From: Candidatus Berkelbacteria bacterium
GTDB taxonomy: Bacteria; Patescibacteriota; UBA1384; XYA2-FULL-43-10; CAINNR01
Length of the DNA: 64,000 nucleotides
NCBI GenBank assembly: GCA_037142675.1
Contig: JBAXAF010000004.1
Coordinates: 326 to 64,325, forward strand
Direction: 5' to 3'
Shown here: positions 1-64,000 of the stretch, in pieces
Layout: the number at the start of each line of letters is the position of its first letter
Position numbering within the stretch: position 1 is the first letter of the stretch
Position numbers and translations under genes: made by a program
Notes under the pieces: model-generated
Told to the model about the DNA's origin: nothing
The model's input: the letters and a program-made list of their open reading frames with translations, nothing else
Databases searched by the model: none

Positions 1-755
1 TGTAGGTCATCGCGGTGCGGACCTGATGTTGTTAGCCCGGCGGCAATATCAATTCCCCTTTTAGCATTTAATTTGGCTGCAAAATCCCCTTCAGCTTTGG
101 CGTGATAAATTAGGTCAATCAGAGAATTTTTCTGGCCGGAAATTGTTTGATAAAAACCAGAAATCAAGCCAGCAAAATCTTCTACCGCCGCCTTTCTACT
201 GTTGGTGATAATTTCGGCTGTGGTTACCATTTCCGCATCCCAAAAATCAAGCTGATCCTCGGCAGCCCGCCCATCAGCGATCAACTTCAAAAGATTGTTT
301 CTTTGGGACAGAATCTTTTTGTAGTCCTGCAGCGCACGTAAATATTTATGATCTTTTTGCGATATAACAATATCTAAAAAACGTCGTCGCTCCTTTGGGT
401 CCCCTATTATTATTTCTAAACTCTCGGGCGAAAAGACAACTGATGGTAGGAGCCCAACAAAATCAGCAACCTTGCGCTTAATACCCCTTTCCTTAACCTG
501 AAAAACCAACCTCGGGGTTCGCTGAATAAAAATTTCGAGATCATCGCCAACAATTCTTGCGTAATCATTGTCAAATTTTATCATTTCGAGTCGGTTGTCA
601 CCACGGAAAGAACGGCACGAGGACAACGCCCCAATTGATTCCAAAATATTGGTCTTCCCTATCCCGTTTTTACCAATTAAAACAGTAATCTCCGATAATT
701 CGAGTTCAAAATTGGAGTGATTGCGATAATTTGTAAGAGACAAATGCTTAAGCAT
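1..755 (-). CDS. recF: DNA replication/repair protein RecF (5' part; runs off the window)
   Basis: Minus-strand translation MLKHLSLTNYRNHSNFELE...GKNGIGKTNILE (Walker A)...GPHRDD; truncated, so absent from the ORF track. Confidence 0.85.
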   Translation of the reverse strand, partial: MLKHLSLTNYRNHSNFELELSEITVLIGKNGIGKTNILESIGALSSCRSFRGDNRLEMIKFDNDYARIVGDDLEIFIQRTPRLVFQVKERGIKRKVADFVGLLPSVVFSPESLEIIIGDPKERRRFLDIVISQKDHKYLRALQDYKKILSQRNNLLKLIADGRAAEDQLDFWDAEMVTTAEIITNSRKAAVEDFAGLISGFYQTISGQKNSLIDLIYHAKAEGDFAAKLNAKRGIDIAAGLTTSGPHRDDL

Positions 756-774
756 AATATACAAAATCCTAAAT

Positions 775-860
775 TCTAATATTTAAACTCTAGACAATTT
801 TCAAAATTCAAATTTCTTAATGTTTTAAACATTTGAACATTTGGTAATTAGAACTTGTTT
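775..860. repeat. AT-rich palindromic intergenic repeat (family member)
   Basis: ctaaattctaa...ttttcaaaattcaaatttcttaatgttttaaacatttgaacatttgg...tttagg; same family as 12095-12205 and 20583-20690. Confidence 0.55.
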
Positions 861-890
861 AGGGTTTCGAATTTCGTGTTTAGAGTTTTT

Positions 891-1997
891 TTACTCTTCG
901 ACGCGGAGTGGCATAATAATATAAACGAAATCCTTAGACTTTTCAGGCCGAATTACGCCAGCCGAGAACCTATCATTGACCTCGAATACCAGCTTCTTAT
1001 CAGGCAAAACCTGCAAAATGTCACCGATATATTTAGCGTTAAATGTTATTTCCTCTGAGTCAACTGACACTGTTGCTGGAACTTTAGAGATATTGTCCCC
1101 CACCTGATCTGCAACTGATGTTATTGTGACTTCTGGCCCCTCAAAACGTATCTTAACGTTATTGCCACCTTGGCGCGCAAATAGCGATGCCATTTTGATT
1201 GCCGATGAAAACTCTTTAACCTCAATCTCTGCCGCCGACTTAAAGGCAGAAGGAATAATTTGTTTATAGTTAGGGAAAGAGCCCTCAATAAGCCTTGAAA
1301 CAACCTGAGTATCCCCTATGGTAAACGAAACCTGGTTGTCAGTTGCAGAGATTCCAACTTTTTCCAATCCTGAAGCAGCGGCGGTAATGCGTAAAATTTC
1401 CTGCATTGTTCTGGCTGGAACTATAAATTCTTTTTCGACATCTGACCCTGGTATACTAATTTTCTTTTCCGCCAATCGATAGCTATCGGTGGCGACTAGA
1501 TATAGAAAATCCTTTTCAAATTTAAAGTAAATGCCAGACAAAACGGGTCTAGTATCGTCTGTGGCGCAGGCGACTACAACCTCGGAGATTGCTTGCGTAA
1601 AATCTCCGGTGGCAAGATCAATTAATGAATCTTTAGAGATGTCGGGTAAAACGGGATATTCAGAGGAATCAATTCCTTTAATATTAGCCTCATACCTGGC
1701 ACTCTTCAGGTGCATAGTGGTCGCTTTTGATTCCAGATCCAAGCTTTCATCTGAGTTGGCGGCAATGAAGTCTGATATTAACCTGGCTGGAACAGTTAGC
1801 GCGCCCTCCTCGTCAACCTTAGCACCAATGGAGGTTGTCACACCAATCTCAAGGTCGGTGGCCGATAATTTTAATTGCCCATCCTTAGCCTCTAAGTAGA
1901 TATTCGACAAAACAGGCAAAGTTGTCCGGGTCCCAACGATTCTAGAAACGATTGAAAGGCCCTTGTTTAGGTTGGCCTGCGTACATGATATTTTCAT
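891..1997 (-). CDS. dnaN: DNA polymerase III beta sliding clamp
   Basis: 368 aa, MKISCTQANLNKGLSIVSRIV...; canonical position between recF and dnaA. Confidence 0.92.
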   Translation of the reverse strand: MKISCTQANLNKGLSIVSRIVGTRTTLPVLSNIYLEAKDGQLKLSATDLEIGVTTSIGAKVDEEGALTVPARLISDFIAANSDESLDLESKATTMHLKSARYEANIKGIDSSEYPVLPDISKDSLIDLATGDFTQAISEVVVACATDDTRPVLSGIYFKFEKDFLYLVATDSYRLAEKKISIPGSDVEKEFIVPARTMQEILRITAAASGLEKVGISATDNQVSFTIGDTQVVSRLIEGSFPNYKQIIPSAFKSAAEIEVKEFSSAIKMASLFARQGGNNVKIRFEGPEVTITSVADQVGDNISKVPATVSVDSEEITFNAKYIGDILQVLPDKKLVFEVNDRFSAGVIRPEKSKDFVYIIMPLRVEE

Positions 1998-2099
1998 ATT
2001 TCTCCTTAGATTTAACAGACTAAATATTTAAGATAAAAATTTAATAAATTTGTTTTAGTTTTTGTTTTAAATCACTAAATTTTTGTCTATTATTTGACC

Positions 2100-2430
2100 C
2101 ATCCTGTGAATAACTTTTGGTTCAAATTACAACTGATTTCCTTCTCAAAACCGTCTAAATTATTGGCACTTATCCACAGCCCTGTTGATAACTTCTGGGC
2201 TTTTCCACAGGATTGTAATTTGAACCGTTTTTCATTATTGATGGTGCAGAAGTTATCCACAACATACCAGGTAATTCACAGGTTTATCCACTTTTTTATT
2301 AACAGGTTGTTCTACTAAATTACCTACTATTCTATATTGCTTATCTGGTTATCCCCATTATTCACAGCCCTTATTATTATGATTGTTAGTTATTTAAAGT
2401 TTATAACTTATAAAGATGGGCTGTGAATAA
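2100..2430. promoter_or_regulatory. Candidate oriC: DnaA-box cluster plus AT-rich unwinding stretch
   Basis: TTATCCACA or 1-mismatch boxes at 2104, 2170, 2201, 2253, 2283, 2422; AT-rich 2360-2415; lies between dnaN and dnaA. Confidence 0.7.
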
Positions 2431-3816
2431 CTATTCGAATATCATCTCTTTAAGCATTTCAACCTCATCTTTAAATTGTTTGGAATTACCCATATCCTTA
2501 TTAACAGCCTTACAACCATGCATAATTGTAGTATGATCCTTCCCTCCTAATTCACGCCCAACCTCAGGAAAGGATAATCCAACAATATTATAAAGAATAT
2601 ACATTGCAACATGACGAGGTTTAATAACTTCCTTATTTCGTTTGGATGAGACTATATCATCAATTGATATGTTGTAGAATTTTTGTATAGTTTTTAAAAC
2701 TTTTTCAGCTGAAACAACCTGTCTTTTTGTGCTGTGTGAAACCTCGCTAGAGAGCAGTTTTTCAACAACGGCCATTGATGGTTTTTCATTAATAAGATCC
2801 ATGTGGGCAAAAAGTTTATTTAGAGTTCCTTCTAATTCACGAATGCTTGAACTAATATTTTTTGCAATAAATTCCAGAATTTCATTATCAATATTCTTTT
2901 TATGTTCCTGGCACTTCATTTTAAGTATAGCCAATCTCATTTCATAGTCCGGTAATTGAATATCAGCCACCATGCCCCACTCAAAGCGGCTAATCAAGCG
3001 TTTTTCCAATCCTTTAATCTCTTTCGGTGGACGATCAGAAGTAAGAATAATTTGTTTATTTTTCTGATGGAGGTGGTTAAAGGTGTGAAAAAATTCCTCT
3101 TTAGTACCTTCTTTATTGCCCAAAAACTGCACATCATCAACAATTAAAATATCAATATTGCGATAGCGATCTTTAAATTCCTTAGCCTTGCCGCCACGGA
3201 CAGAATCAATATAGTCATTGGTAAATGTTTCACAGGAGACATAAACCACTTTGGTTTTCGGTTTTTGACTAATGGCATAGTTTCCGATTGCTTGCGCCAA
3301 GTGAGTTTTCCCCAGGCCCGGATCGCCATAAATAAAGAGGGGATTATAACTTTTTCCCGGTTTCTGCGCCGATGCTTGAGCAGCAGCATTGGCCAACTGA
3401 TTTGATGAGCCGACTATAAAATTTTCAAAAGTGTAACTGTTCTTCAGGTAGCCATTTTCTTTGTTATCCACAGGCATCTCGTAGTCAGTATTTTCACTCG
3501 AGTTATCCACAGGCCTGTGAATAACTACTGGTACGTCGGTTGGTTTTTCGGCTTTTGTGGAAGTGGACGCGACTTTAAATTTTATCTCCTCAATAGGCTC
3601 CTTGAGCTGCTTTGTTAAAGCATTTTTGATTTCCTTAACATAATGTTTTCGAAGGTAGTCTTCGATAAAAAAAGATGGCACTCCGACTGTAAAAACGCCC
3701 TTTTTGAAGTCCAAAATAAACGTGCCGGCAAACCACGTTTGAAAGTTAGCTTTAGAAATTACCACCTCTAACTCCCCAAGAGCAACTGACCAGATTTTCT
3801 GTAGATCTTTCTCCAT
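2431..3816 (-). CDS. dnaA: Chromosomal replication initiator DnaA (native, low GC)
   Basis: Walker A GDPGLGKTHLAQAIGN; C-terminal DNA-binding domain; likely start MEKDLQKIW at 3816 rather than the ORF-track start; internal DnaA boxes at 3463 and 3503/3516 coincide with repeated PVDN codons. Confidence 0.93.
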   Translation of the reverse strand: MEKDLQKIWSVALGELEVVISKANFQTWFAGTFILDFKKGVFTVGVPSFFIEDYLRKHYVKEIKNALTKQLKEPIEEIKFKVASTSTKAEKPTDVPVVIHRPVDNSSENTDYEMPVDNKENGYLKNSYTFENFIVGSSNQLANAAAQASAQKPGKSYNPLFIYGDPGLGKTHLAQAIGNYAISQKPKTKVVYVSCETFTNDYIDSVRGGKAKEFKDRYRNIDILIVDDVQFLGNKEGTKEEFFHTFNHLHQKNKQIILTSDRPPKEIKGLEKRLISRFEWGMVADIQLPDYEMRLAILKMKCQEHKKNIDNEILEFIAKNISSSIRELEGTLNKLFAHMDLINEKPSMAVVEKLLSSEVSHSTKRQVVSAEKVLKTIQKFYNISIDDIVSSKRNKEVIKPRHVAMYILYNIVGLSFPEVGRELGGKDHTTIMHGCKAVNKDMGNSKQFKDEVEMLKEMIFE

Positions 3817-4040
3817 TTCGCTCCTCAAAATTACTGTACTAAAAACATAGCAAGTTATCCACAGGGGGTGCAAGCACCCCAACTAAAAACTAATAACTAA
3901 AAACTAATAACTAAAGAATTGGAGCGACTATTTTCATTATAATAGTTGATTTTCGCATACGCTTGTGTTACACTCTTTCAGTATCGAATAGATTCGAACT
4001 CCACAACTATTCGTTATTCACTATTAGTTATTCGTTATCA

Positions 4041-4178
4041 ATGAAGCGAACTTACCAACCAAACAATCGAAGACGACACAAAAACCACGGCTTTCTAACA
4101 AGAATGAAATCAGCCGATGGTGCTAATGTTATTGCAAGACGAAGAAAAAAGGGCCGCAAGAAATTAAGCGTAGCCTAA
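4041..4178 (+). CDS. rpmH: 50S ribosomal protein L34
   Basis: [45 protein letters not shown]. Confidence 0.93.
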
Positions 4179-4193
4179 ATTAGCTAACAGCTG

Positions 4194-4232
4194 TCAGCTA
4201 TTAGCTTTCAAGAGCCGTAAGGCTCTTTTTTG
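4194..4232 (+). terminator. Intrinsic terminator after rpmH
   Basis: agagccgtaaggctct hairpin followed by tttttt. Confidence 0.7.
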
Positions 4233-4402
4233 TTTTGTTTGGTATAAAATATCCACAGCATGAAGCTGTGTTATTTTTTAACGCTTTGTTTCATTTCTGT
4301 TTCTACCAGAAATGTTACTATTGGTCGCTCAATCATGGGTGGGTAGTCATGACTTTCACTTTCTTGTTATAATCTAGAAAACAACTAACATTTGGAGGCA
4401 AT

Positions 4403-4597
4403 ATGCCAGGAATCGAAAGTGGTCAAGGTGTTTATGGTAGCGATGTTACTCGGGAAGAAAATAAAGATTGGGCAGCAGGCAAAGGGGCCGAAGCAAATGC
4501 AAATGCAAATGAGTTGGCTAAGGGGTTGGGCAGGGAGAATCCTATTGCTCCAGAAGGACCAACACAGGATGAAGAGAGGTTGGATAAAGTCGCCTAA
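4403..4597 (+). CDS. Small hydrophilic hypothetical protein (64 aa)
   Basis: RBS ggagg 7 nt upstream; terminator hairpin 4612-4640; Ala/Asn/Glu-rich low-complexity sequence. Confidence 0.45.
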   Translation: MPGIESGQGVYGSDVTREENKDWAAGKGAEANANANELAKGLGRENPIAPEGPTQDEERLDKVA

Positions 4598-4642
4598 ATT
4601 AATAAGAAAATCAAAACTGAGCTCACCGGAGCTCTTTTTTGA

Positions 4643-4671
4643 TTGACAAAGAATGCTAAATCGTATATATT
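4643..4671 (+). promoter_or_regulatory. Near-consensus sigma70 promoter (TTGACA-17-TATATT)
   Basis: ttgacaaagaatgctaaatcgtatatatt read directly. Confidence 0.6.
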
Positions 4672-4698
4672 CAACGCGCATTAACCGAGCTTATGTGA

Positions 4699-5304
4699 GT
4701 GAGGTGCAAGGCTGTGGATTACCGTACCGCCATAGGCGTAGCTGCTGGCGCGATGATTCTGGCCGGGTATGCTGTATATATCATCGGGATGTTGCGTTCG
4801 GAGGGTAGCCCCCGGCCGGTGACGTGGAGCATCTGGGCGCTAACGGACCTGGCTATTCTTGGCAGCTTCTTGGTCAGCGGAGCTCATAGTGTCGGATGGA
4901 TGCAGTTGGGCACGACCGCCGGAAATGTGGCGGTCACAATTCTTTCGATAAGACGGGGGTTGTTTAGAGTCGGGCGGATTGATGTGGCATGCTTTCTGCT
5001 TGCATTTGCTGCAATCACTGCCCTTGTGATGTTTCATGACCCCGCAGCCACGCTTCTCTTCGGGTTAGCTTCAAAAACAATAGGCTTCATCCCAACAGGA
5101 CTGAAGTTGTGGTTCGCGATGAAGAACTTCAGGGCAGGTGATAGGGAGTTCTGGCCAACGTGGACGCTCTGGGCTGCTGCGGACATGGCAAGCATCTTCG
5201 CGGTTCAACATTTTGTGTCCATTGAGACGCTGGTCCCTGTGCAGTATAGTGCTCAATGCCTTCTAGTGCTTTATCTGAACAGCAAGATCCCCAAGTCCCC
5301 GTGA
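4699..5304 (+). CDS. GC-rich integral membrane protein, hypothetical (cassette A)
   Basis: 201 aa, multiple hydrophobic helices; terminator cccgtgacaaacgggg plus T-run at 5297-5323. Confidence 0.6.
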   Translation: MRCKAVDYRTAIGVAAGAMILAGYAVYIIGMLRSEGSPRPVTWSIWALTDLAILGSFLVSGAHSVGWMQLGTTAGNVAVTILSIRRGLFRVGRIDVACFLLAFAAITALVMFHDPAATLLFGLASKTIGFIPTGLKLWFAMKNFRAGDREFWPTWTLWAAADMASIFAVQHFVSIETLVPVQYSAQCLLVLYLNSKIPKSP

Positions 5305-5334
5305 CAAACGGGGCTTTTTTTATTGACTCACGAT

Positions 5335-5362
5335 TGACAAAGTATATACTTTTTGCTATAAT
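5335..5362 (+). promoter_or_regulatory. Sigma70-like promoter (TTGACA-16-TATAAT)
   Basis: ttgacaaagtatatactttttgctataat. Confidence 0.6.
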
Positions 5363-5432
5363 GCTCGTACACAGTAACGCGTAAATAGGCCGGGCCTGGG
5401 GGCCATCACAATTCCCAGCAGAGGACATAGAA

Positions 5433-6044
5433 ATGCCCAAGAGTCTCCGCGTCGTTCTGGTGGTTGTTGTGATGGTCCTGGCTAGCATGGCTGCGCACGC
5501 TGACGGCACGCTGTTCCAGCGCTTGGACATGGCTCGGGGCGCCGGGCCTTCGTTGACCACCGCTTGGCTCGATTCCTCGGGCCTCGAGTTGTGGTCGTTC
5601 TGCCAGCCGGACTTCCCGATGTACGAGTTGGGCAAGCTCTGGCCGGTCAAGGCCGACGAGGGCGACACCTTGCTTCTGGGAGGGTATGTCAGTTGGTGGG
5701 ACAAGGTCGACCAAGTCTTCCTGGAACCGTTCTGGGTGTACAACCACCCGCTTGACGGCGACTGGAAGATGGAAACCGGAGGTGGGGCTTACGTCCCTCT
5801 GAACGGTGGGCCCTGGGTCTTCTATACGTCCCAGGTGGCTCTGTCTCACCACGTGAGCAAGAACGTGCGCGCCGGGATCGCTGCCACCAACTGGTGGCAG
5901 GAAGGTGTCGGCAACAGTATCGCCATCGGTCCGAAGCTGAAGATCAGCGCTGGAGACACGTCGTGGCTGCTGCGTTACACCTTCGGTGTAGCCGGTGGAG
6001 CGCCCGATACCGCCCGCGTCGAGCTCAGCATCAAGCTGGACTGA
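5433..6044 (+). CDS. GC-rich secreted protein with signal peptide, OMP-like beta-rich (cassette B)
   Basis: MPKSLRVVLVVVVMVLASMAAHADG signal peptide; alternating aromatic/Gly pattern; terminator 6075-6112. Confidence 0.6.
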   Translation: MPKSLRVVLVVVVMVLASMAAHADGTLFQRLDMARGAGPSLTTAWLDSSGLELWSFCQPDFPMYELGKLWPVKADEGDTLLLGGYVSWWDKVDQVFLEPFWVYNHPLDGDWKMETGGGAYVPLNGGPWVFYTSQVALSHHVSKNVRAGIAATNWWQEGVGNSIAIGPKLKISAGDTSWLLRYTFGVAGGAPDTARVELSIKLD

Positions 6045-6118
6045 TGCTGAACACTGAGCAATGAACGAGTACAAGCGTCTGGCCGACTTCTGGTCAGGCG
6101 CTTTTTTAATTCAAATAA

Positions 6119-6907
6119 TTATTTCAGGTGATCCCAAATAAAATAAAACACAGCTCGCCAAGAATCGGCGATGTTTTTGTTTTCGTGAATCGACATATTC
6201 GAGTTCTTGTAGTCAAAGAGGACAAAAAGGTTATTGAAAATAACTATTGGTGCGGGAAACTCCTCTTTGTTAGGCATGTATTTAAGATTCGCAGGAGGTA
6301 AATTAAATCTTTCGACAATATAAGGATTGCGGATGTGTTCTTCAGGCGTTTTTCCGCGCTGACTTTTAGGTAAGATAGCTAGAATATTTACATCAAGCTT
6401 TTCAGCGGGCCTAACAAATTGTTTGAGAATTGGGTTTGATTCTGAGACAGTTTTGTACGAGTTCCCAAATATTAATACTTTGTTAAGTGGGGGTTTAAGC
6501 TCGGCGAATAATTGATAAAGTCGATCATAAAACTTTGTTATTTCATCAATTCCTCGATAATACTCCGTAATAGTTTGGCTTGTCACTCGATTATACTGTT
6601 CATCTATTTTTGGCAGTATTGAGCTAAGTTCCTGCTTTTTATTTGCCAATATTGACTCAAAAACAGACGGATCGGCGGGTTGATAAAGCGTTCTCTTGCC
6701 CTGCTCAATTGACAAGAGTAGTTTTTTTGAGATCAATCGATCGACATAATAATAAACAGCAGTTCTCTCAACGCCAGCGTTACGAGCTATCTCTGAAAAC
6801 GTTGCTTTGCCAAGTTCAACGGACGACAAATAAACCAAGACCTCAATTCGTTCTAGGCCAAGAGCTATCAACGGTTCGATGTCTTTTGAAGTGTCAAAAT
6901 ATTTCAC
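6119..6907 (-). CDS. TrmB-family HTH transcriptional regulator (paralog 1)
   Basis: N-terminal wHTH LGLERIEVLVYLSSVELGKATFSEIARNAGVERTAVYYYVDRL; low GC. Confidence 0.8.
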   Translation of the reverse strand: MKYFDTSKDIEPLIALGLERIEVLVYLSSVELGKATFSEIARNAGVERTAVYYYVDRLISKKLLLSIEQGKRTLYQPADPSVFESILANKKQELSSILPKIDEQYNRVTSQTITEYYRGIDEITKFYDRLYQLFAELKPPLNKVLIFGNSYKTVSESNPILKQFVRPAEKLDVNILAILPKSQRGKTPEEHIRNPYIVERFNLPPANLKYMPNKEEFPAPIVIFNNLFVLFDYKNSNMSIHENKNIADSWRAVFYFIWDHLK

Positions 6908-6966
6908 ATATCTATTATATCAATACTCCAAAACATGTCAAATATTTGGCAATAGTGTCTAAAGCA

Positions 6967-6995
6967 TTGACTAAAATAAGAATAAATGATACAAT
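6967..6995 (+). promoter_or_regulatory. Consensus sigma70 promoter TTGACT-17-TACAAT
   Basis: ttgactaaaataagaataaatgatacaat. Confidence 0.65.
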
Positions 6996-7080
6996 TCGGC
7001 GTTATGCTGAAGTCTCGGATTTTGGCATAAGGCAAAAAACACAAGGCTGGTTTGGTGCCTAACCAAACGGAGATAAATAG

Positions 7081-7674
7081 ATGATTAAGTTTCGCAACGC
7101 TGTTCTGGTGATGGTTGTGCTGGCGGATGTTTGCTCGGGTGTGCTGGCGCAAAGCGCCTTCATCCGCACTGAGGGTGCAGATGGTAAGGCACCGATGCAA
7201 ACGTTTGCCGCATGGGACGATACGTACGAAATCTGGCTCCAATCGTTCAACACCGATAGCTTCACTATTAGGGGTGGACCGCTCCAGAAGCTAGACAACG
7301 GGATGAAGTTGTCTGAGTGTTTGGCATGGACACCCAAAACTGGCGCGCTGGCGGTTAATGTCAACACCGGCAATGCCACGGTCTGCCAGAAGAGCAAGAC
7401 GTTCTGGGAGCTGGGCGCATATGCTCCGTTGAACGACGCGTCGAGTTGGGCGCTGGTGCTGTACGACGCTCGCCTCCTTGCACGGCTAACGCCCGAGCTG
7501 GCAATTGGTCCAGTCGCCTACGGCAAGTGGAGCGAGGGCGCCGGAAACGACTTCCTCTCCGCTGGCGTCGCCGTTGAGTACCGTGTGAAGGGCGGCTGTT
7601 TCTACGGCCGCTTGGCACGGAATCTCGTGTCTGATAAGAACGAGTTCCGGCTTCAATACGCCTTTGGCTTCTAG
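7081..7674 (+). CDS. GC-rich secreted OMP-like beta-barrel protein ending in aromatic F (cassette C)
   Basis: Signal peptide MIKFRNAVLVMVVLADVCSGVLAQSAF; C-terminus ...LQYAFGF (OMP C-terminal signature); terminator 7693-7733. Confidence 0.6.
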   Translation: MIKFRNAVLVMVVLADVCSGVLAQSAFIRTEGADGKAPMQTFAAWDDTYEIWLQSFNTDSFTIRGGPLQKLDNGMKLSECLAWTPKTGALAVNVNTGNATVCQKSKTFWELGAYAPLNDASSWALVLYDARLLARLTPELAIGPVAYGKWSEGAGNDFLSAGVAVEYRVKGGCFYGRLARNLVSDKNEFRLQYAFGF

Positions 7675-7747
7675 CCAACACAAGAACATCAATGCAAGCG
7701 CTGGGCCTTCGGGTCTGGCGCCTTTTTTTGTCCAAATTATGTAACCC

Positions 7748-7776
7748 TTGACAAACAAATATCACTAGGTTATAAT
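7748..7776 (+). promoter_or_regulatory. Consensus sigma70 promoter TTGACA-17-TATAAT
   Basis: ttgacaaacaaatatcactaggttataat. Confidence 0.65.
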
Positions 7777-7993
7777 TGCTCTACTATGGAATTCATACAT
7801 ATACAATCCATGCTCGGATACAAAATCAACCCAACTTTTCGTTGGGCCACCTTTAGTTTGTCTAACCGAGCTGATTCCTCATTTCATTATATAACGTGAT
7901 TTTTTAGAACTCATATATAACTTGAAGAACGTCTTGGTTAGCTAGACCAAGGCGTTTTTGTTTTAGCTATGTTCGTACACAATTTGAAAGGAA
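7777..7993 (+). promoter_or_regulatory. Long structured 5' leader with terminator-like hairpin; candidate riboswitch/attenuator
   Basis: Hairpins cccaacttttcgttggg and gaacgtcttggttagctagaccaaggcg followed by tttttgtttt; RBS aggaag before ATG. Confidence 0.4.
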
Positions 7994-9190
7994 GTGAGAA
8001 AGATGGCAAAAAAGACCGTGAGGTATTACCTGTTGTTGTCGTTGCTCTACCGATTTTCCAATACCTGCTTTGCCGCGACCTATGTAACATTTCTAATGAG
8101 CAGGGGAGGACTAAACCTGTTTCAGGTTAATATGGTCAATTTCATCTTCTTTGCGACGATGTTTTTGACCGAAATCCCGACCGGCGCCGTGGCCGACTGT
8201 TTCGGTCGCAAGCTGTCTTTTCTTATCTCTTGCTCGATTAACTGTGTTTCGTTGCTGGTGTATGCCCTGTCGCACACCTTCACTGGCTTTGCCACCGCCG
8301 AGGCAATGGGCGCAGTTGGGTCAACATTCTCGTCAGGCGCATTTCAGGCCTGGGTGGTTGATTCTCTTAACCACCACGGCTACCAGGAGGACTTTGGCAA
8401 GCTGTTCGCTCGCCAAAACCAGTTGGGCAACTTGGTCGGTATGGGTGCCGCCATCATTGGTGCACACCTGGCAACTATAAACCCGGCTTTCCCTTGGTTT
8501 CTGTCGGCTGCGTTTGTCTTCGCCACTGGTGTTGTCGCAATCTTTGTTATGAGGGAGGACTACCGGGAAAAAAGCAGTATCAATTTGTTGGCGACAGCCA
8601 AAGAGTTCGGCCGCAAGTTTGTGGTTAGCGCCCAAACAATCCGTGCTGGTGGGCCAGTAACACTAATGATGTTACTTGGACTGGTCTATTCCATTGGAGT
8701 CCAAGCCCCCAACATGCAGTGGCAGCCGTATTTCCGTAAGCACTTCGCCTCGGAAGCTGAATTGGGTTATTTGTGGGCTGGTGTCTCATTGGCGATCATC
8801 ATTGGCTCACAAATGTCAGCCATGATGCGTCGTGGGCCTGCGTTCGAGCGACTAGCGTTGATAGGAACCCAGGTTTCTATTGGCCTATTCATCGCGCTAG
8901 CGGGGATACAGTCGCCGTGGATGTTATCTGTTTTGTTTTACCTCATCCACGAGGCTGGGCGTGGGATGTTTTCACCGCTTAAGGATGCGTATCTCAACGA
9001 TGCCATCCAAAAGGAGGAGCGGGCAACCCTACTTTCCTGTGGTTCAATCTCTAGCCACATCGGTTCAATGGTTGGGCTAGTGATGTCTGGTCTTATGGCC
9101 AACAGGCTCTCAATCGCTCCCACCTGGATAGTGTCAGGGATTTTCCTTGTCGTCGGGACACTCGCAGTGTCTCGAATCAAGCGCACATGA
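7994..9190 (+). CDS. MFS-family transporter (cassette D)
   Basis: 398 aa, about 12 TM helices; GRK motif in loop 2-3; terminator gcggtctgc...gcagaccgc plus T-run at 9195-9228. Confidence 0.75.
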   Translation: MRKMAKKTVRYYLLLSLLYRFSNTCFAATYVTFLMSRGGLNLFQVNMVNFIFFATMFLTEIPTGAVADCFGRKLSFLISCSINCVSLLVYALSHTFTGFATAEAMGAVGSTFSSGAFQAWVVDSLNHHGYQEDFGKLFARQNQLGNLVGMGAAIIGAHLATINPAFPWFLSAAFVFATGVVAIFVMREDYREKSSINLLATAKEFGRKFVVSAQTIRAGGPVTLMMLLGLVYSIGVQAPNMQWQPYFRKHFASEAELGYLWAGVSLAIIIGSQMSAMMRRGPAFERLALIGTQVSIGLFIALAGIQSPWMLSVLFYLIHEAGRGMFSPLKDAYLNDAIQKEERATLLSCGSISSHIGSMVGLVMSGLMANRLSIAPTWIVSGIFLVVGTLAVSRIKRT

Positions 9191-9234
9191 CTCAGGCGGT
9201 CTGCTCCTCGCAGACCGCTTTTTTTGTCCCAAAT

Positions 9235-9990
9235 TTAGCCTTCGCCGACTTTTGCCTCGGTGGATTTCTCCCACAATAGAGTGTGGAAAATTTTCATTGC
9301 CTCGTATAGTTCTTTACTCTTAATAAGCATGCCAAAGTTCTCTTTTTGCGTGCTAAAAACACTAAGTTTTCCTGTGTCGTAGATTCCAATTCCAACCTCA
9401 ATTCTCATCCCATCTGGTCCCCATCGCAACTCTCGCAAGTACTCCAAGCCGTGTGATGATGTTTCATAGTTAATATCTGTATCTTTGTATCGAATAGTTT
9501 TGATAAATATTCCCTTTTCAATTCGAGCTTTGTCGATCTCGGCGATTGATCGTACCCCGCCAATCATTTGAGTTGCGCTCCCTGGCCAAATGTAGAGTGC
9601 CTCTTTTTTGCACTTCAACTCCTCGCGGATAACATTGCGCACCTGATCTGGCCCCTCAAAATAACTGACGCGTGGTTTGTGTGGGGTTAGATTAAATAAG
9701 TCTATAAAAGCCGGCAAACTATCTTTTAGTTTTGCCAATCTTTCATTCTCGAGCTCAATCAGGCGTTCTGGCGACTCAGCTTTGTAATTCATTCGGCCGT
9801 TTTTCTCGAACTTTGATATCAAACCCAGTTCAACTAGGTGATCAATAAAGTAATAAATTGATGTTCGTTTAATGCCGGCACGAGCAGCGATTGGAGTAAT
9901 GGTTGAACTGCCAAGCTCCAAAATAGCCAAGTAGACCTTGGCTTCCTTCTCGTCCAACCCAAATTTTACTAGTGTGTCCTCTTTGTTCAT
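9235..9990 (-). CDS. TrmB-family HTH regulator (paralog 2)
   Basis: FGLDEKEAKVYLAILELGSSTITPIAARAGIKRTSIYYFIDHL; start chosen at MNKEDTL (RBS gagga); ORF-track N-terminal 25 aa are GC-rich and atypical. Confidence 0.75.
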   Translation of the reverse strand: MNKEDTLVKFGLDEKEAKVYLAILELGSSTITPIAARAGIKRTSIYYFIDHLVELGLISKFEKNGRMNYKAESPERLIELENERLAKLKDSLPAFIDLFNLTPHKPRVSYFEGPDQVRNVIREELKCKKEALYIWPGSATQMIGGVRSIAEIDKARIEKGIFIKTIRYKDTDINYETSSHGLEYLRELRWGPDGMRIEVGIGIYDTGKLSVFSTQKENFGMLIKSKELYEAMKIFHTLLWEKSTEAKVGEG

Positions 9991-10156
9991 TCCTGTCATC
10001 CTCGGGCTTGCCTGCCCGCCTTTGGAGGGACCCGGGGATCCATTAATAGTTAAGACTTCGCACATATCGTCTAAAAAATCGTCGATAACACATTAATTCT
10101 AGCATAATTGGCACAAATTAGTCAAGTATTATTTGTCTAAATCATTGTCTAATATA

Positions 10157-10185
10157 TTGACAATATGCCAAATCAGTGATACAAT
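10157..10185 (+). promoter_or_regulatory. Consensus sigma70 promoter TTGACA-17-TACAAT
   Basis: ttgacaatatgccaaatcagtgatacaat. Confidence 0.65.
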
Positions 10186-10271
10186 GTGTTGTTACGATCG
10201 AAGTGGCAAACAAGCCAATCGCTCGTAAGGCAGATTACAACTTACGCCGGCGGGCTAACGCTAGGAATGAA

Positions 10272-10694
10272 ATGGATAACGATATTTGCGACTTTGGCTG
10301 TCCTGACGCCGTTGAGAACATCGCATTCAGTGGAAACACGTATTACGGCTTTGCTCGTTACGAAATCGCCACCGAGACCCGCGGGGGCATTCCTTACAAG
10401 ACTGAGGTTCGCGTCAACTATTTCCCCGTTGTTGATGGGCGCGTTCGGGTAGTAGATGTGGTTTTGATGCGATTCACCTGGGAGTCGTTTTACAAGACGC
10501 ATACGGTCGATGAAGCGCTGAAATCCAATTGGCCAGAAATATTGGCCGAGATGATCGCGGAGTCGCTGCCGGTTCGCATCGAGGAATTCTGCATCGCACG
10601 GCGCAAGAGTAGTGATCAGATGATACAGAATTTTAAGGAATGGCTGAAGTGTGAAAAGGGAATTGAGCTTTCGGAAGACCGCTCTGAACCGTAG
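10272..10694 (+). CDS. GC-rich hypothetical protein (operon E, gene 1)
   Basis: Start MDNDICDF with RBS aggaa; the ORF-track start 10176 would lie inside the promoter. Confidence 0.55.
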   Translation: MDNDICDFGCPDAVENIAFSGNTYYGFARYEIATETRGGIPYKTEVRVNYFPVVDGRVRVVDVVLMRFTWESFYKTHTVDEALKSNWPEILAEMIAESLPVRIEEFCIARRKSSDQMIQNFKEWLKCEKGIELSEDRSEP

Positions 10695-10719
10695 CAGGTT
10701 CGGAGCCGTTTCCGAGGGA
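10668..10719 (+). repeat. 52-nt hairpin-containing direct repeat, copy 1 (overlaps the 3' end of gene 1)
   Basis: ctttcggaagaccgctctgaaccgtagcaggttcggagccgtttccgaggga; about 92% identical to 11137-11188. Confidence 0.8.
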
Positions 10720-10756
10720 AATCAAGTGCTGGCGAGCCAAAACGCAAGGAAATAAC

Positions 10757-11131
10757 ATGAGTGGTACAGTTGACGATTTGATGGCAGCGCTTCGGATGAT
10801 CGACAGTCACTCGCAGCAGCTTGATGAAGAAAAAGAGACCCTGGCGTTGGCGCGGCGTGTCATCTCCGATCGTCACTTCCGGCAGCTGGTTCAGCGGCTG
10901 GAAACCGATCGGGTTGGATTGGCACGCGAGATCCTCGAAGCCGAGCAGATCCGCATCGACAACACCCCGATCGAAGATCTGTCGCTGTCGGTTCGGACAT
11001 ACAACGGCTTGAAGAAGAGTGGTATCAACACCCTCGGAGAGCTGGCTGAGTGCACGAAGGAGAAGTTGGCAGGCATCCGCAACTGGGGCCGCCGCTGCCA
11101 GGAAGAAGTAGATGAGATTCTGAAGAAATAG
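10757..11131 (+). CDS. Standalone RNA polymerase alpha-subunit C-terminal-domain-like protein
   Basis: IEDLSLSVRTYNGLKKSGINTLGELAECTKEKLAGIRNWGRRCQEEVDEILKK resembles the RpoA alpha-CTD helix-hairpin-helix. Confidence 0.6.
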   Translation: MSGTVDDLMAALRMIDSHSQQLDEEKETLALARRVISDRHFRQLVQRLETDRVGLAREILEAEQIRIDNTPIEDLSLSVRTYNGLKKSGINTLGELAECTKEKLAGIRNWGRRCQEEVDEILKK

Positions 11132-11136
11132 GAGTG

Positions 11137-11188
11137 CTTTCGGACGACCGCTCTGAACTGTAACAGGTTCGGAGCCGTTTCCGAGGGA
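11137..11188 (+). repeat. 52-nt direct repeat, copy 2
   Basis: ctttcggacgaccgctctgaactgtaacaggttcggagccgtttccgaggga. Confidence 0.8.
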
Positions 11189-11214
11189 GATAATCAGAAA
11201 GGTGGTTATGAAGT

Positions 11215-11625
11215 ATGTACATGTACCCTTTTGCATGGAGTGGCCAGGTATATAATCTGGGCGAAGGCGATGTCCAGATGCTGGTTGAGTTGTTGTGTGC
11301 AGGCCTAGACAAGGTGCTTGTAAACAACGATTACGAAGATGGCTCCAGGAAAGTGCGAATCTCGACTCACGACTATAAAAAGGCTAAATTCAACGACAAG
11401 CTGATCGAGCTCGAGTATACACTTCCCTGCAGGCATTTGCTTGTAGGACTGGGAAGTGGAGATTACCCGCGCTCCTTGCATCTTCCGCAAGCAATCGGTG
11501 GGGGGACCCTCGTCCGTAAGTCTCACGAGCCTGGCAAACCTATATACGTATGTCAGTTGGACATTGGAGACAGAAAGATAGAGCTGAAGGTGTGTTTCGT
11601 TGTGACTGAAGACAAGTTGAGATAG
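11215..11625 (+). CDS. GC-rich hypothetical protein (operon E, gene 3)
   Basis: RBS aaaggtgg; terminator ctccgggtcgtgattgattcggag plus T-run at 11660-11690. Confidence 0.55.
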   Translation: MYMYPFAWSGQVYNLGEGDVQMLVELLCAGLDKVLVNNDYEDGSRKVRISTHDYKKAKFNDKLIELEYTLPCRHLLVGLGSGDYPRSLHLPQAIGGGTLVRKSHEPGKPIYVCQLDIGDRKIELKVCFVVTEDKLR

Positions 11626-11750
11626 TCCAAGCAACTGCTGTCGGCAACCAACTTCGCCTCCGGGTCGTGATTGATTCGGAGCTTTTTTATTTCAAACTAG
11701 ATCCTTCGGCTACTCTCAGGATGACAATCTAAAAAATTCATGCTAAACTT

Positions 11751-12104
11751 TTGGCAATGTTAAACAATATCAACCGCCTGCGGAAGGCGGGGGAAATCCA
11801 AAAAGTATTCAAATTCGGCAAATCAATACGGTCTGCTAATTTTTCTATTCGCTATAATCCGAACCGCGCAAGCAATAATCGCTTCGCTGTTGTTGTTGGC
11901 ACAAAGGTGGACAAGCGAGCAACTCGCAGAAACGCTATAAAACGGCTTGTAAGAGAAGTTATTCGCTTAAATATACAATCTATCCCGACAAGCTTTGATA
12001 TTGTTCTCACGGCTCACAAACTAGCAAATTGGCCGATAAAACTGGTCGATGTCCAGCCAGAATTAACAGAACTGTTAAAACAAATTCGAAACTCTAAATC
12101 CTAA
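11751..12104 (+). CDS. rnpA: RNase P protein component
   Basis: 117 aa with conserved FAVVVGTKVDKRATRRNAIKRLVRE. Confidence 0.9.
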   Translation: MAMLNNINRLRKAGEIQKVFKFGKSIRSANFSIRYNPNRASNNRFAVVVGTKVDKRATRRNAIKRLVREVIRLNIQSIPTSFDIVLTAHKLANWPIKLVDVQPELTELLKQIRNSKS

Positions 12105-12205
12105 ATCCTAAACAAATCCAAATGATCCAATTTTCAAATATTTTAAACATTAAGACATTTGAATTTTGATATTGTTTAGAAATTAGATATTAGAATTTAG
12201 AAATT
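12095..12205. repeat. AT-rich palindromic intergenic repeat (family member)
   Basis: Nearly identical to 20583-20690: ...caaatgatccaattttcaaatattttaaacattaagacatttgaattttgatattgtttag... Confidence 0.7.
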
Positions 12206-12448
12206 ATGAAAAAAATCTTAATAAAAATCATTGAATTTTATCAGCGAACACTTTCGCCTGATCATGGATTTTTTTCATATAAATATCCAGCAGGATATTG
12301 CAAATATCATCCTGATTGCTCTGAATATTGTAAGCAGGCAATAGAGAAAAAAGGCGCTGTGAGGGGGATTGCGCTCGGAGCGTGGCGTGTGCTACGATGT
12401 AATCCATGGAGTTCTGGGGGGTACGATCCGGTGAATCATGAATCATGA
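12206..12448 (+). CDS. yidD: Membrane protein insertion efficiency factor YidD
   Basis: 80 aa, cysteine-rich YidD fold. Confidence 0.85.
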   Translation: MKKILIKIIEFYQRTLSPDHGFFSYKYPAGYCKYHPDCSEYCKQAIEKKGAVRGIALGAWRVLRCNPWSSGGYDPVNHES

Positions 12449-12509
12449 ATTGTGAATAATGGGCTCAAAACCATAATTCTTAATTCATAATTCTTAATTC
12501 AAGGAAAAA

Positions 12510-13382
12510 ATGTCTGCATTTTTCACAACCATCTTGTTTGTCCCGATCTATAACATGCTAATGTACTTGGTTGCCGTTATCCCTGGCCATCAAGTGGCAC
12601 TGGCTATTATCTTGCTAACTATTATCATTCGTCTGGTTCTTTTGCCATCTTCAATCAAGGCATCAAAATCTACAATTGAAATGCAGAAGATTCAACCACT
12701 ATTGAATGCTGTTCGGGCCAAATACAAGGGTGATCAGCTGAAAATGTCACAAGAAATGCAACGCCTGTTCAAGGAGCACAAGGTTTCGCCGTATGGAAGT
12801 TGTTTGCCACTAATTGTGCAGATGGTTGTACTTGTAGTTTTTTATCGGGTAATATTGATTGGTTTCAGCGCTGGCCACTTTAATCTCCTTTACTCATTTA
12901 TTCCCAAGCCTTCAGAGATTAATCTTGCCTTCTTTGGCATTGATGTTTCCAAGCCAGATCTGTGGGTTCTGCCAATTCTAGCTGGCGCGCTGCAGTTTGT
13001 TCAGACAAAAATGATGCCGCAGCCACCGCAATCAAAAGGTTCGAATGATCCAGCTGCAATGATGAACAAGCAAATAATCTATTTTTTGCCCTTGATTACA
13101 ATCTTCATCGGTCGTGCGCTTCCTGCGGGCCTGGCACTTTATTGGGTTCTAACATCCGTGGTTATGATTTTTCAGCAGTGGTATGTCAATAATCAATTTA
13201 AACTTGGTTTCTGGGGTAAGTTCCCTAATGTGCCAATTGCAGAGCTTCCTGAATACACCATAGATGATAAATCATCAGCCAAAGGCACTGAACTACACCC
13301 AGAACATGAAAAAATTATTCAGGCCGACGAAAAAAAGATCCGAGCTAAAGGCGTTGAGATTACAGTTCGAAAACGCAAGTAA
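12510..13382 (+). CDS. yidC: Membrane protein insertase YidC
   Basis: 290 aa, multi-TM; synteny rnpA-yidD-yidC. Confidence 0.88.
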   Translation: MSAFFTTILFVPIYNMLMYLVAVIPGHQVALAIILLTIIIRLVLLPSSIKASKSTIEMQKIQPLLNAVRAKYKGDQLKMSQEMQRLFKEHKVSPYGSCLPLIVQMVVLVVFYRVILIGFSAGHFNLLYSFIPKPSEINLAFFGIDVSKPDLWVLPILAGALQFVQTKMMPQPPQSKGSNDPAAMMNKQIIYFLPLITIFIGRALPAGLALYWVLTSVVMIFQQWYVNNQFKLGFWGKFPNVPIAELPEYTIDDKSSAKGTELHPEHEKIIQADEKKIRAKGVEITVRKRK

Positions 13383-13473
13383 GTTGCAAGTAACAAGTGA
13401 ATCAAGTAAAAAGTTGATAGAATTAAAAAATCCGCAATCAAATGCGGGTTTTTTAATTGAAATAGTCTAGCTT

Positions 13474-13752
13474 TTGAGCTATGATTCAAGCGTCATGAAA
13501 TATTTTGTCTACATGCTAGAGAATCAAAAAGGAAGACATTATATTGGAATAACAACTGATTTGGAACGCAGACTGGCCGAACATAATATTAATGGCGCCA
13601 AATCGACAAAGCCATTTGGACCGTGGAAAATGATTTATTCTGAGCAATTTGATTCCAGATCAGAGGCTTGCAAACGAGAGTGGCATTTAAAAAATTCACC
13701 AGGAAAGAAAGAAAAATCCGATATTATTAAACAATACGGAGAGGTCGCATAG
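13474..13752 (+). CDS. GIY-YIG domain nuclease (UPF0213-like)
   Basis: YFVYMLENQKGRHYIGITTDLERRLAEHN. Confidence 0.75.
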   Translation: MSYDSSVMKYFVYMLENQKGRHYIGITTDLERRLAEHNINGAKSTKPFGPWKMIYSEQFDSRSEACKREWHLKNSPGKKEKSDIIKQYGEVA

Positions 13753-13828
13753 TTGGTCTAGTGCGCTTGTTTCGAAAACAAGTAGGGCTGCAAGGCTCTC
13801 GCGAGTTCGAATCTCGCCCTCTCCGCCA
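13738..13828 (+). tRNA. tRNA-Ser (anticodon CGA)
   Basis: ggagaggtcgcatagttggtctagtgcgc...ttcgaaa anticodon loop, long variable arm, gagttcgaatctcgc T-arm, CCA encoded; overlaps the last 15 nt of the upstream ORF. Confidence 0.8.
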
Positions 13829-13888
13829 AGCTTAGCTTGGCAATTGAGACGCTTGGCGTCTCGCCAATAAATATAAATCGTAAATATT

Positions 13889-14203
13889 ATGTTTGATAAA
13901 GCAGTAGAATTTGAAAAACTAATTGAATATCAAGAAGGTGTTGTTGCAAGTCGAACTATCATCGACAAAAAAGCCGGTACGGTAACAGTGTTTGCTTTTG
14001 ATAAGGGTCAAGGGCTTTCCGAGCATATCGCGCCGTACGATGCCCTAGTTTATGCACTAGATGGTGAGGCTGAAATAATTGTTTCCGGCGAAAAACAACA
14101 GCTAGCAAAGGGTGAGATGTTGATAATGCCAGCTGGATCGCCTCATTCTCTGAAAGCTGCCGAGAAATTCAAAATGGTTTTAGTAATGATACGAGAGAAA
14201 TAA
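13889..14203 (+). CDS. Cupin-domain protein
   Basis: 104 aa small beta-barrel cupin pattern. Confidence 0.65.
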   Translation: MFDKAVEFEKLIEYQEGVVASRTIIDKKAGTVTVFAFDKGQGLSEHIAPYDALVYALDGEAEIIVSGEKQQLAKGEMLIMPAGSPHSLKAAEKFKMVLVMIREK

Positions 14204-14206
14204 ATA

Positions 14207-15358
14207 ATGAAATTTCCTAAAAACTTTCTTTTTGGATCGGCGACCTCGGCTCATCAAATTGAAGGCCATTTAAATAACGATTGGGCACGCTGGGAAAAAA
14301 CTCCTGGCCATATTTCCGATGGCACAACGTCCGAAACTGGTGCTGATAGTTGGAATAAGTGGCGAGATGATATTCGGCTGCTTAATAATACCTCTCAGAA
14401 TGCCTACAGATTTTCCATTGAATGGTCACGAATTGAGCCAGAAGAAGGTATGTTTGATGAAGACGCTACCCAGCATTACCGGGAAATTATCAACGAGCTA
14501 AATAAGAATAATATCACCCCAATGGTGACACTTTTCCATTTCACCTGTCCACTTTGGCTTGACGATATTGGCGGTGTTGCCAGCAGAAAATTCGCCCGGT
14601 ATTTTGCTCGCTTTGCCGGCAGGATGGCGAAAGAATTCGGCCACAAGGTTGATCTCTGGTCGGTGATTAATGAACCCAGTGTATATGTTAACGCCGGCTA
14701 CATTATTGGTCATTGGTACCCGGGCAAGCGCAACATTATTGGTGGGGTCAAGGCATTTTTTCACCTTGTTTCTGCTCACAAACAAGCGTACATAAGCATG
14801 AAGAATGCTAACCCGAGGGTCAAGGTAGGAATTGCTATGAATATGACTGCATTTGCACCAGTTAAAAACACTTGGTGCAACCGTGTTCTAACGAGGGTAG
14901 CAAAATGGTTGGTAAATGAATATTCAATAAATTTGGTTCGCAAAAACCTCGACTTTCTCGGCATAAATCATTATATGTCACACAAAATTCAATGCAAAAA
15001 ACCAGTCATGTTTGACGAGGGTGGAGTTAAAAGCGAATATGGCTGGAGCGTTCACCCAGAAGGACTCTATCAAGTAATAATGGAAGCCAAGCACTGGAAG
15101 CTGCCAATCTACATTACAGAGAACGGCACGGCTGATTCATCTGATAAATTGCGACAATCATTCATCACCAATTTTTTAGAAAAATGCTCCAAAGCCATTG
15201 CTGATGGCGCCGACCTTCGAGGCTACTTTCACTGGTCCCTGATTGACAATTTTGAATGGGCGAGCGGATATTCGATGAAATTTGGCCTGCACACCATAGA
15301 CAGAAAACCCCGCAAATCGGCGGAGATTTATAAGAAAATTATAGAAAGTTCTAGATAA
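14207..15358 (+). CDS. GH1-family beta-glucosidase-like glycoside hydrolase
   Basis: FLFGSATSAHQIEG N-terminal signature and ITENG catalytic motif. Confidence 0.8.
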   Translation: MKFPKNFLFGSATSAHQIEGHLNNDWARWEKTPGHISDGTTSETGADSWNKWRDDIRLLNNTSQNAYRFSIEWSRIEPEEGMFDEDATQHYREIINELNKNNITPMVTLFHFTCPLWLDDIGGVASRKFARYFARFAGRMAKEFGHKVDLWSVINEPSVYVNAGYIIGHWYPGKRNIIGGVKAFFHLVSAHKQAYISMKNANPRVKVGIAMNMTAFAPVKNTWCNRVLTRVAKWLVNEYSINLVRKNLDFLGINHYMSHKIQCKKPVMFDEGGVKSEYGWSVHPEGLYQVIMEAKHWKLPIYITENGTADSSDKLRQSFITNFLEKCSKAIADGADLRGYFHWSLIDNFEWASGYSMKFGLHTIDRKPRKSAEIYKKIIESSR

Positions 15359-15367
15359 ATTTTGAAT

Positions 15368-15400
15368 AAAAAAGCCCTGGCGTGACAACAACCAGGGTGG
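15368..15400. terminator. Bidirectional intrinsic terminator
   Basis: aaaaaagccctggcgtgacaacaaccaggg; T-run on the minus strand. Confidence 0.65.
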
Positions 15401-15423
15401 GCACTCTTGGCTTTCGAACCAGG

Positions 15424-16293
15424 TCAGGCAGACCTGACCGTGGCAGCATCCTCGGGCTGGCCAATGATCTGGCGGTACTTGTCGCGTAGCTCCGGCGACA
15501 ACCTCTCTGTCATGCTGATAGCGTCTCGACGGCCGCACAGGCTATCGTGGTGAGTGATGTGGGCGGCAACCAGTTTTTCGACTGCCGCCTCACGTTTGGC
15601 CGGTGGGAAGAGCGGGATCATGCACTCGGCATAATCGAGCCGGTAACTGGCGCTGCATGCTTCGTGGAAAAGCGCACGAAGACGCTTCTGGTCTCTAATG
15701 AAACCGAGCTCGGAGCTGAAACCGTTGACATCGCGGTAGGTGTACTGCGATCGGTGATGTTCAGCCGGGTGCATATCCATCTCGAGCAGGGAGAAGAACA
15801 GCCTCTCAAATGCTGCGTGTCGCAACCGCTTCGAGTCGATGGCGCGGATCGACCGCAGTGTTTCTTCGACGTTCCAGAAGCCATACCGGCAAAGCTGCAC
15901 GTTGGCGGCGTCACGGTCCTTTTTTGGGAGACCGACGATTGCTTTTCGCACTATGCGAATGTCGGAGTTCCGACGTGCGAGGTACTTCGGCATCCAGGTC
16001 ATAACCTCGTCGGTGTTCAGGTGACGACCAACGACCTCGAGATCGCGAAGCATGCCGTCGTAGTTGTAGCCATTTTCAACCACAATGGCTACAACTTTGC
16101 CTGCCTGCCCAGGTTGGAGCTCCTTTGGCAGTAGCGGAATGGCGGTGATGAGCGCAATCCTGAGCTGTTGGTGGCTGATCATCTTATCGATGACACCTGT
16201 TACCAGCTCCACCTTTCGCTCGGCGCTCATGTCTTGGAAGCAGTAGCTTAGCTGGCGCTCATATTCGTCCCCCCCAGATGTGGCTGACGGCAC
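15424..16293 (-). CDS. GC-rich hypothetical protein (island F)
   Basis: 289 aa; overlaps the upstream gene by 35 nt. Confidence 0.55.
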   Translation of the reverse strand: MPSATSGGDEYERQLSYCFQDMSAERKVELVTGVIDKMISHQQLRIALITAIPLLPKELQPGQAGKVVAIVVENGYNYDGMLRDLEVVGRHLNTDEVMTWMPKYLARRNSDIRIVRKAIVGLPKKDRDAANVQLCRYGFWNVEETLRSIRAIDSKRLRHAAFERLFFSLLEMDMHPAEHHRSQYTYRDVNGFSSELGFIRDQKRLRALFHEACSASYRLDYAECMIPLFPPAKREAAVEKLVAAHITHHDSLCGRRDAISMTERLSPELRDKYRQIIGQPEDAATVRSA

Positions 16294-16798
16294 AGTTGTA
16301 CCTGGCCATGACTAAGCAATGCAGCCGGTCTTCTGAGCGGTATTTGCTATTGGTCAGGCTTGAAGCATCCCTGGCCTGGTAATCGTAGCCGCCGAGGATA
16401 GTCAGCTCGTGAATTCGTCTTCCGACCTGTTTGCGCAGATGTTTTGTTTCGATCTTCCGGCACCAGTTGATCGCCGCCCAGAGTAGGGCCGCTGATCTGT
16501 GGTTATCGCTGCAAATTTCGACCTCAGCGATAAACTGGTTACAGGCTGCAAGTCGAAGATTATCAGCCTTGTCGCCGAGAAGTGCAGCAATTCTTGAGAG
16601 TGATTGCTCGGACTGGTGGATAGTGCGCCCGGTCATCCCGCCACCAGGTGTGATAATCACCATCCAGTGGATTAAGGACTTGGCGCATACCATCAACTGG
16701 TGATAAGTCAGACTGTGTCCGAGTTGGGTCACCAGGGTCACGGCCGCGTCAATATCACCAGCGATGATCAGAGCAGACAACAATTGCAAGGATCTCAT
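16259..16798 (-). CDS. GC-rich hypothetical protein (island F)
   Basis: 179 aa; RBS gagagg; minus-strand promoter TTGATT-17-TATAAC at about 16842-16870. Confidence 0.55.
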   Translation of the reverse strand: MRSLQLLSALIIAGDIDAAVTLVTQLGHSLTYHQLMVCAKSLIHWMVIITPGGGMTGRTIHQSEQSLSRIAALLGDKADNLRLAACNQFIAEVEICSDNHRSAALLWAAINWCRKIETKHLRKQVGRRIHELTILGGYDYQARDASSLTNSKYRSEDRLHCLVMARYNCAVSHIWGGRI

Positions 16799-16919
16799 TG
16801 TAGGTTCCTCTCACAAATCGGGTTGATTGTGAAACACCTAAGTTATATCAGCAAGCAATATTTTAATCAAATTTAATAAAAAAAACGCGGCGAAGGAACT
16901 CGCCGCGTGTACTCTTTGC

Positions 16920-18578
16920 TCAGATGTATCCGCTTTTTAGCCGGAAGTACATTCTGGCACTCACGTAACGGAAGAGGCGGACAGCTCGCGCCAGCCTGAC
17001 TCGTTGTGACGGTGAACTCATCAGAAATCCTGCTACTGCATGCTCGTCTTCGGCTGTTGCCAGCTTTTCGATGGCGTAGGCATGCAGCCCCTTTGGATGT
17101 ATGGGGTAGAGCCACTTGCTTTTGAAACAAATAGCTTCGGTGATGATTGGAATATAAGCTGGCGCAAGCTCAGATTGCCGGCTTATTTTGATGCCTGTGA
17201 CTGTCGGCATCAGCCCATGCCAGTTGATTGAACGGACGACCCAGTCGCGCTCATTGGCGCTGACGTTATCCAGTAACCCAGCCAGCAGGACAGGACCAAT
17301 ACGCTGGATGGCGGCGCGGTACTCGACTTCTGACGCGCCTTTGCAGAATGTCATTGCGGCGCCAACATGTTCGGCCCCAAATCGGCGTTCAAGAGCCCCA
17401 AAACTCATTGTGTGTGCCAAAGGCTTCAGCATTGCCGGCACAATCAGCGGGTTTCTGGACAACTCTGGAATGATCTCCTGTTCGGGACCGAAGATTCCCA
17501 TTTGTGGGTACCTTGGCAAAAGCAATTCTTGGGTCGCCATCCGCGCTTCTGACCGGTCGATGCGATTGCAGTTTCTGATCACCTCGCCAGCATCAACTTC
17601 TTCCAGTGCAACCGCCCAGAGGATGATCATCTTGCCGCCTTGATTCCCCCGATAGAGCGCATCAGGTGCGCCCATCTCGAAGGCCTCGACTACCCAGTGT
17701 CTGTCTGTCGGCGACCTCCATGTCTGGATGGCTTCTTGCAGTTCTCTCTCCTCAATCGACTCGATCTCGTTTTGTTTTGACAGCGCCAAGATCGCCGACA
17801 CCTCGGTTACCGTGCCGCGCCGGCCAAGTAATACCGAAATGACGGGAAGCAGGAAACCAGCCATTGGGAGACCGTGGTTTGCTACCAGGTTCGCAGCCTC
17901 GTGAATAAGTAGCGGCTGTCGTCCCCGACGATCGATCGTCTCTGCCTCGTAGAAAAGGCTAATGATCTGCCGTTCGTCCAGCCCTTCTACCCGAAATCGG
18001 CTGGCAAGCGCAGAGATGTAATCGTAGCCGAGCTCGGCGGTGTGGTAGCCCCACCAGAACCGGTCTTGAGCGTGTTCGTATTGTGGGTCATGATACTCTG
18101 GCAGTACGCCACGTCGGGAGGTCTCAGAAGGTGGAGGAGCCAAGTCCATGCCCATTTTGATCTCGGCTAGCCCGAACTTGACCGCTCCATCGATGTAGGA
18201 AGTCAGTCGGTTCGTGCCATAAGGATATTCCATATGTAGCACAAACTCGGTGGTCTCGCAGACCAGGTCGTAATTTCCGGCCTTAATCTGCCTGCCAATC
18301 TTCACCGAACAGTAATCATCAAGCGCAAGTTTGAACTTCGCCTGATACTCTATTAGCCTGGCCAGTGTTGGGTAGCCAATACGGGCAGCAATGTGCTTGA
18401 GCAGTTTGACGTATGCCCAAAGGCGCACATCTCCCTTTTCGGTGGTCACTTCGCACTCGTCATCACACTTTGTGACCTTTGGCTGAAGGCGTCGGACCTG
18501 CTGCAAGAGCTTCAAGCTCTCCAACAGAAACGGCTCAAGTTTGCCACTAATCTCCAAAAGTGCAACCCATGGTCTCAT
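16920..18578 (-). CDS. GC-rich large hypothetical protein (island F)
   Basis: 552 aa; minus promoter TTGACA-16-TAAGAT at 18609-18636; terminator cgcggcgaaggaactcgccgcg at 16888-16910. Confidence 0.6.
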   Translation of the reverse strand: MRPWVALLEISGKLEPFLLESLKLLQQVRRLQPKVTKCDDECEVTTEKGDVRLWAYVKLLKHIAARIGYPTLARLIEYQAKFKLALDDYCSVKIGRQIKAGNYDLVCETTEFVLHMEYPYGTNRLTSYIDGAVKFGLAEIKMGMDLAPPPSETSRRGVLPEYHDPQYEHAQDRFWWGYHTAELGYDYISALASRFRVEGLDERQIISLFYEAETIDRRGRQPLLIHEAANLVANHGLPMAGFLLPVISVLLGRRGTVTEVSAILALSKQNEIESIEERELQEAIQTWRSPTDRHWVVEAFEMGAPDALYRGNQGGKMIILWAVALEEVDAGEVIRNCNRIDRSEARMATQELLLPRYPQMGIFGPEQEIIPELSRNPLIVPAMLKPLAHTMSFGALERRFGAEHVGAAMTFCKGASEVEYRAAIQRIGPVLLAGLLDNVSANERDWVVRSINWHGLMPTVTGIKISRQSELAPAYIPIITEAICFKSKWLYPIHPKGLHAYAIEKLATAEDEHAVAGFLMSSPSQRVRLARAVRLFRYVSARMYFRLKSGYI

Positions 18579-18684
18579 GGTTGGCCTCTATTCTTGAGTA
18601 TCGCACTCATCTTAGCTCATGATTGTTTTATGTCAATAAAAAAAGGCGGGTATTAGCCGCCGTTAGTATTTGTGCAAGCCAACT

Positions 18685-19503
18685 CTACTGTTGGCGTGGG
18701 TCCCTGACAGGCATGACTCCTTGGTTTGACAGACCGTGGTCTACAGTGTGGACCAGCGGGGAGCCGCCGGAGAGCGGTGACATGAGCCATGCGATATGGT
18801 TGGCCACGTCTTCAGCCTTGGTGTTCACCCCTAATGGAACGGCGTGTGGCACGGCCTCGTATAATGAGCCGAAGTTCTTAACTCCCTTCGCCGCGATGGT
18901 GTTGATCGGCCCAGCGTCCAGCAGGTGGATGCGCACATTGGACTTTCCCATGTCGCCGGCAAGGTAGAGCGCTATTGAATCCAGTAGAGATTTGGCACTC
19001 GCCATTTGCCAGTAGTCCTCGATGTACTTCTCGGCACCCAGGAGGAAAGTCATCGCCACTCCCACAGCACCGTCGTTTAGCCGCCGGCCGAACCCCATGG
19101 CACCTGGGCAGAGTAAGGCTTTCGACATCCAGTGGAAGGAAAGGGCATTGAGACTGAGTGTCTCGATCCATTCCTCGGTGGTCATTGAGAGGAAGTTTCG
19201 TCCTTCCTGCTGAATGCTTGCAGGAGCAGCAGCCACGCTGTGGAGGTATCCATCAAGCATGATCCCTCTGTCTTGCAGTTCGCAGCGCAGGCGGACAAAA
19301 TCATCCTCGATCGAGAAATCACACGGGAGGATGATCTCGCCATCCTGGCGGAATTTTTCCGCTCTTTCAACAATGCTCGGATGGCATGTGATTACGGGCC
19401 TTCCTCCGTGGTTGCGAACTGCTTCAACGGTAGCCGTTCCGATGCCGCCGCGTAGGCCGACGCCGGAAACAAGTATGGTTCGTCCTTCAAGTAATCGTGA
19501 CAC
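18685..19503 (-). CDS. FabI-like enoyl-ACP reductase / SDR family (island F)
   Basis: ILVSGVGLRGGIG...Y-x6-K (YWQMASAKSLLD)...DAGPINTIAAKG...VDHG aligns with FabI; GTG start with RBS aagaggtg; promoter TTGACA-18-TATTTT at 19550-19579. Confidence 0.7.
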   Translation of the reverse strand: MSRLLEGRTILVSGVGLRGGIGTATVEAVRNHGGRPVITCHPSIVERAEKFRQDGEIILPCDFSIEDDFVRLRCELQDRGIMLDGYLHSVAAAPASIQQEGRNFLSMTTEEWIETLSLNALSFHWMSKALLCPGAMGFGRRLNDGAVGVAMTFLLGAEKYIEDYWQMASAKSLLDSIALYLAGDMGKSNVRIHLLDAGPINTIAAKGVKNFGSLYEAVPHAVPLGVNTKAEDVANHIAWLMSPLSGGSPLVHTVDHGLSNQGVMPVRDPRQQ

Positions 19504-19667
19504 TAGAAAGCACCTCTTTGGGTTGCTGGTTTTATGGGTCTGCAAGAAGGAAAATACCATTTTTTATTATTGATGTCAATGACATCCAGGGCGGTAGAAC
19601 TAATATCTGACCAATCTGATAATTTTTGTGGTAAAATAGATCTAAATATTAAGGAGGAGGAAATATT

Positions 19668-20597
19668 ATGAAGTGGAAAGAGATTTTGCTAAAAGCGTTC
19701 GAGTACATTAAAAAGTACCGCGCGTTGTGGTATTTGGGTATTTTGGCAGCTCTGACTGAAGGTGGGTCCGGCAGCAATTTTTCCAGCATGAAAAATTCTA
19801 CAAGCGGGAATTCTGGTGGTTTAACTGACACAATGCAGTCATCACTACTCCGGGCCTCTGATTGGGTCTCTAATAATCAGACCGAGGTTATTGTTATTTT
19901 TCTAGCTTTTGTTCTAATTTCATTAATTATTCTCTACATTTCCTATTCGGCACGAGCTGGACTCATCCATTCAATAGACAAGGCGGAATCTGGTGGCAAA
20001 AAACCAGAGTTCCACGAAGCATTTCATGCCGGACAAAAATATTTTTGGCGTTTTCTTGGCTTATCTCTTTTAATGGCTTTGATGATTTTTGCCGTTGCCT
20101 TTGTTTTGGTCGGCCTAATAGCGATTTTTATCATTTTAGTTGCAGCTGTTAGCATGTGGTTCTTAATTGTGGCGATTCCAGTGGGGCTGTTGCTTGTTTT
20201 TGGAATTGTTCTTTTGGCGGTTTATCTTGGCTGGATATTGCAGCTAGCCTTCAGGGAGGTTGTTATTAAAGAAAAAAGCATTTCAGCAGCTTTCACCGGT
20301 GCCAGAGAGCTTATTCATCATAATTTCACAAATGTTGTTTTGGCATGGTTGATACAGGCAGCTGTCAATTTAGTTGCCGGAATTGCCATGGCAATTGTAG
20401 TTTTGGTCATTGGTGGAGCATTATTTGCCATTGGGGTTGGAATTTATTTCGCCGGCGGGTTATCTGCCGTTCTGGCCTATGGGTCCATTGCGATCATATT
20501 ATTTATTGCCCTAGCATTATTTATCAGTGGTATTATTGCTGCTTACATTTCAACTTACTGGACAATTGTGTATAAAAATCTAAGCACGAAATCCTAA
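19668..20597 (+). CDS. Hypothetical multi-TM membrane protein (native)
   Basis: RBS aaggaggagg; 309 aa, hydrophobic. Confidence 0.65.
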   Translation: MKWKEILLKAFEYIKKYRALWYLGILAALTEGGSGSNFSSMKNSTSGNSGGLTDTMQSSLLRASDWVSNNQTEVIVIFLAFVLISLIILYISYSARAGLIHSIDKAESGGKKPEFHEAFHAGQKYFWRFLGLSLLMALMIFAVAFVLVGLIAIFIILVAAVSMWFLIVAIPVGLLLVFGIVLLAVYLGWILQLAFREVVIKEKSISAAFTGARELIHHNFTNVVLAWLIQAAVNLVAGIAMAIVVLVIGGALFAIGVGIYFAGGLSAVLAYGSIAIILFIALALFISGIIAAYISTYWTIVYKNLSTKS

Positions 20598-20690
20598 ATT
20601 CTAAACAAACCCAAATGATCAAATTTTCAAATATTTTAAACATTAAGACATTTGAGTTTTGATATTGTTTAGATATTAGAATTTAGAAAT
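20583..20690. repeat. AT-rich palindromic intergenic repeat (family member)
   Basis: Near copy of 12095-12205. Confidence 0.7.
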
Positions 20691-20705
20691 TTCCCCGGAG
20701 GGGAC

Positions 20706-22355
20706 ATGGTCGACATTGATCAAAAATTATTTAACTTGCGGCGGCAAGACGAAGAGGAGCTAACTCAAGCTTTGGCCGCTCGGCTTGGAATGGGTTACGT
20801 CGACATGGTCGGCTATCCTTTTGCGCCCGAGCTTTACATGTTGTTCCCGGCCGAAATAATGCTTCAATATGCCTTTGTCCCATATCTTAAAATCGGCAAA
20901 GAGATTAAGCTTGCCATTACAAATAGTTTAAACGATCGGTTGAAGAATTATTTAAATGAATATTCTCAGGCCAATAACACTAAGTTTGCCTTTTCGATAG
21001 TTTCTAAAACTGGCTTGCTCTATACTGTTGACTATTTTACCAAGCAGCAGGCCGAATTACAGAAAAAAAACCTGGCTATTTCTCAGCACCAAGAAGACCT
21101 AATTGACAAGGTTAGAACAGTGGCCGATATCGCCGAGGCAGCCAAAAGAGTCACAACCACTGAGCTGCTTGATTTGGTTCTAGTTTCAGCGGCGAAGATG
21201 AACGCATCAGATATTCATATTGAACCAGGGGAGGCAGATTTTCTTGTTCGTTTTCGAGTTGATGGTGTTTTGCAAGATGTCCTTAGGGCGAACTTGTCAG
21301 CATACAAATTTTTACTATCTCGAATTAAATTTTTAGCCAAACTGAAAATGGACGTAATGGTTGAGCCACAAGATGGCCGGTTCACCATTAAGCATGGATC
21401 AAGTGAAGTGGATTTGCGTGTGTCTACCTTACCTTCGGCTTACGGCGAAAGCATTGTTCTGCGTCTTTTGGGCCAAGAAATGTCAATTAAAAAATTAACT
21501 GATTTGGGCTTTCGCCCTGACGCACTGAAAATTATTAAAGATGCAATTTCCAAGCCACATGGGATGATATTAAATACAGGTCCGACTGGTTCTGGTAAAT
21601 CTACCACGCTCTATGCAGTAATTATGGAATTAAAAAAACCCGGAATCAAGATTATTTCACTCGAAGATCCTATTGAGTACCGGATATCGGGTGTTGAGCA
21701 AAGTCAGGTGGATCCTGAGGCCGGGTATACTTTTGCAGATGGTCTGCGAGCCGCCCTGCGCCAAGATCCGGACATTCTAATGGTTGGCGAGATACGCGAC
21801 AAGGAAACGGCTGAAATTGGCGTCCAGGCAGCTCTGACGGGCCACTTACTACTTTCAACTCTCCACTCAAATACTGCTGCTGCCGCATTACCGCGTCTTT
21901 TGGAAATTGGTGTCCGGCCATTTCTCTTGGCTGGTTCAATAAATTTAATTATGGGCCAGCGCCTAGTTCGGAGAATCTGTAAGTCATGTGCGCAACAATT
22001 TACTCCCACTGAACCAGTTTGGGAAGAGATACGAAATATACTTGTGCCAATTAAGGATCGGATAGAGCCACAAATTGCAGCTATGCTTGATTTGCCCATT
22101 GCCCAAGTTAAACTTAAACGCGGCATTGGCTGCCCAGCTTGCAATAAATCCGGATATTCTGGTCGTCAAGTCATTGTCGAGGTTTTGGTGCCAACTCCTG
22201 CTATGGAGGCTTTAATTGGCCGAGAAGCCACAATTGCCGAGTTTACAAAAACAGCCCTGACAGAAGGCCTAATTACCATGGAGCAAGATGGTTTGATTCA
22301 GGTTCTAAAAGGAGTTACAACTACAACTGAAGTTTGGCGAGTCACAAAAGATTAA
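20706..22355 (+). CDS. pilB: Type IV pilus / type II secretion assembly ATPase (PilB/GspE family)
   Basis: GPTGSGKSTTLYA Walker A, Asp box, CxxC...CxxC C-terminal motifs. Confidence 0.85.
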   Translation: MVDIDQKLFNLRRQDEEELTQALAARLGMGYVDMVGYPFAPELYMLFPAEIMLQYAFVPYLKIGKEIKLAITNSLNDRLKNYLNEYSQANNTKFAFSIVSKTGLLYTVDYFTKQQAELQKKNLAISQHQEDLIDKVRTVADIAEAAKRVTTTELLDLVLVSAAKMNASDIHIEPGEADFLVRFRVDGVLQDVLRANLSAYKFLLSRIKFLAKLKMDVMVEPQDGRFTIKHGSSEVDLRVSTLPSAYGESIVLRLLGQEMSIKKLTDLGFRPDALKIIKDAISKPHGMILNTGPTGSGKSTTLYAVIMELKKPGIKIISLEDPIEYRISGVEQSQVDPEAGYTFADGLRAALRQDPDILMVGEIRDKETAEIGVQAALTGHLLLSTLHSNTAAAALPRLLEIGVRPFLLAGSINLIMGQRLVRRICKSCAQQFTPTEPVWEEIRNILVPIKDRIEPQIAAMLDLPIAQVKLKRGIGCPACNKSGYSGRQVIVEVLVPTPAMEALIGREATIAEFTKTALTEGLITMEQDGLIQVLKGVTTTTEVWRVTKD

Positions 22356-22387
22356 ATAGCTATTATTTTGAATCGAGTGTCAGGTAC

Positions 22388-22416
22388 TTGATTTTTTATT
22401 TGTTTTGTGCTATAAT
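22388..22416 (+). promoter_or_regulatory. Consensus promoter TTGATT-17-TATAAT
   Basis: ttgattttttatttgttttgtgctataat. Confidence 0.6.
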
Positions 22417-22496
22417 GAAATGTTCCAGGGCGAGAGACAGTCTGTCTTTATGACCCCTCAGAGAACATCGTGTCGTGCATAAGGAGAGTGGAGAGC

Positions 22497-23051
22497 ATGC
22501 GCTCTATCACTGCTAGCTTGATTGTTCTGATTCTCGTTGCGAGCATCGCTTTCGCGCAGGGCAAGGACGCCAGGCGCCAGCGACCGCCGAACCCACAACA
22601 GGCGTTCCAGCGGGGACAGACCTGTAACACGCCGCAACAGCGGCGCCTGCAGCCCCATCGGCAGTACGACGCTCCTCGCCGCAACGACCGCGACCACGGA
22701 CGCCGCCCGATCACATTGGGCAGCATCCTCCACGACATCTTCAGCTCGCCTGTCGTCATCGTGGACGAGCGGCCAGACTACTATCCGCAGGTTTGCCAAA
22801 CGTCGCGCGTCGCAAAGGTTGTCGATGTGGACGGCGAAAATGTGTATGTGAACGCGCCGTTTGCAGTTGGTAGCCGAGTCCTTGATGTGTCATGGGTTCT
22901 CGACCCGGTGACAGACAGGAGAATATGTCGAAAAACCGACGCGACGCTAGTTGTTGTCGCATCAGATGGCCACAGATCTTCGCTCTGTCGGGTCATAAGT
23001 ACGGAGCCATGGTGCTTCGTCGCCCCGGGAGACGAAATAGTAGTACGCTAG
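22497..23051 (+). CDS. GC-rich small secreted protein (cassette G)
   Basis: MRSITASLIVLILVASIAFAQG signal peptide; RBS aaggagag; terminator gtgtctggcaatgaaattgccagacac at 23065-23100. Confidence 0.55.
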   Translation: MRSITASLIVLILVASIAFAQGKDARRQRPPNPQQAFQRGQTCNTPQQRRLQPHRQYDAPRRNDRDHGRRPITLGSILHDIFSSPVVIVDERPDYYPQVCQTSRVAKVVDVDGENVYVNAPFAVGSRVLDVSWVLDPVTDRRICRKTDATLVVVASDGHRSSLCRVISTEPWCFVAPGDEIVVR

Positions 23052-23210
23052 CTTGATTGTTCACGGTGTCTGGCAATGAAATTGCCAGACACCATTTTTA
23101 TTGGTTAATTTGAAACTAAAGTAACAAAAAAACCGCCCAGCATACTGCAGAAATTGCAATATGACCAAGGCGGTTTAATTTGTAACTCGAGAATCGTCAG
23201 TGCTAGAGAG

Positions 23211-23549
23211 CTATTTGACTGTTCCCTGTTGGATGCCTGTTCCAAGACCAACGGCGACTCTGGCAATGTAGTATGCGAGTATAATAATTATTATGCCGAT
23301 AATAGCGTTAATCACACCTTGCTGTCCCTTTTTAGCTGAATCCGGGTTGCCAGCAGCAGTAATGTAGAGAATACCTGAATAAATTAAATATGCAATTGCT
23401 AAAATTCCGGCAATCAATAAAACAAAATTAATAACAGTATTTGCAATGCTGGAGATTTGAGTACTGCCACCTGTTTGAGCAGGTTTAAGGAAATTAAATG
23501 TAGCAGCATGCGCTTTTGGCATTAACCAATTTGTAATCGTCGAAATCAT
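23211..23549 (-). CDS. Pilin-like small membrane protein with the Y-I-T-A-x-G-(N/D) C-terminal hairpin motif
   Basis: Signal/TM, ...LYITAAGNPDSAKKGQQGV..., second TM. Confidence 0.6.
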   Translation of the reverse strand: MISTITNWLMPKAHAATFNFLKPAQTGGSTQISSIANTVINFVLLIAGILAIAYLIYSGILYITAAGNPDSAKKGQQGVINAIIGIIIIILAYYIARVAVGLGTGIQQGTVK

Positions 23550-23627
23550 CGATCCTCCTTAAAAATTATTTTTTTATCGTTGCTAATTTAATAGTATTAC
23601 AGGCAAATTTGGTTGTCAAGCTTTTAC

Positions 23628-25976
23628 TTAAGCTACAATTAGGCCAAAGGTATTTATCAGCACATTAGCGGATAAAATTACCGCTAGTCCGATGACAGCC
23701 CAGACAATAGTTTTTTTAGCATTTTCGGCCTTTGAGTCATCGCCTAACGAGGTGATATAGAGAAAGCTTCCATAAAGGATAAGAAAAACAGCGACGACTT
23801 CGGCATAATAAATTGCCAGCTGAATGATTCGCCAGATAAAGCCGTTGTTATGACCAATAATGTCCATAATACTAGCGTTCGGACCGCCAAAACTTGTGGG
23901 CACAATGGTATTTGTATTAGATACTGGGTCGGGACTGTTGCCTATAATACCTTGTACTTCGGCAATGGTTGTTCTAACCAACATTACGCATAGTACGGCG
24001 CCGACAATCCCATAAACAGAAAATAATATTGCTTTTTTGCCAGTTTCTGCGCCCTTGGAGTCGCCGCCTGCGGTAATGTATTTCATGCCAGCGAGAATAA
24101 TGGCTAAGATTGCCACAATTCCCATTATCAATAGGGAGAAGCTGCCAATTTTATGGACTAGTCCGTCAATAGTTGTTAAAGCAGATTTTTGTAAATTCGC
24201 TGCCCATCCTGGGGTGACACTGCCTCCAGTAGTACCGTCTCCGCCGTTGCCTCCAGTTTCATCTCCTCCAGTCATGTTTTTGACGACGGTGATATTGGCG
24301 CTAACCACTGGGGAGGTGCCGTCATATTCGGGATAAGTCGCATCTGATGCATTTGCTTTTAATCCAAAAACTTTTAGCATCACCGTATATGTGCCGGCGG
24401 TGGAACCTGATGCGTCCCAAGTAACAACTTTAGGGCTGGCAATGGTAATTTCATTTTGTACAAATGGGCCAAAGGAACCTTTTTCAAAGCATCCAGTTGA
24501 ATCATTGTTTGTAATAGTATCTTGGCTGGCAGTACAAATGTACCAAGAAATTTTGCCAACTCGCCCTGGGCCAGTTGTATTTGTTAAATTATTTGGGTTC
24601 AAATTTGATGCAGTAATCTTTATCTGTACATTTTTAGCGGTAGCCTGGTTGCTTAAATCAACTGATGCTGGTGTGGTTACTGTCATCGGCACGGAGCCGC
24701 CGCCAGGTGTTACTATATCTCCTACTGCTGGTAAAACAGTGACGGTTTTTGAAACGTTGCCAAAGCTGTTGTCGCCGCTTAGTGTGCTGTATGCTTTTAG
24801 CATCAGGGTGCGTGCCGCAGGGTTGGAGGTGCTTGTGTCTTGGCTGGTATCTGGGCCCCAATCAAATGTACCACTGCGCTTGGCCCCATCCCAAGTGCAG
24901 CCAGTGCTGTCAGAGGTTAATTGGCTATCACTACCATTGAAGTCGATATTACAAAAAGTTTTTTGATCAATATTGAAAAGCACTCGATCGAGTGATGCTC
25001 CATTTGTCATATTTAAGCCACTGAGTTTAACTGAGAAAGTAACAACTTGGCTTTCAGAATGCTGAATTGTTCCAACGCTTGAAATTGTTAATCCGCTAGA
25101 ACTTGAATCACCTTGAATCTGTCTGTTATAATTCGCAACCGCGGCATCAATCTTGGTTTTGTTTATTGTGTCACCAATATTGTCTGCCTCGGCGGATGCA
25201 GAATGCAGAACTGCCAATGCTAAAGAGTTGGCGTGAGGTTTACTATAATGATAGCTATCATCAATTCTAACACCATAAGCGTATTGGCTTTGGGTAGCGC
25301 TAGTAATTGACTCTGAAGTGACATCGCTGTCGCAGATTCCAAGTGAATCAGTGCATAACGCAAGAACACTGGGATCCTTGGTTAATACTAAGTTTCCAGC
25401 GACCCGAAAATTACTAGCTGCTAGCAAGGCGGCGTGATCGTAAAGAGTGATAGCGCTACTTAGGGCTTGGACATCGGGGCCATTATTTGAACCTTGCGCT
25501 TTACCTTTCGCCCAAACTAAGAATTTGCGAGTCGCTGATGAACTAGCCGCGAGATCACCATAGGTGTAGTTGTAAGGTGGCATCGGCACAATCGCCATTG
25601 ATGCGGTGATGTAGTTTCCATCACTATCCGGATTGCTTTGATAAGGAACAATATAAGCTGGGTGGATACTGCTGCTACTGCCCATAACTGAACTGATTTC
25701 GGCGGTATTGTATATTTTGAGAAACGGCAGACTTGAGCCTGAAATACTGGAAATTGAATATTTGCTGGCCGGTACAGCGGCAATGGTTTCTGCGGAGTAA
25801 GTAAAATCCAGGTCGTGACCGTCGCCAACAAAGACATTGTTTGGATCGGCCGAGGCGAAAAATCCCTTGTACACTACCAGTGAGGTGATGAATAAAATAA
25901 CCAAACCGAAAAGTACGATCAGTAAGTTTCCAATAAATCTTTTTGAAAGTGTCTGCTTTTTCATTAAATTCCCCAA
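23628..25976 (-). CDS. Large surface protein with two C-terminal pilin-like TM-hairpin modules
   Basis: 782 aa; N-terminal TM; Ser/Thr/Gly-rich extracellular region; ...KYITAGGDSKGAETGKK... and ...YITSLGDDSKAENAKK... Confidence 0.6.
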   Translation of the reverse strand: MGNLMKKQTLSKRFIGNLLIVLFGLVILFITSLVVYKGFFASADPNNVFVGDGHDLDFTYSAETIAAVPASKYSISSISGSSLPFLKIYNTAEISSVMGSSSSIHPAYIVPYQSNPDSDGNYITASMAIVPMPPYNYTYGDLAASSSATRKFLVWAKGKAQGSNNGPDVQALSSAITLYDHAALLAASNFRVAGNLVLTKDPSVLALCTDSLGICDSDVTSESITSATQSQYAYGVRIDDSYHYSKPHANSLALAVLHSASAEADNIGDTINKTKIDAAVANYNRQIQGDSSSSGLTISSVGTIQHSESQVVTFSVKLSGLNMTNGASLDRVLFNIDQKTFCNIDFNGSDSQLTSDSTGCTWDGAKRSGTFDWGPDTSQDTSTSNPAARTLMLKAYSTLSGDNSFGNVSKTVTVLPAVGDIVTPGGGSVPMTVTTPASVDLSNQATAKNVQIKITASNLNPNNLTNTTGPGRVGKISWYICTASQDTITNNDSTGCFEKGSFGPFVQNEITIASPKVVTWDASGSTAGTYTVMLKVFGLKANASDATYPEYDGTSPVVSANITVVKNMTGGDETGGNGGDGTTGGSVTPGWAANLQKSALTTIDGLVHKIGSFSLLIMGIVAILAIILAGMKYITAGGDSKGAETGKKAILFSVYGIVGAVLCVMLVRTTIAEVQGIIGNSPDPVSNTNTIVPTSFGGPNASIMDIIGHNNGFIWRIIQLAIYYAEVVAVFLILYGSFLYITSLGDDSKAENAKKTIVWAVIGLAVILSANVLINTFGLIVA

Positions 25977-26563
25977 ACAGAAGTCTTAAACCCGGCAATA
26001 TTGCCAACCAATACAACCAGCATTAACAGCGCAGCACCCATGAGAGTGCTGAACAAAATATCTTTTGCTTCATTAATTGAGCTGGAGTCTCCTCTGCTAG
26101 TCATGTATTTAAACCCTGCATATATAACCATTAGGATTGAAAGTGCAACCGCGACTTTCATTGCAAAGCCGTACATTTTGCTAATATATTCGGTGTATGT
26201 ATAGCGTGTCCCGCTTTGTATTGCGTTGTCGGTTCCTCCATTTGGAAAACTAACGCCAACACCAACTCCCGCACCAGCATTAGTAGTTGTGTCAACGACT
26301 GTGGTTCCGGCCGGAGTGGCGGCCAAGGCAACAACTTTGTCATGATTGCTAGAAGAAGTTTCGGCAGCATCAATTTGTTCGTCTGTCACCGAGCTTTCAT
26401 TCCCCGTTACCGGGAGCATACAGGCGGTTGGCGCCGAGATGGGGTCATCAAAATAAACTGTAGAGTCTTCGGCCAGAATGTGGCTAGCAAAGCAAGCAAA
26501 AAGACTACAGACAATTGGTATTGTTGCCAGAGCCACTGTAATTTTATTACATCGATGAATCAT
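25964..26563 (-). CDS. Pilin-like membrane protein (third carrier of the motif)
   Basis: ...FKYMTSRGDSSSINEAKDILF... followed by a TM helix. Confidence 0.55.
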   Translation of the reverse strand: MIHRCNKITVALATIPIVCSLFACFASHILAEDSTVYFDDPISAPTACMLPVTGNESSVTDEQIDAAETSSSNHDKVVALAATPAGTTVVDTTTNAGAGVGVGVSFPNGGTDNAIQSGTRYTYTEYISKMYGFAMKVAVALSILMVIYAGFKYMTSRGDSSSINEAKDILFSTLMGAALLMLVVLVGNIAGFKTSVWGI

Positions 26564-26568
26564 TTTTG

Positions 26569-27258
26569 TTATTTATGGATATACCAATAGCCATTTAGCG
26601 CGCAAGAATTAAAAATATTTTCTACTGTGTCCTGGGTATTGTTGTTGTGAGGATCATTAATGTACACTGTGTTGCCGACAATTTTTGTTAGCACGATATA
26701 ATGGCTTCCCTTTGTATATTTTTGATTTTGACAATCACCAATAGTCATTATTATCGGAAGCAAATAATTGGATGGGTTTTGCGAATGCCATTTCAGATGT
26801 CTTTTTGCATCACTTGCTGATTGCTTCAGGATTTGTAGATTGTAGCGTTTGGCGAGTGCCGCAAGGCAGCCGGGAAAGTTGTATGTGCCGCCGTCAGTTC
26901 GGCGATATCCATTATCAAGACAATACTTGGCAGTTATCTGAGGTGTCACTTGCTGGCTTGTCCAATAACTTAAAACCATGGCGGCGGCTGTTGGTCCGCA
27001 GCCAGAGGTTGCAATTGTCGCTGGAGATTTTGCACCAGTTCTATCGTTAACCATCATCCCGTATTTATCTATATTTGAATCGTTGTACCAGGTTTGTTTA
27101 TAAAGTGGAACAGCGCAACTTGAATCGGGACCATTAGCAGAGACGGAAATTTTAGTTTGTACATAGGCAAAAACTATTGTCACCAAGGCAACTAACAAAG
27201 GGGCGGAGATAATTAATGCCACCAATTGTGTTTTTTTCAACTTAAATTTCAGACGCAT
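26569..27258 (-). CDS. C39-like (papain-fold) cysteine peptidase domain protein
   Basis: SGCGPTAAAMVLSYW catalytic Cys context; N-terminal TM. Confidence 0.65.
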   Translation of the reverse strand: MRLKFKLKKTQLVALIISAPLLVALVTIVFAYVQTKISVSANGPDSSCAVPLYKQTWYNDSNIDKYGMMVNDRTGAKSPATIATSGCGPTAAAMVLSYWTSQQVTPQITAKYCLDNGYRRTDGGTYNFPGCLAALAKRYNLQILKQSASDAKRHLKWHSQNPSNYLLPIIMTIGDCQNQKYTKGSHYIVLTKIVGNTVYINDPHNNNTQDTVENIFNSCALNGYWYIHK

Positions 27259-27262
27259 ATTT

Positions 27263-28672
27263 TTACCAAGTTGATTTTCTCAGAAGCGATGTAATATTGG
27301 CTGCGGCAGTATCGAGTGAGGCCTGAGAGCTCTGCGAGTGGTTATTGACGCGTGTTATTGCATCCTTGAATTGAAGGTCAACATCGACAGGATAGCGTCC
27401 CTTGTTCCATGTGATGATTGAATTGACAATATTCTCAGATGGTGGCTCACCAACACCCCTGTCCTTCAGAACTGGCGTTGGGTTCTCCTCCGGTTTTTTT
27501 GTTGATAATTCTTTGGTTGATGATTGATATGTACTAGCAGACTCAGTTGACAAGTTGAGAATAAAATTCCAGGCTGTATCAGGAAGAGTTGAATTTTGTG
27601 GCACAACATAACTAGTATATCTAGAATAGTCAACCATAGGGTTTAAATTACCGACCTGAGGGACCAAACTTCTTTCATAATCAAAGTTTGGATAAATTTG
27701 GGCAAAGTAATTTGTCAGATTAGTGTAGGAAAAAATGATTCCTACTTTTCCCTGGGCGAAAGCTTCGATGTCGATTGGCATGCTTGAGTTCCATGTGTAT
27801 TGTGGGCTTGTGGGGTTAGAATACTTTGTATAAAAATCCAGTGCATTTTTTCCGGCATAGACATCAGCGTTGGTGGTATTTTTAATTGGTAAATTAAGAG
27901 TTGATTGGCTCAGGTCGTCAGAAATTATTTTTGTTTGATTTTGGAGCATTAAAAGAGAGAAAATGTCAGCAGGGTATGAAATATTGTTGCTTGTTCCGAT
28001 CGCGGCACCAGCAATTTGAATGTTTGCGCCGTTCCTGACTGTTAGGTAGGGGATTAGAGCATCAAAATCTTCCCAGGTTGTTGGTGTGTTCTTAAAAATT
28101 GTTGAGATTTTTTCCAATTTGGCTTCATCATCTCCCGCTGAATTTTTAGCTCTTTCTTGTGCTTGTTCAAAAATTCTTGGGTTGTAATATATTTGCAAAA
28201 CATCAGTTGTTGGCGGCATGGCGTAAACCTGTTTATCAAAAATACTGTCAGAGACAACACTAGGGATAAAATATTCTGTCGGTTTAATTTTGGCGTTGTC
28301 TAGCAGTGCATTTGGTGCTGCTGCTAGTTTGTCTTTATGACGATATACCCAATCGTTGGGAATGGCCCAAACATCAGGGCCTTGTCCCGAAAGAATTGAG
28401 TTGAGAGAGTCGTTCTCATAGCCGCTGGTTAATGTTTTTTTTACATATTTTATGTCGATGTCTTTATTTTGGGCTGAAAAGTCTTTGATGATGGGATTGA
28501 AAACGTCTTCATCAACAAATCCCCAGATTACCAGAGAATTCGGTGCTGTGGCAGCCGGAGCGGTTCCACAGCCAGTTAGAGTTAATGCCATCGCAACGGC
28601 TAGTGTCGAGGTGCCAAAAATCTTTAGAAACTTGTTCCAAGCGAAACTTCTATGCTTTTTACTGTTTGCCAT
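27263..28672 (-). CDS. Lipoprotein, extracellular solute-binding-protein-like
   Basis: Lipobox LTGC after the signal peptide; 469 aa. Confidence 0.6.
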   Translation of the reverse strand: MANSKKHRSFAWNKFLKIFGTSTLAVAMALTLTGCGTAPAATAPNSLVIWGFVDEDVFNPIIKDFSAQNKDIDIKYVKKTLTSGYENDSLNSILSGQGPDVWAIPNDWVYRHKDKLAAAPNALLDNAKIKPTEYFIPSVVSDSIFDKQVYAMPPTTDVLQIYYNPRIFEQAQERAKNSAGDDEAKLEKISTIFKNTPTTWEDFDALIPYLTVRNGANIQIAGAAIGTSNNISYPADIFSLLMLQNQTKIISDDLSQSTLNLPIKNTTNADVYAGKNALDFYTKYSNPTSPQYTWNSSMPIDIEAFAQGKVGIIFSYTNLTNYFAQIYPNFDYERSLVPQVGNLNPMVDYSRYTSYVVPQNSTLPDTAWNFILNLSTESASTYQSSTKELSTKKPEENPTPVLKDRGVGEPPSENIVNSIITWNKGRYPVDVDLQFKDAITRVNNHSQSSQASLDTAAANITSLLRKSTW

Positions 28673-28755
28673 TTCCCACTCCTGTTTTGTTATCTCGGAC
28701 TTGGGTCCCGAGAATCTATATTATTGGATCCTGAATCAAGTTCAGGATGACAGTA

Positions 28756-29628
28756 TTAAATATCCAAACTTTTCAAATAATCCTTAAGATCATCTCTTAA
28801 ATCGTCTCTCATTAATGCAAACTCGATATTGGTTTTAAGATAATTCAGGGGATTGCCAGTATCGTAAGATTTGCAACCTTTAACTTCGCAGCCATAAAGA
28901 GGCCCGTTTTTTACAATTGCATTCATGCCATCAACTAGCCAAATTTCATTGTCATTTCCAGGCACTGTCTCTTTTAGTGCCGGAAATATATCTGGTGTCA
29001 AAATAAAAGCACCTCGTTGTGCCAGGTTTGATGGTGGATTCTCTGGCCCAGGTTTTTCAACAATCCCTTTAAGTTCATGCACACCTCCACCAATATCTTT
29101 GCCGTCTAAAATTCCATATTGCGAATACTCTCGATCATTGGCCACTCTAAAGGCAGCAATAACTGGCCTTTCATATTTAGCATAAACCTCGGACATCTGG
29201 GTAATGGTAGGTGGATTAGCGAGATCGATTTCATCGGCCCAATGGACAACGAAGGGTTCGTTTCCAACCACTGCCTCAGCATTAAGAACTGGCGTTCCGT
29301 TACCGTAGTTTCCTTTCTGTCGTATGTAAACAAACTCAGCCATTCTAGAAATTTTTCTTATCTGATCTAGTATTTCCAACTTGCCATTTTTCTCGAGAAA
29401 ATTCTCCATTTCAGCGTCGTCATCAAAAAAATCCTCGATCTCGTGTTTGTGTGGATTGGTGACGATTATAATTTCTTCTATGCCGGACTTTACTAATTCT
29501 TCGACAACATAAAGAATCGTTGGTTTATCAACGACGGGTAACATCTCTTTTGGAATTGTTTTTACCGCTGGCAAAAAACGGGTACCATAACCCGCGGCCG
29601 GAATCACAGCCTTCCTGATCTTGCTCAT
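28756..29628 (-). CDS. galU: UTP-glucose-1-phosphate uridylyltransferase
   Basis: KAVIPAAGYGTRFLPAVKTIPKEMLPVVDKP. Confidence 0.88.
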   Translation of the reverse strand: MSKIRKAVIPAAGYGTRFLPAVKTIPKEMLPVVDKPTILYVVEELVKSGIEEIIIVTNPHKHEIEDFFDDDAEMENFLEKNGKLEILDQIRKISRMAEFVYIRQKGNYGNGTPVLNAEAVVGNEPFVVHWADEIDLANPPTITQMSEVYAKYERPVIAAFRVANDREYSQYGILDGKDIGGGVHELKGIVEKPGPENPPSNLAQRGAFILTPDIFPALKETVPGNDNEIWLVDGMNAIVKNGPLYGCEVKGCKSYDTGNPLNYLKTNIEFALMRDDLRDDLKDYLKSLDI

Positions 29629-29689
29629 ATTTCCACCCTGCTTATTGTTTTATCCATTAAGAATATTTTAAACTTAATATTATGTTTGT

Positions 29690-29810
29690 AAATGACTAAT
29701 ATCTAATTACTAATTCCTAATAAAATGCTCAATGCTCAAATGTCTAATTTTGGAATTTGATATTTGGAATTTGTTTAGAAATTAGAAATTAGGATTTAGA
29801 AATTGATTTT
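29690..29810. repeat. AT-rich intergenic repeat (family member)
   Basis: ...ttggaatttgatatttggaatttgtttagaaattagaaattaggatttagaaatt. Confidence 0.5.
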
Positions 29811-29813
29811 AGT

Positions 29814-30188
29814 CTAGCCCATCTCAATTTTCAGTGATTTAGTTTTTGACCTGGCGTCTTTTGGAATAATGATAGAAAGTAAGCCATTCTTCAGTTGTGC
29901 CTTGGCTTTTTCGGAGTTAACAGCAATTGGCAAAACAAATGTGCGACCAAAAGGCCCCCAGTAGCATTCTTGAACAAAATGTTGTTCATCTACTGCTTTG
30001 TGACCACTTTTCCGCTCGCCGCGAATAGTTACAACCTCGTCGGTAATTTGAACATCAATATCTGCTGGTGAGGTACCGGCAATTGGCGCCAAAATATAGA
30101 TATTTTCGTCATCTTGATAAACATCAATAGCGAGTTGACCCTCGGTCTCCTCGTCACCAACATTTATGTTGATATTGTCCTCACCCAT
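29814..30188 (-). CDS. Hsp20/alpha-crystallin small heat-shock protein
   Basis: 124 aa ACD fold, ...AIDVYQDDENIYILAPIAG... Confidence 0.82.
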   Translation of the reverse strand: MGEDNININVGDEETEGQLAIDVYQDDENIYILAPIAGTSPADIDVQITDEVVTIRGERKSGHKAVDEQHFVQECYWGPFGRTFVLPIAVNSEKAKAQLKNGLLSIIIPKDARSKTKSLKIEMG

Positions 30189-30511
30189 ATAAGACCCCTC
30201 TCTATATAGAAGAATGAATTATGAATGCAGAATTGTGAATTATGGTTTACCCAACATTCATCATTCTTGATTCAGTATTCACGTTATTTTTATCCCTATA
30301 ACCATTATAATCTGCAATAATATCGCCGTCAACAACCCCCCGTCATTCCGGATCTTCCGCAGTCTTTCGAAGATGACCCCGCGGGGTGACCCTGTGGGCT
30401 CGATCCGGAATCTGACAAACAAATTTCGAATTTGCGAAAAATCAAGATCAAAAAAAGAGCGGGGCTTGTTAGCCCCGCTATGTGCGGCGTTGGACTTGCT
30501 GGTTTTTGGCA

Positions 30512-30694
30512 TCACCGGAAAATCAGGAAGGTGATGACCGCCGGCGGAAGCCAGGCCGTGATAACCATGATTACGCCGATTGTACCTGCGGTTATCCTCC
30601 ACTTACTCATCTGGTGTTTAGCTGCCCATACTAGGAGATAGCCAGCTGCCAGGAGCTGGCATACTACAAGGACCATAAAGACAAGCGGTTGCAT
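30512..30694 (-). CDS. GC-rich 60-aa two-TM membrane peptide (cassette H)
   Basis: MQPLVFMVLVVCQLLAAGYLLVWAAK...; terminator agcggggcttgttagccccgct at 30448-30480. Confidence 0.45.
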   Translation of the reverse strand: MQPLVFMVLVVCQLLAAGYLLVWAAKHQMSKWRITAGTIGVIMVITAWLPPAVITFLIFR

Positions 30695-30706
30695 GACGTT
30701 TCCCTT

Positions 30707-31543
30707 CTATTGAAGTTTGGACAGCACTTCTAACACGGCCAGTGACCCGTAACCGATCTGTTGACGTCGCCCATGGTGAAACAGCAGGCACTCTGAGGGT
30801 GGTGGGTTGTTATCGTACTCAGTCGGAAGACCTAGCAGTGCCCGCTCGAGGAGTGTCATGCCAGAGCAGTTCTGTCGGACCGTCTGCCTGAAGGCCGTGA
30901 TGACATCGGCCAGTTCCGAGCTGACATCAGTTTGGTGGTCAGTCAGCAGTCTTTCGGCGAAAAAGGCTGAGACCGAAGGGGTGTAGAAGAGGGTCGAGGT
31001 CATGAAGTCCTCTACAGAACGCAGGCTTCTGGCTACATATTCCACGGTCCTCTTGGTGGCTTCGCCTAGACCACCCAGAAGGAAGTGGAGCCTGAGAATG
31101 TTGATCGAACTGGTCGGGTCCCAGTAGCTACCCGGGTTGTAGGGTGAGTAGTCGTCCTTGACCCAAACCCCGGTGCCCTTCTCGCTCTCGGAATTGGCGA
31201 TCAGTAGGTCGCGTGTCGGTGAGAGTGAATCGACGGATATCAACCCGGCTCTCACTAGCAGCCAGATGATAAACGCTGTATCCTCCCAGTCCGGAGGATA
31301 GAACGGGTTGAAGCACCAGAGCGCTCGTCCCTCACACTCATCCGGCACCCTCCTCGAGCTGAGAAATGTCAGCGCTTCAGCTACCTGTTTCTCGTCCATG
31401 TCGGTGAGCTGCGCGAGATAGACAACGATCGCCGTTATTGCGACCGTATCGACAGTTCTCGCCTCCCCCGTCTCCTTGTTATACATCGTCGTCGGCACCT
31501 GACCCGATTTCAGCTGCCCCGACAACTTTGTAGCGCCGATTGC
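30707..31543 (-). CDS. GC-rich hypothetical protein (cassette H)
   Basis: Start MAIGATKL with RBS gggag; about 278 aa. Confidence 0.55.
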   Translation of the reverse strand, partial: AIGATKLSGQLKSGQVPTTMYNKETGEARTVDTVAITAIVVYLAQLTDMDEKQVAEALTFLSSRRVPDECEGRALWCFNPFYPPDWEDTAFIIWLLVRAGLISVDSLSPTRDLLIANSESEKGTGVWVKDDYSPYNPGSYWDPTSSINILRLHFLLGGLGEATKRTVEYVARSLRSVEDFMTSTLFYTPSVSAFFAERLLTDHQTDVSSELADVITAFRQTVRQNCSGMTLLERALLGLPTEYDNNPPPSECLLFHHGRRQQIGYGSLAVLEVLSKLQ

Positions 31544-31689
31544 CATAATTATCACTCCCGTCCAAGTTTGTCCGATTTGTCAGACAGCTAATTATAGGTG
31601 GGTTACTTGCTAATATCTATACCGATTGACAGAAATACCGAAAAGATCTAAAATTAGTCTATAAATCAGTTGTCTAAAAGGTTCGACAA

Positions 31690-32442
31690 ATGTTTGTTAA
31701 ACAGCTTGAACAATTAGGACTCAATGAAACAGAAGCCAAAACATACTTGGCGCTTTTGAAAATCGGCAGTTCCTCGGTCGGAACTTTAAGCAAAGAATCG
31801 GGCATTGCTAGGACGACTCTTTACTATTCCATTGAAGAGTTGAAGAAGAAGGGTTTTGTCTTTGAAAAGCTTATAGATCAGAAAAAGCGCTTGATCCCAC
31901 GATCGCCGGAGTTCTTGGGTAAAAAAGCTGAGAAACTAGCGCAGCAGGCTCATGAGACGGCTAAGTCGATTTCCAGTCTTATTCCAGCATTAAAAAAGCT
32001 AGCCAAGGAAGATAGCTCTTATTCGACAGTCAACCACTATGAAGGCAAAGAGAGTGTTTGGGAAGTTTTTGAGATTATTCTGCGATCAAATAAAGATAGT
32101 TTGTGGTTTGGCTTTGGTCAGAGTTTTCTTGAGAATTATGATTTTGATTATTTTGTAACCAATTTCAGTAAAAAACGCCGACAGTTTGGACGCACAAAAT
32201 CCTTTAACATAATCCCGCCATTCAAAAGTGCAGCAAAAATAGCCACAAGGGGAGAAACCGATTTTCAAGAATTTCGGTTCTTGGGTAAAGATCAGAACTT
32301 TAATGCTGGTATTTGTATATTTGGAAATAAAATAGCAATTTTTTCATATGACAATGTTTTGTCGGCGACTTTAATTCAAGGCGACGCAATCGCAGAAATA
32401 GCTAGCACTATGTTTAAAATGATATGGAAATCTCTGAGCTAA
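31690..32442 (+). CDS. TrmB-family HTH regulator (paralog 3)
   Basis: LGLNETEAKTYLALLKIGSSSVGTLSKESGIARTTLYYSIEEL; promoter TTGACA-17-TAAAAT at 31625-31653. Confidence 0.8.
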   Translation: MFVKQLEQLGLNETEAKTYLALLKIGSSSVGTLSKESGIARTTLYYSIEELKKKGFVFEKLIDQKKRLIPRSPEFLGKKAEKLAQQAHETAKSISSLIPALKKLAKEDSSYSTVNHYEGKESVWEVFEIILRSNKDSLWFGFGQSFLENYDFDYFVTNFSKKRRQFGRTKSFNIIPPFKSAAKIATRGETDFQEFRFLGKDQNFNAGICIFGNKIAIFSYDNVLSATLIQGDAIAEIASTMFKMIWKSLS

Positions 32443-32454
32443 AGTATAAAAAAA

Positions 32455-32487
32455 CCAGCTTGGCAACTGCGCCAAGCTGGAACGGCT
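32455..32487. repeat. Hairpin direct repeat, copy A (also the terminator of cassette I)
   Basis: ccagcttggcaactgcgccaagctggaacggct. Confidence 0.7.
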
Positions 32488-32493
32488 AAAGTT

Positions 32494-33270
32494 TCACTGT
32501 TCGTCGACCCACCGTGCGATGCTCTCGAGCATTTGCCGCTCTGTCGGGTTATCAGCGTTGGGTAGCTTGGTGATGAGTGGTCGCTTGACTTCGACGTAGT
32601 GAAACGCCTTGGTTTCGGGTGGTTTCAGCGGTTTCCATCTCGTGGAGTGGATTTGAAGATCGAGCTTTTTTCTGGCCGACAATCCTCTCTTGTAATTAGG
32701 GCTAACCACCATACATTTTGTCTCGTTTAATACCCTGCAGCGAGAGTAGAAGTGGTTGGCAACTTCTATTGCAGACTTTCGAACGCACCAAACAACGTTG
32801 TCTTGTGGGTCTAACGCGTCAAGTACTGCTGTACCTAACCACGTGCTTCCAGAAGGAGCGTCCAACAGAACGTGATCAGCGCCAAGTTTTTTCAGGCGTG
32901 CTAGGATATCTCTAACTGAAAAGGCAAATTCCAAGTACCCGACGATCGTTTCTTGGATATTTGACCGCCACCGTTCGGCTGGGTCCTCGCTGACTGGTAC
33001 AACATATGCGCCATGATAAGCAGCGAGTTGCTTGAATGAGAGTCGTTTCACAGTGTCGTTGCTATTGAATCTTCTCATGTCTATCAGCTGGTTTGATGTA
33101 ACCGTCACGCTATCAACCAACGACAACATCTCCAGCATGTATGACCCATCAAAGTCCAAATCCACCAGGCATGTCTTTCGCCCCGCCTTGGCAAGCTCTA
33201 CCGCTAAAGCGATACTGAGCGTGGTTTTGCCCGTCCCACCAACTTGAGACACGATCGCTGTCGTTTTCAT
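32494..33270 (-). CDS. ParA/MinD-family P-loop ATPase (GC-rich, cassette I)
   Basis: AIVSQVGGTGKTTLSIALAVELAKAGRKTCLVDLD deviant Walker A. Confidence 0.7.
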   Translation of the reverse strand: MKTTAIVSQVGGTGKTTLSIALAVELAKAGRKTCLVDLDFDGSYMLEMLSLVDSVTVTSNQLIDMRRFNSNDTVKRLSFKQLAAYHGAYVVPVSEDPAERWRSNIQETIVGYLEFAFSVRDILARLKKLGADHVLLDAPSGSTWLGTAVLDALDPQDNVVWCVRKSAIEVANHFYSRCRVLNETKCMVVSPNYKRGLSARKKLDLQIHSTRWKPLKPPETKAFHYVEVKRPLITKLPNADNPTERQMLESIARWVDEQ

Positions 33271-33297
33271 ATTCCTAACCTCTTCCTTCTCGCTGTT

Positions 33298-33330
33298 TCC
33301 GGCTTGGCGTAACTGCCAAGCCGGAACGGT
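33298..33330. repeat. Hairpin direct repeat, copy B
   Basis: ccggcttggcgtaactgccaagccggaacggtt; about 80% identical to copy A. Confidence 0.7.
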
Positions 33331-34137
33331 TCAATCGTCCATGAGCTGGTTAAGCTTGTCTAGAGCCTCTAGTGTTAAGGAATCATCGATATTCCCCGAA
33401 TAGCAGCCGTAAGTGAGTTGCAGGGTGTCGAAAGCCTCTAATGGAGTCATGGCTTGCCTGATTCTAGCTCGAATGAGCTCCAATAGTCTGGGCTTGATTA
33501 ATGCTGTGCCTGGTTCCATGGAGTGAAAACGAACTTCGTACAACAGTGCGTCAAGGTTAGAGCACTGATGAGCACGATCCTTGGCCCCAGCCATCCACGG
33601 CTGCACACGGTTGTAAACGTTGATGACTTCCTTGGTGGTTCGACATTCGGAGAGAAGTCCATACCTTTCGAGCTGATCGGCGCCAGGTGAATTCTCAAAG
33701 ACTTCCTTAGCCTCAGCGACACTTCGTGAGTTCTTCAGTGCTTGCGTCGAAATCAAATGCCACTTGGCCCACGCTAGATCTGCGGCGGCTCTGTCATGTA
33801 CTTGTTTTGCCGCGTTGAATACCTTTCTGATTGCAGCCGTTTCAGAAAGTGCAATCCATTTTTCCAGAGCTAGATGGCGTAGCTTCTCGGGGCTGGCCCA
33901 AAAAGCTACCTCGGCCTCACTAGGACTTTGGGCCATCTTGATGGCTTTTGTAGTTAGTTTAGCCCATTTGGTATTGAACCTCCTCCTCGTTGGACTGTCC
34001 GTGTGGTGATACTGATACGTCATGCGGTCAAACTCTTTAGCGTCGGTGGCGTTATTGATAAACCATTTGATATATCTGTCTATCACCTCTTGCTCTCGAC
34101 GCTCCAGATCCACAGCCATATTCTTTTTTTGTTTCAT
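33331..34137 (-). CDS. GC-rich hypothetical protein (cassette I)
   Basis: 268 aa; RBS aagggcgaggag. Confidence 0.55.
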   Translation of the reverse strand: MKQKKNMAVDLERREQEVIDRYIKWFINNATDAKEFDRMTYQYHHTDSPTRRRFNTKWAKLTTKAIKMAQSPSEAEVAFWASPEKLRHLALEKWIALSETAAIRKVFNAAKQVHDRAAADLAWAKWHLISTQALKNSRSVAEAKEVFENSPGADQLERYGLLSECRTTKEVINVYNRVQPWMAGAKDRAHQCSNLDALLYEVRFHSMEPGTALIKPRLLELIRARIRQAMTPLEAFDTLQLTYGCYSGNIDDSLTLEALDKLNQLMDD

Positions 34138-34314
34138 TCTCCTCGCCCTTACAAATTGTTTATCTGAAACTACTTATTATTGCACTTGTAGGGGATCCAA
34201 CAATAACCTGGTTGGATATTTCACAAAAAATAATTTTAGCGCTTGCATTTCGATCTCAAAGATTATACAATTGTGTTAACTAATATCGTTAACAGACAAA
34301 TCTAGTCAGAGGGT

Positions 34315-35094
34315 TTGAAAAAAGGAAAAGGAATGCCAAAGATAAATTTAGAACAATTTGGGATGAGCAGTGAGGAAGCCAAGGTATATTTGGCTCTAGT
34401 AAAGCGTGGGTCGTCGGGAGTAATGGATATCTCCCATGAATCAAATCTTAGTCGCTCAACCACCTATTATCATTTGGAAGCCCTGCTTTCCAAAGGACTG
34501 GTTTCACAATCGTTTAATGGCAAGAAGCACATTTACACACCATCAAAGCCAAAGGTTTTAGAACGAATCTTAGAACAAAAGGAACTGGAACTTGCGGATC
34601 AAAAACAAAGTTTACCCAGCTTGCTAAAACGGATTGAAAACATTGCCGCCCAACAGGCGACGGATCCGGAAGCACAAATATTAAAGGGTAAAATTGGTCT
34701 TTTACAGATTCTTGACAGTGTTCTTGGTGCTTCGGGTGACATTTACTTCATTGGCTCGCATGATGTTGTTCTCAAAAACGAGAGCTTGTTTTCAACAGAA
34801 TTTTTTCTTCGTAATTTTACAGCCAAACGCCGGCAAAAAGGAAAAAGTGTTGCCTGGATCATTGGCGATGAAAGTGAAATTACTTTGCGCCAGAAGCGCG
34901 AACAAGATACGGAGTTTCGGAAAATTAAAGTTTGGTCAGAACTTGCGAACATGAATGGCGGTTTAATTGTCTATGGCTCAAAGGTGTTGTTTTACAGTGT
35001 TTCAGGAGAAGCTACAGCTTATATCATCCACAATCCAGTAACTTCCGAGATCTTAAAAGTTATGTTTAAAATGATATGGAGTTCATTGGAATAA
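34315..35094 (+). CDS. TrmB-family HTH regulator (paralog 4)
   Basis: FGMSSEEAKVYLALVKRGSSGVMDISHESNLSRSTTYYHLEAL. Confidence 0.8.
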   Translation: MKKGKGMPKINLEQFGMSSEEAKVYLALVKRGSSGVMDISHESNLSRSTTYYHLEALLSKGLVSQSFNGKKHIYTPSKPKVLERILEQKELELADQKQSLPSLLKRIENIAAQQATDPEAQILKGKIGLLQILDSVLGASGDIYFIGSHDVVLKNESLFSTEFFLRNFTAKRRQKGKSVAWIIGDESEITLRQKREQDTEFRKIKVWSELANMNGGLIVYGSKVLFYSVSGEATAYIIHNPVTSEILKVMFKMIWSSLE

Positions 35095-35789
35095 AAAATC
35101 AAATTATTTCAGTTGGGTATTTTTTCCTCGATCTTATTTTCCCCAAAAAATGTGTTAATTGTGGGGAATTTGGTAGTTTTTGTTGTCAGAAATGTTTGGA
35201 GAAAATTAAGTCGATCGAAACTCAAGTTTGTCCGAAGTGTGGGAAAATATCGGACAGGGGAAAATGGTGTGCTAGCTGTAAAGGAAAGTCCAATCTTTCC
35301 GGCATCATTGTCGGTGCGCAATATCGAACCGGACCGACTAAGGAACTGATTCATCACCTGAAATACAATTTCATTCTTGACCTGTCGCCTATTTTGGCTG
35401 ATTTGCTGATAGACCAGCTCATTGACATCGACCTTCGCGGTGACATTATTGTCACATCTGTCCCGCTTCACCGCCGGCGACAAAACGAAAGGGGATTCAA
35501 TCAGGCCGAAGTCTTGGCCAAAATTGTGGCGAAAAAAGTTGGTTACAATTATTTGCCACTGCTCAAAAGAAAAATCCACAAAAAAACTCAAGTTGAGCTT
35601 TCTGGTGTGCAAAGAAGAGAGAACTTGGCGGGGATTTTTGATCCTGCTGATGTGAAAAATATAGTCGGAAAAACCATTATATTGATCGACGATGTCTCGA
35701 CCACCGGCACAACTTTGGAAGAATGTGCAAAGGTTTTGAGGGAAAATGGCGCCAAGCAAGTTTGGGGTTTGGTGGCGGCAAGGGGATAA
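35076..35789 (+). CDS. comF: ComF-family competence protein (phosphoribosyltransferase fold)
   Basis: N-terminal CxxC x2 zinc ribbon; C-terminal PRTase motif IILIDDVSTTGTT. Confidence 0.8.
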   Translation: MEFIGIKNQIISVGYFFLDLIFPKKCVNCGEFGSFCCQKCLEKIKSIETQVCPKCGKISDRGKWCASCKGKSNLSGIIVGAQYRTGPTKELIHHLKYNFILDLSPILADLLIDQLIDIDLRGDIIVTSVPLHRRRQNERGFNQAEVLAKIVAKKVGYNYLPLLKRKIHKKTQVELSGVQRRENLAGIFDPADVKNIVGKTIILIDDVSTTGTTLEECAKVLRENGAKQVWGLVAARG

Positions 35790-35882
35790 TAGTGAAATCA
35801 ATTTCTAATATCTAACTCCTAATTTCTAAACAAATACCAAATGTGAAATAAAAAATCTGCAAACGAGTTGTAGATTTTTTTT

Positions 35883-35972
35883 TGGCGGAGAGGGCGAGAT
35901 TCGAACTCGCGAGACCCTTGCAGGCCTTCCAGTTTTCAAGACTGGTGCACTCAACCACTATGCGACCTCTCC
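35883..35972 (-). tRNA. tRNA-Ser (anticodon TGA)
   Basis: Reverse complement ggagaggtcgcatagtggttgagtgcacc...cttgaaa loop...gagttcgaatctcgccctctccgcca; long variable arm. Confidence 0.8.
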
Positions 35973-36326
35973 AAAAAAATTATCTATTAAGTCAGTTGCT
36001 TTTGGGGTAATTGATCTTCTGCTGTGGAGACACTTTTTTACTAAATATTCTTGTTCGTTAGAATTTAAAACATACAACCAGTCATAAGCATTAATTTTAG
36101 TTTTTTTAACGATATAGCCAGTTGAATTAGAATGAATTCGTCGAAGGTCTACTTCCCCGCTACCAGAAAATCTAACCTGGATTCTTTTTAATATTCCATC
36201 TTTTTCAACAATTAGGTCGTAAGCTGCAGATTCGGTTAGCGGAATTGAAACATCGAAGCCTAATTTTGTCAGGCTCGCTATTGCTTTTGCTACTGCGTAA
36301 TCACCTTTTCTTTGGGTGTTTCTCAT
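35958..36326 (-). CDS. PD-(D/E)xK-fold nuclease-like small protein
   Basis: Start MRNTQRKGDYAVAKAIASLTKLGFDVSIPLTESAAYDLIVEKDGILKRIQVR has an Hjc/restriction-endonuclease-like D...E.K pattern; the ORF-track N-terminus overlaps the tRNA and was trimmed. Confidence 0.5.
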   Translation of the reverse strand: MRNTQRKGDYAVAKAIASLTKLGFDVSIPLTESAAYDLIVEKDGILKRIQVRFSGSGEVDLRRIHSNSTGYIVKKTKINAYDWLYVLNSNEQEYLVKKCLHSRRSITPKATDLIDNFFGEVA

Positions 36327-36373
36327 ACCAATATTATATCCGGTATGGGCAACAGTTTCAATTAAATGATTTC

Positions 36374-36466
36374 TGGCGGAAGGTGAGGGATTCGAACCCT
36401 CGTGGCGGCTTTTAGACCACCGACGGTTTAGCAAACCGTTCCCTTAAGCCACTCGGGCAACCTTCC
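36374..36466 (-). tRNA. tRNA-Ser (anticodon GCT)
   Basis: Reverse complement ggaaggttgcccgagtggcttaagggaacggtttgctaaaccgt...gagggttcgaatccctcaccttccgcca. Confidence 0.75.
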
Positions 36467-36597
36467 ACAGTTTCTAACCGATTCTAGCATTTTCAAAGTC
36501 GAATGACAACCGCTTGACAGCATCTCTTAGCGTCTGTTACGTTCATGGGGCCGAAAGGCGTACCTATCAAACGCTCTTGAAAGGAGCGAATACAATC

Positions 36598-37995
36598 ATG
36601 TCGGATACTCTTCTGTCTGCGGACGAGATCTGGGCTGCAGCGTTGCCGCTCCTTACCGAGCGGATTAGGCTCACGTCGATTGTCACTATGTTACGCAATG
36701 CTGAGGTTATCAGCTACGATGGCACGACGTTTGTGCTTGCTGTGAATGGTGACTTTTCCAGGGGGTTGCTTGTGGACGGTTTGCATCTTCCGACGATTAC
36801 CACCTGCTTGGAGCAAGTCGCCAAACAGCCAGTTCAACTTCAGGTTGAGGCGTCAGCTAATGCTGTGCCTTTGGCTGCTGTTGGATGTGCTGCAGAGCAA
36901 GTGCGACAGGAAAGTTTGCCCGTGGCTCAGCCACTGAATACCAGGTCGTCGCATGAGCAGCTTGAGACTATGCCGCTCAACGACCGTCATACCTTCGACA
37001 ACTTTGTTATGGCTGACTGCAATCGTTTTGCATTCAGCGCTGCCCAACAGGTTTGCCGAAACCCCGGGCGCAGCTACAATCCACTGCTCATCCACAGTAA
37101 GTCGGGTTTGGGCAAGACCCACCTGATGCAAGCGATCGGGCACGAGATACGCTCCCAGCACAGTGACATGGAAGTCGTCTACGTGTCCGCCGAGAACTTC
37201 GTCAACCAGATCATCTCTGCTATCCGCGACAATCGCACCGCCGAGTTCAGGCGGCGCTACCGCTACGTGGATGTCTGGCTGGTGGACGACATCCAGTTCA
37301 TCGCCGCCCTTGATGGCCCGGCGTCCGAAGAGGAGTTCTTCCACACCCTCAACACACTGTGTATCAACGACAAGCAAGTCGTCATCGCGTCGGATGTGCC
37401 GCCTCGTCAGTTGCAGATCGTGAATGTCCGTCTACGGAGCCGCCTCGAGATGGGAATTTTGGCCGACTTGCGTGCTCCGGATCTCGAAACTCGCATCGCC
37501 ATTCTCGAGAAAATGGCTGAGGCGGAGAAGACTCATATTCCTCGTGAAGTTTTGGAGTATTTGGCCAAGAAGGTAGAGAACAATATCCGAGTTCTTGGTG
37601 GGGCACTGCTGCAGTTAGTCGCCTATGCATCGTTGCATGGTAAACTAACTCTGGCGCTGGCCGGAGAAGCTCTGGAGAGCTACTCCACCAGCAAAGATGG
37701 GCGGCAGTTCAGTCTGGCCGAGATTGTTACCTACATCGCTGAACGATTCACCCAGAAGGCAAGTGATATCACTGGCCCAAAACGGAGCAAGGAGCTCGCC
37801 TGGCCACGGCAAGTAGCGATTTACCTCTGTCGGGAGCTGACCGACTACTCGCTGAGTGATATCGGTCACTTCTTCAACGACCGAGACCACTCAACCATCA
37901 ACTATAATTATGGAGTGGTACGCGACAGGATAGGAGAGGACGAGCAAACCCTCTGGCTGATGAACGACATGAAGGCACAACTGCGCGGTAGCTAG
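36598..37995 (+). CDS. Second, GC-rich DnaA-family replication initiator paralog (cassette J)
   Basis: Start MSDTLL (RBS aaaggagcg); AAA+ SKSGLGKTHLMQAIGHE; C-terminal HTH ...RQVAIYLCRELTDYSLSDIGHFFNDRDHSTINY...; terminator ccgccctgtgtatccgggcgg plus T-run at 38008-38040. Confidence 0.8.
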   Translation: MSDTLLSADEIWAAALPLLTERIRLTSIVTMLRNAEVISYDGTTFVLAVNGDFSRGLLVDGLHLPTITTCLEQVAKQPVQLQVEASANAVPLAAVGCAAEQVRQESLPVAQPLNTRSSHEQLETMPLNDRHTFDNFVMADCNRFAFSAAQQVCRNPGRSYNPLLIHSKSGLGKTHLMQAIGHEIRSQHSDMEVVYVSAENFVNQIISAIRDNRTAEFRRRYRYVDVWLVDDIQFIAALDGPASEEEFFHTLNTLCINDKQVVIASDVPPRQLQIVNVRLRSRLEMGILADLRAPDLETRIAILEKMAEAEKTHIPREVLEYLAKKVENNIRVLGGALLQLVAYASLHGKLTLALAGEALESYSTSKDGRQFSLAEIVTYIAERFTQKASDITGPKRSKELAWPRQVAIYLCRELTDYSLSDIGHFFNDRDHSTINYNYGVVRDRIGEDEQTLWLMNDMKAQLRGS

Positions 37996-38230
37996 CCGCG
38001 CATCGAGTTCCGCCGCCCTGTGTATCCGGGCGGTTTTTTCTTTGGCAGCTGGACGAATCGAAAGAAAATTGCTACTATTTATTCAGTGACATGTTTTTTG
38101 CTACAAGTAATTGATCGGCCCTCCTGCGCTCATGTTCGTCTCGTGGTTTTCATCCACGCTGCCGAAACTTTGCTTCGGAAGGGCGCGACAAAATACTATT
38201 AGAAGTAATTATTGAAGTCGCGGAGGGAAT

Positions 38231-38749
38231 ATGGCAGAAAAAGATATTGAAAAGAAGCCTGCGGTGAAGCCTGAGATTTTATCAACGGACAAACCAATTT
38301 TCTATTGGCAGGCAATTGAATTCGAAAGTCATGAAAAGCCAAATAATTGGCTTTTATACATCATTCTAATCGCTATTGCTTTGACCGCATTGATGATTTA
38401 TCTGAAAATGTGGCTTGGAGCAGCCGTCGTCGTTGCCGCTTGTTTTGCTCTTTACAGCCAGTCAGCTTCACGTGGCAAAAAACGGAGTTATGCTGTTTAC
38501 AACCAGGGAATAACTGTTGATAACAAGGTTTATACCTTTGATCAATTCAAATCCTTCTGGATCTTCACTTACCAAGAAAGGGCGATTATCCGTTTCGAGC
38601 AACTGAAGCGCTTCGCGATACCAATCGAAATGCCAATTGGTGAAGAAAATCCGGAACAAGTTCGGTTGTTTCTTACCAAGCATTTGCCAGAAATAGAAGG
38701 TCGCGGCGAAGATGTGACTGACACTATTAACAGATGGATTAAATTTTGA
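38231..38749 (+). CDS. Hypothetical membrane protein (native)
   Basis: 172 aa, two TM helices. Confidence 0.55.
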   Translation: MAEKDIEKKPAVKPEILSTDKPIFYWQAIEFESHEKPNNWLLYIILIAIALTALMIYLKMWLGAAVVVAACFALYSQSASRGKKRSYAVYNQGITVDNKVYTFDQFKSFWIFTYQERAIIRFEQLKRFAIPIEMPIGEENPEQVRLFLTKHLPEIEGRGEDVTDTINRWIKF

Positions 38750-38880
38750 CAGAGTCAAAATAAAACTCTAAATTCTAATTTCTAAACTCTAAACAAATTT
38801 GAAATTCAAATTTCTCAATGTTTTAAACATTTGATCATTTGAGATTTAGACATTGTTTGAGACTTAGTACTTATAATTTA
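38750..38880. repeat. AT-rich intergenic repeat (family member)
   Basis: ...ttctcaatgttttaaacatttgatcatttgagatttagacattgtttgag... Confidence 0.5.
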
Positions 38881-38897
38881 GGATTTGTTTTATTTTT

Positions 38898-38973
38898 GCC
38901 CGCGTAGCTCAGTGGATAGAGCGTCCGGTTGCGGTCCGGAAGGTCGTTGGTCCGATTCCAATCGCGGGTACCA
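38898..38973 (+). tRNA. tRNA, Arg-like (anticodon read as GCG; atypical T-loop)
   Basis: gcccgcgtagctcagtggatagagcg tccgg ttgcggt ccgga...cgcgggtacca; T-loop tccgatt deviates from TTCGAAT, so the call is tentative. Confidence 0.5.
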
Positions 38974-39041
38974 AGCCGCTTTGCGGCAAGCAAAAAGTTT
39001 ATCAAGTTCATAAAGTTGAAAGTTCAAGGAAAGATTACTTT

Positions 39042-40310
39042 ATGCCGGAAATTAGAAAACTTAAAAACGGAATTACGCTGGTTTTATCCGAAGAAAAAAG
39101 AACTGAGGCTGTGAGCCTCATTGTTTATATTGGTGCCGGTTCTCGTTACGAAGATGATCGTGTCGCTGGTATGACTCATTTTTTGGAGCACATTCTATTT
39201 GATGGGACCGAAAAAAGACCGACAGCGCTAGATGTAACAAAGGAAATTGATGCCATTGGTGCTGATGTTAATGCTCATCCAATGGAGGAATACACCAACT
39301 TTCACATTAAGGCGGCGGCTGAGCACCTGGAAATTATCGCAGATATTTTTTCCGACATGCTACTGAATTCTCGGATTACCGAAGCAGACATTGCCAAGGA
39401 AAAGAAAGTTATTGCCGAAGAGATCAAGATGCGAACTGATATTGCTCCGAGCCACGTATTCAATGTTTTTGATGAGGCAATTTTCGCAGGGAATAATTTG
39501 GGTCGTTATGCCGCCGGTGAACTTGAAGTGATTGATAATATCTCCAGAGATGATGTTATAGATTTCTATAAAAAGTACTATCTTGGAAACAATGTTTTTA
39601 TCTCAGTTTGTGGTAATTTTGCTGGCAGGACGGCTGACGAAATTTCAGATTTAATCGAATCAAAGTTTAATTTTCCTAGCGGTATTGTTAAATTAGAAAA
39701 ATCTCTTGAATTTAAACAGGAGAAATTGCGTTTTTTGGCTAAAAACAGTCAGCAAACGAACTTTATTGTCGGTTATTATGGCTGCTCTTTTAATTCACCT
39801 GATCGTATTGGGCTTAAGCTTTTGTCGATAATTCTTGGTGGTAATATGAGTTCGCGACTTCACACCGAACTCCGGGAAAAAAGAGGCCTGGCTTATGATG
39901 TTAGAACTTTTAGTTCATCAATCTCTGACATTGGAATTATCGAAACTGTTGCCGGGGTTGCCGATGAAAAGGCCGGCGAAGCGCTGTCCGCGGTTATTGC
40001 AGAGTATGAAAAGACTAAAGCCGGCGTCACAGAAGATGAACTTTCGATGGCAAAGTCCTATCTTTTGGGTCAAATGAAGATTGGTTTCGAAGATTCAGAA
40101 AATTTTGGTGAGTTTAATTTATCACAAGTTTTTTATACTGGTAGCACTGAAACACTCTCGGATATTTCGGAAAAAATTGCTAAAATAACTACAGCGGATA
40201 TTAAAAATTTAGCTAATAAATATTTTGATAACAAAAAACTTTCTGTTGCCGTGATTGCTAAAGAGGCTGTTCGGCAGGAAATTGAAGCAATAATAAAAAA
40301 TATTAAATAG
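39042..40310 (+). CDS. M16-family zinc peptidase (insulinase-like)
   Basis: HFLEHILFDG inverted zincin motif HxxEH. Confidence 0.82.
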   Translation: MPEIRKLKNGITLVLSEEKRTEAVSLIVYIGAGSRYEDDRVAGMTHFLEHILFDGTEKRPTALDVTKEIDAIGADVNAHPMEEYTNFHIKAAAEHLEIIADIFSDMLLNSRITEADIAKEKKVIAEEIKMRTDIAPSHVFNVFDEAIFAGNNLGRYAAGELEVIDNISRDDVIDFYKKYYLGNNVFISVCGNFAGRTADEISDLIESKFNFPSGIVKLEKSLEFKQEKLRFLAKNSQQTNFIVGYYGCSFNSPDRIGLKLLSIILGGNMSSRLHTELREKRGLAYDVRTFSSSISDIGIIETVAGVADEKAGEALSAVIAEYEKTKAGVTEDELSMAKSYLLGQMKIGFEDSENFGEFNLSQVFYTGSTETLSDISEKIAKITTADIKNLANKYFDNKKLSVAVIAKEAVRQEIEAIIKNIK

Positions 40311-40317
40311 GAGAAAT

Positions 40318-40920
40318 ATGGAAAAACCAAAAGTTGAACGAACAATGATTGCTATCAAATCCGAATCAATTCAGCGGCAGATTATAGGTGAACTTCTGAC
40401 TAAGTTTGAAAAACGTGGACTTAAAATGACCGCCTGCAAAATGTTGGCACCAGATGCGGAGTTGATTGGCAAACATTATGCGGATGACGAATCCTGGTAC
40501 GTCTCATCTGGAACAAAAACTAGGGCTAATTATGAGGCGAAAGGGGATAAGGATTTGTTAGAGCCGATTGAATACGGGAAAAGAACTAGGGATCTTTTAA
40601 TGGATAGTCTAAAAGATCGCCCAATTTTGGTAATGATTTGGGAGGGACCGCACGCAGTCGCACTTGGAAGAAAGACCGCTGGTGCAACTAATCCGTTGAT
40701 TGCAGATATTGGCTCTATTCGAGGTGATTACAGCCACGATTCCTATGAAGTTTCTGACGAGGTTAAGCGGTCAATCCAGACTTTAGTTCATGCATCCGGA
40801 TCGAGCGAAGAGGCCGAGACCGAAATTGCAATCTGGTTTCGCCCTGAAGAAATTCTTAATTACGATTTAGTTTTGGAAAATGTTTTTTTTACCCAAGATT
40901 GGGGACGAGTCAAACGCTGA
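40318..40920 (+). CDS. ndk: Nucleoside diphosphate kinase (with insertion)
   Basis: ERTMIAIKSESIQRQIIGELLTKFEKRGLKM...GATNPLIADIGSIRGDY. Confidence 0.8.
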   Translation: MEKPKVERTMIAIKSESIQRQIIGELLTKFEKRGLKMTACKMLAPDAELIGKHYADDESWYVSSGTKTRANYEAKGDKDLLEPIEYGKRTRDLLMDSLKDRPILVMIWEGPHAVALGRKTAGATNPLIADIGSIRGDYSHDSYEVSDEVKRSIQTLVHASGSSEEAETEIAIWFRPEEILNYDLVLENVFFTQDWGRVKR

Positions 40921-40988
40921 AGCGCAATTTCTAATTTCTAGACTCTAATTTCTAATAAATATCTAATGTCAAAATGTCTAATTAGCGC

Positions 40989-42128
40989 TTGAATCATTGG
41001 AAATTTATTAGATCGATTAGGGCAATTAGGTTAATTATGAATTATCTCGTAGCTTTTATTGCGACACTTATCCTCTCGGTATTATTTACCGGAGTAGTTC
41101 GCAATTTTGCGCTGAAAAAAAACTTGGCTCCGGAGTTGCGGGATCGCGATGTCCACAAAAACCGCGTGCCTCGAATTGGTGGTCTGGCAATTTTCGCTGC
41201 TTTTTTCATTATCTCAATTATTTATTTTGCTTTCATTAATCCGCACGCAACCATAGGCGCTGGGCAGTGGCTCGGTCGCGACAAACGAATTGTTAGTATT
41301 TGGTTTTCTACTTTGATTATTGTTGGCGCAATGCTCTACGATGATCTTCGCGGCCTTTCAGCTTGGAAAAAATTTGGTTTTCAAGCATTAGCTGCGCTAA
41401 TTGTTGTTGCCGGAGGAATTGGAGTTGGGACACTATCAAATCCATTCGGACATGCAATCAATTTGAACTCAGTTATTATTAGCTTCAATATTTTTGGTGC
41501 CACTCATCACATTTGGCTTTGGTCGGATTTACTAGCGTTTTTCTGGCTTATTGGTATGATGAATGTCATTAACTTTATTGACGGGATTGATGGGTTGGCG
41601 GCTGGTGTTTCCGGCATAGCCGCCTTCATTATTTTTATGCTTAGTTTGGCTGTTAGCCAAAGCGCTGTGGCAATGATAGCCATTGTGCTTTGTGGCGCAG
41701 CAATCGGGTTCCTCTATTGGAACTTTTACCCGGCAAAAATTTTTATGGGTGATTCCGGCTCAATGTTCCTTGGTTTTATGCTGGGGGTCCTGCCATTAAT
41801 TTCCGGTGGGAAACTGGCCACAGCCTTTTTAGTACTAGGTTTTGCCATTGTCGACGGTTTAATTGTCGCTGGCGCCCGCATTCTTCGAGGAAAAAATCCT
41901 TTTACTACTGCGGACAAAACTCACTTGCACCACCGATTTTTAGCTGCCGGTTTTTCCGTACCAGCAACAGTTCTCTCGCTTTATGCTATTGCTGCACTTT
42001 TTGGTTGGGTGGCTTTGCGTTCAACGACACTGAACAAAATTATCGCTTCCAGTTTTCTAATTGTTGTCATTGCCTCGTTAATATTAATTTTGAATCAAAT
42101 AAAGAAAATTCGAAATCCTAAACCCTAA
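40989..42128 (+). CDS. MraY/WecA-family polyprenyl-phosphate N-acetylhexosamine-1-phosphate transferase
   Basis: MMNVINFIDGIDGLAAG and FMGDSGSMFLGF motifs; alternative start MNYLVAF at 41036. Confidence 0.8.
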   Translation: MNHWKFIRSIRAIRLIMNYLVAFIATLILSVLFTGVVRNFALKKNLAPELRDRDVHKNRVPRIGGLAIFAAFFIISIIYFAFINPHATIGAGQWLGRDKRIVSIWFSTLIIVGAMLYDDLRGLSAWKKFGFQALAALIVVAGGIGVGTLSNPFGHAINLNSVIISFNIFGATHHIWLWSDLLAFFWLIGMMNVINFIDGIDGLAAGVSGIAAFIIFMLSLAVSQSAVAMIAIVLCGAAIGFLYWNFYPAKIFMGDSGSMFLGFMLGVLPLISGGKLATAFLVLGFAIVDGLIVAGARILRGKNPFTTADKTHLHHRFLAAGFSVPATVLSLYAIAALFGWVALRSTTLNKIIASSFLIVVIASLILILNQIKKIRNPKP

Positions 42129-42240
42129 ATTCTAGACAAATCCAAATGACCAAAAATCAAAAATTCAAAAATTTTTTGAGCATTAAAACATTTGTATTTT
42201 GGAATTTTTTAGAGTTTAGATATTAGAATTTAGAGCTTGG
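42120..42240. repeat. AT-rich intergenic repeat (family member)
   Basis: cctaaaccctaaattctagacaaatccaaatgacc...ttagagtttagatattagaatttagag. Confidence 0.5.
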
Positions 42241-42367
42241 AGTGGTCATGTTTGAGCACAATGGAAAAAAGTGGGTAAAAATTGTTTTTATAGTTTTGTT
42301 AGTTTTAATGCTGGTCTTCACCATTCTGCCATTTTTGGGTAGCCTAAAATGATACAATAGTAATGTT

Positions 42368-42850
42368 ATGAATAATTCTGACTTCACATTTAAAGGTCAG
42401 CGGCCAGATGAGAAGGTTTTTAATGTTGTCCGTCGGCATCCAATAGTTTTCTTTTGGTCACTTTTGCAATCAACACTGGCGTTGGCAGTAGCTATCATCG
42501 TTCTAATTTATTTTGATTTTGGTGATATGTTCTACATCATTGGTGGTCTGGCGGCGTTATTCATTTTTGCCGTCGTCTCCAAAGTTTGGTTTATTTACGC
42601 CAATAGTTTTTGTCTAATTACCAGCCAGCGAGTGATAAATGTTGATCAGCGTGGATTTTTTAATCGTCAAATTACTGAAACCGAGTTTTCAAAAATTCAG
42701 GATGTAACGAATTCCACCTCTGGAATGATTGGTACAACACTAAATGTCGGTCAGATTGAAATTCAAACTGCCGGCAAGGAGAACAAATTAACTATCAAAC
42801 ATATTCCAGATCCGTACCAAGTTCAGCAAGAAATCACAAAAAATATTTAG
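42368..42850 (+). CDS. Membrane protein with bacterial PH-like domain
   Basis: Two TM helices then a beta-rich domain. Confidence 0.5.
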   Translation: MNNSDFTFKGQRPDEKVFNVVRRHPIVFFWSLLQSTLALAVAIIVLIYFDFGDMFYIIGGLAALFIFAVVSKVWFIYANSFCLITSQRVINVDQRGFFNRQITETEFSKIQDVTNSTSGMIGTTLNVGQIEIQTAGKENKLTIKHIPDPYQVQQEITKNI

Positions 42851-42854
42851 AGTA

Positions 42855-45800
42855 CTAGGTTATATTTTCGTTTCCGACTATCTCTTTTAATTTTCTCTTA
42901 ACTACTGGGCTTAAGTCAAGGCGGTTTTTTATTTTGATCTCTTCCCAGCCCTCACCATTTTTCGGTACTTTCATAATTACCGGGCTAGTTCCAGGGTGAG
43001 TTGCAATTACAGTTTTTATGTCCTTTAAAATGTGCGGTGCTGAGCCACGAGGTATGGTAATTTGCAGTGGTTCAGGTTTGGTATCAATTGGTGCTGCTGG
43101 CGCTTTTGCTGCTGGCGCTGGTTGATTATATCCTCCGGAATATCCACCGCCATTACCGCCTCCTCCACCGCCCCAACTATTTAATTTCTTCTTTCCCCTG
43201 GGCACGAAATCGGGGATTTTATCATCGCCAACAGGAAAAATTTCTTCGGCTAGTATTTTTAGTTCGCCATCTTTGTTGCTAATGTAGCCATCGACAACAA
43301 CAACCCTGTCCGGTGTGAAAATTGTCGGCGTGGCAGCGAAAATTTTCGGAAAAACCAGAACTTCAATGTTTTTTGTTTGATCTTCGACTTTAATAAAAGC
43401 CATTTTCTGACTATGTTTTTTGGTGATTATTTCCTGAACATTCATAATAATTCCAGCAACTCGGACAAATTGATTGTCCATTTCAGCTGAAATCTCGATC
43501 ATTTTCTTCTGTTGATGAGGTTCAATTAAGGGCGCAATTTCAGACAATGGATGCTCGGAAACGTACATCCCTAAAAGCTCGCGCTCCCAGGCCAATCGTT
43601 GTTTCTTCTCGGCTGGCTGTGTGGCCTCGAATTCAATTTTGGCAGTTGCAATTACGTCTTCACTGAAAAGTGATGACTGATTGGTGTCTCGATTCTTTTT
43701 GGCGCCAGCAGCGAATGCCAGCATTCGTTCCATGTTGAATATCAGCTCGTTGCGCTCAGCTAAATCATCTAAGGCTCCAGCCATCGCTAGTGCCTCTAGG
43801 GATTTTTTGTTAATCACTTTTGATCCGAGCCGCAACAGAACATCGGCAACGTCTTTGAATTTGCCATTATTTTTTCGATCCTCAACAATTTCTTCTGCCA
43901 CCGCAGACCCGACATGTTTTATGGCCGAGAGCCCAAACCTGACATTACCGGTTTCTTTCACCACACCGAAGTCGACAAATGATTCGTTAATCGACGGTGG
44001 AAGCACGGCAATTCCCATTCGTTTACACTCCTCAATTTCCATTGCCAATTTATCCAAATCATCTTTGTTTGAGGTCATAAGTGCCGACATATACTCTGGC
44101 GGAAAGTTGGATTTCAGATAGGCTGTTTGATAGGCGACCAAAGCATAGCTAGCAGCGTGAGCTTTGTTAAAACCGTAACCGGCAAATGTTTCTATTTGAG
44201 TCCAAAGTTCGTTGGTTGTGGCCTCGCTCATACCTCGCTCAATAATTTGGCGGAAAAATTTATCTTTTTGCGCTGACATTTCTTTAATGATTTTTTTGCC
44301 GATTGCTTTACGGAATTTATCAACCTCTTCCCAGTTGTAGCCGGCGAGTTCAATAGCAATCATTAAAACATCGTCTTGATAAACAATTAGCCCCAGCGAC
44401 TGCTTTAAAACCGCTTCTAGTCGTGGGTCGGAGTATTTGATTCTTGATGGATTGTGTTTCCTGGCAACATATTCGGGAATAAAGGCCATTGGCCCTGGGC
44501 GGTAGAGCGCCACCATGGCCATAATGTCGAGAATGGTTGTCGGCCGAAGTTCCTTAATGTTTTTGCGCATGCCTTCTGATTCGAGTTGGAAAACACCAAT
44601 TGTTTCGCCGCGCGAGAGCATTTCGTAAGTTTTTTTGTCATCAAGCGGGATTTCGTCCAATATTATTTGAACGCCTTGAGTTTTGGCGATGATCTTTATA
44701 ACATTTTGAATAATTGACAGGTTCGCTAAGCCCAAGAAGTCCATTTTAATTAAGCCAATACCGTCCTCACCCACGGCGTGCATTTCGTATTGAGTAATTA
44801 GACGGTCGCCCTTAGCATCCATCATAACCGGCGTATAGTTCGTAATCTCTTCCGGGGCAATAACAACACCGGCAGCGTGGACAGATGCATGTCTAACGAC
44901 GCCCTCGAGCCTTCTGGCAATATCAATGCACTGTTTAACCCTTGGGTCAGAGTCGTATAAATTTCGTAGTTCGGCCACTTCTTTTAGCGCTTTATCTAAA
45001 GTGGTTTTTAGCGGCGGAATTAATTTGGCAATGATATCAACCTCGGAGTAACTCATGCCGAGTACGCGGCCGACGTCGCGGACGGCCATTCTGGCTGCCA
45101 TAGTTCCAAAGGTAATAATTTGTGCCACGTGGTCGCTGCCGTATTTGTTGGAAACATAGCGAATAATTTCGTCCCGCCCAGCGTCAGCAATATCAGCGTC
45201 AATATCAGGCGCAGATGGACGAAATGGATTTAAAAATCGTTCAAAAGGTAAGTTATAATCAAAAGGATTTAATTGTTTGCCGGTAATTCCTAGTGCGTAG
45301 GAGATGAAGCAGCCGGCTGCTGAGCCCCTGGTATTGGTTGGGATTCCTTGTTGCTTGGCAAAGTGAAAGAAGTCTTGAACAATTAAAAAGTAGCCTAAAT
45401 ACCCCTTGTCCTTAATTACTTTGAATTCATAATCAATACGTTCGCGGATTCGCGGAGTAATTTCTGAAACTATTTTTGGCAATCTTTCATCAATAAGTTT
45501 GCGTAAGTATGTTTCGTATGTTTCACCAGCCGGCAGCGGAAACTCTGGGAACCTAAATTTACCGAGCTCAATTTGCACGTCGCATTTATTCATGACCTCA
45601 ATTGTATTGGTTAGCACTTCTGGGTGGTCGGGGAAGTTGCTCGACATTTGGGCGTGAGTTAGGAGAGAATAGTCATCGCCTGCCATTGTCATTCTGTTGG
45701 TGTCGCCGACTAACTTACCAGTTTGCAAACAAATCAGCGCGTCGTGAGCAATGTTGTCATCTGAATTAACGTAGTGCGGATCGTTTGTGGCAATAACTTT

Positions 45801-46421
45801 TAATCCAAATTCTTCGGCCAGCTTAAAAATATTGTTGTTGGCAATTTTTTGTTCCGGCACAGTGTTTGGGTGATGTTGAACTTCAAGATAAAAATCCTCT
45901 TTGGGGAAAATTTCCAAATATTCTTTTAGCGCTTTTCTGCCCTCCTCAATATTTTCCAATGATTTTCGCGGGATTTCTCCCTGGACGCAAGCGGAGCAAG
46001 CAATTAAACCCTCAGAGTGCTCTTTGAGTAGTTTTTTGTCGATGCGCGGTTTGTAATAATAGCCATCCAAGTGGGCGAGTGATGTTAGTTTCATTAAGTT
46101 TCGGTAGCCGGCTTCATTTTTAGCTAATAAAATCAAGTGATAAGTAGAGGAGTCAACCCTTGGTTGCTTGTCTTTCATTGTCCTGGGCGCAACGTAGGTT
46201 TCAATACCTAGAATAGGCTTAATTCCTTGCTTGGTGCACTCCTCATAAAACTCAACAATGCCGTGCATCACGCCGTGGTCAGTTAAAGCTAATGCCGGCT
46301 GCCCATCATTTTTAGCCTTTGCTACCAAATCAGGAATCTTGCCCATGCCGTCTAGCATAGAATAATGTGAGTGAACGTGGAGATGCACAAAGTCTTTAGT
46401 TTTTGGTTTGTCGTCAGGCAT
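42855..46421 (-). CDS. dnaE: DNA polymerase III alpha subunit
   Basis: 1188 aa; PHP domain HLHVHSHYSMLDG; polymerase core. Confidence 0.93.
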   Translation of the reverse strand: MPDDKPKTKDFVHLHVHSHYSMLDGMGKIPDLVAKAKNDGQPALALTDHGVMHGIVEFYEECTKQGIKPILGIETYVAPRTMKDKQPRVDSSTYHLILLAKNEAGYRNLMKLTSLAHLDGYYYKPRIDKKLLKEHSEGLIACSACVQGEIPRKSLENIEEGRKALKEYLEIFPKEDFYLEVQHHPNTVPEQKIANNNIFKLAEEFGLKVIATNDPHYVNSDDNIAHDALICLQTGKLVGDTNRMTMAGDDYSLLTHAQMSSNFPDHPEVLTNTIEVMNKCDVQIELGKFRFPEFPLPAGETYETYLRKLIDERLPKIVSEITPRIRERIDYEFKVIKDKGYLGYFLIVQDFFHFAKQQGIPTNTRGSAAGCFISYALGITGKQLNPFDYNLPFERFLNPFRPSAPDIDADIADAGRDEIIRYVSNKYGSDHVAQIITFGTMAARMAVRDVGRVLGMSYSEVDIIAKLIPPLKTTLDKALKEVAELRNLYDSDPRVKQCIDIARRLEGVVRHASVHAAGVVIAPEEITNYTPVMMDAKGDRLITQYEMHAVGEDGIGLIKMDFLGLANLSIIQNVIKIIAKTQGVQIILDEIPLDDKKTYEMLSRGETIGVFQLESEGMRKNIKELRPTTILDIMAMVALYRPGPMAFIPEYVARKHNPSRIKYSDPRLEAVLKQSLGLIVYQDDVLMIAIELAGYNWEEVDKFRKAIGKKIIKEMSAQKDKFFRQIIERGMSEATTNELWTQIETFAGYGFNKAHAASYALVAYQTAYLKSNFPPEYMSALMTSNKDDLDKLAMEIEECKRMGIAVLPPSINESFVDFGVVKETGNVRFGLSAIKHVGSAVAEEIVEDRKNNGKFKDVADVLLRLGSKVINKKSLEALAMAGALDDLAERNELIFNMERMLAFAAGAKKNRDTNQSSLFSEDVIATAKIEFEATQPAEKKQRLAWERELLGMYVSEHPLSEIAPLIEPHQQKKMIEISAEMDNQFVRVAGIIMNVQEIITKKHSQKMAFIKVEDQTKNIEVLVFPKIFAATPTIFTPDRVVVVDGYISNKDGELKILAEEIFPVGDDKIPDFVPRGKKKLNSWGGGGGGNGGGYSGGYNQPAPAAKAPAAPIDTKPEPLQITIPRGSAPHILKDIKTVIATHPGTSPVIMKVPKNGEGWEEIKIKNRLDLSPVVKRKLKEIVGNENIT

Positions 46422-46518
46422 TTTGTCTGGCTTAATCTTATATTTTATGGTAGAATTACGATTGAATTAAGAATTATGAATTAAGAATTATGGCAAAAAC
46501 ATTCATGATTCATACCTC

Positions 46519-47784
46519 ATGATTCATAATTCATTTTATTTTGTGTTGGGTCGGGAAAATAAAATTAGCCAAACAGAATTGGAGTGCGTTTTGGCTAGTT
46601 TTGATTTTGGTTTTTCCCCCGCGAACATTTCTATCTTATCTGATCAAGTTTTAGAGATCAAACTAGAGGCTAGCAGCGACCAAGTCAAAAAATTAATTGA
46701 AATTCTTGGCGGCACGGTGAAAATCTTTCAGAAAATCGCTCCAGCTAATGAAAAAATCGAGAATCTGCTTTTGGCTGAAGATAAATCATCAAAAATAATT
46801 TTTGGCTTATCAAATTACTCTGTTGCCAAGGTCGATACCTTTCGAATGGCGTTGTCGGCTAAAAAGGCGGCAAAAAAATCAATTCGAATTATCGACGGCA
46901 AAGAGGGTGGCAGACTTTCAAGCGCTCAATCTTTTCAGTACAAAATGGATATTGATAATGTTGAGTATGGTTTATTTGAAACTGGAATTGGCAAGTTAAT
47001 TGCAGTGCAAAATATCAACGAGTGGACTCGCCACGACTACGGTAAGCCAAAGTCAGACGCTAAATCAGGCATGTTGCCACCGAAACTGGCTAGAATGATG
47101 GTGAACTTGGCCGTAGGCCAAGTTAATGACGAAACCAGAATTAATAATGACGAAGACAGTGGTTCCTCATTCCTCATTCGTCATTCGGGTTTACGACCTT
47201 TGGTCGTTGATCCCTTTTGTGGTTCGGGAAACGTTTTAATTGAGGCAGTTTCTGTTGGTTGTAATGTCGTTGGTTCTGATCTGTCAGAAAAAGCTGTATC
47301 TGACACGAAAGAAAATCTTGAATGGTTCCTTAAATCAGTCATCCCCGATCCAGTCGGGGATCCACTAATAGTAGATTCCCGCCTTTGCGGGAATGACATT
47401 GTTGTTGCTGATGCCGCTAAGTTTGACTTCTCTGACATCAAAGAAGATTTTATCATCGCCACTGAGCCATTTTTAGGCCAACCGCGAACATCAAAATTAC
47501 GAATCGAAGAAGAGGCCGAAGCCAAAAGCGAAATTACTCAATTGTATATGGATTTTCTTCGCAACTTGAAGCTAACAGCCAATAGCCAAAAGCTGAAAGC
47601 TATCGCAATAGTTTTTCCTCTCTTTGAACTGGCCAATGGAAAAAAGTTATCAATTTTCAATGATTGTGTTGACTTTATCCGTGATATCGGCTACACTACT
47701 GTTTGTCCACCTTTGGAATATGGACGTGATTATCAAGTTGTCAAACGACAAATCGTTATATTAAAGCTATCAGCTGACAGCTAA
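46519..47784 (+). CDS. THUMP/UPF0020-type class I SAM-dependent RNA methyltransferase-like protein
   Basis: DPFCGSGNVLIEA motif I; PPKLARMMVNLA. Confidence 0.6.
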   Translation: MIHNSFYFVLGRENKISQTELECVLASFDFGFSPANISILSDQVLEIKLEASSDQVKKLIEILGGTVKIFQKIAPANEKIENLLLAEDKSSKIIFGLSNYSVAKVDTFRMALSAKKAAKKSIRIIDGKEGGRLSSAQSFQYKMDIDNVEYGLFETGIGKLIAVQNINEWTRHDYGKPKSDAKSGMLPPKLARMMVNLAVGQVNDETRINNDEDSGSSFLIRHSGLRPLVVDPFCGSGNVLIEAVSVGCNVVGSDLSEKAVSDTKENLEWFLKSVIPDPVGDPLIVDSRLCGNDIVVADAAKFDFSDIKEDFIIATEPFLGQPRTSKLRIEEEAEAKSEITQLYMDFLRNLKLTANSQKLKAIAIVFPLFELANGKKLSIFNDCVDFIRDIGYTTVCPPLEYGRDYQVVKRQIVILKLSADS

Positions 47785-47805
47785 TAGCTATTAGCTTAAA
47801 GAAAA

Positions 47806-48087
47806 ATGGCACATAAGAAAGCTGGCGGTAGTACAAGTTTAGGGCGGGATTCGGTCTCCAAGCGACTTGGGGTCAAGATTTTTGGTGATGAAAAAATTGT
47901 TGCTGGTAATATCATCATTCGTCAAAAAGGTACCAGATACTTGGCAGGTGCTAATGTTGGCGAGGGTAATGATCGCACACTTTATGCTAAAAAAGACGGT
48001 TTTGTTAAATATTCTCAAATCAAAAAAACTACATTTTCCGGTTCAAAGATCAAAAAGACCAGGGTTGCAGTAGCTGATCAAAAGTAA
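47806..48087 (+). CDS. rpmA: 50S ribosomal protein L27
   Basis: [27 protein letters not shown]... Confidence 0.92.
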
Positions 48088-48099
48088 GTTTCTGACAAA

Positions 48100-48640
48100 A
48101 GGCATCTTGAAAGATGTTTTTTGTCAGCCACTTGTTGTCGGCTGCATTCTGTGAAAACGGAGAGGTGCCCCAATGATTTGGGGAGTTGTATGGCAGACAT
48201 GCCCCTTAAGAGACGCGATAGCGCGTTCTCCATCCACGTAAGGGTAAGGTCCCAGATGAACATCGAAGCACACACCGTAGTCGTGCCTCCTGGTCTCTTG
48301 GGGCGAAGCCCCGTGACCTAGAGGCTACATTATGTCGAAGGATGCCAAGTCGAAAGAAGAGCCAGTAGAACAACGTCCTGGATCGCCAATGGCTAGCGCA
48401 CTGGCGACAGAGTGGGCGACTGGCTATTGGGGCGAGTCCAGTGTTGACGCACGCGGCAAGGCTGGGCAGAAGTAAAACAATAGTAAGCGCTCGAGGTTCA
48501 CGTGCGATTCCTCGATCGCAATCGAACAACACTCACTAATCTGGTGAGAGTTACCGCGAGAAAAGCGGATGTTTGCCCGGCGCAGGCGTGAGAGCCCCTG
48601 CGCCGCTCTCTCTGAGTTCAATCAATTGAAAATAGAGATG
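48100..48640. other. GC-rich 540-nt unassigned segment: candidate structured ncRNA and/or a 49-aa ORF (48332-48481)
   Basis: Markedly GC-rich versus flanks; many local hairpins (ccccaatgatttgggg, cggcgcaggcgtgagagcccctgcgccg); no convincing long ORF. Confidence 0.3.
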
Positions 48641-48682
48641 GGCGGATCAGAAAAATGACAAAATCAGAATGAAGAATGACGA

Positions 48683-49312
48683 ATGAAAGTAAAAGAAAAA
48701 ATTATGCACAAAGTAAACCTTTCAAAATTCATGAAAAAGAATATCCCCGACATTCACACCGGAGATACTGTTAAAGTTCACCAGAAAATCAAAGAAGGTG
48801 ACAAGGAGCGCGTACAGATTTTTGAAGGCCTGGTTATTGCCACCCACGGTGGGAAAAGCCTCGATGGTTCGTTTACTGTTCGCAAAGAATCATTTGGCGT
48901 TGGCGTTGAAAGAATTTTCCCAGTTCACTCCCCACGTGTTGTTAAAATAGAACGAATTAAACAATCAAAAGTTCGTCGAAGCAAACTATATTTTATGCGC
49001 GAACTTTCCGGTAAAAATGCCAGGTTGAAAGAATTAAATCGCGATTACGCAATGTGGGAAGAAAAAGGCGTTGAAGAAGAGCTAGAAAAAATCGCCGAAG
49101 AAACTGCCAAACTTGCTGAAGCCGCCGCCGCCGAAAAAGAAGCCGAAGAAGCCGAATTTGAGAAAAAGGCCGAAACTGCCATTAAAGCCCATGGTCACAC
49201 TCCTGGCGAAAATGAGCCAAAAGACGAAGAAGATGTTACTCCAGGCTCAGCCGAAGATGAGAAAAAAGCCCAGTCAACTGAAGAAAAAGCCGACAAAGCC
49301 GCAGAAAAATAA
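48683..49312 (+). CDS. rplS: 50S ribosomal protein L19 with Glu/Ala/Lys-rich C-terminal extension
   Basis: ...TGDTVKVHQKIKEGDKERVQIFEGLVIATHGG... Confidence 0.88.
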   Translation: MKVKEKIMHKVNLSKFMKKNIPDIHTGDTVKVHQKIKEGDKERVQIFEGLVIATHGGKSLDGSFTVRKESFGVGVERIFPVHSPRVVKIERIKQSKVRRSKLYFMRELSGKNARLKELNRDYAMWEEKGVEEELEKIAEETAKLAEAAAAEKEAEEAEFEKKAETAIKAHGHTPGENEPKDEEDVTPGSAEDEKKAQSTEEKADKAAEK

Positions 49313-49363
49313 TATTTACTTGCTCTATAGAAAAAACGCCCCAGAAATGGTGGCGTTTTTTGG
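49297..49363 (+). repeat. 67-nt direct repeat copy 1 (rplS 3' end plus terminator)
   Basis: agccgcagaaaaataatatttacttgctctatagaaaaaacgccccagaaatggtggcgttttttggt. Confidence 0.9.
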
Positions 49364-49429
49364 TGTTGTTGATTTATTTGATGTGATACAATTATTTTAA
49401 ATATTTCAAATAAAAACTAGGAGCACAAA

Positions 49430-50848
49430 ATGGGCGATAATGAAGACGAACTACAATCACTTGGGGAAGAGCAACGAATATTTGAGGCCCAGCAGGACGA
49501 AGCAGCGCGGTTGGCTGCGTCTACCCGCGAAGCGGAGCTGCGGGCTGATCACATTGCTCATGTGGCGGCGGCTAGCCACTCTGATCTTAGAAAAGCTGCG
49601 GTCGAACGGGACGCAGAGATGAGGGCGACTGGTTTGGCTGAGATACGCGAAACACTGGGTTCGCCCGAAGGTGTTCAGGAAAAAGCCGACGTACTAAGAT
49701 CAGAATTTGACGCCAGCTTGCTCGAGATTGCAGAATTAAGACAAAGCATTGCAAGAATCAGGGAATTTGTCCCAGAAGGCAGGCCAATGTCACCAGTTCT
49801 TGCAACTAAGATTGAGGCAATCGAACAGCGTCGAGCTGGAATTGAGAATGGTCTAGGTGCATTGCTGCAAAAGTCAGACGAGGCAAAAAGTTTAGCAGAG
49901 AATGTTAAAAGTTACGATCGGCTAAAGACTGAAATCGATCTGCTCCGTCAGGGAACAGATGAAATCTATGCCATGCCTGGAGTCGCTGATATACTTTACC
50001 AAGAAGCGATTGATACAGACGAAAAGGAAACTTGGGCTGTTGAAGCCGGGAAACAGGAGCGTCGAATAGCCAGAGAGCAAGCATTGGCTATCGAAAAAGA
50101 AACCGCCCAAGCGGCCGAAAAGGAGAAATCGCTCAAAGAAGAGATAATCAAGAAAATAAGTGATCGCGCTAGCCGCATACCGACAAATACAGGCACGGAA
50201 AAAGACCCTCGCCGAGTTGAGTTCACTGAGCCATTAATTTCTGCTTTTTTAGATGATGCATTGGAACAATCTGGAATTAATGGAATTGAACTAACCGCAG
50301 CTAGTGCCGACAGGAGAAGAGAGTTAATTAGAGCCGTAGCTCAACAAATTGAATTTGGTTTAAATACCCGTTGGAATGGACAAGACTATCCCAATGGCTT
50401 TGGCTCTGATCCAAGCGAGGCAAAAAGGGTTTATGCTCAAAGTGATCCTAAGAACTTCGGAAGACAACTTGGTAACATGCTGGGGACTCAAATGCACGAG
50501 GCGGGTAGTCCTGATGTGCTAGGCCATGTTATTGGTTCCGATAGTGGCGTTCGGGTTCGTGAGGCTCGTAAATGGCATAGAAGCATTCCGTTTATTGTTG
50601 GTTTTGCTAGGGGAACACAGGAGGTTCGTTCGGCAACAAAAATTCAAGAACAACCATATCGTTTGGTTGACGCCCATGCTTCGCAGGCTTTATTTGGAGG
50701 TCTAGCAAGTCGTGTAAGGCTTGGTGAAATGGTTTTCAGAGATAATATTGCCAGATCTGCGTTTGAGCAAGGAGTTACAAGGTCTGAGCAAATTTATCAG
50801 AGAGCTCATAGCGTCGACGCCAATGAACAGGTAGCCGCAGAAAAATAA
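49430..50848 (+). CDS. Hypothetical coiled-coil protein (472 aa) flanked by direct repeats
   Basis: RBS taggagc; moderately GC-rich; ends ...QVAAEK, reusing the repeat-encoded last codons. Confidence 0.6.
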   Translation: MGDNEDELQSLGEEQRIFEAQQDEAARLAASTREAELRADHIAHVAAASHSDLRKAAVERDAEMRATGLAEIRETLGSPEGVQEKADVLRSEFDASLLEIAELRQSIARIREFVPEGRPMSPVLATKIEAIEQRRAGIENGLGALLQKSDEAKSLAENVKSYDRLKTEIDLLRQGTDEIYAMPGVADILYQEAIDTDEKETWAVEAGKQERRIAREQALAIEKETAQAAEKEKSLKEEIIKKISDRASRIPTNTGTEKDPRRVEFTEPLISAFLDDALEQSGINGIELTAASADRRRELIRAVAQQIEFGLNTRWNGQDYPNGFGSDPSEAKRVYAQSDPKNFGRQLGNMLGTQMHEAGSPDVLGHVIGSDSGVRVREARKWHRSIPFIVGFARGTQEVRSATKIQEQPYRLVDAHASQALFGGLASRVRLGEMVFRDNIARSAFEQGVTRSEQIYQRAHSVDANEQVAAEK

Positions 50849-50901
50849 TATTTACTTGCTCTATAGAAAAAACGCCCCAGAAATGGTGGCGTTTTTTTGG
50901 T
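50833..50901 (+). repeat. 67-nt direct repeat copy 2
   Basis: Identical to copy 1 apart from one extra T in the T-run. Confidence 0.9.
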
Positions 50902-50959
50902 TAAGTTGCTTGATGGCTAGCGATTAAAAAAACCGACCAAGCGAGGGCGAGGTCGGGTG

Positions 50960-51556
50960 CTATTGGCCACCGAGGCCAGTTAGGTTATAAGAAAATCCAA
51001 TTGAGACTTGTGGGTCGTTGGTAAATAGCTTGATCTCGAGGTGTCTACCAACTTTGCGAACGACTCCAACACCAAAGTTGTGCTCCTTGGCGCTCCACAG
51101 GCCACGGAGTTGGATTTTCGTCCCTTTGACCGATAGTTCCCAGCGCTCTATCTCCAGCGTAGGTGACATTTCGGCCTTCACCATTAAAGGCTGGTAATAA
51201 CGGACAGAATTCCTACTTGTTAGGTAGTGAACCTGAAAGTAGATTTCCTGGTCCCCGGCCAGAAACACGGTCGGCCCTGGCTTCTGCACCACTCTCAGTC
51301 CAAGTAGAAACGGCTTGTGCAGACAGGACATTCCCGCCCCGATCACCCTGAAACTCATTACAGCTTCGTCCGTTTTGCCGCCCCCATCCCTTGTCAGCCG
51401 CAAGCTCATTGTTGTCGTATAAAGCGTAGACGATACGATGTTCTTGCTAGCCTCAAGGCTAATGACAATGGGAAGACTTGGCCAATCTTCTTTTTTTTCC
51501 TCTGCCCAAAGTGGTAGGCAGAAGAAAAATGCGACTATAATCATCGCGATTTTCAT
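50960..51556 (-). CDS. GC-rich secreted protein (cassette L)
   Basis: Start MKIAMIIVAFFFCLPLWA signal peptide; minus promoter TTCACA-16-TATAAT; terminator ccgaccaagcgagggcgaggtcgg at 50927-50950. Confidence 0.55.
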   Translation of the reverse strand: MKIAMIIVAFFFCLPLWAEEKKEDWPSLPIVISLEASKNIVSSTLYTTTMSLRLTRDGGGKTDEAVMSFRVIGAGMSCLHKPFLLGLRVVQKPGPTVFLAGDQEIYFQVHYLTSRNSVRYYQPLMVKAEMSPTLEIERWELSVKGTKIQLRGLWSAKEHNFGVGVVRKVGRHLEIKLFTNDPQVSIGFSYNLTGLGGQ

Positions 51557-51664
51557 TTTGCCCACATCCTTTGGTATGCGCAGATGGTTCCGCGGCAATT
51601 ATAGCACTTAAATTTGAATTGTGAACCAAGAATTATGGATGATGGGATAATTAGTTACGTTGTA

Positions 51665-51693
51665 TTGACAAATCAATGCAACATATGTTACAA
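51665..51693 (+). promoter_or_regulatory. Promoter TTGACA-17-TTACAA(T) giving a leaderless transcript
   Basis: ttgacaaatcaatgcaacatatgttacaat; ATG at 51704 lies about 3 nt after the predicted TSS. Confidence 0.5.
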
Positions 51694-51703
51694 TTTAATC
51701 ACT

Positions 51704-51958
51704 ATGCAACATAACGATTACATCTCAACAATTGAAGCATCTAGCATTCTTGGGTTGGACCGAACTCAGGTATTCCGCCTGATCCAGAGTGGAAAAATTC
51801 CGGCTGTAAAAATCGGCCGTAATTTCGCAATTAAAAAATCAGACCTGGGAATTTACGGTGGAGAAGTATCAACAAAAGAAAAAAAGAACATCGAACTATC
51901 GGTAGACAGAGTTTTTGCGGAATATGGTGACGTGATCAAAAAATTGGGAGAGGAGTGA
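51704..51958 (+). CDS. HTH (excisionase/MerR-like) antitoxin candidate
   Basis: ISTIEASSILGLDRTQVFRLIQSGKIPAVKIGRNFAIKKSDL; 4-nt overlap (ATGA) with the downstream toxin. Confidence 0.65.
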   Translation: MQHNDYISTIEASSILGLDRTQVFRLIQSGKIPAVKIGRNFAIKKSDLGIYGGEVSTKEKKNIELSVDRVFAEYGDVIKKLGEE

Positions 51959-52377
51959 TCTACAAAATCTCAATCGAAGAGGTTGAGCTTATTGCTCACC
52001 GAATGGCAAAAAATATAATGGAGTGGGATGAGCCGATTCCCGATTTTTCAACTCGCTATCCGAATGTTCTGGAGAGCTGCTTGGCTGTGCCGTTTCAATC
52101 GTTTGGCCGCAAAGATTTGTATTCTACTTTGGTCAAAAAGGCGGCAATTTTGTTTTATTTAATGATAAAAAACCATCCGTTTCAAAACGGAAATAAACGG
52201 GTTGCAGTGACCACACTTTTCACCTTCTTGGGAAAAAATGACAAGTGGCTGAAAGTTGATAATCAAGAACTCTATAATTTTGCTGTTTGGGTCGCATCTT
52301 CACCAGCAGAATTTCAGGCAGAAATTCTCGCCGCCGCTGAGAAATTTATTAAAAGAAATTTAGTTAGTTCAAGCTAA
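51955..52377 (+). CDS. doc: Doc/Fic-family toxin
   Basis: HPFQNGNKRVAVTTLFTFL matches the Doc motif HxFx(D/N)GNKR. Confidence 0.8.
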   Translation: MIYKISIEEVELIAHRMAKNIMEWDEPIPDFSTRYPNVLESCLAVPFQSFGRKDLYSTLVKKAAILFYLMIKNHPFQNGNKRVAVTTLFTFLGKNDKWLKVDNQELYNFAVWVASSPAEFQAEILAAAEKFIKRNLVSSS

Positions 52378-52380
52378 AAA

Positions 52381-52728
52381 ATGGATAAAACAAAGAACAA
52401 AACCACCGGAAATGCTGGGGAAGATTTGGCAGCGGAGTTTCTCAACCGACAGAAATACAAAATTCTTGGCCGCAACATTTCTTATCCTTTTGGGGAAATT
52501 GATATTTTGGCGGATGATAGGGGGACTATTGTGATTGTTGAAGTCAAAACTGTCAAAGGAGGTGGCTGGGGAAGCGCAGTTGATCTGGTCCGGAATAAAA
52601 AACAGCAGAAATTGAGACTTTTGGCGCTGGAAATCGAGAGGGAATATCCGAATAAAAATATTCGAATTGATGTTATTGGCGTTGATAATGGAAAAATCAA
52701 TTATATAAAAAACGCCGTCGAGGGCTAG
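52381..52728 (+). CDS. YraN/UPF0102-family PD-(D/E)xK endonuclease
   Basis: GEDLAAEFLNRQKYKILGRN...GEIDILADDRGTIVIVEVKT. Confidence 0.75.
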   Translation: MDKTKNKTTGNAGEDLAAEFLNRQKYKILGRNISYPFGEIDILADDRGTIVIVEVKTVKGGGWGSAVDLVRNKKQQKLRLLALEIEREYPNKNIRIDVIGVDNGKINYIKNAVEG

Positions 52729-52747
52729 CGAATTTGGTCTAAAAACC

Positions 52748-52907
52748 CTTGACAACCTGATGTAAATCAGGTATTTTGACATCTGGTGGTTGTCTTTGCG
52801 CCGAGCGTGGATGCGGAGTGCGAAGGCATTACTACTACCGCGTTTTACGCGGCTGCCCCCCACGGCAGGGCCAGGGTCCATGTGATCCTGGCCACTATTT
52901 TTTTTAG
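52748..52907 (+). promoter_or_regulatory. Promoter plus GC-rich structured leader of about 120 nt ending in an intrinsic terminator, immediately upstream of gltX (T-box/attenuator-like)
   Basis: TTGACA-17-TATTTT at 52748-52776; hairpins ccgcgttttacgcgg, ctgccccccacggcag, ggccagggtccatgtgatcctggcc plus T8. Confidence 0.45.
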
Positions 52908-52990
52908 CCCGACTTTGTGCTAAGCTGAGGGAGATAAAATGAAGTTAGTACACGGATCTATTGCGCGGATTATCACGGATGGGAATAACA

Positions 52991-54409
52991 ATGGAACAAT
53001 CAAACAATAAAACAATGATTCGCACCCGCTTTGCTCCAAGTCCAACCGGTGAACTTCACATTGGTGGTGCCAGAACTGCACTATTTTCATATTTATTCGC
53101 CAAAAATCAAGCTGGCGAATTTTTGTTGCGCATTGAAGATACTGACCGCGAGAGATTTGTTGAGGGTGCAACTGAGCGGATTATCGAATCACTGGGCTGG
53201 CTGGGAATTGTAGCTGACAACGCTGGCAAGCCAATGGTTCAGTCTGAGCGCCTGGATAAATATCGAAAAGTCGCTTTTGATTTAGTAAATGAGGGGAAAG
53301 CTTACCTTTGCACTTGTACTAAAGAAAAACTAGCAGAGGACCGCGAGCGTCAGCAAAAAGAAAATAAACCACCGCGATACGAAGGTCATTGTCGTGATGC
53401 TAGTATAGACATTAAGACCCTAGCCGAAGGTTGCTACACCATCCGGATGAAGATGCCACAATCAGGGACTATTATTGTTGATGATTTGATCCGAGGCCGT
53501 GTGGAATTCGATGCGGCCTTAATTGACGATCAGGTAATTCTAAAATCTGACGGTTTCCCGACATATCACCTAGCATCTGTTGTTGATGACCACGAAATGG
53601 AAATTACCCATGTCATTCGCTCGGAAGAGTGGTTGTCGTCAACGCCAAAGCATGTTGTTCTTTATGAAATGCTGGGCTGGAGTGCGCCGGAATTTGCTCA
53701 CCCTTCAATGATTTTGGGACCGGATCACTCAAAGCTTTCGAAGCGCCACGGTGCAACATCAGTTATCGATTATAAAAATCAAGGTTATTTACCAAAGGCG
53801 CTAGTGAACTTTATGGCTCTTTTAGGCTGGAATCCGAAGGACGACAGAGAAATCTTCTCGCTAGAAGAATTAATTGGCGAATTTAAACTGGAAAACGTTA
53901 ATAAAAGTGGCGCAATTTTTGACATTGAAAAACTGAATTGGATGAATGGGGAGTATATCCGAGTCGAAAGTCGAAAGTCGAAAGTCGAAAGTCTGAAGGA
54001 TTTTGGTATAGAAGAATTATCAGCCGGAGAATTGGAACTAATTGGTCGTGGCGGGTTTAAAACTTTGAAAGAAGCGGCGGACTATATCATTCAATTGCGC
54101 AAAACACCGGAGTACGATTCATCACTCCTAATTTTCAAAAAATCCGATCGTGAAAAAACCACTATTGGGTTGAAAGCTGCCAGCTGTCAGCTGCTAGCTG
54201 TTAGTTTATGGGAACAAGAAGAAATACAAAAAACCTTGGAATCAATCGTATCTGAGAAAAATTTAACGAACGGCGATGTATTTTGGCCTGTGCGGGTGGC
54301 ACTATCTGGCGCGGAAAAGTCACCGAGTCCAGTTGAATTATTACTAGCTCTCGGTAAAGAAGAATCAATCAAACGAATTACAAAAGCTATAGATGACCTC
54401 AAAAACTAA
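52991..54409 (+). CDS. gltX: Glutamyl-tRNA synthetase
   Basis: IRTRFAPSPTGELHIGGARTALFSY (HIGH), KLSKRHG (KMSKS); start 52991 or 53015. Confidence 0.9.
   Translation: MEQSNNKTMIRTRFAPSPTGELHIGGARTALFSYLFAKNQAGEFLLRIEDTDRERFVEGATERIIESLGWLGIVADNAGKPMVQSERLDKYRKVAFDLVNEGKAYLCTCTKEKLAEDRERQQKENKPPRYEGHCRDASIDIKTLAEGCYTIRMKMPQSGTIIVDDLIRGRVEFDAALIDDQVILKSDGFPTYHLASVVDDHEMEITHVIRSEEWLSSTPKHVVLYEMLGWSAPEFAHPSMILGPDHSKLSKRHGATSVIDYKNQGYLPKALVNFMALLGWNPKDDREIFSLEELIGEFKLENVNKSGAIFDIEKLNWMNGEYIRVESRKSKVESLKDFGIEELSAGELELIGRGGFKTLKEAADYIIQLRKTPEYDSSLLIFKKSDREKTTIGLKAASCQLLAVSLWEQEEIQKTLESIVSEKNLTNGDVFWPVRVALSGAEKSPSPVELLLALGKEESIKRITKAIDDLKN
53963..53997 (+). repeat. Heptanucleotide tandem repeat (gtcgaaa)x4 plus a degenerate copy inside the gltX CDS
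   Basis: gtcgaaagtcgaaagtcgaaagtcgaaagtctgaa. Confidence 0.9.
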
Positions 54410-55511
54410 AACAAAGATTATCCAAGTTATTGCTGACTCGTCACTGGGTGGTGGGGCGAGGCATGTGCTGGGTTTAATATCAAACATTGATAAAGAAAAG
54501 TTTGAGGTTCTTTTAATTGCGCCGCGTGGTTGGTTAACGACTGAAGCAATGAAAATCAAGGATATCAAAGTAAAAATAGTCGAATTTAAAAGTAAGTGGG
54601 ATTTATCATCCCTCACAAAACTCAAAAAAGATGTCGCTGAGTTTCGCAAAAGTGGTGATCCCTTCGCGCCGATTATTATTCATGCTCACGGACCGCGAGC
54701 GGGATCTTTTTGTAAAATGGCACTACGACCAGGCGAGAAATTTATCTACACCGAGCATATTTGGAGTGATGATTATCATTTGAAAAATCCACTGAATTCA
54801 ATTTTGCAGAAGAGCGGACTTCGAGGAATTTACCGCCGATCAGATTCATTAATTGCTGTTTCAAAATCGGTCAAAACCTTTATTGAGAAATTTGGTGTTG
54901 ATAAAAATAAAATTACTATCATCCCAAACGCTGTGGAAATTAGTGATGATAATGCGGAAAAAAACCATTCGGATAAGTTAATGGTTGGCACTATCGGCAA
55001 TTTATATAAACAAAAAGGTCAGCAGTATTTAATTCAGGCATTTGCTAGGGTTGCCGCCAGTTTGCCGAAAGCCAGGCTGGAAATTATTGGTGACGGGCCG
55101 GAAAAGCAGAAACTACTGGACTTAATCAAAGAGTTAGATTTGGAATCCAGGGTGCAACTTTTGGGCAAAATTGACAAACCAAAAAGATATTTAGATAAGT
55201 GGGATTTGTTTGTTCTGCCATCGCTGTCGGAAACCTTTGGCTTAGTAATACTGGAAGCCTTTGCGTCTCGTGTCCCGGTTGTGGCAACACGGGTTGGTGG
55301 CATTCCTGAGCTGATTATTGATGACAAAACCGGCTACCTTGTCCCGCCGGCTGATTCTGAAAAATTGGCCAAAGCAATTTCTTATCTCTTGGCGGAAAAA
55401 AAGAAACGGGAAGCACTGGCCAGCGAAGCCTACGCGCTTTTGAAAAAGCACTACGATTGGGAAAAGGTAATTAAAGAAATTGAAAACGAATATTTAAAGC
55501 TCTCGAAATAA
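54393..55511 (+). CDS. GT4-family (group 1) glycosyltransferase
   Basis: ETFGLVILEAFASRVPVVATRVGGIPELI (EX7E region). Confidence 0.82.
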   Translation: MTSKTKTKIIQVIADSSLGGGARHVLGLISNIDKEKFEVLLIAPRGWLTTEAMKIKDIKVKIVEFKSKWDLSSLTKLKKDVAEFRKSGDPFAPIIIHAHGPRAGSFCKMALRPGEKFIYTEHIWSDDYHLKNPLNSILQKSGLRGIYRRSDSLIAVSKSVKTFIEKFGVDKNKITIIPNAVEISDDNAEKNHSDKLMVGTIGNLYKQKGQQYLIQAFARVAASLPKARLEIIGDGPEKQKLLDLIKELDLESRVQLLGKIDKPKRYLDKWDLFVLPSLSETFGLVILEAFASRVPVVATRVGGIPELIIDDKTGYLVPPADSEKLAKAISYLLAEKKKREALASEAYALLKKHYDWEKVIKEIENEYLKLSK

Positions 55512-55550
55512 AAAAATCCCCTTGTCCGAATAAATCGGACAAGGGGAGTG

Positions 55551-55731
55551 ATTATTGATTCCGCCATTTTTCCTCATTTCTTGCCCGCATCTCCGCAGCC
55601 TCCGTTGAGCTTTTGGCCTCCTCCATCCACTTGTCCGGGATCTCAATTCCCTTATCTTTGGCTATCTCGATGAAGTGGCAAACAACGTGCTCCCAGTCGG
55701 CGATCTTTACGTTTCTCAGGGCTGCCCACAA
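55551..55731 (-). CDS. GC-rich small ORF; either TTG-initiated 59 aa or a 70-aa ORF interrupted by an in-frame TGA
   Basis: Minus strand: ATG ACT GAG ... GAT CTG TGA TTG TGG GCA... = MTEQTELMDL*(L)WAALRNVKIADWEHVVCHFIEIAKDKG...; terminator ccccttgtccgaataaatcggacaagggg at 55517-55547. Confidence 0.4.
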
Positions 55732-55869
55732 TCACAGATCCATCAGCTCCGTCTGCTCAGTCATTTTAAACTCTTTTCCAGATACCTGATTGGCATCTAT
55801 TGTAATGTTGGGGCTAATTCCCCTCAGTTGCGGGCGCGATCTATTCGATCGTGCCCGGTTCTGATAAGG

Positions 55870-55956
55870 CTAGCTACAAAGCGATAGCATGAAATACATG
55901 GCGAAAAGGCCTATTATGATCCCCAAAACGACGATGACCAGGTTGAGAATTTCCAT
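55870..55956 (-). CDS. 28-aa single-TM peptide (MEILNLVIVVLGIIIGLFAMYFMLSLCS)
   Basis: RBS cgagg 7 nt upstream; downstream of the minus promoter TTGACG-17-TACAAT (56048-56076). Confidence 0.4.
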   Translation of the reverse strand: MEILNLVIVVLGIIIGLFAMYFMLSLCS

Positions 55957-56124
55957 TTTTTTCCTCGTGTCACGTGTCGGCTAATGTCGCCTGTAAGTTG
56001 TTTGCTCGCTTCAGACTTTTGGGTTGTTCCTTAGCCTGACAGGTAACATTGTACCATAACCTTAGCAATACGTCAATACAAAATGACGAAAAATTCTACT
56101 AAAATAACTTTAAAACGATCTCAT

Positions 56125-56154
56125 TTGACAAAATATGACGAGTTTTGCTATAAT
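56125..56154 (+). promoter_or_regulatory. Consensus promoter TTGACA-18-TATAAT for TrmB paralog 5
   Basis: ttgacaaaatatgacgagttttgctataat. Confidence 0.6.
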
Positions 56155-56193
56155 ATAGTCGTATATTAGTGACGAAAATAAGAGTAGTAAAAA

Positions 56194-56928
56194 ATGGAAA
56201 CTTTGGAGATTCTAAAATCAATTGGATTAAATGACAATGAAAGCAAGGTTTACCTAGCTGTCCTTGAACTCGGTGCATCGACGGTTTTGCCCATCTCAAA
56301 AAAGTCCGGAATAAAACGGACCTATTGTTACGATATTTTGGAAAGCTTGCTAAAAAAGGGTTTTGTTAGTCACTTTAGTAAAAATGGTCGCCGTCGCTAC
56401 CTGGCTGCTGACCCAAAGCAAATCGAGGCGTTGTTAGAAAATAAATTAAACCGATTTTCAGAAGCTTTGCCACAACTGCGGTCAATTTATAATTCATCGC
56501 CAGAAAAACCAACAATTCGATTTTTTGAGGGTAAGGAAATCAAAAATATTTATGAAATGTTGCCGTCAGCGAAATACATTGATTCCATAGCCTCCCCTGA
56601 GTACATTTACCAATATCTTGGCAATTACTTTGATGAAATTGTAAAATTAATAGCTAAAAAGAAGGTAGCTGTTCGGGAAATTGTGCCAGAGAAAAATAAG
56701 GATGCTGGCTATATTAAGAATTTTCAAAAGCCAGACGAGGAGCTTAGATTTTTACCAAAAGAAGTCCAGTTGTCGACGGATATAATAATTTTTGATGACA
56801 AGGTTGCACTGATTTCATTTGCAAAAAAGGTTCACGCGGTGTTAATTGAAAGTTCGAGTATTGTGGAGACTCAGCGCTATATGTTTGATTTGATCTGGCA
56901 GATGGCAAAAAGTCCGTCTTCGAGGTAG
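56194..56928 (+). CDS. TrmB-family HTH regulator (paralog 5)
   Basis: IGLNDNESKVYLAVLELGASTVLPISKKSGIKRTYCYDILESL. Confidence 0.8.
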   Translation: METLEILKSIGLNDNESKVYLAVLELGASTVLPISKKSGIKRTYCYDILESLLKKGFVSHFSKNGRRRYLAADPKQIEALLENKLNRFSEALPQLRSIYNSSPEKPTIRFFEGKEIKNIYEMLPSAKYIDSIASPEYIYQYLGNYFDEIVKLIAKKKVAVREIVPEKNKDAGYIKNFQKPDEELRFLPKEVQLSTDIIIFDDKVALISFAKKVHAVLIESSSIVETQRYMFDLIWQMAKSPSSR

Positions 56929-56948
56929 AATAAATTTATTGGAGGACT

Positions 56949-57707
56949 ATGTTTTGGCAGAAGGAAGAAAACCGAGGGTCTTGGGCGGCTTACACTGATG
57001 TGATGAAAATTCACCCAATTTCTCGTGTTACCGCCGATAAGGTTTTGGTTTTGGCGCCACATCCAGATGACGATGTTTTAGGTTGCGGAGGACTCTTGGC
57101 CGAGCTATCTGAGGCTGGTGCAAAAATCAAAGTGGTTTATTTTACTGATGGTTCTCGTGGCAACCGCGAGGCTAAGTTTTCTGAAAATTTAATCGCACAG
57201 AGGGAAGAAGAATCGGTTGAAGCTGGAAAAGTTTTAAAAATCTCTGAACAGAAATTTCTTCGGCTACCCCATAATTCCTTGAAGTCTAGTATTGAGTTGG
57301 CGGCGATTATCCGCAAAGAAATTGAGTTCGACAAACCTGACTTAATTTTAGCACCCTCATTTGAGGAACCGCACCCAGACCATTTAGCGGTTTTGGAGGC
57401 ACTAAATTTAGGTTTAAAAAATTATTCTGAAGGTTTAAATATTTGGTTGTATGAAGTTTTTGGAACCGGGCGGTTAAATCGCCTGTTTATTATAGATGAT
57501 TTTGTTGAAGTGAAAACAGAAGCTCTTAAGTGCCACAAAAGTCAGTACAAAATTAAAAAATATGACGAGGCAATATTGTCCTTGAATAAATTTCGGGCAC
57601 TGTCGGCTGGAATTGGAAATTATGCCGAGGGTTATTATTCCACCGGTCCGCGAACATTTCAAAAATTATTTGAGTTTTACCAGCGTCATCACGAAAGTAG
57701 AATTTGA
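56949..57707 (+). CDS. PIG-L/LmbE-family N-acetylglucosaminyl deacetylase (paralog 1)
   Basis: VLAPHPDDDVLGCGG zinc-binding motif. Confidence 0.8.
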   Translation: MFWQKEENRGSWAAYTDVMKIHPISRVTADKVLVLAPHPDDDVLGCGGLLAELSEAGAKIKVVYFTDGSRGNREAKFSENLIAQREEESVEAGKVLKISEQKFLRLPHNSLKSSIELAAIIRKEIEFDKPDLILAPSFEEPHPDHLAVLEALNLGLKNYSEGLNIWLYEVFGTGRLNRLFIIDDFVEVKTEALKCHKSQYKIKKYDEAILSLNKFRALSAGIGNYAEGYYSTGPRTFQKLFEFYQRHHESRI

Positions 57708-57740
57708 GGAGTTATCATTTCTAAGGTATTAAAAATCGTT

Positions 57741-58364
57741 TTGACAGGTGGGGCTTGTGGCGGAAAAACCACGACTATCGAAGCTGTCAAAAAAGATCTT
57801 GGTGATCGAGTTATTGTCGTCCCCGAAGTTGCATCTCAACTTATTCGGCCACTAGAAAAAGGAGGAGTCGGAATACCGGGCGTTGATATCGAGTGGTCGC
57901 AGGAATGGCAGGATGAATTACAACAACAAATTCTAGTAAAACAATTAAATGATGAAAACATATCGATTAGTGAAGCCGAAATGTTTGAAGGGCCGTCCAT
58001 CGTACTTTGCGACAGAGGAGTTCTCGACGGGGCCGTTTATATGTCTGGTGGGCTAGAAGAGTTTCTCGAAAAGTTTCATTTGGAGTACAGCGCTTGTATT
58101 TCGCGATACGATGCGATTATTCACCTCAATTCATTGGCTGTTGATGATCCGGAAAAATTCATCGAGTTTTTTAAATCAAACTCAGCAAGACATAGACAAG
58201 TTGACAAGGCGGCGTTACTTGATAAAGCGATTTTTGAGGTCTGGAAAGGCCACCAGAATCACCTGCGAGTTGCTTCGACTGAAGAGATGGAAGAAAAAAT
58301 TGAATTGGTGCTATCAGAAATACGAAAGGAATTAGGGCGGGTTAATGCAGAATTGGGGGGCTGA
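57741..58364 (+). CDS. P-loop NTPase (AAA_28 / nucleoside-kinase-like)
   Basis: TTG start; LTGGACGGKTTT Walker A. Confidence 0.6.
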   Translation: MTGGACGGKTTTIEAVKKDLGDRVIVVPEVASQLIRPLEKGGVGIPGVDIEWSQEWQDELQQQILVKQLNDENISISEAEMFEGPSIVLCDRGVLDGAVYMSGGLEEFLEKFHLEYSACISRYDAIIHLNSLAVDDPEKFIEFFKSNSARHRQVDKAALLDKAIFEVWKGHQNHLRVASTEEMEEKIELVLSEIRKELGRVNAELGG

Positions 58365-58428
58365 AATTGGTAGCGAGGGCAAGCTTGGGGTTATTTGAGT
58401 TTTATCAACGCCATCATGAAAGCAAAAT

Positions 58429-59184
58429 ATGAGCATTAAAAAACAATTTCTGTCGGCATTTAGAACTATGAATTTTGCTGCCGCTGAGGCTGGTTGGCGA
58501 ATTTTCACCAGTGGCGCCGATTTTAAAGTGGTGGAAGAATTACCAAATAATGATATTTTAATTATTGCCCCGCACCCGGATGATGAGATTTTTGCTTGCT
58601 CCGGAGTAATATCTAGAGTAAAAAAGGATCAAAAAATTAAAATAGCCTACATTTTTTCTGGAGATAAACTATCGCGATCAGAGCGAGCTAGTGCGAGAGA
58701 AGAAGAGTCAAAAAGTGCAGTAGAACAATCTGAAAATCTCGAGCAAATATTTTGTCGTCAACCAGACAATTCGATTGTGGACAAAGAAACAATTTATGAT
58801 CTTTCGACTATTATCTTGGAAATGAAACCAGGGATTATTCTAACGCCGAACTTTTCTTGCCCAAATGACGACCATCGTGAGGCGACGAAGGCAATTGTTG
58901 AGGCATTAAAACTGGCAAAAATAAAAGGCCAAGATCTCAAAGAAATTTCTATTTGGCTTTACGGCGTTTGGGGGCCATTACCGTATTTTAATCGATTGTT
59001 GAAAGTTGACGTAGATAAAAAAGAAAAGGCAATGGAGAAGTTCTTATCGCAACATAAGGACCGAAATTATATTAAGGCTATAAAATCGCTCGATGATTAC
59101 TATGGCGAAATTTACGGTTTAGCTTACTCCACCGAAGCCTTTTTCGCCGTGCCGGCAGATTTGCTGCTCAAGCTCTATAAATAA
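58429..59184 (+). CDS. PIG-L/LmbE-family deacetylase (paralog 2)
   Basis: IIAPHPDDEIFACSG. Confidence 0.8.
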   Translation: MSIKKQFLSAFRTMNFAAAEAGWRIFTSGADFKVVEELPNNDILIIAPHPDDEIFACSGVISRVKKDQKIKIAYIFSGDKLSRSERASAREEESKSAVEQSENLEQIFCRQPDNSIVDKETIYDLSTIILEMKPGIILTPNFSCPNDDHREATKAIVEALKLAKIKGQDLKEISIWLYGVWGPLPYFNRLLKVDVDKKEKAMEKFLSQHKDRNYIKAIKSLDDYYGEIYGLAYSTEAFFAVPADLLLKLYK

Positions 59185-59225
59185 ATTGAACTAATAAAAA
59201 ACTCTGGCGCCATGCCAGAGCCGTG

Positions 59226-59681
59226 TCATCCTCCATTTTTCTTGGCGATGTTCTTTTTCCGGCCAGATCCTTGGAGTGAAGCCATCAGCAACTTTTCATC
59301 ATCGGAGAGGTATCGGTTGCAGGCCTCGGCGATGCTGTGCTGGGTGCACTTCAGACGTTTGTGCATTTTGGCGGCAGACGGGTAGATGTTGGCTTTCAAG
59401 CGCCAGCGGACTGCGACCAAAACGCGTTTGGTTTTGTCGCAGGTATGACGTCCGCGTTGTCGTTTTGGCTTTTGGGGCCACTTGGTCTTTCTTTTTCTCT
59501 TCCGCTCTGCTGGCGCCAGATCCCTGGTCAAGATCTGCCCGATCCTTGTCCCGGTTACCCCGTAGTGCTTCCCCAGTTCCTCGTTGGTTTGGTACTTGCG
59601 TTCACCGCGGATCATCGCTCGAACTCGGGCGATCAGATCCTTGGTGTCAACTTTAGTTTCGGCCAAACTGACCACCTCCAT
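59226..59681 (-). CDS. GC-rich small DNA-binding protein with sigma-70 region-4-like HTH and basic tail
   Basis: EELGKHYGVTGTRIGQILTRDL; KRKRKTKWPQKPKRQRGR; promoter TTGACC-17-TATATT at 59694-59722, so the mRNA is (near-)leaderless; start 59681 or 59690. Confidence 0.5.
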   Translation of the reverse strand: MEVVSLAETKVDTKDLIARVRAMIRGERKYQTNEELGKHYGVTGTRIGQILTRDLAPAERKRKRKTKWPQKPKRQRGRHTCDKTKRVLVAVRWRLKANIYPSAAKMHKRLKCTQHSIAEACNRYLSDDEKLLMASLQGSGRKKNIAKKNGG

Positions 59682-59769
59682 CGTTCTCATGACAATATAG
59701 CGGAAAAAACAACTCCGGTCAATCAGCGGATTGATAATTAGGCACAAATATGGTAAAATTTTCTAGTAA

Positions 59770-59843
59770 TCCCGGGTAGTATAATGGCAGTACGGTGGAT
59801 TCTGGCTCCATTAATCTAGGTTCGACCCCTAGCCCGGGAACCA
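59770..59843 (+). tRNA. tRNA-Gln (anticodon CTG)
   Basis: tcccggg tagtataatggcagtac g gtgga ttctggc tccat ... ggttcgacccctagcccgggaacca. Confidence 0.8.
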
Positions 59844-59875
59844 ATTTTTGTTTCAGGGCAGGCGAGAGCGCGAAA

Positions 59876-59977
59876 GGGGTCGGGAAAAATGCTGTTTTCC
59901 CGCCGGAGGAAATTATTCAAAACCGTGGGTTTTGAAAAGCCTCGAAGAGGCGCGCGAGACCCCTAGCCCGGGAACCA
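59876..59977 (+). repeat. tRNA-linked structured element, copy 1 (ends in an exact copy of the tRNA-Gln 3' 20 nt)
   Basis: ggggtcgggaaaaatgctgttttcccg...ttcaaaaccgtgggttttgaa...gacccctagcccgggaacca. Confidence 0.8.
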
Positions 59978-59978
59978 T

Positions 59979-60055
59979 GGCCCGGTCGTCTAGTGGCCTA
60001 GGATACTTGGTTCTCATCCAAGAGATCATGGGTTCGACTCCCATCCGGGCTACCA
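59979..60055 (+). tRNA. tRNA-Glu (anticodon CTC)
   Basis: ggcccggtcgtctagtggcctaggatacttggttctcatccaagagatcatgggttcgactcccatccgggctacca; hairpin plus T6 terminator at 60058-60090. Confidence 0.8.
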
Positions 60056-60112
60056 TGAAAAGTGCATCACTTCGGTGATGCTTTTTTCATGGTAAATGGA
60101 AGTCGAACGGGA

Positions 60113-60208
60113 AGGGGTCGGGAAACGGGAGTTTCCCGCAGAGGAAGATAATAGAAACCGTGAGTTTCTATAAGCCGAAGGCGTGTGAGCCTCCCATCCG
60201 GGCTACCA
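60113..60208 (+). repeat. tRNA-linked structured element, copy 2 (ends in an exact copy of the tRNA-Glu 3' 18 nt)
   Basis: ggggtcgggaaacgggagtttcccg...atagaaaccgtgagtttctat...ctcccatccgggctacca; terminator ctgaagttttgcttcag plus T-run at 60213-60238. Confidence 0.8.
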
Positions 60209-60271
60209 AAAAATTCTGAAGTTTTGCTTCAGGATTTTTTGTTTTGATCAAATTGAGCTAGAATAGAGTGG

Positions 60272-61771
60272 ATGAAAAAATTTTTTCAGGCGCCTAATTT
60301 TAGAAGTTGGCAGTTTTGGCTAAAGATTTTTTTGGTCGTTCTAATTATTGCTGGCGGGATCGCTGGTATATTGTTGATTAAAAAACACCGAGTAGCGGCA
60401 CCAGCCGCTGAGATTAAAGCTCCTGTTGAAGTTGCTGTTACCCCAATTGCTCCACCAGAAGAAGCAAAAAAAGCTGTTATCGCTGCGCCTCCTAAGGTTA
60501 AGACTTCTGGAAAAACTTCAACTAAGGCCAATTCAGATGGATCAAAGACGGTTACATCTGCCACTGGACCAGTTAATTCTGCCAACACAGCTGTTGCTGC
60601 CGCGGCTGGGCCTTCGGCTGGTATTGCCGGTATTCATTATATCGACCAAACAGGTTCGCATGCTGATTTGGGTGATCAACTTAAAACGTATATGTCGAAT
60701 AACTTATTAGTTAAAGGCGAAGTTAGCAGTATGTACTCGATAATTCTGCAAAACGCCGGAGACACCGGCTGGGCCGGACTTTATTCCGGGTCGTATAATC
60801 AAGACGCGAACGGCCAAATAACTTCCGCCTGGGGCTATATAACGCTAAACAGCTACTATTATGAAGGTAATCCATACTTCCTTGACTACATGAAACTAAT
60901 TTTGTCGCACGAATATGGCCACCACTACTCCTTGTATTACAAATGGATAGTTTGGCAGATTCCTTCTGGTCAACGCTTCCCCGATTCTTATTATTCCGTT
61001 CGGCCGCTGACAAAGTCAGGAACAGCTCCTGATTACTCACTGGGTTGGGCCAACTGCGATGCGGAAATAATTGCGGAGGATTACTCTTATCTCTATTCCG
61101 GTTATGGCTATCATGGCATGGCAGCGACCTACGGTTATCCATCTGCTGGGACAAAAACTTGGTTGGTTAATGAGCCAGCCGGGTCATCTGCTTCAGCGCC
61201 AGCGTCAGACAGCGCACCAACAGTCTCAATTACCGCACCAGCCAGTGGCGCAACTGTTTCTGGAACGGTGCCATTTTCAGCCACGGCTTCTGATGATAAT
61301 GGTGTAACAAAGGTGAGCTTTTACATTGACAACAATTTATTAGTTGAAGACTCCGTCGCACCATATGAAACGTCATTCAATTCTGCAAGTTATGGCAATG
61401 GAGTTCATTCTTTGCGGGCTAGAGCAACTGACACGGCTGGACAAACTGCTGATTCGACAGTCTCTATTATCATTAATAACGCGACGACCGACACGGAAAA
61501 CCCGACGGTTACCATTGGCGACCCAGCTGACAATCCTCATGCTTGGGCAAATGGTAATTTACACATTGCAGTTACGGCAACAGACAACGTTGCGGTGCAG
61601 AAAATCGAGATCTATATTAATGATCAACTAGCTCTAACTGAGAACTCAGGATCAGTTTCTGCTGTTTGGAATTATAATGATGCTCCAGCCGGAACCTACA
61701 CACTAAAAGCAAAAGCCTACGATGCTTCCGGCAACACCGCCGAAACTAGCATTGTGGTAAACAAAAGTTAG
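60272..61771 (+). CDS. Membrane-anchored putative zinc metalloprotease (HExxH) with C-terminal Ig-like repeats
   Basis: N-terminal TM; Pro/Ala-rich linker; LSHEYGHH; two repeated modules of about 90 aa. Confidence 0.6.
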   Translation: MKKFFQAPNFRSWQFWLKIFLVVLIIAGGIAGILLIKKHRVAAPAAEIKAPVEVAVTPIAPPEEAKKAVIAAPPKVKTSGKTSTKANSDGSKTVTSATGPVNSANTAVAAAAGPSAGIAGIHYIDQTGSHADLGDQLKTYMSNNLLVKGEVSSMYSIILQNAGDTGWAGLYSGSYNQDANGQITSAWGYITLNSYYYEGNPYFLDYMKLILSHEYGHHYSLYYKWIVWQIPSGQRFPDSYYSVRPLTKSGTAPDYSLGWANCDAEIIAEDYSYLYSGYGYHGMAATYGYPSAGTKTWLVNEPAGSSASAPASDSAPTVSITAPASGATVSGTVPFSATASDDNGVTKVSFYIDNNLLVEDSVAPYETSFNSASYGNGVHSLRARATDTAGQTADSTVSIIINNATTDTENPTVTIGDPADNPHAWANGNLHIAVTATDNVAVQKIEIYINDQLALTENSGSVSAVWNYNDAPAGTYTLKAKAYDASGNTAETSIVVNKS

Positions 61772-62517
61772 ATCTTTTTTCCGATTCCCCAAAGTATGTC
61801 AAAAATATTTTTAAAAACCTTAACCAGGTTTTTATTTTTGATTTCAATCACCATTGGCTCTGTTGCCGAATGGAGAACTAAAATGTCATCGCCAAAAATA
61901 TTGAAGTTTCCCAAGTCAGCCATCTTTTTTTCGATTAGCCGATATTCATATAACTTTGGAAGACTATTTTTTAATTTCATTTCGAAATCGTTTTCATTAA
62001 AAATCAACATTTGCCATTTAATCATTCTTTCTTGTTGGATTTTCAGAAATTTGCTGGTTAGTTTTCCCATATGCTCTTGCCAAAGAGGCCCGATTGACCC
62101 GGCGATAAAATCTGTTGTTCCAGTTGGCAACTTAGAATAAGCATCCAGCCAAAATCGGCGATAGGACTCCAGCCCTTCATAAATGGTTATTTCAGGTGAT
62201 TCTGCTTGGATCATCTTTTTTAATTCAGGCACTAAGGTTTTTGCTAGTTGAAATTCCTCAGCAGCGATATCAAGCAACTTTTCTGGATCAAGCGATTGGA
62301 AGTACTTAATTTTTGATTTCTCAAAACTAAAGACTAGTTTTTTGCTAATAAGTTTTTTTAATGATTCATAAACCACACTGCGATGCAGCTGAGTTTTTTC
62401 AATGATTTTTCCTGCGGAAGTTGTACCGATTTCTAAAAGGGCAGTGTAAGTTTTGGCTTCACTGCTAGTTAGGTGTAATTGTTCCAAGCGCGATCTAATT
62501 TGCTCGTTAATTGCCAT
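61768..62517 (-). CDS. TrmB-family HTH regulator (paralog 6)
   Basis: LHLTSSEAKTYTALLEIGTTSAGKIIEKTQLHRSVVYESLKKL. Confidence 0.8.
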   Translation of the reverse strand: MAINEQIRSRLEQLHLTSSEAKTYTALLEIGTTSAGKIIEKTQLHRSVVYESLKKLISKKLVFSFEKSKIKYFQSLDPEKLLDIAAEEFQLAKTLVPELKKMIQAESPEITIYEGLESYRRFWLDAYSKLPTGTTDFIAGSIGPLWQEHMGKLTSKFLKIQQERMIKWQMLIFNENDFEMKLKNSLPKLYEYRLIEKKMADLGNFNIFGDDILVLHSATEPMVIEIKNKNLVKVFKNIFDILWGIGKKI

Positions 62518-62600
62518 AATTTTTTATAAGTTTATTTTACTTTACTAAAAATATCTTATCACAAAACAATTAGATAATCAATATATGTTGTCGAAAATAG

Positions 62601-62629
62601 TTGACAAATAAAATAATCGATGATAGGAT
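62601..62629 (+). promoter_or_regulatory. Promoter TTGACA-17-TAGGAT
   Basis: ttgacaaataaaataatcgatgataggat. Confidence 0.5.
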
Positions 62630-62685
62630 GTTCTTTGCATGGGTTTGGGAGTTAGGAAACACCAAAAAATTCTGGAGGCGCTTCG

Positions 62686-63180
62686 ATGAACGCCAATACT
62701 GATAACAGCAAGCATTTGCTGCTATCTGAAATACTCAGAGGGGAAGATGTTGTTGGGTTGGCGGCTCGGTATCGGCGACTCAATTTTTCACAGCGGTCGT
62801 CAGTGAATGGCGAAGTCATTGATTTGTTTGCCAGTTATGTCGACGGTTTGAAAACTACCGGCGATGTTACAAACAAACCAATCGGTCGTGATGCATCGTA
62901 CAACATCTTGCTTTTCATTGAGCAAATCGCTGATTCTGGGATCCTGCTGAACCTCAGATTTAGAGACCGAATTGGCAAACTGGCGCGGTACGTAGCGCTC
63001 TGGGCTGGACAACAAAAACCAGGTTACCGACCGCATCAGGTTGTCAGCTTGGTGTTGCGGATAGGGTTTGCCGCCGATGTGCATGAGGTTTGGGCTGTCG
63101 CCGAAAGACTACTGACCCATCAGGACTTAGGCCTATTGGTGATTGAGGCCATGTCGAAAAAATGGCAGGCCGAACAGTGA
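62686..63180 (+). CDS. Moderately GC-rich hypothetical protein (cassette P)
   Basis: 164 aa; terminator gcggggagagaaaatctccccgc plus T-run at 63198-63228. Confidence 0.5.
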   Translation: MNANTDNSKHLLLSEILRGEDVVGLAARYRRLNFSQRSSVNGEVIDLFASYVDGLKTTGDVTNKPIGRDASYNILLFIEQIADSGILLNLRFRDRIGKLARYVALWAGQQKPGYRPHQVVSLVLRIGFAADVHEVWAVAERLLTHQDLGLLVIEAMSKKWQAEQ

Positions 63181-63282
63181 TGTGTGGAAATTGCTCTGCG
63201 GGGAGAGAAAATCTCCCCGCTTTTTTTGTTAGAACATCAAAAAAATATCACTAAAACTGGCGATTGATAAAAATTAATTAGT

Positions 63283-63441
63283 CTTTTTGGCGTTGGAGGC
63301 CGAAGATAATTAGGTAGAAAGTAAAGGCAAAAGTCAGCAAAATCGAAACAAAGACATCAATATGCCCCTGGAATATTGCCACGGCTGTGGCTATCCAAGT
63401 AATGACGATGATTGCTGTTGTCCAAAGTTGTTTAGTCATAG
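63283..63441 (-). CDS. 52-aa two-TM small membrane protein
   Basis: MTKQLWTTAIIVITWIATAVAIFQGHIDVFVSILLTFAFTFYLIIFGLQRQKD. Confidence 0.4.
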
Positions 63442-63443
63442 TT

Positions 63444-63965
63444 TTATATTAATTGCATTAATTTTTCTGCAGGTTGCTTAATTTTATTATACAGCGTTCC
63501 TCTGTCCTCAACCAAATCCTGAAACCACTCTGTCAGGAACTCCTTGGCTTTTTCTCTTTCAAACTCGTCGTAGGGGTCAGCCAGTTTTTCATTTTCGATT
63601 TGTGGACTTTCGAGTAAATATTTTTCCAAATCATCTATCATTTCGTTGTGCTCTTTGGCAAAACCTTGTAAGGCTAAATCCATACGGAAAGTCGGAGAAA
63701 TTTGCATAGCCATCATGTCATCAATTACTAATGTGCGGATGAAATGAATTAAATCTCGATGGAAATGCACGTTGTAGCTTTCAGCGATTCTCATTGCCTT
63801 AATGAAGCTTACGGCGGTGCTGCGATTGTAAAGCGATTCAGAAGGGTGGCCAATTGAGTTTTGCCATGTTCCTATTATTTGTTTTAGTGGTTGTTCATAA
63901 ACTTCAGCCATTTTTCTCAATATTTCTAAATACGTCTCAATAGCGCCATTATTTCTCTGAGACAA
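63444..63965 (-). CDS. Hypothetical protein (native, low GC)
   Basis: 173 aa ORF with an upstream AT-rich region. Confidence 0.5.
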   Translation of the reverse strand: MSQRNNGAIETYLEILRKMAEVYEQPLKQIIGTWQNSIGHPSESLYNRSTAVSFIKAMRIAESYNVHFHRDLIHFIRTLVIDDMMAMQISPTFRMDLALQGFAKEHNEMIDDLEKYLLESPQIENEKLADPYDEFEREKAKEFLTEWFQDLVEDRGTLYNKIKQPAEKLMQLI

Positions 63966-64000
63966 AAAGCGAATTCTGTCTTCAACAGATCTAAGGCCGA

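Follow-up and report, generated by a model that had tools for sequence, protein, structure and literature searches.

A lipoprotein-headed operon of VirB2/TrbC-like pilin modules in a Candidatus Berkelbacteria genome

What might an ultra-small bacterium build from three consecutive proteins that share one transmembrane (TM) hairpin, encoded beside a peptidase and a lipoprotein? The question is raised by a contig of Candidatus Berkelbacteria, a member of the ultra-small bacteria of the CPR, of which a stretch of 64,000 nucleotides (the 64-kb window, which also contains dnaA and dnaN) was analysed. A preliminary description had proposed a surface filament or secretion system downstream of pilB, and its ORF positions stand. 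Five minus-strand genes, running from 28672 to 23211 in the order substrate-binding protein (SBP) lipoprotein, C39-like peptidase, and 199-aa, 782-aa and 112-aa pilins, are separated by 4, 5, -1 and 78 bp and form a single tightly packed operon. The features of the region are:

27263..28672, minus strand: SBP_bac_1-family lipoprotein gene, operon gene 1 (469 aa; lipobox LTGC)
26569..27258, minus strand: C39-like peptidase gene (229 aa; N-terminal TM anchor)
25964..26563, minus strand: "mid" pilin gene (199 aa; hairpin at aa 124-187, nt 26003-26194)
23628..25976, minus strand: "big" pilin gene (782 aa; 778 aa from the annotated start at 25964)
23943..24170, minus strand: hairpin 1 of the 782-aa protein (aa 603-678; loop KYITAGGDSKGAETGKK; from TM prediction, orthologues and the AlphaFold2 model)
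23634..23840, minus strand: hairpin 2 of the 782-aa protein (aa 713-781; loop LYITSLGDDSKAENAKK; invariant FGGPNAS linker just before it)
23591..23619, minus strand: promoter-like site TTGACA-17-TACTAT (a consensus match only), located in the 78-bp gap before the small pilin gene
23211..23549, minus strand: "small" pilin gene (112 aa; hairpin at aa 30-105, nt 23235-23462)
23065..23093, no strand assigned: terminator-like palindrome with a 13-bp stem, located where the operon and the orf193/pilB side converge
20706-22355, plus strand: pilB, convergent with the operon

The earlier placement of pilB upstream of the operon does not hold in the transcriptional sense, as the two converge tail-to-tail. 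Promoter-like sites are no more numerous in the region than in shuffled sequence; the small pilin gene is preceded by a ribosome-binding site (RBS) with the perfect sequence AAGGAGG.

The hairpins have the architecture TM–Y(I/M)T(A/S)xG(N/D)…K–TM, in four copies over the three proteins. As had been noticed, Y[IM]T[AS]xG[ND] is present in a single copy in the 112-aa and 199-aa proteins and in two copies in the 782-aa protein. Each copy has a hydrophobic stretch of ~19 residues on either side, and a six-frame search of the 64-kb window with a looser pattern returned these four sites alone. In a correction to the earlier description, the pair in the 782-aa protein forms a C-terminal tandem (aa 603-678 and 713-781). 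In Pfam profile searches, the 112-aa protein (E=5e-11, 43 bits) and the 782-aa protein (E=2.6e-14, 53.5 bits, two stretches) match PF18895 (T4SS_pilin), joined by the 199-aa protein at E=2.2e-5 and 24.9 bits, slightly under the gathering cut-off of 26.6 bits (TrbC profile, E=0.065). All 40 related single hairpins match PF18895, and 20 of the 40 also match PF04956 (TrbC/VirB2; best E=4.9e-7). These profile matches place the hairpins in PF18895, overlapping the TrbC/VirB2 profile, and bear out the suggestion of VirB2/TrbC-like pilin modules. NCBIfam NF045849 (Mbov_0395 pilin-like conjugal transfer protein) is matched weakly by the 112-aa protein (E=2.3e-7) and hairpin 2, at 30 bits under a family cut-off of 40 bits. 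The hairpin profile had no sequence match among solved VirB2, TraA and TrbC chains, the small pilin had none in a tblastn search against plasmids, and the fold search was non-specific, with the archaeal conjugation pilus 8dfu at rank 13 (E=1.9). In many relatives, the hairpins are fused in tandem (2-8 per polypeptide), and in other proteins they are joined to SLT, M23, C39-like, C10, fn3 or Ig-like/PKD domains. To our knowledge, characterised VirB2 pili contain no tandem multi-hairpin fusions; how such polypeptides would polymerise is hard to picture, which we counted against a pilus.

The 112-aa protein consists of a short conserved leader (…NWLMPKAHA), too short for a normal Sec signal peptide, a variable segment of ~20 aa and one hairpin, modelled by AlphaFold2 as two helices (helix pLDDT above 90) with a loop predicted to be basic. 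This loop, YITAAGNPDSAKKGQQG(V/I)INAIIG, has hardly changed between relatives with large pilins of just 53% identity. The 199-aa protein comprises a signal peptide, a variable Ser/Thr/Ala-rich ectodomain of ~90 aa and the C-terminal VirB2-like hairpin; in its family, the hairpin is kept while the ectodomain varies, with an fn3 domain at the ectodomain position in one orthologue (locus L001). The 782-aa protein begins with a signal peptide or anchor (aa 12-39) and an invariant Ala43, followed by an alpha/beta domain (aa 45-285), beta-sandwiches (aa 288-565), a disordered Gly-rich linker (aa 571-607) and the two hairpins, whose loops are both invariant in five orthologues of 47-80% identity. Its AlphaFold2 model, proposed earlier as a check, has a mean pLDDT of 75.9 and confidently predicts an ectodomain with Ig-like beta-sandwiches, for which Foldseek against the PDB returned Ig-like or Fab-type matches only. 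Full-length relatives are few (about 12 among 1.84 billion representatives). Because the motif is conserved in orthologues and the profiles assign PF18895, neither of the two outcomes that the preliminary description had named as speaking against it, a motif lost in orthologues or an assignment to unrelated families, was found.

The head gene had rightly been recognised as encoding a lipoprotein: LTGC is a lipobox, and the 469-aa protein belongs to the sugar-SBP family, with PF01547 (SBP_bac_1) in its orthologues and the maltose-binding protein 8art as the closest solved relative (E=5e-11). An SBP-profile search yielded 79 loci, 72 of them informative, with 500 bp or more of DNA on the downstream side. 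All 72, which come from many CPR lineages, have 3-12 hairpin ORFs in a same-strand array; all 301 hairpin ORFs lie downstream on the SBP strand, and none was found in 532 kb of DNA upstream of the SBP genes. The order SBP, mid, big and small pilin is conserved down to orthologues at 40% identity. These counts show the SBP-fold gene to be the invariable head gene of such hairpin arrays across CPR lineages, and this universal operon linkage ties the lipoprotein functionally to the hairpins. The protein resembles ABC substrate-binding lipoproteins (SBP_bac_1, maltose/sugar type) in its lipobox or TM tether and its family-level homology, but differs in that VirB2-like hairpin genes always follow and that its vicinity holds no permease or ATPase partner.

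The call of a C39-fold peptidase also proved correct: the second protein matches PF13529 (Peptidase_C39_2; E=5.6e-12) and PF03412 (E=1.2e-5), and SGCGPTAAAMVLSYW falls within the Peptidase_C39_2 domain. A TM segment (aa 12-30) is preceded by a Lys-rich N-terminus, and the predicted location of the catalytic domain is extracellular. Orthologues retain both the Cys (SGCGPT) and the His (GSHYIVL) motif. A C39-like homologue occurs at only 3 of 78 species-level loci; the gene is accessory and clade-specific and, being missing from most related loci, therefore not a core component. In two C39_2 homologues from other CPR bacteria (P0022 and P0025), signal peptide, hairpin and C39_2 form one protein, and such gene fusions indicate that the peptidase is functionally tied to the hairpins. 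At a further locus (L010), the next gene encodes a protein in which Peptidase_M23 is joined to a hairpin. SH3_3 (PF08239), which is common among the cell-wall hydrolases of bacteria, is present in two C39_2 homologues.

Taken together, the interpretation as a surface filament or secretion-type system is supported. With a probability of roughly 60%, the operon encodes the membrane and extracytoplasmic components of a surface apparatus of Patescibacteria that is made from VirB2/TrbC-superfamily two-helix pilin modules and most likely serves host contact, as a filament or a display system on the cell surface. The 112-aa protein would be the candidate major subunit, since it has no ectodomain, the strongest RBS and possibly its own promoter. 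In the 199-aa and 782-aa proteins, the hairpin module may anchor the protein by its C-terminus or serve for its incorporation. Since a VirB2-type hairpin has both its ends on the outer side, the N-terminal ectodomains, a variable Ser/Thr-rich stalk in the former and an alpha/beta domain followed by Ig-like beta-sandwiches in the latter, would be displayed on the surface, and both proteins could be minor or tip pilins, or adhesins for host-cell contact. The tethered SBP-fold protein would act together with the hairpin proteins on the outer side of the membrane, either as an assembly partner or as a receptor for a ligand or host glycan. As the motor, a VirB4-type T4SS encoded at another genomic location is presumed. 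Searches of the 64-kb window detected neither VirB4 nor VirB6 nor VirD4, and no VirB4-like ORF turned up within ±10 kb of the 79 SBP-headed loci; it is therefore the homology of the pilin modules alone that links the locus to T4SSs.

The preliminary description had called such components poorly described, which is partly true. Arrays of this VirB2-like kind are known from earlier work on Patescibacteria (Wang 2023; Quiñonero-Coronel 2025). For the Patescibacterial T4SS, 441 arrays in 383 assemblies were counted by Quiñonero-Coronel et al. (2025), and PMC10633639, PMC12102498 and PMC12857230 present them as widespread in Patescibacteria and, in Southlakia, as part of an essential T4SS locus. 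Like the arrays of Southlakia epibionticum (SEML1_0014-0019) and Nanosynbacter lyticus TM7x ("Sec-secreted array"), ours consists of divergent tandem paralogues on one strand, with PF18895 and partly PF04956, and is chromosomal and near the replication origin. Known arrays are defined around virB4, and that of Southlakia is divergent from the VirB6, PrgI and VirB4 genes, whereas here the flanking 27-36 kb contain no T4SS core gene. Further differences are the SBP-fold lipoprotein at the head, the 782-aa two-hairpin ectodomain protein and the embedded C39-like peptidase; the main text of PMC12102498 and the consulted passages of PMC10633639 and PMC12857230 make no mention of these three features or of the distance from virB4. 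The fixed lipoprotein partnership and the distance from a secretion motor are undescribed in the literature as far as we found, and together with the hairpin fusions and the accessory peptidase linked by two fusions, they appear to be new. VirB2/TrbC/TraA pilins of Gram-negative T4SSs (PF04956) are likewise small, with a leader, two hydrophobic helices and a short basic loop, and overlap at the profile level. In contrast, the host here is monoderm, solved VirB2/TraA chains gave no sequence match, neither VirB5 nor VirB4 is nearby, and tandem-fused and ectodomain-bearing versions occur. The weakly matching Mycoplasma ICE protein Mbov_0395 (E about 1e-7) shares the monoderm, MPF-FATA type background, but not the ICE context.

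CPR-type bacteria must import most metabolites, and the hairpins might instead oligomerise in the cytoplasmic membrane into a channel or permease-like assembly fed with ligand by the tethered SBP, which would be a new kind of uptake system, independent of T4SSs. The invariable first position of an SBP gene without ABC permease or ATPase, the absence of virB4 around the SBP-headed arrays, multi-hairpin polypeptides that resemble polytopic transporters (4-16 TM helices) and weak matches to DctQ, the TRAP small subunit (3 of 40 hairpins, E about 1e-3), would fit such a conduit. We nevertheless regard it as improbable: the DctQ matches are at the level expected of TM-rich sequences, the kinship is with conjugative pilins and not transporters, the operon has no energy-coupling component, none of the best 120 SBP relatives is an SBP-hairpin fusion, and fusions to Ig-like, PKD, fn3 and cell-wall-hydrolase domains point to surface display or envelope penetration more than to solute transport. 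It is similarly unlikely that the PF18895 hairpin is a generic C-terminal or internal two-TM tether for extracellular domains (adhesins, hydrolases), with no filament and with the small "pilins" as degenerate or regulatory partners. The 782-aa and 199-aa proteins would suit this role, as hairpins occur in many architectures with unrelated ectodomains before or after them, but most array members, the highly conserved 112-aa protein included, have no ectodomain to tether, the cytoplasmic loop motif is conserved far beyond the needs of a passive anchor, and six small pilins inside the Southlakia T4SS locus are essential or growth-defect genes by Tn-seq. A type IV or competence pilus, in which these proteins work with the adjacent PilB, was implied earlier and is very improbable. 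The gene does encode a PilB/GspE-type ATPase (T2SSE, E=1e-118; TIGR02533 and TIGR02538 matches), and it convergently adjoins the array in 14 of the 14 Berkelbacteria-type loci long enough to tell. The co-conservation with pilB suggested as a check is found in this one clade but not in the 38 gyrA-type loci of other lineages, and because the whole neighbourhood is syntenic there (HSP20, GalU, DUF7544, glycosyl hydrolase family 1, YidC), the adjacency carries little weight. Moreover, the 64-kb window contains no pilin with a class-III signal (G-F/M-T-L-x-E), pilC, pilM or pilD, and the hairpins and type IV pilins are of different fold families.

For the surface apparatus preferred here, the most likely task of the outward-facing, anchored peptidase would be to cut the cell wall, by analogy with CHAP and LytM domains in VirB1-type hydrolases of monoderm T4SSs. 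One of these, PrgK of pCF10, combines LytM, SLT and CHAP domains, and such hydrolases are likewise membrane-anchored, outward-facing and encoded with the transfer apparatus. The hairpin-fused enzymes of CPR bacteria (M23/LytM, SLT, papain-fold cysteine peptidase) represent the same set of enzyme types, although the peptidase here is C39-like (PF13529) and not CHAP, is present in few related loci and has a putative cell-wall substrate. Trimming of pilin precursors outside the membrane, releasing mature pilin units, is a less likely role, which we hold to be doubtful. Classical C39 enzymes cleave after Gly-Gly, and in the 782-aa family the extracytoplasmic linkers contain invariant GG motifs; the peptidase domain is predicted to be located on that side too. 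The FGG|PNAS linker between the two hairpins and the GGS…WAAN segment before hairpin 1 would be candidate targets, and the fusion of peptidase and hairpin in P0022 and P0025 is compatible with this role. However, GG is not conserved in the 112-aa and 199-aa orthologues, some orthologous loci have the same 780-aa protein but no peptidase, the enzyme belongs to PF13529 and not to the bacteriocin-processing C39 group with its ABC transporter context, and the other enzymes fused to hairpins are peptidoglycan hydrolases (SLT, M23).

The five minus-strand genes and the convergent pilB gene lie at the positions given in the preliminary description and form the following locus:

27263-28672, minus strand: solute-binding protein (SBP) lipoprotein, 469 aa
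26569-27258, minus strand: C39-like peptidase, 229 aa
25964-26563, minus strand: mid-sized pilin with one hairpin, 199 aa
23628-25976, minus strand: large pilin with two hairpins, 782 aa
23211-23549, minus strand: small pilin with one hairpin, 112 aa
20706-22355, plus strand: pilB

The minus-strand genes are separated by gaps of 4, 5, -1, and 78 bp. A perfect AAGGAGG ribosome-binding site precedes the 112-aa gene, and a promoter-like site lies in the preceding 78-bp gap, although promoter and terminator sites showed no enrichment over shuffled sequence and give weak hints only. The motif Y[IM]T[AS]xG[ND], reported as common to the three pilins, is present in four copies (one in the 112-aa, two in the 782-aa, and one in the 199-aa protein), all of them flanked on either side by a hydrophobic stretch of ~19 residues, and a six-frame search of the 64 kb with a looser motif found these four operon sites and no others. 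Hydropathy, motif positions, and AlphaFold2 models all describe two hydrophobic helices with a short basic loop. The model of the 112-aa protein is a plain two-helix hairpin (helices at aa 30-64 and 69-105, pLDDT >90), and the hairpin helices of the 782-aa protein span residues 603-635/640-678 and 713-742/747-781. Hairpin and loop are strongly conserved in orthologues across other metagenomes: the loop of the small pilin is near-identical even in relatives whose large pilin has just 53% identity, and both loops of the 782-aa protein are invariant in five orthologues with 47-80% identity.

The proposed resemblance to VirB2/TrbC-type pilins was borne out by profile searches, in which the three proteins were assigned to the Pfam family PF18895 (T4SS_pilin; cut-off 26.6 bits). 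The 112-aa protein (E=5e-11, 43.0 bits) and the 782-aa protein (E=2.6e-14, 53.5 bits, two stretches) exceed the cut-off, and the 199-aa protein falls just under it (E=2.2e-5, 24.9 bits). When 40 single hairpins from the window and distant relatives were scanned individually against Pfam, all 40 matched PF18895 and half of them (20/40) also PF04956 (TrbC/VirB2; best E=4.9e-7); NCBIfam gave a sub-threshold match to a 'pilin-like conjugal transfer protein' of Mycoplasma ICEs. The predicted membership in the VirB2/TrbC superfamily rests on profile overlap and not on structure, because solved pilins offered no informative comparison: a hairpin profile searched against PDB sequences found chance TM matches and no solved pilin, and Foldseek with the 112-aa model returned nothing at E≤0.001 (the A. 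pernix conjugation pilus 8dfu at E=1.9), a bare helical hairpin being too simple a fold to discriminate. A tblastn search of plasmids with the small pilin gave no match.

With three consecutive genes and four hairpins, the locus is a Patescibacterial VirB2 array in the sense of Quiñonero-Coronel et al. (2025), that is, at least two pilin genes in tandem or with one non-pilin gene between them. Such arrays are already known in Patescibacteria as a basic kind. The same authors report 441 arrays with PF18895 and PF04956 pilins, comprising 2-11 pilin genes in 383 assemblies and often located near the origin (PMC12102498). Passages of PMC10633639 describe six PF18895 pilins of Southlakia epibionticum, essential or with a growth defect, inside a T4SS locus, and a 2025 review singles out the arrays as a possible first case of a pilus in a monoderm T4SS (PMC12857230). 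Unlike the SBP-headed arrays discussed below, the T4SS-adjacent array of Southlakia has no SBP. The earlier characterization of the locus as poorly described thus needs to be narrowed: it does not apply to VirB2-like pilin arrays as such, but no account of the SBP partnership, the separation from virB4, or the hairpin fusions was found in the parts of the literature covered. In PMC12102498, 'solute', 'substrate-binding', and 'ABC transporter' are absent from the main text, where 'fused' or 'fusion' refers solely to VirB3-VirB4; a full-text search combining VirB2, solute-binding, and candidate phyla radiation, with partial literature coverage, found nothing.

The SBP-type lipoprotein is a constant partner of one class of these pilin arrays. 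The LTGC lipoprotein of the preliminary description proved to belong to a sugar-type solute-binding family (SBP_bac_1): PF01547 is found on orthologues of the 469-aa protein, the window protein itself having no Pfam match at E≤0.1, and its PDB matches are maltose/sugar SBPs (best maltose-binding protein 8art, E=5e-11). Its relatives are tethered by an LTGC lipobox or an N-terminal TM helix. On an unrelated CPR contig (L013, 52% GC), a pilin array is likewise immediately preceded by an SBP_bac_1 gene, whose product is 30% identical to the SBP of the window. An SBP-profile search of GTDB genomes, one for each species, gave 79 loci, whose six-frame ORFs were searched with a hairpin HMM. Their records are labelled Berkelbacteria, Saccharibacteria, Doudnabacteria, Moranbacteria, Andersenbacteria, Portnoybacteria, Spechtbacteria, Paceibacterota, Parcubacteria, and others. 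Of these loci, 72 extend 500 bp or more downstream of the SBP, and in all 72 a same-strand hairpin array begins 0-720 bp after the SBP stop codon; in the six loci lacking a hairpin match the contig ends within 470 bp of the SBP. Every hairpin ORF (301/301) lies downstream on the SBP strand, compared with none in 532 kb of upstream DNA, and the arrays comprise 3-12 genes (median 4.5). The flanks differ between lineages, with the order HSP20, GalU, SBP, pilins, and convergent PilB in the Berkelbacteria-type clade, and MBL-fold protein, GyrA, SAM methyltransferase, SBP, and pilins in another 38 loci; across lineages, only the SBP-array unit is conserved. Permease or ATPase partners of the SBP were found neither in the window nor among recurrent neighbours in the 79 loci, and none of the 120 best SBP relatives is an SBP-hairpin fusion.

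In eight loci (L043 9161-9583 and seven others), lspA, encoding signal peptidase II, is found 0.3-5.4 kb (median 1.6 kb) before the SBP gene on its upstream side, which fits the SBP being a lipoprotein. Glycosyltransferase genes (GT2, GT4) occur inside some arrays (L012/L019 10558-11226; L066 15042-16232), and in the whole Berkelbacteria-type clade the gene next upstream of the SBP encodes a GalU-type nucleotidyltransferase (28756-29628 in the window); along with Ser/Thr-rich ectodomains, these genes hint at possible pilin glycosylation. The N-termini of the pilins differ: those of the 199-aa and 782-aa proteins are signal-peptide-like, and the 112-aa protein starts with a conserved leader of only 16 aa that ends in AHA. 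Many small hairpin proteins (N-terminus of the 112-aa protein, 23502-23549; retrieved proteins P0103-P0159) carry a conserved leader of 10-16 aa of the form …NWL[VMI]xKAHA or xxLIxKxYAA, with an AxA-like end and without a hydrophobic core, and other small hairpin proteins have full-length signal peptides with the same end motif.

A search of 1.84 billion representative proteins yielded only about 12 full-length relatives of the 782-aa protein, whereas its hairpin is common to 4,912 representatives. The AlphaFold2 model of the protein (mean pLDDT 75.9) consists of an N-terminal helix (aa 12-39), an alpha/beta domain (45-285), beta-sandwich domains (288-565), and, after a Gly-rich linker predicted to be disordered, the pair of hairpins; Ala43, which follows the N-terminal helix, is invariant in 18 relatives, and the PDB matches of the model are generic Ig-like folds. 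Both ends of a VirB2-type hairpin are located outside the membrane, and the ectodomain would therefore be surface-displayed. An HMM built from the window's hairpins marked 152 of the retrieved proteins as hairpin-bearing; 124 of these have at least two hairpins, and some have up to eight in direct succession, one every ~75 aa. The list is biased to multi-hairpin forms since the query had two. Attached domains in other hairpin proteins include SLT, Peptidase_M23, Peptidase_C10, fn3, and PKD. Other CPR bacteria encode 'polypilins' inside their pilin arrays, with 6-8 VirB2-like hairpins per polypeptide joined by linkers of 5-15 aa: P0049 (820 aa; L014 9925-12387), P0045 (583 aa; L011 4904-6655), and P0043 (501 aa; L013 9751-11256). 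No description of such fusions was found in the portions consulted of the literature on Patescibacterial VirB2 arrays. Further architectures include a hairpin-C39_2 protein followed by a hairpin-Peptidase_M23 protein adjoining radA and recG (L010 10001-12523), and a hairpin-PKD protein followed by a 718-aa multi-PKD protein (L014 13152-16481).

The C39-fold peptidase was correctly recognized: the 229-aa protein is a Peptidase_C39_2 (PF13529, E=5.6e-12; PF03412, E=1.2e-5), whose SGCGPT (Cys), GSHYIVL (His), and NDP motifs are kept in orthologues and fused homologues. Its catalytic domain should face outward because of a Lys-rich N-terminus and a single N-terminal TM helix. In two homologues (P0022 and P0025) the peptidase is fused behind a hairpin. 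The peptidase is an accessory gene, absent from the orthologous loci L001 and L012; of 78 species-level loci, only 3 have it. In monoderm T4SSs, VirB1 hydrolases of the PrgK type (PrgK is cited in PMC12102498) combine M23/LytM, SLT, and papain-fold peptidase types, the same enzyme types as those seen in CPR hairpin proteins, and because of this match a role in cell-wall cutting is favoured over pilin processing. A bacteriocin-processing (double-glycine) C39 exporter domain was considered and rejected, as the enzyme is stand-alone and TM-anchored, its domain is predicted outside, and the locus has no ABC exporter. A GG cleavage site common to all pilins was likewise discarded, being conserved in the 782-aa family only.

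Taken as a whole, the observation in the preliminary description was confirmed and its main interpretation, a surface filament or secretion-type system of VirB2-like modules, was supported; a surface apparatus of this kind is the best-supported reading of the sequence data. In this apparatus the role of major subunit would fall to the 112-aa protein, which lacks an ectodomain and has the perfect AAGGAGG and the promoter-like site. Decorated minor subunits or adhesins are the proposed roles of the 199-aa and 782-aa proteins; the peptidase would act as an outward-facing hydrolase and the SBP as an obligatory extracytoplasmic partner. Polymerization, drive by a distant VirB4, and an SBP ligand are what we infer. 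A link to type IV pili through pilB finds no support. The gene is present, and its product is a GspE/PilB-type ATPase, not VirB11, but a type IV pilus role for the locus is unlikely: six frames of the window contain no credible class III prepilin (G-[FM]-T-L-x-E), PilC, PilM, and PilD are missing from the window beside PilB, and PilB adjacency is limited to one clade, where synteny extends over the entire neighbourhood. PilB was thus dismissed as a universal neighbour.

Genes for a T4SS core are likewise missing nearby. No window ORF of at least 150 aa has a VirB4, VirB6, or VirD4 domain in Pfam, window ORFs without a Pfam match contain no Walker A motif, and no VirB4-like ORF lies within ±10 kb of the 79 SBP loci. 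As candidates for VirB4, Pfam searches of the window ORFs and the large Walker-A ORFs of the 79 loci returned only FtsK, SMC, ChlI, IF2, FtsH, Clp, and DnaA, with the exception of L018. In this Berkelbacteria MAG, a 1243-aa ORF (2215-5943, minus strand) encodes a T4SS coupling-protein ATPase (TrwB_AAD_bind, TraG-D_C) fused to a relaxase (Replic_Relax) ~4 kb upstream of the SBP-pilin operon, the sole conjugation-type ATPase near the 79 loci. A literature search for VirB4 in Berkelbacteria genomes found nothing, and the listed part of the supplementary table of PMC12102498 includes no Berkelbacteria. Given the lack of VirB4 near SBP-headed arrays and the many fused poly-hairpin proteins, two less likely alternatives are that the hairpins form a conduit in the membrane fed by the SBP or that they serve purely as anchors. 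A bolder view, to which we give a chance of roughly one in five, is that the SBP-headed hairpin operon constitutes an autonomous, ancient, and near-universal CPR envelope apparatus without a VirB4-type T4SS, which would form a filament by another route or an SBP-fed conduit of hairpins and polypilins and serve uptake or sensing of host-derived molecules.

A considerable part of bacterial diversity falls to the Patescibacteria, which live attached to hosts. Their VirB2-like pilins proved essential in the single species tested, and the product or cargo of these pilins is a question for the field. If the autonomous view were true, the fold of conjugative pilins would have a second use outside conjugation; should the operon do no more than supply a distant T4SS with additional subunits, the gain would be an incremental annotation. 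The window array alone is routine, and what deserves attention is the conserved joining of SBP and pilins in one operon, the distance of this operon from virB4, and the fusion architectures. The SBP-headed arrays raise the question of whether these pilins need a T4SS, and the SBP-type lipoprotein, a fixed partner of one array class apart from virB4, offers a ligand-binding protein to express and screen. Polypilins, Ig-like and PKD pilins, and SLT, M23, and C39 pilins suggest filament decoration or host-wall breach in a monoderm, and the fusion architectures constrain structural models of the filament.

Because the 782-aa protein is 100% identical to the NCBI entry 'MAG: pilin [Candidatus Berkelbacteria bacterium]', the window is assigned to a chromosome segment of Berkelbacteria (CPR/Patescibacteria). 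It is near the replication origin, as it contains:

891-3882, minus strand: dnaN and dnaA
12510-13382: yidC
36514-37995, plus strand: second dnaA

The two dnaA genes, within 35 kb of each other, share 33% identity; the first (2431-3882, minus strand) adjoins dnaN and has 37.5% GC, and the second, with 54% GC in a GC-rich patch, may have been acquired. Further GC-rich islands (4699-6074, 15424-19560, 22470-23051, and 30707-31555; 54-59% GC vs. 44% overall) contain ORFs without a Pfam match. One of these, a 193-aa ORF with a signal-peptide-like start (22470-23051) between the small pilin and pilB, is missing in the 80%-identical relative L002. The 64 kb also encode five paralogous TrmB-family transcriptional regulators (6119-6907, 9235-10065, 31690-32442, 34315-35094, and 56194-56928). 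Finally, a 499-aa protein (60272-61771, plus strand) may be a surface metalloprotease or adhesin: it is anchored by a TM segment at the N-terminus, contains HEYGHH, a motif of the HExxH type, and has repeats at the C-terminus that look Ig-like by sequence.

Follow-up and report, generated by a model that had tools for sequence, protein, structure and literature searches.

A captured Armatimonadia dnaA, likely an auxiliary DnaA, and an independent ParA-like cassette in a Candidatus Berkelbacteria genome

A Berkelbacteria bacterium with a tiny genome retains, beside its own initiator (DnaA1), a foreign and complete DnaA (DnaA2) that is housed in a conserved expression slot. Having searched the window (the whole 64-kb stretch analysed, a contig of Candidatus Berkelbacteria, CPR/Patescibacteria), we lean, by a modest measure, towards reading DnaA2 as a captured Armatimonadia dnaA that likely functions as an auxiliary DnaA, with a nearby ParA-like cassette being independent of it. 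Nearly all the features listed in the initial annotation proved to be real. DnaA2 (36598-37995, plus strand; 465 aa) is a four-domain xenolog of Armatimonadia origin, recognized by the Pfam models Bac_DnaA (4e-60) and Bac_DnaA_C (6e-23) and by the NCBIfam equivalog model TIGR00362 (420 bits vs a cut-off of 344), and aligned over residues 10-463 with the full-length DnaA of B. subtilis (8btg). Its completeness and GC-richness were borne out (GC 0.55, GC3 0.65; native genes about 0.37): the gene is full length, not truncated, and its codon usage is non-host. The Walker A (GLGKTH), Walker B (DDIQF), RLRSR (arginine finger) and sensor-II Arg are all kept, as are the domain IV motifs AWPRQ and RDHST. 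The native DnaA1 (2431-3882, minus strand; 483 aa, GC3 0.36, TIGR00362 509 bits), to which DnaA2 is 33% identical, lies 32.7 kb away and adjoins dnaN (891-1997, minus strand); an oriC-like cluster of nine DnaA boxes (2105-2430) is situated between the two, in agreement with the annotated low-GC dnaA at oriC some 33 kb off. The window holds 31 DnaA boxes (15 expected), nine of them within this single 326-bp stretch.

The closest matches of DnaA2 (after itself) are DnaAs of 61-70% identity, which are encoded by primary dnaA genes within a clade of Armatimonadia; they reside on contigs of 60-69% GC, and those from species-representative genomes carry the names Armatimonadia or Armatimonadota. Where the locus of these relatives could be read it consists of Lactamase_B_2, a box-bearing spacer of ~0.9 kb (oriC) and dnaA, the latter being followed by dnaN and recF on two long contigs. 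A phylogeny of both DnaA copies (NJ tree) nested DnaA2 within the Armatimonadia clade, distant from DnaA1, so that it branches with Armatimonadia DnaAs and not with the host copy. We conclude that DnaA2 is a xenolog of foreign origin. Patescibacteria accounted for two of the best 80 loci from a scan of 185,579 species representatives, and the DnaA2-type gene is restricted to a narrow Berkelbacteria subclade, whose DnaA2 copies share few derived residues and are monophyletic in the NJ tree with 10% support only. The ancestor of this small subclade would have captured the chromosomal dnaA coding sequence of an Armatimonadia bacterium, with donor ancestry being visible in the coding sequence alone and the expression slot being Berkelbacteria-specific. 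The DnaA boxes of the donor origins read TT(T/C)TCCACA, and nine such boxes are offered by the Berkelbacteria oriC (2105-2430).

DnaA2 is found GC-rich and at the same place, among housekeeping genes, in four related Berkelbacteria lineages (the window, L009/L100, L004 and L098/L102), all of which share the gene order tRNA-Ser x2, DnaA2, a ~172-aa transmembrane protein, tRNA-Arg, M16 and NDK; the same junctions recur in independent assemblies from three sources. The two adjoining tRNA-Ser genes, as previously annotated, were recovered as tRNA-Ser(tga) (35883-35972, minus strand), which marks the upstream boundary of the conserved locus, and tRNA-Ser(gct) (36374-36466, minus strand), located directly upstream of the promoter and present in L102 as a 100% identical, but inverted, copy. 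In L004 and L009 the two genes are separated by 13-16 nt; in the window lineage the pair is interrupted by a lineage-specific PD-(D/E)XK (PDDEXK_5) homing-endonuclease-like ORF (35958-36326, minus strand; Pfam 6e-18, PADLOC HEase 3e-8), for which searches of L098 and L100 returned no match. The downstream boundary is formed by the native 172-aa membrane protein (38231-38749, plus strand; identity 98% in L009, 72% in L102 and 65% in L004).

The expression slot itself (36514-36597, plus strand) could be aligned across the window, L009, L098 and L004 (nucleotide identity to the window 98% in L009, 81% in L098, 62% in L004), and contains a conserved -35 hexamer TTGACA (36514-36519) and an extended -10 element TGtTACGTT (36535-36543), i.e. 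a predicted sigma-70-type promoter. The ensuing leader (about 50 nt) carries a GCC-GAAA-GGC element plus a stem CGCTC..GAGCG, inside which the Shine-Dalgarno sequence AAAGGAG (36580-36586) is placed; it occurs once in the window and matched no Rfam family. An intrinsic terminator (CCGCCC..GGGCGG followed by T6; 38012-38041, plus strand) is conserved in 4/4 lineages. All four lineages have homologous versions of the promoter, leader and terminator, which are unlike the donor flanks, and the upstream DNA bears no resemblance to that of the donors. These observations show that the DnaA2 locus is conserved and does not represent a recent insert.

Within this stable setting the coding sequence has evolved several-fold faster than the neighbouring genes (the copies of the other lineages are 90%, 65% and 40% identical to that of the window, with the ORF still open). 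The near-invariant columns of the donor clade are changed at 12-14 of 147 positions in the window and L009 copies (at most 7 in any clade member); the changes include E->G within the sensor-II helix, as well as two in domain IV, L->N and K->V. In L098, 183 of 363 clade-conserved columns are changed and the first Arg of RLRSR is replaced by Ala, on which grounds the classical initiator function of DnaA2 may have been lost in some lineages. The GC3 of DnaA2 remains 0.65-0.81, where simple amelioration predicts 0.45 or lower. The accelerated substitution at otherwise invariant positions, the relaxed domains I and IV (dN/dS 0.39 and 0.28 between the window and L009, against 0.21 overall), and the lack of a dnaN and of a box array would suit a functionless passenger on its way to becoming a pseudogene. 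We hold this to be highly improbable, as ORFs of 457-465 aa stay open in four lineages between which the synonymous sites of native genes have reached saturation, strong constraint acts on the AAA+ core (dN/dS 0.08 for the window and L009, 0.04-0.08 in all), promoter, Shine-Dalgarno-containing leader and terminator are all conserved, and dead genes are rarely kept in reduced CPR genomes. DnaA2 is intact and under purifying selection; it would have been kept as an open, ATPase-competent and DnaA-box-competent protein (as predicted), with fast-evolving domains I, II and IV.

An old slot whose coding sequence was overwritten more than once, either by fresh Armatimonadia dnaA DNA (e.g. from the physical host of the episymbionts) or by allele exchange among Berkelbacteria via the conserved flanks, would offer another account of this contrast between locus and gene, which we regard as possible though unlikely. 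The L004 copy is 87.5% identical to the Armatimonadia DnaA P0006, differs at a single one of the 147 conserved columns, has a GC3 of 0.81, and shows a dS to the donors of about 0.9-1.0, against saturation between the native genes of L004 and those of the window. Furthermore, P0008 is paired with P0006 in the NJ tree, in which the window joins P0002/P0003 (61% of replicates); DnaA2 has a dS of 0.23 between the window and L009, three times below the 0.69 of the neighbouring gene; and the window and L098 agree at 81% in the leader, as opposed to only 50% in the coding sequence. On the other hand, among 5.8e9 proteins (including the same lake metagenomes) the closest donor reaches 70% for the window copy and 44% for that of L098, the diverged copies are devoid of the DNA similarity that homologous replacement requires, and the window and L098 copies have eight derived residues in common (H->F among them). 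A second GC-rich syntenic ORFan with no known donor is likewise hyper-divergent yet GC-rich, a pattern that points to an evolutionary regime acting in situ.

The ParA-like cassette is an independent operon of two genes within a variable, TrmB-associated island (30189-35075, 4.9 kb), which is placed between the native HSP20 and ComF and is composed of TrmB regulators (TrmB1, 31690-32442, convergent with the ParA-like gene; TrmB2, 34315-35094) and GC-rich cargo such as hyp282 (30707-31555). In L102, the nearest relative with the region on record, the island is absent (HSP20 and ComF being about 80 nt apart), and in L004 HTH_17 and Fic occupy the interval. Both annotated minus-strand genes exist: hyp268 (33331-34137; 268 aa), a helical-repeat orphan protein that heads the operon, yielded no match in Pfam, PHROGs, NCBIfam and PADLOC and only weak repeat-like ones among 1.8e9 representatives, and is followed by an orphan P-loop NTPase (32494-33270; 258 aa) of the MinD/ParA superfamily, matched by CbiA/ParA/AAA_31 models and placed there by a sequence search of the PDB as well. 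The latter belongs to a family of three, since only two homologues were found among 5.8e9 proteins. The deviant Walker A (KGGxxGK[ST] with a signature lysine) that had been attributed to it was not upheld: its motif reads SQVGGTGKTT, with V in the place of the signature lysine (V or C in the two homologues). What the cassette encodes is a divergent MinD/ParA-superfamily NTPase, and a low-confidence structural model tentatively matches MinD, BcsQ and Soj.

The two hairpins described as bracketing the ATPase gene each stand directly 3' of a stop codon (that of the ATPase and that of hyp268, respectively). Hairpin A with its T7 tail (32448-32487, minus strand) constitutes the intrinsic terminator of the ParA-like gene and faces the 3' end of TrmB1, while hairpin B (33298-33330, minus strand) is an intercistronic stem-loop without a T-run that separates the hyp268 stop from the ParA-like leader AAACAGCGAGAAGGAAGAGGTTAGGAATATG. 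Their reported identity of about 80% is reached only with shifted loops (about 72% ungapped), and the pattern GCTTGGC-N6-GCCAAGC has just these two matches in 64 kb (0.03 expected), with folds of -19.5 and -25.2 kcal/mol (z -3.0 and -3.8). In L093 a terminator homologous to hairpin A follows the ParA-like gene and a counterpart of hairpin B plus leader precedes it; over the four hairpins compared, pairing holds in 95% of cells, and compensatory changes are seen at 4 of 10 pairs. Both hairpins are conserved, A as the terminator and B as an intercistronic RNA stem. That the gene might instead encode a genuine partition ATPase, with the two flanking palindromes (10-bp arms) as centromere-like binding sites, is in keeping with the superfamily fold, the conservation of both palindromes (with compensatory changes) in a second genome, and the gene travelling as an islet of high GC within three genomes of low GC. 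We deem it quite improbable, given that the signature lysine is missing in 3/3 members, scores fall below every ParA/MinD family cut-off (far below those of ParA, MinD and KGGVGR), and one of the palindromes, with its T7 tail, is a classic terminator. Moreover, neither a ParB-like partner nor centromere repeats were found, the upstream partner varies (a helical-repeat protein here, a pentapeptide-repeat protein in L093), and the location is chromosomal, adjoining TrmB regulators, in two genomes.

The initial annotation was right in regarding DnaA2 as foreign and complete, but its proposal that cassette and DnaA2 are remnants of one replicon (plasmid, chromid or phage-plasmid), integrated beside the tRNA-Ser genes, did not hold. 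Both modules are indeed GC-rich relative to native genes, and tRNA-Ser is a true hotspot of integration: directly beside the pair L009 carries an element with serine-recombinase / Replic_Relax / AbiEii / Fic, and in the window an endonuclease gene has been inserted within it. Yet the relatives of DnaA2 are chromosomal dnaA genes adjoining dnaN and recF rather than plasmid or phage genes, its plasmid matches are ordinary dnaA of at most 40% identity, and viral matches to it are nil; the ParA-like gene found no plasmid match and no real viral one. The cassette is missing from the other three DnaA2-bearing lineages (L102, L004 and the L009/L100 contig) and is separated from DnaA2 by the native ComF, while the DnaA2 slot is conserved among housekeeping genes in all four. 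Around both modules of the window we detected no ParB, iterons, box array, integrase or att repeat, and the suggested att duplication next to the tRNA-Ser genes was not found (a 48-nt flanking 'repeat' was dismissed as a genome-wide (TCTAAnn)n intergenic motif). As the modules are unlinked and the origin and partition context is absent, we regard the single integrated replicon as unsupported and largely refuted, and put its probability as very small.

As DnaA2 is foreign, complete and non-truncated, the proposed role of alternative or auxiliary initiator is possible. No dnaN, DnaA-box array or second origin was found beside it (the absence of dnaN had been annotated correctly), and the boxes cluster at 2105-2430, not near the gene. 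Judging by its retained motifs, we consider that DnaA2 is most likely an auxiliary DnaA, which would act as an ATP-dependent, DnaA-box-binding oligomeriser on the TTATCCACA-type boxes of the cell itself (at oriC, at promoters or at both), and would modulate initiation or transcription alongside DnaA1, not fire a second origin.

Regarding known systems, the ParA-like NTPase resembles Soj, MinD, BcsQ and FleN (SIMIBI) by its N-terminal P-loop, DxD switch region and hhhhD Walker B, and differs from ParA/MinD ATPases by lacking the signature lysine and a ParB, MinE or MinC partner, and by its family-specific C-terminal motif RPLITxLPNADNP. DnaA2 shares the full four-domain architecture and the motifs of the Armatimonadia primary DnaA (TIGR00362 / PF00308 + PF08299), whose identity, 61-70% to the window copy, rises to 87.5% for that of L004. 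Unlike the Armatimonadia DnaA, it does not adjoin dnaN, recF or an origin, has a promoter and leader that are not donor-derived, and resides in another phylum beside a 33%-identical native DnaA. Hda, an auxiliary DnaA-family ATPase, is able to modulate the main initiator as DnaA2 could, but is short and made of domain III only, whereas DnaA2 also keeps domains I, II and IV (its matches to Hda models being weak and below cut-off). Bacteria with two chromosomal dnaA paralogs exist, and the DnaA1/DnaA2 pair of Chlamydia likewise comprises two full-length genes in a small genome, only one of which is beside dnaN; the Chlamydia pair is an old in-lineage duplicate, while the Berkelbacteria DnaA2 is a cross-phylum xenolog.

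The second DnaA of the window (DnaA2, 36598-37995, plus strand) is a complete dnaA product of a foreign phylum, long kept beside the native copy in a reduced CPR genome. All the ORFs, tRNA genes and hairpins of the initial annotation were recovered at their positions, and DnaA2 was found to score 420.4 bits against the NCBIfam model TIGR00362 (equivalog cut-off 343.9, residues 12-460), to match both Bac_DnaA and Bac_DnaA_C of Pfam, and to align end to end (residues 10-463) with the full-length B. subtilis DnaA 8btg; its alignment with the native DnaA (DnaA1) covers 10-450, at 33% identity. All four domains are present (including the N-terminal domain I and the C-terminal DNA-binding domain IV); the Pfam DnaA_N model gave no match in the window copy, though it is matched in close relatives. 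The AAA+ catalytic motifs comprise GLGKTHL, LVDDIQF, ASD, RLRSRLE and NIRVLGGAL (Walker A/B, sensor I, arginine finger and sensor II), with a single E-to-G change in the sensor-II helix, and domain IV retains KRS..AWPRQ and RDHST. At the positions that we take to correspond to P423, T435 and H439 of E. coli, DnaA2 and the whole donor clade (Armatimonadia primary dnaA genes) carry S, S and Y, and the origins of this clade bear TTTTCCACA boxes; the L-to-N and K-to-V changes in domain IV belong to the window lineage only and not to the donor clade. The gene starts with an ATG after AAAGGAG, and its stop codon is followed by an intrinsic terminator (a CCGCCC..GGGCGG stem-loop with T6).

The closest relatives of DnaA2 (61-69% identity) lie on contigs of 60-69% GC and are primary chromosomal initiators: where the donor loci could be read, a Lactamase_B_2 gene is followed by a spacer of about 0.9 kb with TT(T/C)TCCACA boxes and then by dnaA, which on two long contigs is succeeded by dnaN and recF. 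Among the best 80 loci of a scan of 185,579 species-representative genomes, the closest were two from Patescibacteria, followed by Armatimonadia, Armatimonadota and ‘Zipacnadia’, and a neighbour-joining (NJ) tree nested DnaA2 within the Armatimonadia clade, far from DnaA1. DnaA2 is therefore foreign as well as complete, and the three grounds on which the initial annotation would have had its reading of DnaA2 refuted all fall away: it does not branch with the host clade, its codon usage is not that of the host, and it is not truncated.

We identified GC-rich DnaA2 genes at one locus in four lineages (the window, L009/L100 from ELA704, L098/L102 and L004), in the shared order tRNA-Ser(tga), tRNA-Ser(gct), DnaA2, a membrane protein of about 172 aa, tRNA-Arg, M16 peptidase and NDK. 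The elements upstream and downstream of the gene (-35 TTGACA, extended -10 TGnTACGTT, leader and terminator) can be aligned in all four lineages; the donor flanks bear no resemblance to this promoter, leader or terminator, and a search for the leader across metagenomes returned matches at these DnaA2 loci only (the leader matched no known RNA family). DnaA2 is thus not a fresh insertion. The adjoining tRNA-Ser pair is inverted in L098/L102 (L102 9551-9881) in comparison to the window (35881-36467), L009 and L004, with the DnaA2 promoter next to it conserved. Between the two tRNA-Ser genes of the window sits a PD-(D/E)XK (PDDEXK_5) homing-endonuclease-like gene (35958-36326, minus strand) of very low GC (GC3 0.27), apparently a mobile endonuclease of the free-standing kind; the tRNA-Ser genes of L004 and L009 lie 13-16 nt apart and lack this insertion. 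Furthermore, an integrative element (L009 692-5818, equivalent in L100; large serine recombinase, Replic_Relax protein, AbiEii toxin and Fic protein) is located upstream of the pair in ELA704 and abuts tRNA-Ser(tga), hence the site is an integration hotspot.

The initial annotation had read DnaA2, together with a ParA-like cassette some 3 kb away, as remnants of one integrated replicon (plasmid, chromid or phage-plasmid), and had credited the 258-aa NTPase of this cassette (32494-33270, minus strand) with a deviant Walker A motif. The motif is SQVGGTGKTT, which lacks the signature lysine, and the three members of the family have V, V and C at the corresponding position of xKGGxxGK[ST]. The NTPase scored under all curated family cut-offs (best 41.6 vs 180, 39.6 vs 90 and 28.3 vs 212.9; ParA_partition, MinD, KGGVGR and BcsQ models) and passed the Pfam domain cut-offs of CbiA, ParA and AAA_31 over the N-terminal 80-140 residues only; its predicted structure is of low confidence (pLDDT 57, pTM 0.60), and the top Foldseek matches of the model (MinD, BcsQ, FleN and Soj, probability 1.0) reached TM values of just 0.34-0.49. 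Judged by its sequence and this model, the protein would be placed in the MinD/ParA superfamily at the P-loop and fold level only. No ParB/centromere or MinE/MinC partner was detected for it, the upstream 268-aa product (hyp268, 33331-34137, minus strand) being a helical-repeat orphan that lacks HTH and ParB domains, and a repeat search at ~32450-34300 for the suspected centromere or iteron repeats came back empty. An annotation as partition protein is unwarranted.

The NTPase has two homologues among 5.8 billion proteins, of which the one in L096 is likewise placed between TrmB genes. The window NTPase is one of the genes of a 4.9-kb island (hyp282, which is GC-rich, TrmB1, NTPase, hyp268 and TrmB2); L102 lacks this island and has HSP20 next to ComF. 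The two hairpins differ in kind: hairpin A (32448-32487), with an 11-bp stem followed by TTTTTTT, is a Rho-independent terminator that ends the operon, and hairpin B (33298-33330) has no T-run, is by that definition no terminator, and forms an intercistronic stem before a conserved leader. Both recur round the L093 homologue (95% of cells pair, with compensatory changes, and 4 of 10 pairs covary) and neither matched a known RNA family; the structures are real, are most simply explained as RNA elements, and do not speak for a centromere.

Native low-GC TrmB regulators (~250 aa) are interleaved with GC-rich cargo in the window (6119-6907 and 9235-10065, minus strand; 31690-32442 and 34315-35094, plus strand) and in related genomes (L102 15941-18331; L096 505-3589). 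Such modules shift their intergenic place among relatives (between NDK and GT4 in L102 and L004, absent there in the window) and look like variable islands. Between the divergent genes hyp268 and TrmB2, the promoter region (34138-34314) contains an inverted repeat, TGTTAAC-N7-GTTAACA (~34276-34296), a plausible candidate operator for the adjacent TrmB regulator.

Descent from a single integrated replicon is not supported, as the two modules are independent and neither has plasmid or viral relatives. With the NTPase family, hyp268 and DnaA2 as queries, viral scans found nothing beyond a generic P-loop match, and a phage origin was rejected; a plasmid origin was dismissed after plasmid tblastn proved negative for the NTPase and yielded generic dnaA alone for DnaA2. 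No integrase or recombinase was present in a Pfam scan of the ORFs at 30.7-36.4 kb or among the genes called by the source over the 21 kb around them, and the att duplication suspected at tRNA-Ser amounted to a chance-level 15-nt match (32027 vs 35948). A 48-nt pair (35795/38758) was likewise discarded as an att repeat: the apparent direct repeat flanking the tRNA-DnaA2 segment is explained by a genome-wide (TCTAAnn)n motif (32 matches vs 4.6 expected). This heptad recurs as (TCTAAnn)3-4 in intergenic regions just 3' of gene ends (768-786, 12086-12201, 20593-20687, 29695-29800, 35804-35829, 38767-38792, 40930-40973 and 42209-42241). A defence-system assignment was rejected too, with PADLOC returning wHTH-level matches for the TrmB proteins, a homing-endonuclease match for the PDDEXK ORF, and no more.

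DnaA2 is part of a wider compositional mosaic. Native window genes have a GC3 of 0.33-0.46 (genome ~0.37), and about 20 of the 58 long ORFs reach 0.52-0.80, forming GC-rich islets (4699-6074, 7081-9190, 10176-11625, 15424-19560, 22470-23051, 30707-31555, 32494-34137, 50960-51598, 52369-52881, 59226-59747 and 62686-63180). The DnaA2 protein is identical to an NCBI entry named Candidatus Berkelbacteria bacterium, and contigs from ENA (67.7 kb), JGI (9.3 kb) and Logan all carry the gene order of the DnaA2 region, so the mosaic is no assembly chimera; identical junctions in these three assemblies and in related genomes rule out misassembly as its source. On the same ENA contig, the window's DnaE (42855-46421, minus strand), here a single ORF of 1188 aa (1204 aa in L004, 1189 aa in L102), is called as two products of 458 aa and 730 aa, probably a gene-calling difference. 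The islet ORFs are mostly ORFans that lack a Pfam match (the exceptions being an MFS transporter and an enoyl-ACP-reductase-like SDR), and their syntenic copies stay GC-rich across synonymously saturated lineages. Among the GC-rich cargo of L102 (14187-15778) is a protein of 185 aa (GC3 0.62) that carries an RNA polymerase alpha C-terminal domain, so that the clade has, besides DnaA2, a second GC-rich homologue of the core informational apparatus.

The coding sequence of DnaA2 has changed rapidly within this conserved setting. Identity to the window copy falls from 90% in L009 to 65-67% in L004 and 40-44% in L098 (for which no closer donor, i.e. above 44% identity, was encountered anywhere searched), at a locus where L098/L102 and the window share 72-96% identity in the native proteins on either side and 81% in the DNA of the leader. 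Of 147 near-invariant columns, 12 are altered in the window copy and 1 in that of L004, which has 87.5% identity to a DnaA of Armatimonadia. Every copy has an open reading frame with its catalytic and DNA-binding motifs retained, and the comparison of the window with L009 yields an overall dN/dS of 0.21 (AAA+ domain 0.08, domain I 0.39, domain IV 0.28). Among these lineages, synonymous divergence of the native genes has reached saturation, and because a neutral 1.4-kb ORF would not outlast such saturation, DnaA2 is not a passenger. Its GC3 is still 0.65, 0.66 and 0.81 among copies, where simple amelioration predicts at most 0.45; moreover, its dS in the window-L009 comparison is 0.23, one third of that of the neighbouring gene (0.69), with dN seven-fold higher, a pattern also displayed by the syntenic GC-rich ORFan at 22470-23051. 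In this gene class, either synonymous change is suppressed or GC-biased, or else alleles have been replaced repeatedly; NJ bootstrap and signature residues, applied to the question of one versus several acquisitions, favour neither. With a conserved leader round a fast-changing coding sequence and unameliorated GC3, the equation of GC-richness with recent horizontal transfer fails here.

The DnaA-box array anticipated near DnaA2 was not encountered: a scan of 36000-38500 for TTATCCACA (at most 1 mismatch) revealed no cluster and one intragenic near-match only. The 326-bp dnaA1-dnaN spacer (2105-2430) holds 9 of the 31 window boxes; dnaN adjoins DnaA1 (2431-3882, minus strand), and none lies next to DnaA2. 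A second origin at DnaA2 is thus unlikely, and initiator activity (origin unwinding, helicase loading) is putative. As the ATPase module and probably the box-binding module are intact in a gene that lacks an adjacent origin, dnaN and box array, and standard boxes occur at the native oriC, DnaA2 would most likely serve as an auxiliary DnaA on the cell's own boxes, modulating initiation or transcription, with its partner-binding domains either adapting or relaxed.

A more far-reaching reading, which we consider improbable, is that the subclade keeps, in an AT-rich genome, a class of persistently GC-rich, syntenic, hyper-divergent genes, and that DnaA2, in this reading its best-annotated member, came from the host (Armatimonadia) as an initiator and was remodelled into a fast-evolving regulator or a module of the episymbiont-host interaction; GC-biased conversion, or allele exchange through the conserved flanks, might then have halted amelioration. 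If true, it would name the host lineage of these Berkelbacteria and reveal an unusual evolutionary regime.

The dnaA gene is usually taken to mark the origin, to occur in one copy and to be inherited vertically, and origin calling, marker-gene and contamination checks in these MAGs could be misled by DnaA2. The identity of its donor (Armatimonadia) offers a possible, testable lead to the host or partner of Berkelbacteria. In Patescibacteria, dnaA has served as origin marker, for instance in inferring origin-near type IV secretion genes (PMC12102498). Against the rule that informational genes resist transfer, DnaA2 stands as a clear exception.

Follow-up and report, generated by a model that had tools for sequence, protein, structure and literature searches.

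We favour, with moderate confidence, the view that the GC-rich block between rpmA and rplS represents, in partly decayed form, an accessory GC-rich cassette for small proteins, in which translation of the second of two small reading frames (ORF2) is predicted to be masked. The block lies in a 64-kb stretch of DNA that was analysed as a whole (64,000 nucleotides; hereafter the window). The cassette is lineage-restricted and so far undescribed; masked small-ORF mRNAs are already known as a type of element, among which this one is unusual in its gene-sized slot, swapped between strains. To date only Candidatus Berkelbacteria have been seen to carry it, and in each case it lies between rpmA and rplS. 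A complete cassette would constitute one structured mRNA, which encodes a zinc-ribbon micro-protein (ORF1) followed by a small protein (ORF2). The ribosome-binding site (RBS) of ORF2 would be locked in a conserved helix, in which an anti-SD of the form CCUCC... pairs with ...GGAG, and the ORF2 segment is exchanged for unrelated sequence between near-clonal strains, with the leader and the 3' hairpins remaining constant. The copy in the window has lost the zinc ribbon of ORF1. Its 3' hairpins remain, as do a 47-aa ORF2 and all four helices of the leader.

The insert between rpmA and rplS

The host of the window is a member of Candidatus Berkelbacteria (CPR/Patescibacteria). The closest named genomes are Berkelbacteria MAGs, and several lake metagenomes hold identical copies of the window contig. 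The gene order at the locus is dnaE (minus strand), a 421-aa methyltransferase-like gene, rpmA, the gap and rplS. Alignment with a relative (L005) placed the start of L19 at 48704 rather than at the upstream ATG at 48683, and the gap extends over 48088-48703 (616 nt). The features of the locus are collected in Table 1.

A first-pass annotation of the sequence had reported a GC-rich block between these two ribosomal protein genes, and our measurements confirmed both its existence and its placement. GC content was 0.51-0.57 across 48100-48600 (200-nt windows), compared to 0.36-0.43 on either side and to 0.439 over the full 64 kb; that of the rpmA-rplS gap was 0.55-0.57, compared to 0.44 for the window. 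The same annotation had correctly described a terminator behind L27, where a hairpin followed by a T-run is indeed present and is probably a weak L27 terminator, and had correctly stated that the block lacks a long credible ORF: the longest plus-strand ORF bearing an RBS, which is also the sole such ORF in the gap, encodes 47 aa. Its remark that the block contains many local helices was likewise borne out, as the plus strand folded better than shuffled sequences (z = -4.2; 0 of 100 shuffles were as good), with a value of z = -2.7 for the minus strand. The argument that a GC-rich island in an AT-rich genome points to an RNA gene did not hold for this genome, since the window contains ~15 comparable islands (GC 0.53-0.59), most of which hold ORFs. 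No second copy of the block, or of any part of it, was found in the 64-kb window, and a repeat family was rejected on this basis. We identified no promoter for the block. Since no terminator was found between the block and rplS, we infer that the two are probably co-transcribed.

Table 1. Coordinates of the rpmA-rplS locus in the window
Feature	Position	Strand	Basis
rpmA (ribosomal protein L27), upstream neighbour	47806-48087	+	Pfam PF01016, E = 6.6e-30
Long A/U-rich hairpin, inner stem CATCTT-GAA-AGATG, then TTTTTT; 5' cassette border	48092-48127	+	Read from sequence
Short hairpin CAGCC-ACTTGTTGT-CGGCTG	48125-48144	+	Read from sequence; conserved in L017
ORF1 remnant with retained RBS GGAGAGG (48159-48165)	48159-48241	+	Comparison with relatives, window translation
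CCCCAATGATTTGGGG hairpin within ORF1 remnant region	48168-48183	+	Sequence
Leader domain 1: helix H1, CCCTT (48203-48207) with AAGGG (48240-48244), enclosing hairpin H2 (48210-48230)	48203-48244	+	RNAalifold
Leader domain 2: helix H3, CCTCCTGGTC (48286-48295) with GACCTAGAGG (48315-48324), enclosing H4	48286-48324	+	RNAalifold
Hairpin H4, GGGGCGAAGCCCC	48300-48312	+	RNAalifold, inside H3
ORF2, 47-aa hydrophilic protein MSKDAKSKEEPVEQRPGSPMASALATEWATGYWGESSVDARGKAGQK	48332-48475	+	ORF listing; NCBI hypothetical protein WCG99_01670
3' untranslated hairpins A-D	48487-48604	+	Minimum-free-energy fold
Hairpin A	48487-48519	+	Minimum-free-energy fold
Hairpin B	48532-48548	+	Minimum-free-energy fold
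Hairpin C, CCGC-GAGAAAA-GCGG	48554-48568	+	Minimum-free-energy fold
Hairpin D	48579-48604	+	Minimum-free-energy fold
Terminal stem-loop E (CTCTCTCTGAGTTCAATCAATTGAAAATAGAGATGGG), 3' cassette border	48606-48642	+	RNAalifold, 15-pair helix
rplS (ribosomal protein L19; Lys/Glu/Ala-rich C-terminal tail), downstream neighbour	48704-49312	+	Pfam PF01245, E = 2.6e-41; start by L005 alignment

Related loci were fetched through their flanking proteins, and lineage numbers refer to those sampled. The first-pass annotation had pointed to relatives as a place to look for the segment, and most of those sampled do carry it: a GC-rich gap of 616-1150 nt separates L27 from L19 at the same place in 13 lineages (L005, L017, L018, L020/22, L024, L028, L029-36, L045, L051, L052, L077, L079 and the window). 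In two Berkelbacteria lineages, L037/38 and L039-44, the insert is absent and L27 and L19 lie 0-19 nt apart. Berkelbacteria can evidently do without the insert, which we class as accessory.

Similarity between the gaps at the DNA level was limited to the 5' hairpin, ~130 nt before the small ORF and the terminal stem-loop, and the comparison revealed a common plan. A full cassette starts with a hairpin and T-run after L27, continues with a strong RBS (GGAGGTTGCC) before ORF1, and then has a spacer that starts at the ORF1 stop codon (UAA-GCCCUU). ORF2 (40-130 aa) follows this four-helix spacer and is itself followed by several GC-rich hairpins, in several lineages with the motif (A)CAACTGAATG ahead of them. 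The 3' end is formed by a conserved terminal stem-loop (CGTTCTCTCTGA...TAGAGAAGAACG), after which rplS begins.

The two borders of the window copy conform to this plan. At the 5' border, the long A/U-rich hairpin is conserved in L017, L051, L005, L024 and L020, and the equivalent of the short hairpin that follows it reads CAGCAACC...GGTTG in L020 and L005. At the 3' border, relatives possess hairpins equivalent in form to A-D that differ in sequence, and stem-loop E was the only one of these elements that could be aligned for covariation. Several of its 15 pairs displayed compensatory changes. It is the best-conserved element across the window, L017, L051, L005, L052, L020 and L029, and the lineages in which L27 and L19 abut lack it.

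Leader helices and the two small reading frames

The RNAalifold consensus of the leader, built on seven lineages, comprises four helices (H1-H4), with the pairings CCCUU/AAGGG in H1, CCUCCUGGUC/GACCnnGAGG in H3 and GGGG...CCCC in H4. A covariance model (R1) made from this alignment matched the window at 48187-48337 with 120.5 bits, a score as high as that of copies still carrying ORF1. It found exactly one match per cassette-bearing locus of this subgroup and of the L029-36 group, and none elsewhere in the 224 kb searched, which took in the remainder of the window. In an alignment of 14 sequences, which was fitted to the model and so favours the structure, and in which many rows are strain variants of one lineage, 90.6% of cells were paired, compared to 27-54% when the partners were slid by 1-3 columns. 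Compensatory changes were present in 12 of the 25 leader pairs, and none of 500 shuffles reached the observed values. Pairing amounted to 96.6% in H1, 89.8% in H2 (compensatory changes in 5 of 7 pairs) and 88.5% in H3, where 4 of 9 pairs displayed compensatory changes on both sides.

The RBS of ORF2 (GAGG, 48321-48324) sits in the 3' strand of H3. The SD thus lies within a compensatorily conserved helix, the arrangement that characterizes an SD-masked small-ORF mRNA. The succession of anti-SD, inner hairpin and SD recurs with different nucleotides in the distant lineages L028 and L079. Since the 3' strand of H3 is itself the SD of ORF2, initiation at ORF2 would be masked for as long as H3 is paired.

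Upstream of the leader, the window contains a 22-codon remnant of ORF1 at 48173-48241 (MIWGVVWQTCPLRDAIARSPST, followed by a stop codon), from which the zinc-ribbon core has been deleted. At the same position in L052, L005, L029/30, L028, L079, L077 and L045, the motif GGAGGTTGCC precedes an ORF of 27-46 aa with a CxxC...CxxC pattern, exemplified by MKKWHACATCGELFQSEEEFPPCRMCGNPTCPSPRQ in L052 and MAEYKPPKWICSTCGRIHGSNGPCKSCGNLTVESRL in L029. In three independent pairs, pS of ORF1 was 0.51-0.58 compared to a pN of 0.18-0.20, and this held in its own frame only. ORF1 in the relatives is, as judged from these substitution patterns, a coding frame, and its product is a predicted zinc-ribbon micro-protein. 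An assignment to the ribosomal zinc-ribbon proteins L32, L33 or L36 was rejected, as ORF1 is acidic to neutral rather than basic and has no Pfam match. The zinc ribbon was likewise lost in L017, L051 and L020/22, and the cassette as a whole may be decaying in the subgroup formed by the window, L017, L051 and L020.

In relatives, the stop codon of ORF1 abuts the foot of the first leader helix, H1. Ribosomes terminating on ORF1 would for this reason melt the leader, opening H1 and H2, and subsequent refolding would free the RBS and permit translation of ORF2. We infer from this geometry that the two frames of a full cassette are translationally coupled.

The first-pass annotation had listed a 49-aa ORF with a weak RBS at 48332-48481. 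The ORF is present, while its length and end required correction (47 aa, ending at 48475), as did the assessment of its RBS: as judged from its sequence the site is not a weak one (GAGG, 7 nt ahead of the ATG), though it is base-paired. Support for the coding capacity of ORF2 came from related alleles. Comparison of L017 with L005 yielded pS 0.81 and pN 0.37 in frame, whereas the other two frames gave pS 0.35-0.38 and pN 0.52-0.53; synonymous changes included CGC to AGG for Arg and AGC to TCG for Ser. Selection at the protein level, the companion of a masked SD in mRNAs of this type, was thus found for these related alleles. Furthermore, each of the 12 distinct ORF2 alleles has an open frame 5-10 nt after the same masked RBS; multiplied over the alleles, the probability of this by chance is 1.7e-15. 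Given a frame-specific excess of pS over pN and open frames in all alleles, ORF2 is very probably coding in general. For the window allele the coding assignment is suggested by its position, by an intact frame (P = 0.09 of arising by chance when considered by itself), by 44% identity to the L052 allele and by a loosely shared motif, SAL..AT.G.

Beyond identical copies and the L052 allele, neither a word-indexed search nor an exhaustive profile search detected other homologues of the window ORF2. The former returned query members only; the latter independently recovered one more member of the L017/L005 ORF2 family (P0126), together with a PPR-repeat protein that we regard as spurious. ORF1 and ORF2 alleles gave nothing above threshold in Pfam, PADLOC or PHROGs, with sub-threshold matches to CxxC/zinc-ribbon patterns only. 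An AlphaFold model of ORF2 consisted of one helix at low confidence (pLDDT 58).

Several ORF2 alleles end in ...SAF.AAT.GGG, which prompted the idea of a double-glycine leader of a bacteriocin or pheromone. This was rejected, as the hydrophobic spacing is wrong, the 'mature' peptide would comprise 4-16 aa and no C39 transporter is encoded nearby. Two further ORFs overlapping the block, a 108-aa antisense ORF (48206-48532) and a 66-aa plus-strand ORF (48121-48321), were judged to be spurious: neither has a Pfam match, both span covarying helices, and what corresponds to them in relatives lacks conservation at the protein level. The 66-aa frame is scrambled between the window and L017 by a pair of indels (+4/-4).

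Exchange of ORF2 between strains and alternative explanations

The L029-36 group consists of eight contigs with an identical L19 protein, among which we found three unrelated ORF2 alleles, two ORF1 alleles and recombinants among them. When L029 was compared to L031/L032, the 1.8 kb upstream and the 3.5 kb downstream were 99.4-99.7% identical, and the 290 nt of ORF2 between them could not be aligned. L020 and L022 exhibited the same pattern, with an unalignable ORF2 between near-identical flanks. The switch to unrelated sequence starts just after the RBS and ends shortly after the ORF2 stop codon. ORF2 may, to judge from this pattern, be under diversifying or frequency-dependent selection; the constant leader and 3' hairpins probably act as the homologous arms through which it is exchanged.

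Several recognized routes to such variability were considered. With regard to integron cassettes, no integrase was present among the Pfam-scanned or Pfam-annotated neighbours of the block, and inspection of the cassette borders by eye revealed no attC core (GTTRRRY). A diversity-generating retroelement target was rejected, as the 64 kb hold no second copy and the alleles vary in length, are unalignable and are not A-specific in their differences. Phage origin was also rejected: two conserved DNA motifs had 2 and 22 matches in IMG/VR, roughly the number expected by chance, and none of these fits the covariance model. The fallback suggestion of the first-pass annotation, another foreign cassette, came nearest to the truth, in that the block belongs to an accessory, hypervariable cassette. 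Its main suggestion, a structured RNA or a tiny ORF, was partly right on both counts, the tiny ORF being very probably real and set within conserved RNA helices.

The more specific proposal, that the block encodes one of RNase P RNA, tmRNA, SRP RNA and 6S RNA in canonical or divergent form, belongs to a broader alternative in which the block is a stand-alone structured non-coding RNA, possibly new and large, with incidental ORFs. The favourable fold of the plus strand fits such an RNA, as do the compensatory changes in its helices and its high GC content, and open frames of ~47 codons are not rare in sequence of this kind, as the probability given above for the window ORF2 illustrates. Nonetheless, comparison with known families gave no match. 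Rfam 15 at gathering thresholds returned six tRNAs only from the 64-kb window, and at E ≤ 10 both strands of 47950-48800, the comparison that the annotation had advised, yielded noise below 17 bits with no RNase P RNA, tmRNA, SRP RNA, 6S RNA or ribosomal-protein leader. RNase P RNA (RF00010/RF00011) had no match in the window, in 47950-48800 at E ≤ 10 or in 14 related loci; ARAGORN reported 6 tRNAs and 0 tmRNAs in agreement with the lack of an Rfam match to RF00023; SRP RNA, 6S RNA and the L19 leader (RF00169, RF00013, RF00556) were all without a match at E ≤ 10; and no Rfam family was found in the homologous regions of 14 relatives. The absence of the element from the lineages in which L27 and L19 abut excludes a housekeeping RNA in general. 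Moreover, the central third of the block is swapped for unrelated sequence of different length, which a folded core would not tolerate, the ORFs display a frame-specific pS well above pN, and one of the conserved helices is an exact anti-SD/SD pairing before a start codon. We therefore regard a stand-alone RNA as very unlikely.

Two other explanations accept the small ORFs as part of the element. One holds that the block is a cis-regulatory leader of rplS, in which the act of translating ORF2, rather than the peptide, remodels the downstream hairpins and sets the expression of L19; the sequence of ORF2 would accordingly be under no constraint. The lack of a terminator before rplS, the position of the conserved hairpin E ~60 nt before the L19 start, and the fact that the frame of ORF2 stays open in every allele despite extreme variation in its sequence and length are all in keeping with a leader. 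Lineages with L27 and L19 0-19 nt apart manage without it, however, the peptide itself is under constraint in one ORF2 family or more, and the L19 leader known to Rfam was not matched; we give this explanation little credence. The other holds that the copy in the window is a non-functional relic of a horizontally acquired cassette that is on its way to loss, a process already complete in the lineages where the two ribosomal protein genes abut. It draws on the reduction of ORF1 to a 22-codon remnant, the dispensability of the cassette, the GC-rich islands with orphan ORFs that are scattered through the window, and a window ORF2 that is the second-shortest allele and lacks a close homologue. Against this stand the retention of all four leader helices, of RBS spacing, of an intact ORF2 and of the terminal hairpin, and a covariance score as high as that of ORF1-bearing copies. 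In addition, the ORF1-less form is common to at least four diverged lineages (the window, L017, L051 and L020/22), the leaders of which still covary, and it is therefore better described as a stable variant than as fresh decay. A relic thus appears unlikely, if less so than the two preceding alternatives, and a partly decayed small-protein cassette with a masked ORF2 remains the explanation that we prefer.

Comparison with known systems and significance

SD-sequestering leaders occur in the mRNAs of type I toxins (hok, tisB), and coupled cistrons occur in RNA phages (MS2). The cassette resembles these systems in that the SD of a short ORF is paired with an upstream anti-SD in a stable, conserved helix with structured RNA at its flanks, and in that the base of the structure coincides with the end of an upstream reading frame. 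In contrast to hok and tisB, the ORF2 peptides are hydrophilic rather than membrane toxins, and no antisense RNA gene or promoter was found. A type I toxin-antitoxin system was rejected on the basis of the hydrophilic peptides and of the lack of an antisense promoter or terminator identifiable in the sequence, an antisense RNA itself being possible. Unlike all three systems, the module occupies a single, constant chromosomal position between two ribosomal protein genes, and it shares no sequence relationship with them.

For ORF1 the nearest counterparts are one-domain zinc-finger micro-proteins of archaea, which were reportedly the subject of a study in Haloferax. The corresponding Pfam families (DUF7128/7129/7130) provided the best matches of the relatives' ORF1, which were sub-threshold. 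Unlike members of these families, ORF1 scores 16 bits compared to a cut-off of 25.7, its host is bacterial (CPR), and it is absent in the window.

Strain-variable cassettes with conserved arms include integron cassettes as well as immunity, pherotype and O-antigen-type loci that are exchanged by homologous recombination. The sharp switch from >99% identity to an unalignable, gene-sized segment, and the presence of several alleles and recombinants in one population, are features that the insert shares with such loci. In contrast to integron cassettes, neither an integrase nor an attC-like GTTRRRY core was seen, and the locus offers a single slot rather than an array; unlike strain-variable cassettes more generally, its cargo is one tiny ORF and its conserved arms consist of helices in the very RNA that carries this ORF. 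With RNase P RNA, tmRNA, SRP RNA and 6S RNA the block has in common that it spans a few hundred unannotated nucleotides, rich in GC and well folded, within a genome of higher AT content, whereas it matches none of their covariance models and is dispensable, hypervariable and equipped with candidate translated frames.

These findings remove a false lead: a CPR genome's missing RNase P RNA or tmRNA is not to be found in this block. They instead describe a compact, conserved module of RNA and micro-protein that gene callers mostly miss or label as 'hypothetical'. Literature searches returned nothing on an insert at the L27-L19 locus, and to our knowledge hardly any work has addressed small proteins, or how they are controlled, in CPR/Patescibacteria. 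Within ~600 nt, at a fixed and easily amplified site between two universal genes, the locus unites a covarying helix that masks an RBS, a zinc-ribbon micro-protein in relatives, and a gene-sized slot that differs between strains otherwise 99.5% identical. It offers a practical marker for strain-level diversity and a testable case of recombination-driven turnover of micro-proteins in organisms that cannot yet be grown alone.

A broader proposal, which we advance tentatively and consider doubtful at present, is that the L27-L19 insert represents an undescribed strain-diversifying locus of CPR bacteria, at which the conserved helices of a single-slot cassette would serve both as a translational gate, from zinc-ribbon ORF1 to masked ORF2, and as recombination arms for swapping unrelated micro-protein genes among near-clonal cells. 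If true, the locus would have a part in conflict or recognition, with phage, the host cell or sister strains as conceivable partners, and the many other GC-rich orphan islands in the genome could stem from the same process.

Shared features of the swapped ORF2 segment

Otherwise dissimilar proteins encoded by ORF2, the second small ORF of the GC-rich cassette between rpmA (L27) and rplS (L19), which is swapped between strains, have in common a C-terminal motif, S-A/Y-F/L/V-x-A-A/I-T/S-x-G-x-G. It was found in the alleles of the related loci L005, L017, L020, L029, L030 and L079, and in P0126, a further member of the L017/L005 family; examples are DVSAFSAATRGGG, TSAAFSVTGGGS and ISYVTAIGGSG. 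The codons used for this motif differ, indicating that conservation is therefore at the protein level. The window allele carries a looser form, ASALATEWATG.

Several otherwise unrelated cassettes also contain (A)CAACTGAATG(Y)C immediately 3' of the ORF2 stop codon, where the swapped segment has its 3' edge. The version in the window is degenerate (TAAAACAATAGTAAG, 48473-48487). This element may be where recombination or processing occurs.

The AT-rich cassette borders of several relatives share a perfect 20-nt palindrome, CCTGCCTGCCGGCAGGCAGG, accompanied by inverted GAATGACGAATGA / TCATTCGTCATTC words. In the window, GAATGACGAATGA words occur at 48660-48690; the palindrome is absent.

Location of border motifs, genes 3' of rplS and GC-rich islands (gap, the L27-L19 interval of a relative)
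Feature	Locus	Position	Remark
Palindrome CCTGCCTGCCGGCAGGCAGG	L029	1353-2497 (gap positions 26-45)	
Palindrome CCTGCCTGCCGGCAGGCAGG	L052	1820-1839	
Palindrome CCTGCCTGCCGGCAGGCAGG	L045	gap positions ~645-668	
(A)CAACTGAATG(Y)C	L028	gap ~765-775	
(A)CAACTGAATG(Y)C	L029-36		just 3' of ORF2 stop
(A)CAACTGAATG(Y)C	L051	gap 405-417	
(A)CAACTGAATG(Y)C	L079	~1640-1652	
472-aa ORF	window	49430-50848	no Pfam family
212-aa ORF	window	within 49430-52377	- strand; between 472-aa ORF and HTH_17 + Fic pair
HTH_17 + Fic gene pair	window	51614-51958 and 51955-52377	followed by UPF0102/NERD-like gene
GC-rich islands	window	4667-6117, 7079-7726, 8153-9265, 10752-11194	
GC-rich islands	window	15348-19547, 22428-23049, 30451-31561, 59257-59689	

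The rpmA-rplS neighborhood

Bacterial rpmA and rplS are usually found as rplU-rpmA and trmD-rplS. In all of these Berkelbacteria, rpmA directly adjoins rplS, downstream of dnaE and a methyltransferase-like gene (window 47806-49312). L19 itself (window 48704-49312) bears a Lys/Glu/Ala-rich C-terminal extension of ~85 aa that varies in both length and sequence among relatives, with total L19 length ranging from 165 to 230 aa.

The most distant relative having an L27-L19 gap is L018, whose L19 is 57% identical. Its gap (584-1661) contains ORFs of 78 aa and 197 aa instead, both lacking a Pfam family. Searching this locus with the covariance model of cassette leader helices H1-H4 gave no match.

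Another stretch differing between relatives lies 3' of rplS, at 49430-52377; gene content of the interval from rplS to UPF0102 in relatives is distinct from that of the window.

GC-rich islands elsewhere in the window

Approximately 15 GC-rich islands are present in the window, with a GC content of 0.53-0.59 compared to 0.44 for the window as a whole. Ten islands were tested, and in nine of them the ORFs were without a Pfam family; the exception is dnaA (36514-37995). These islands may be additional accessory or orphan cassettes resembling the L27-L19 insert in nature.
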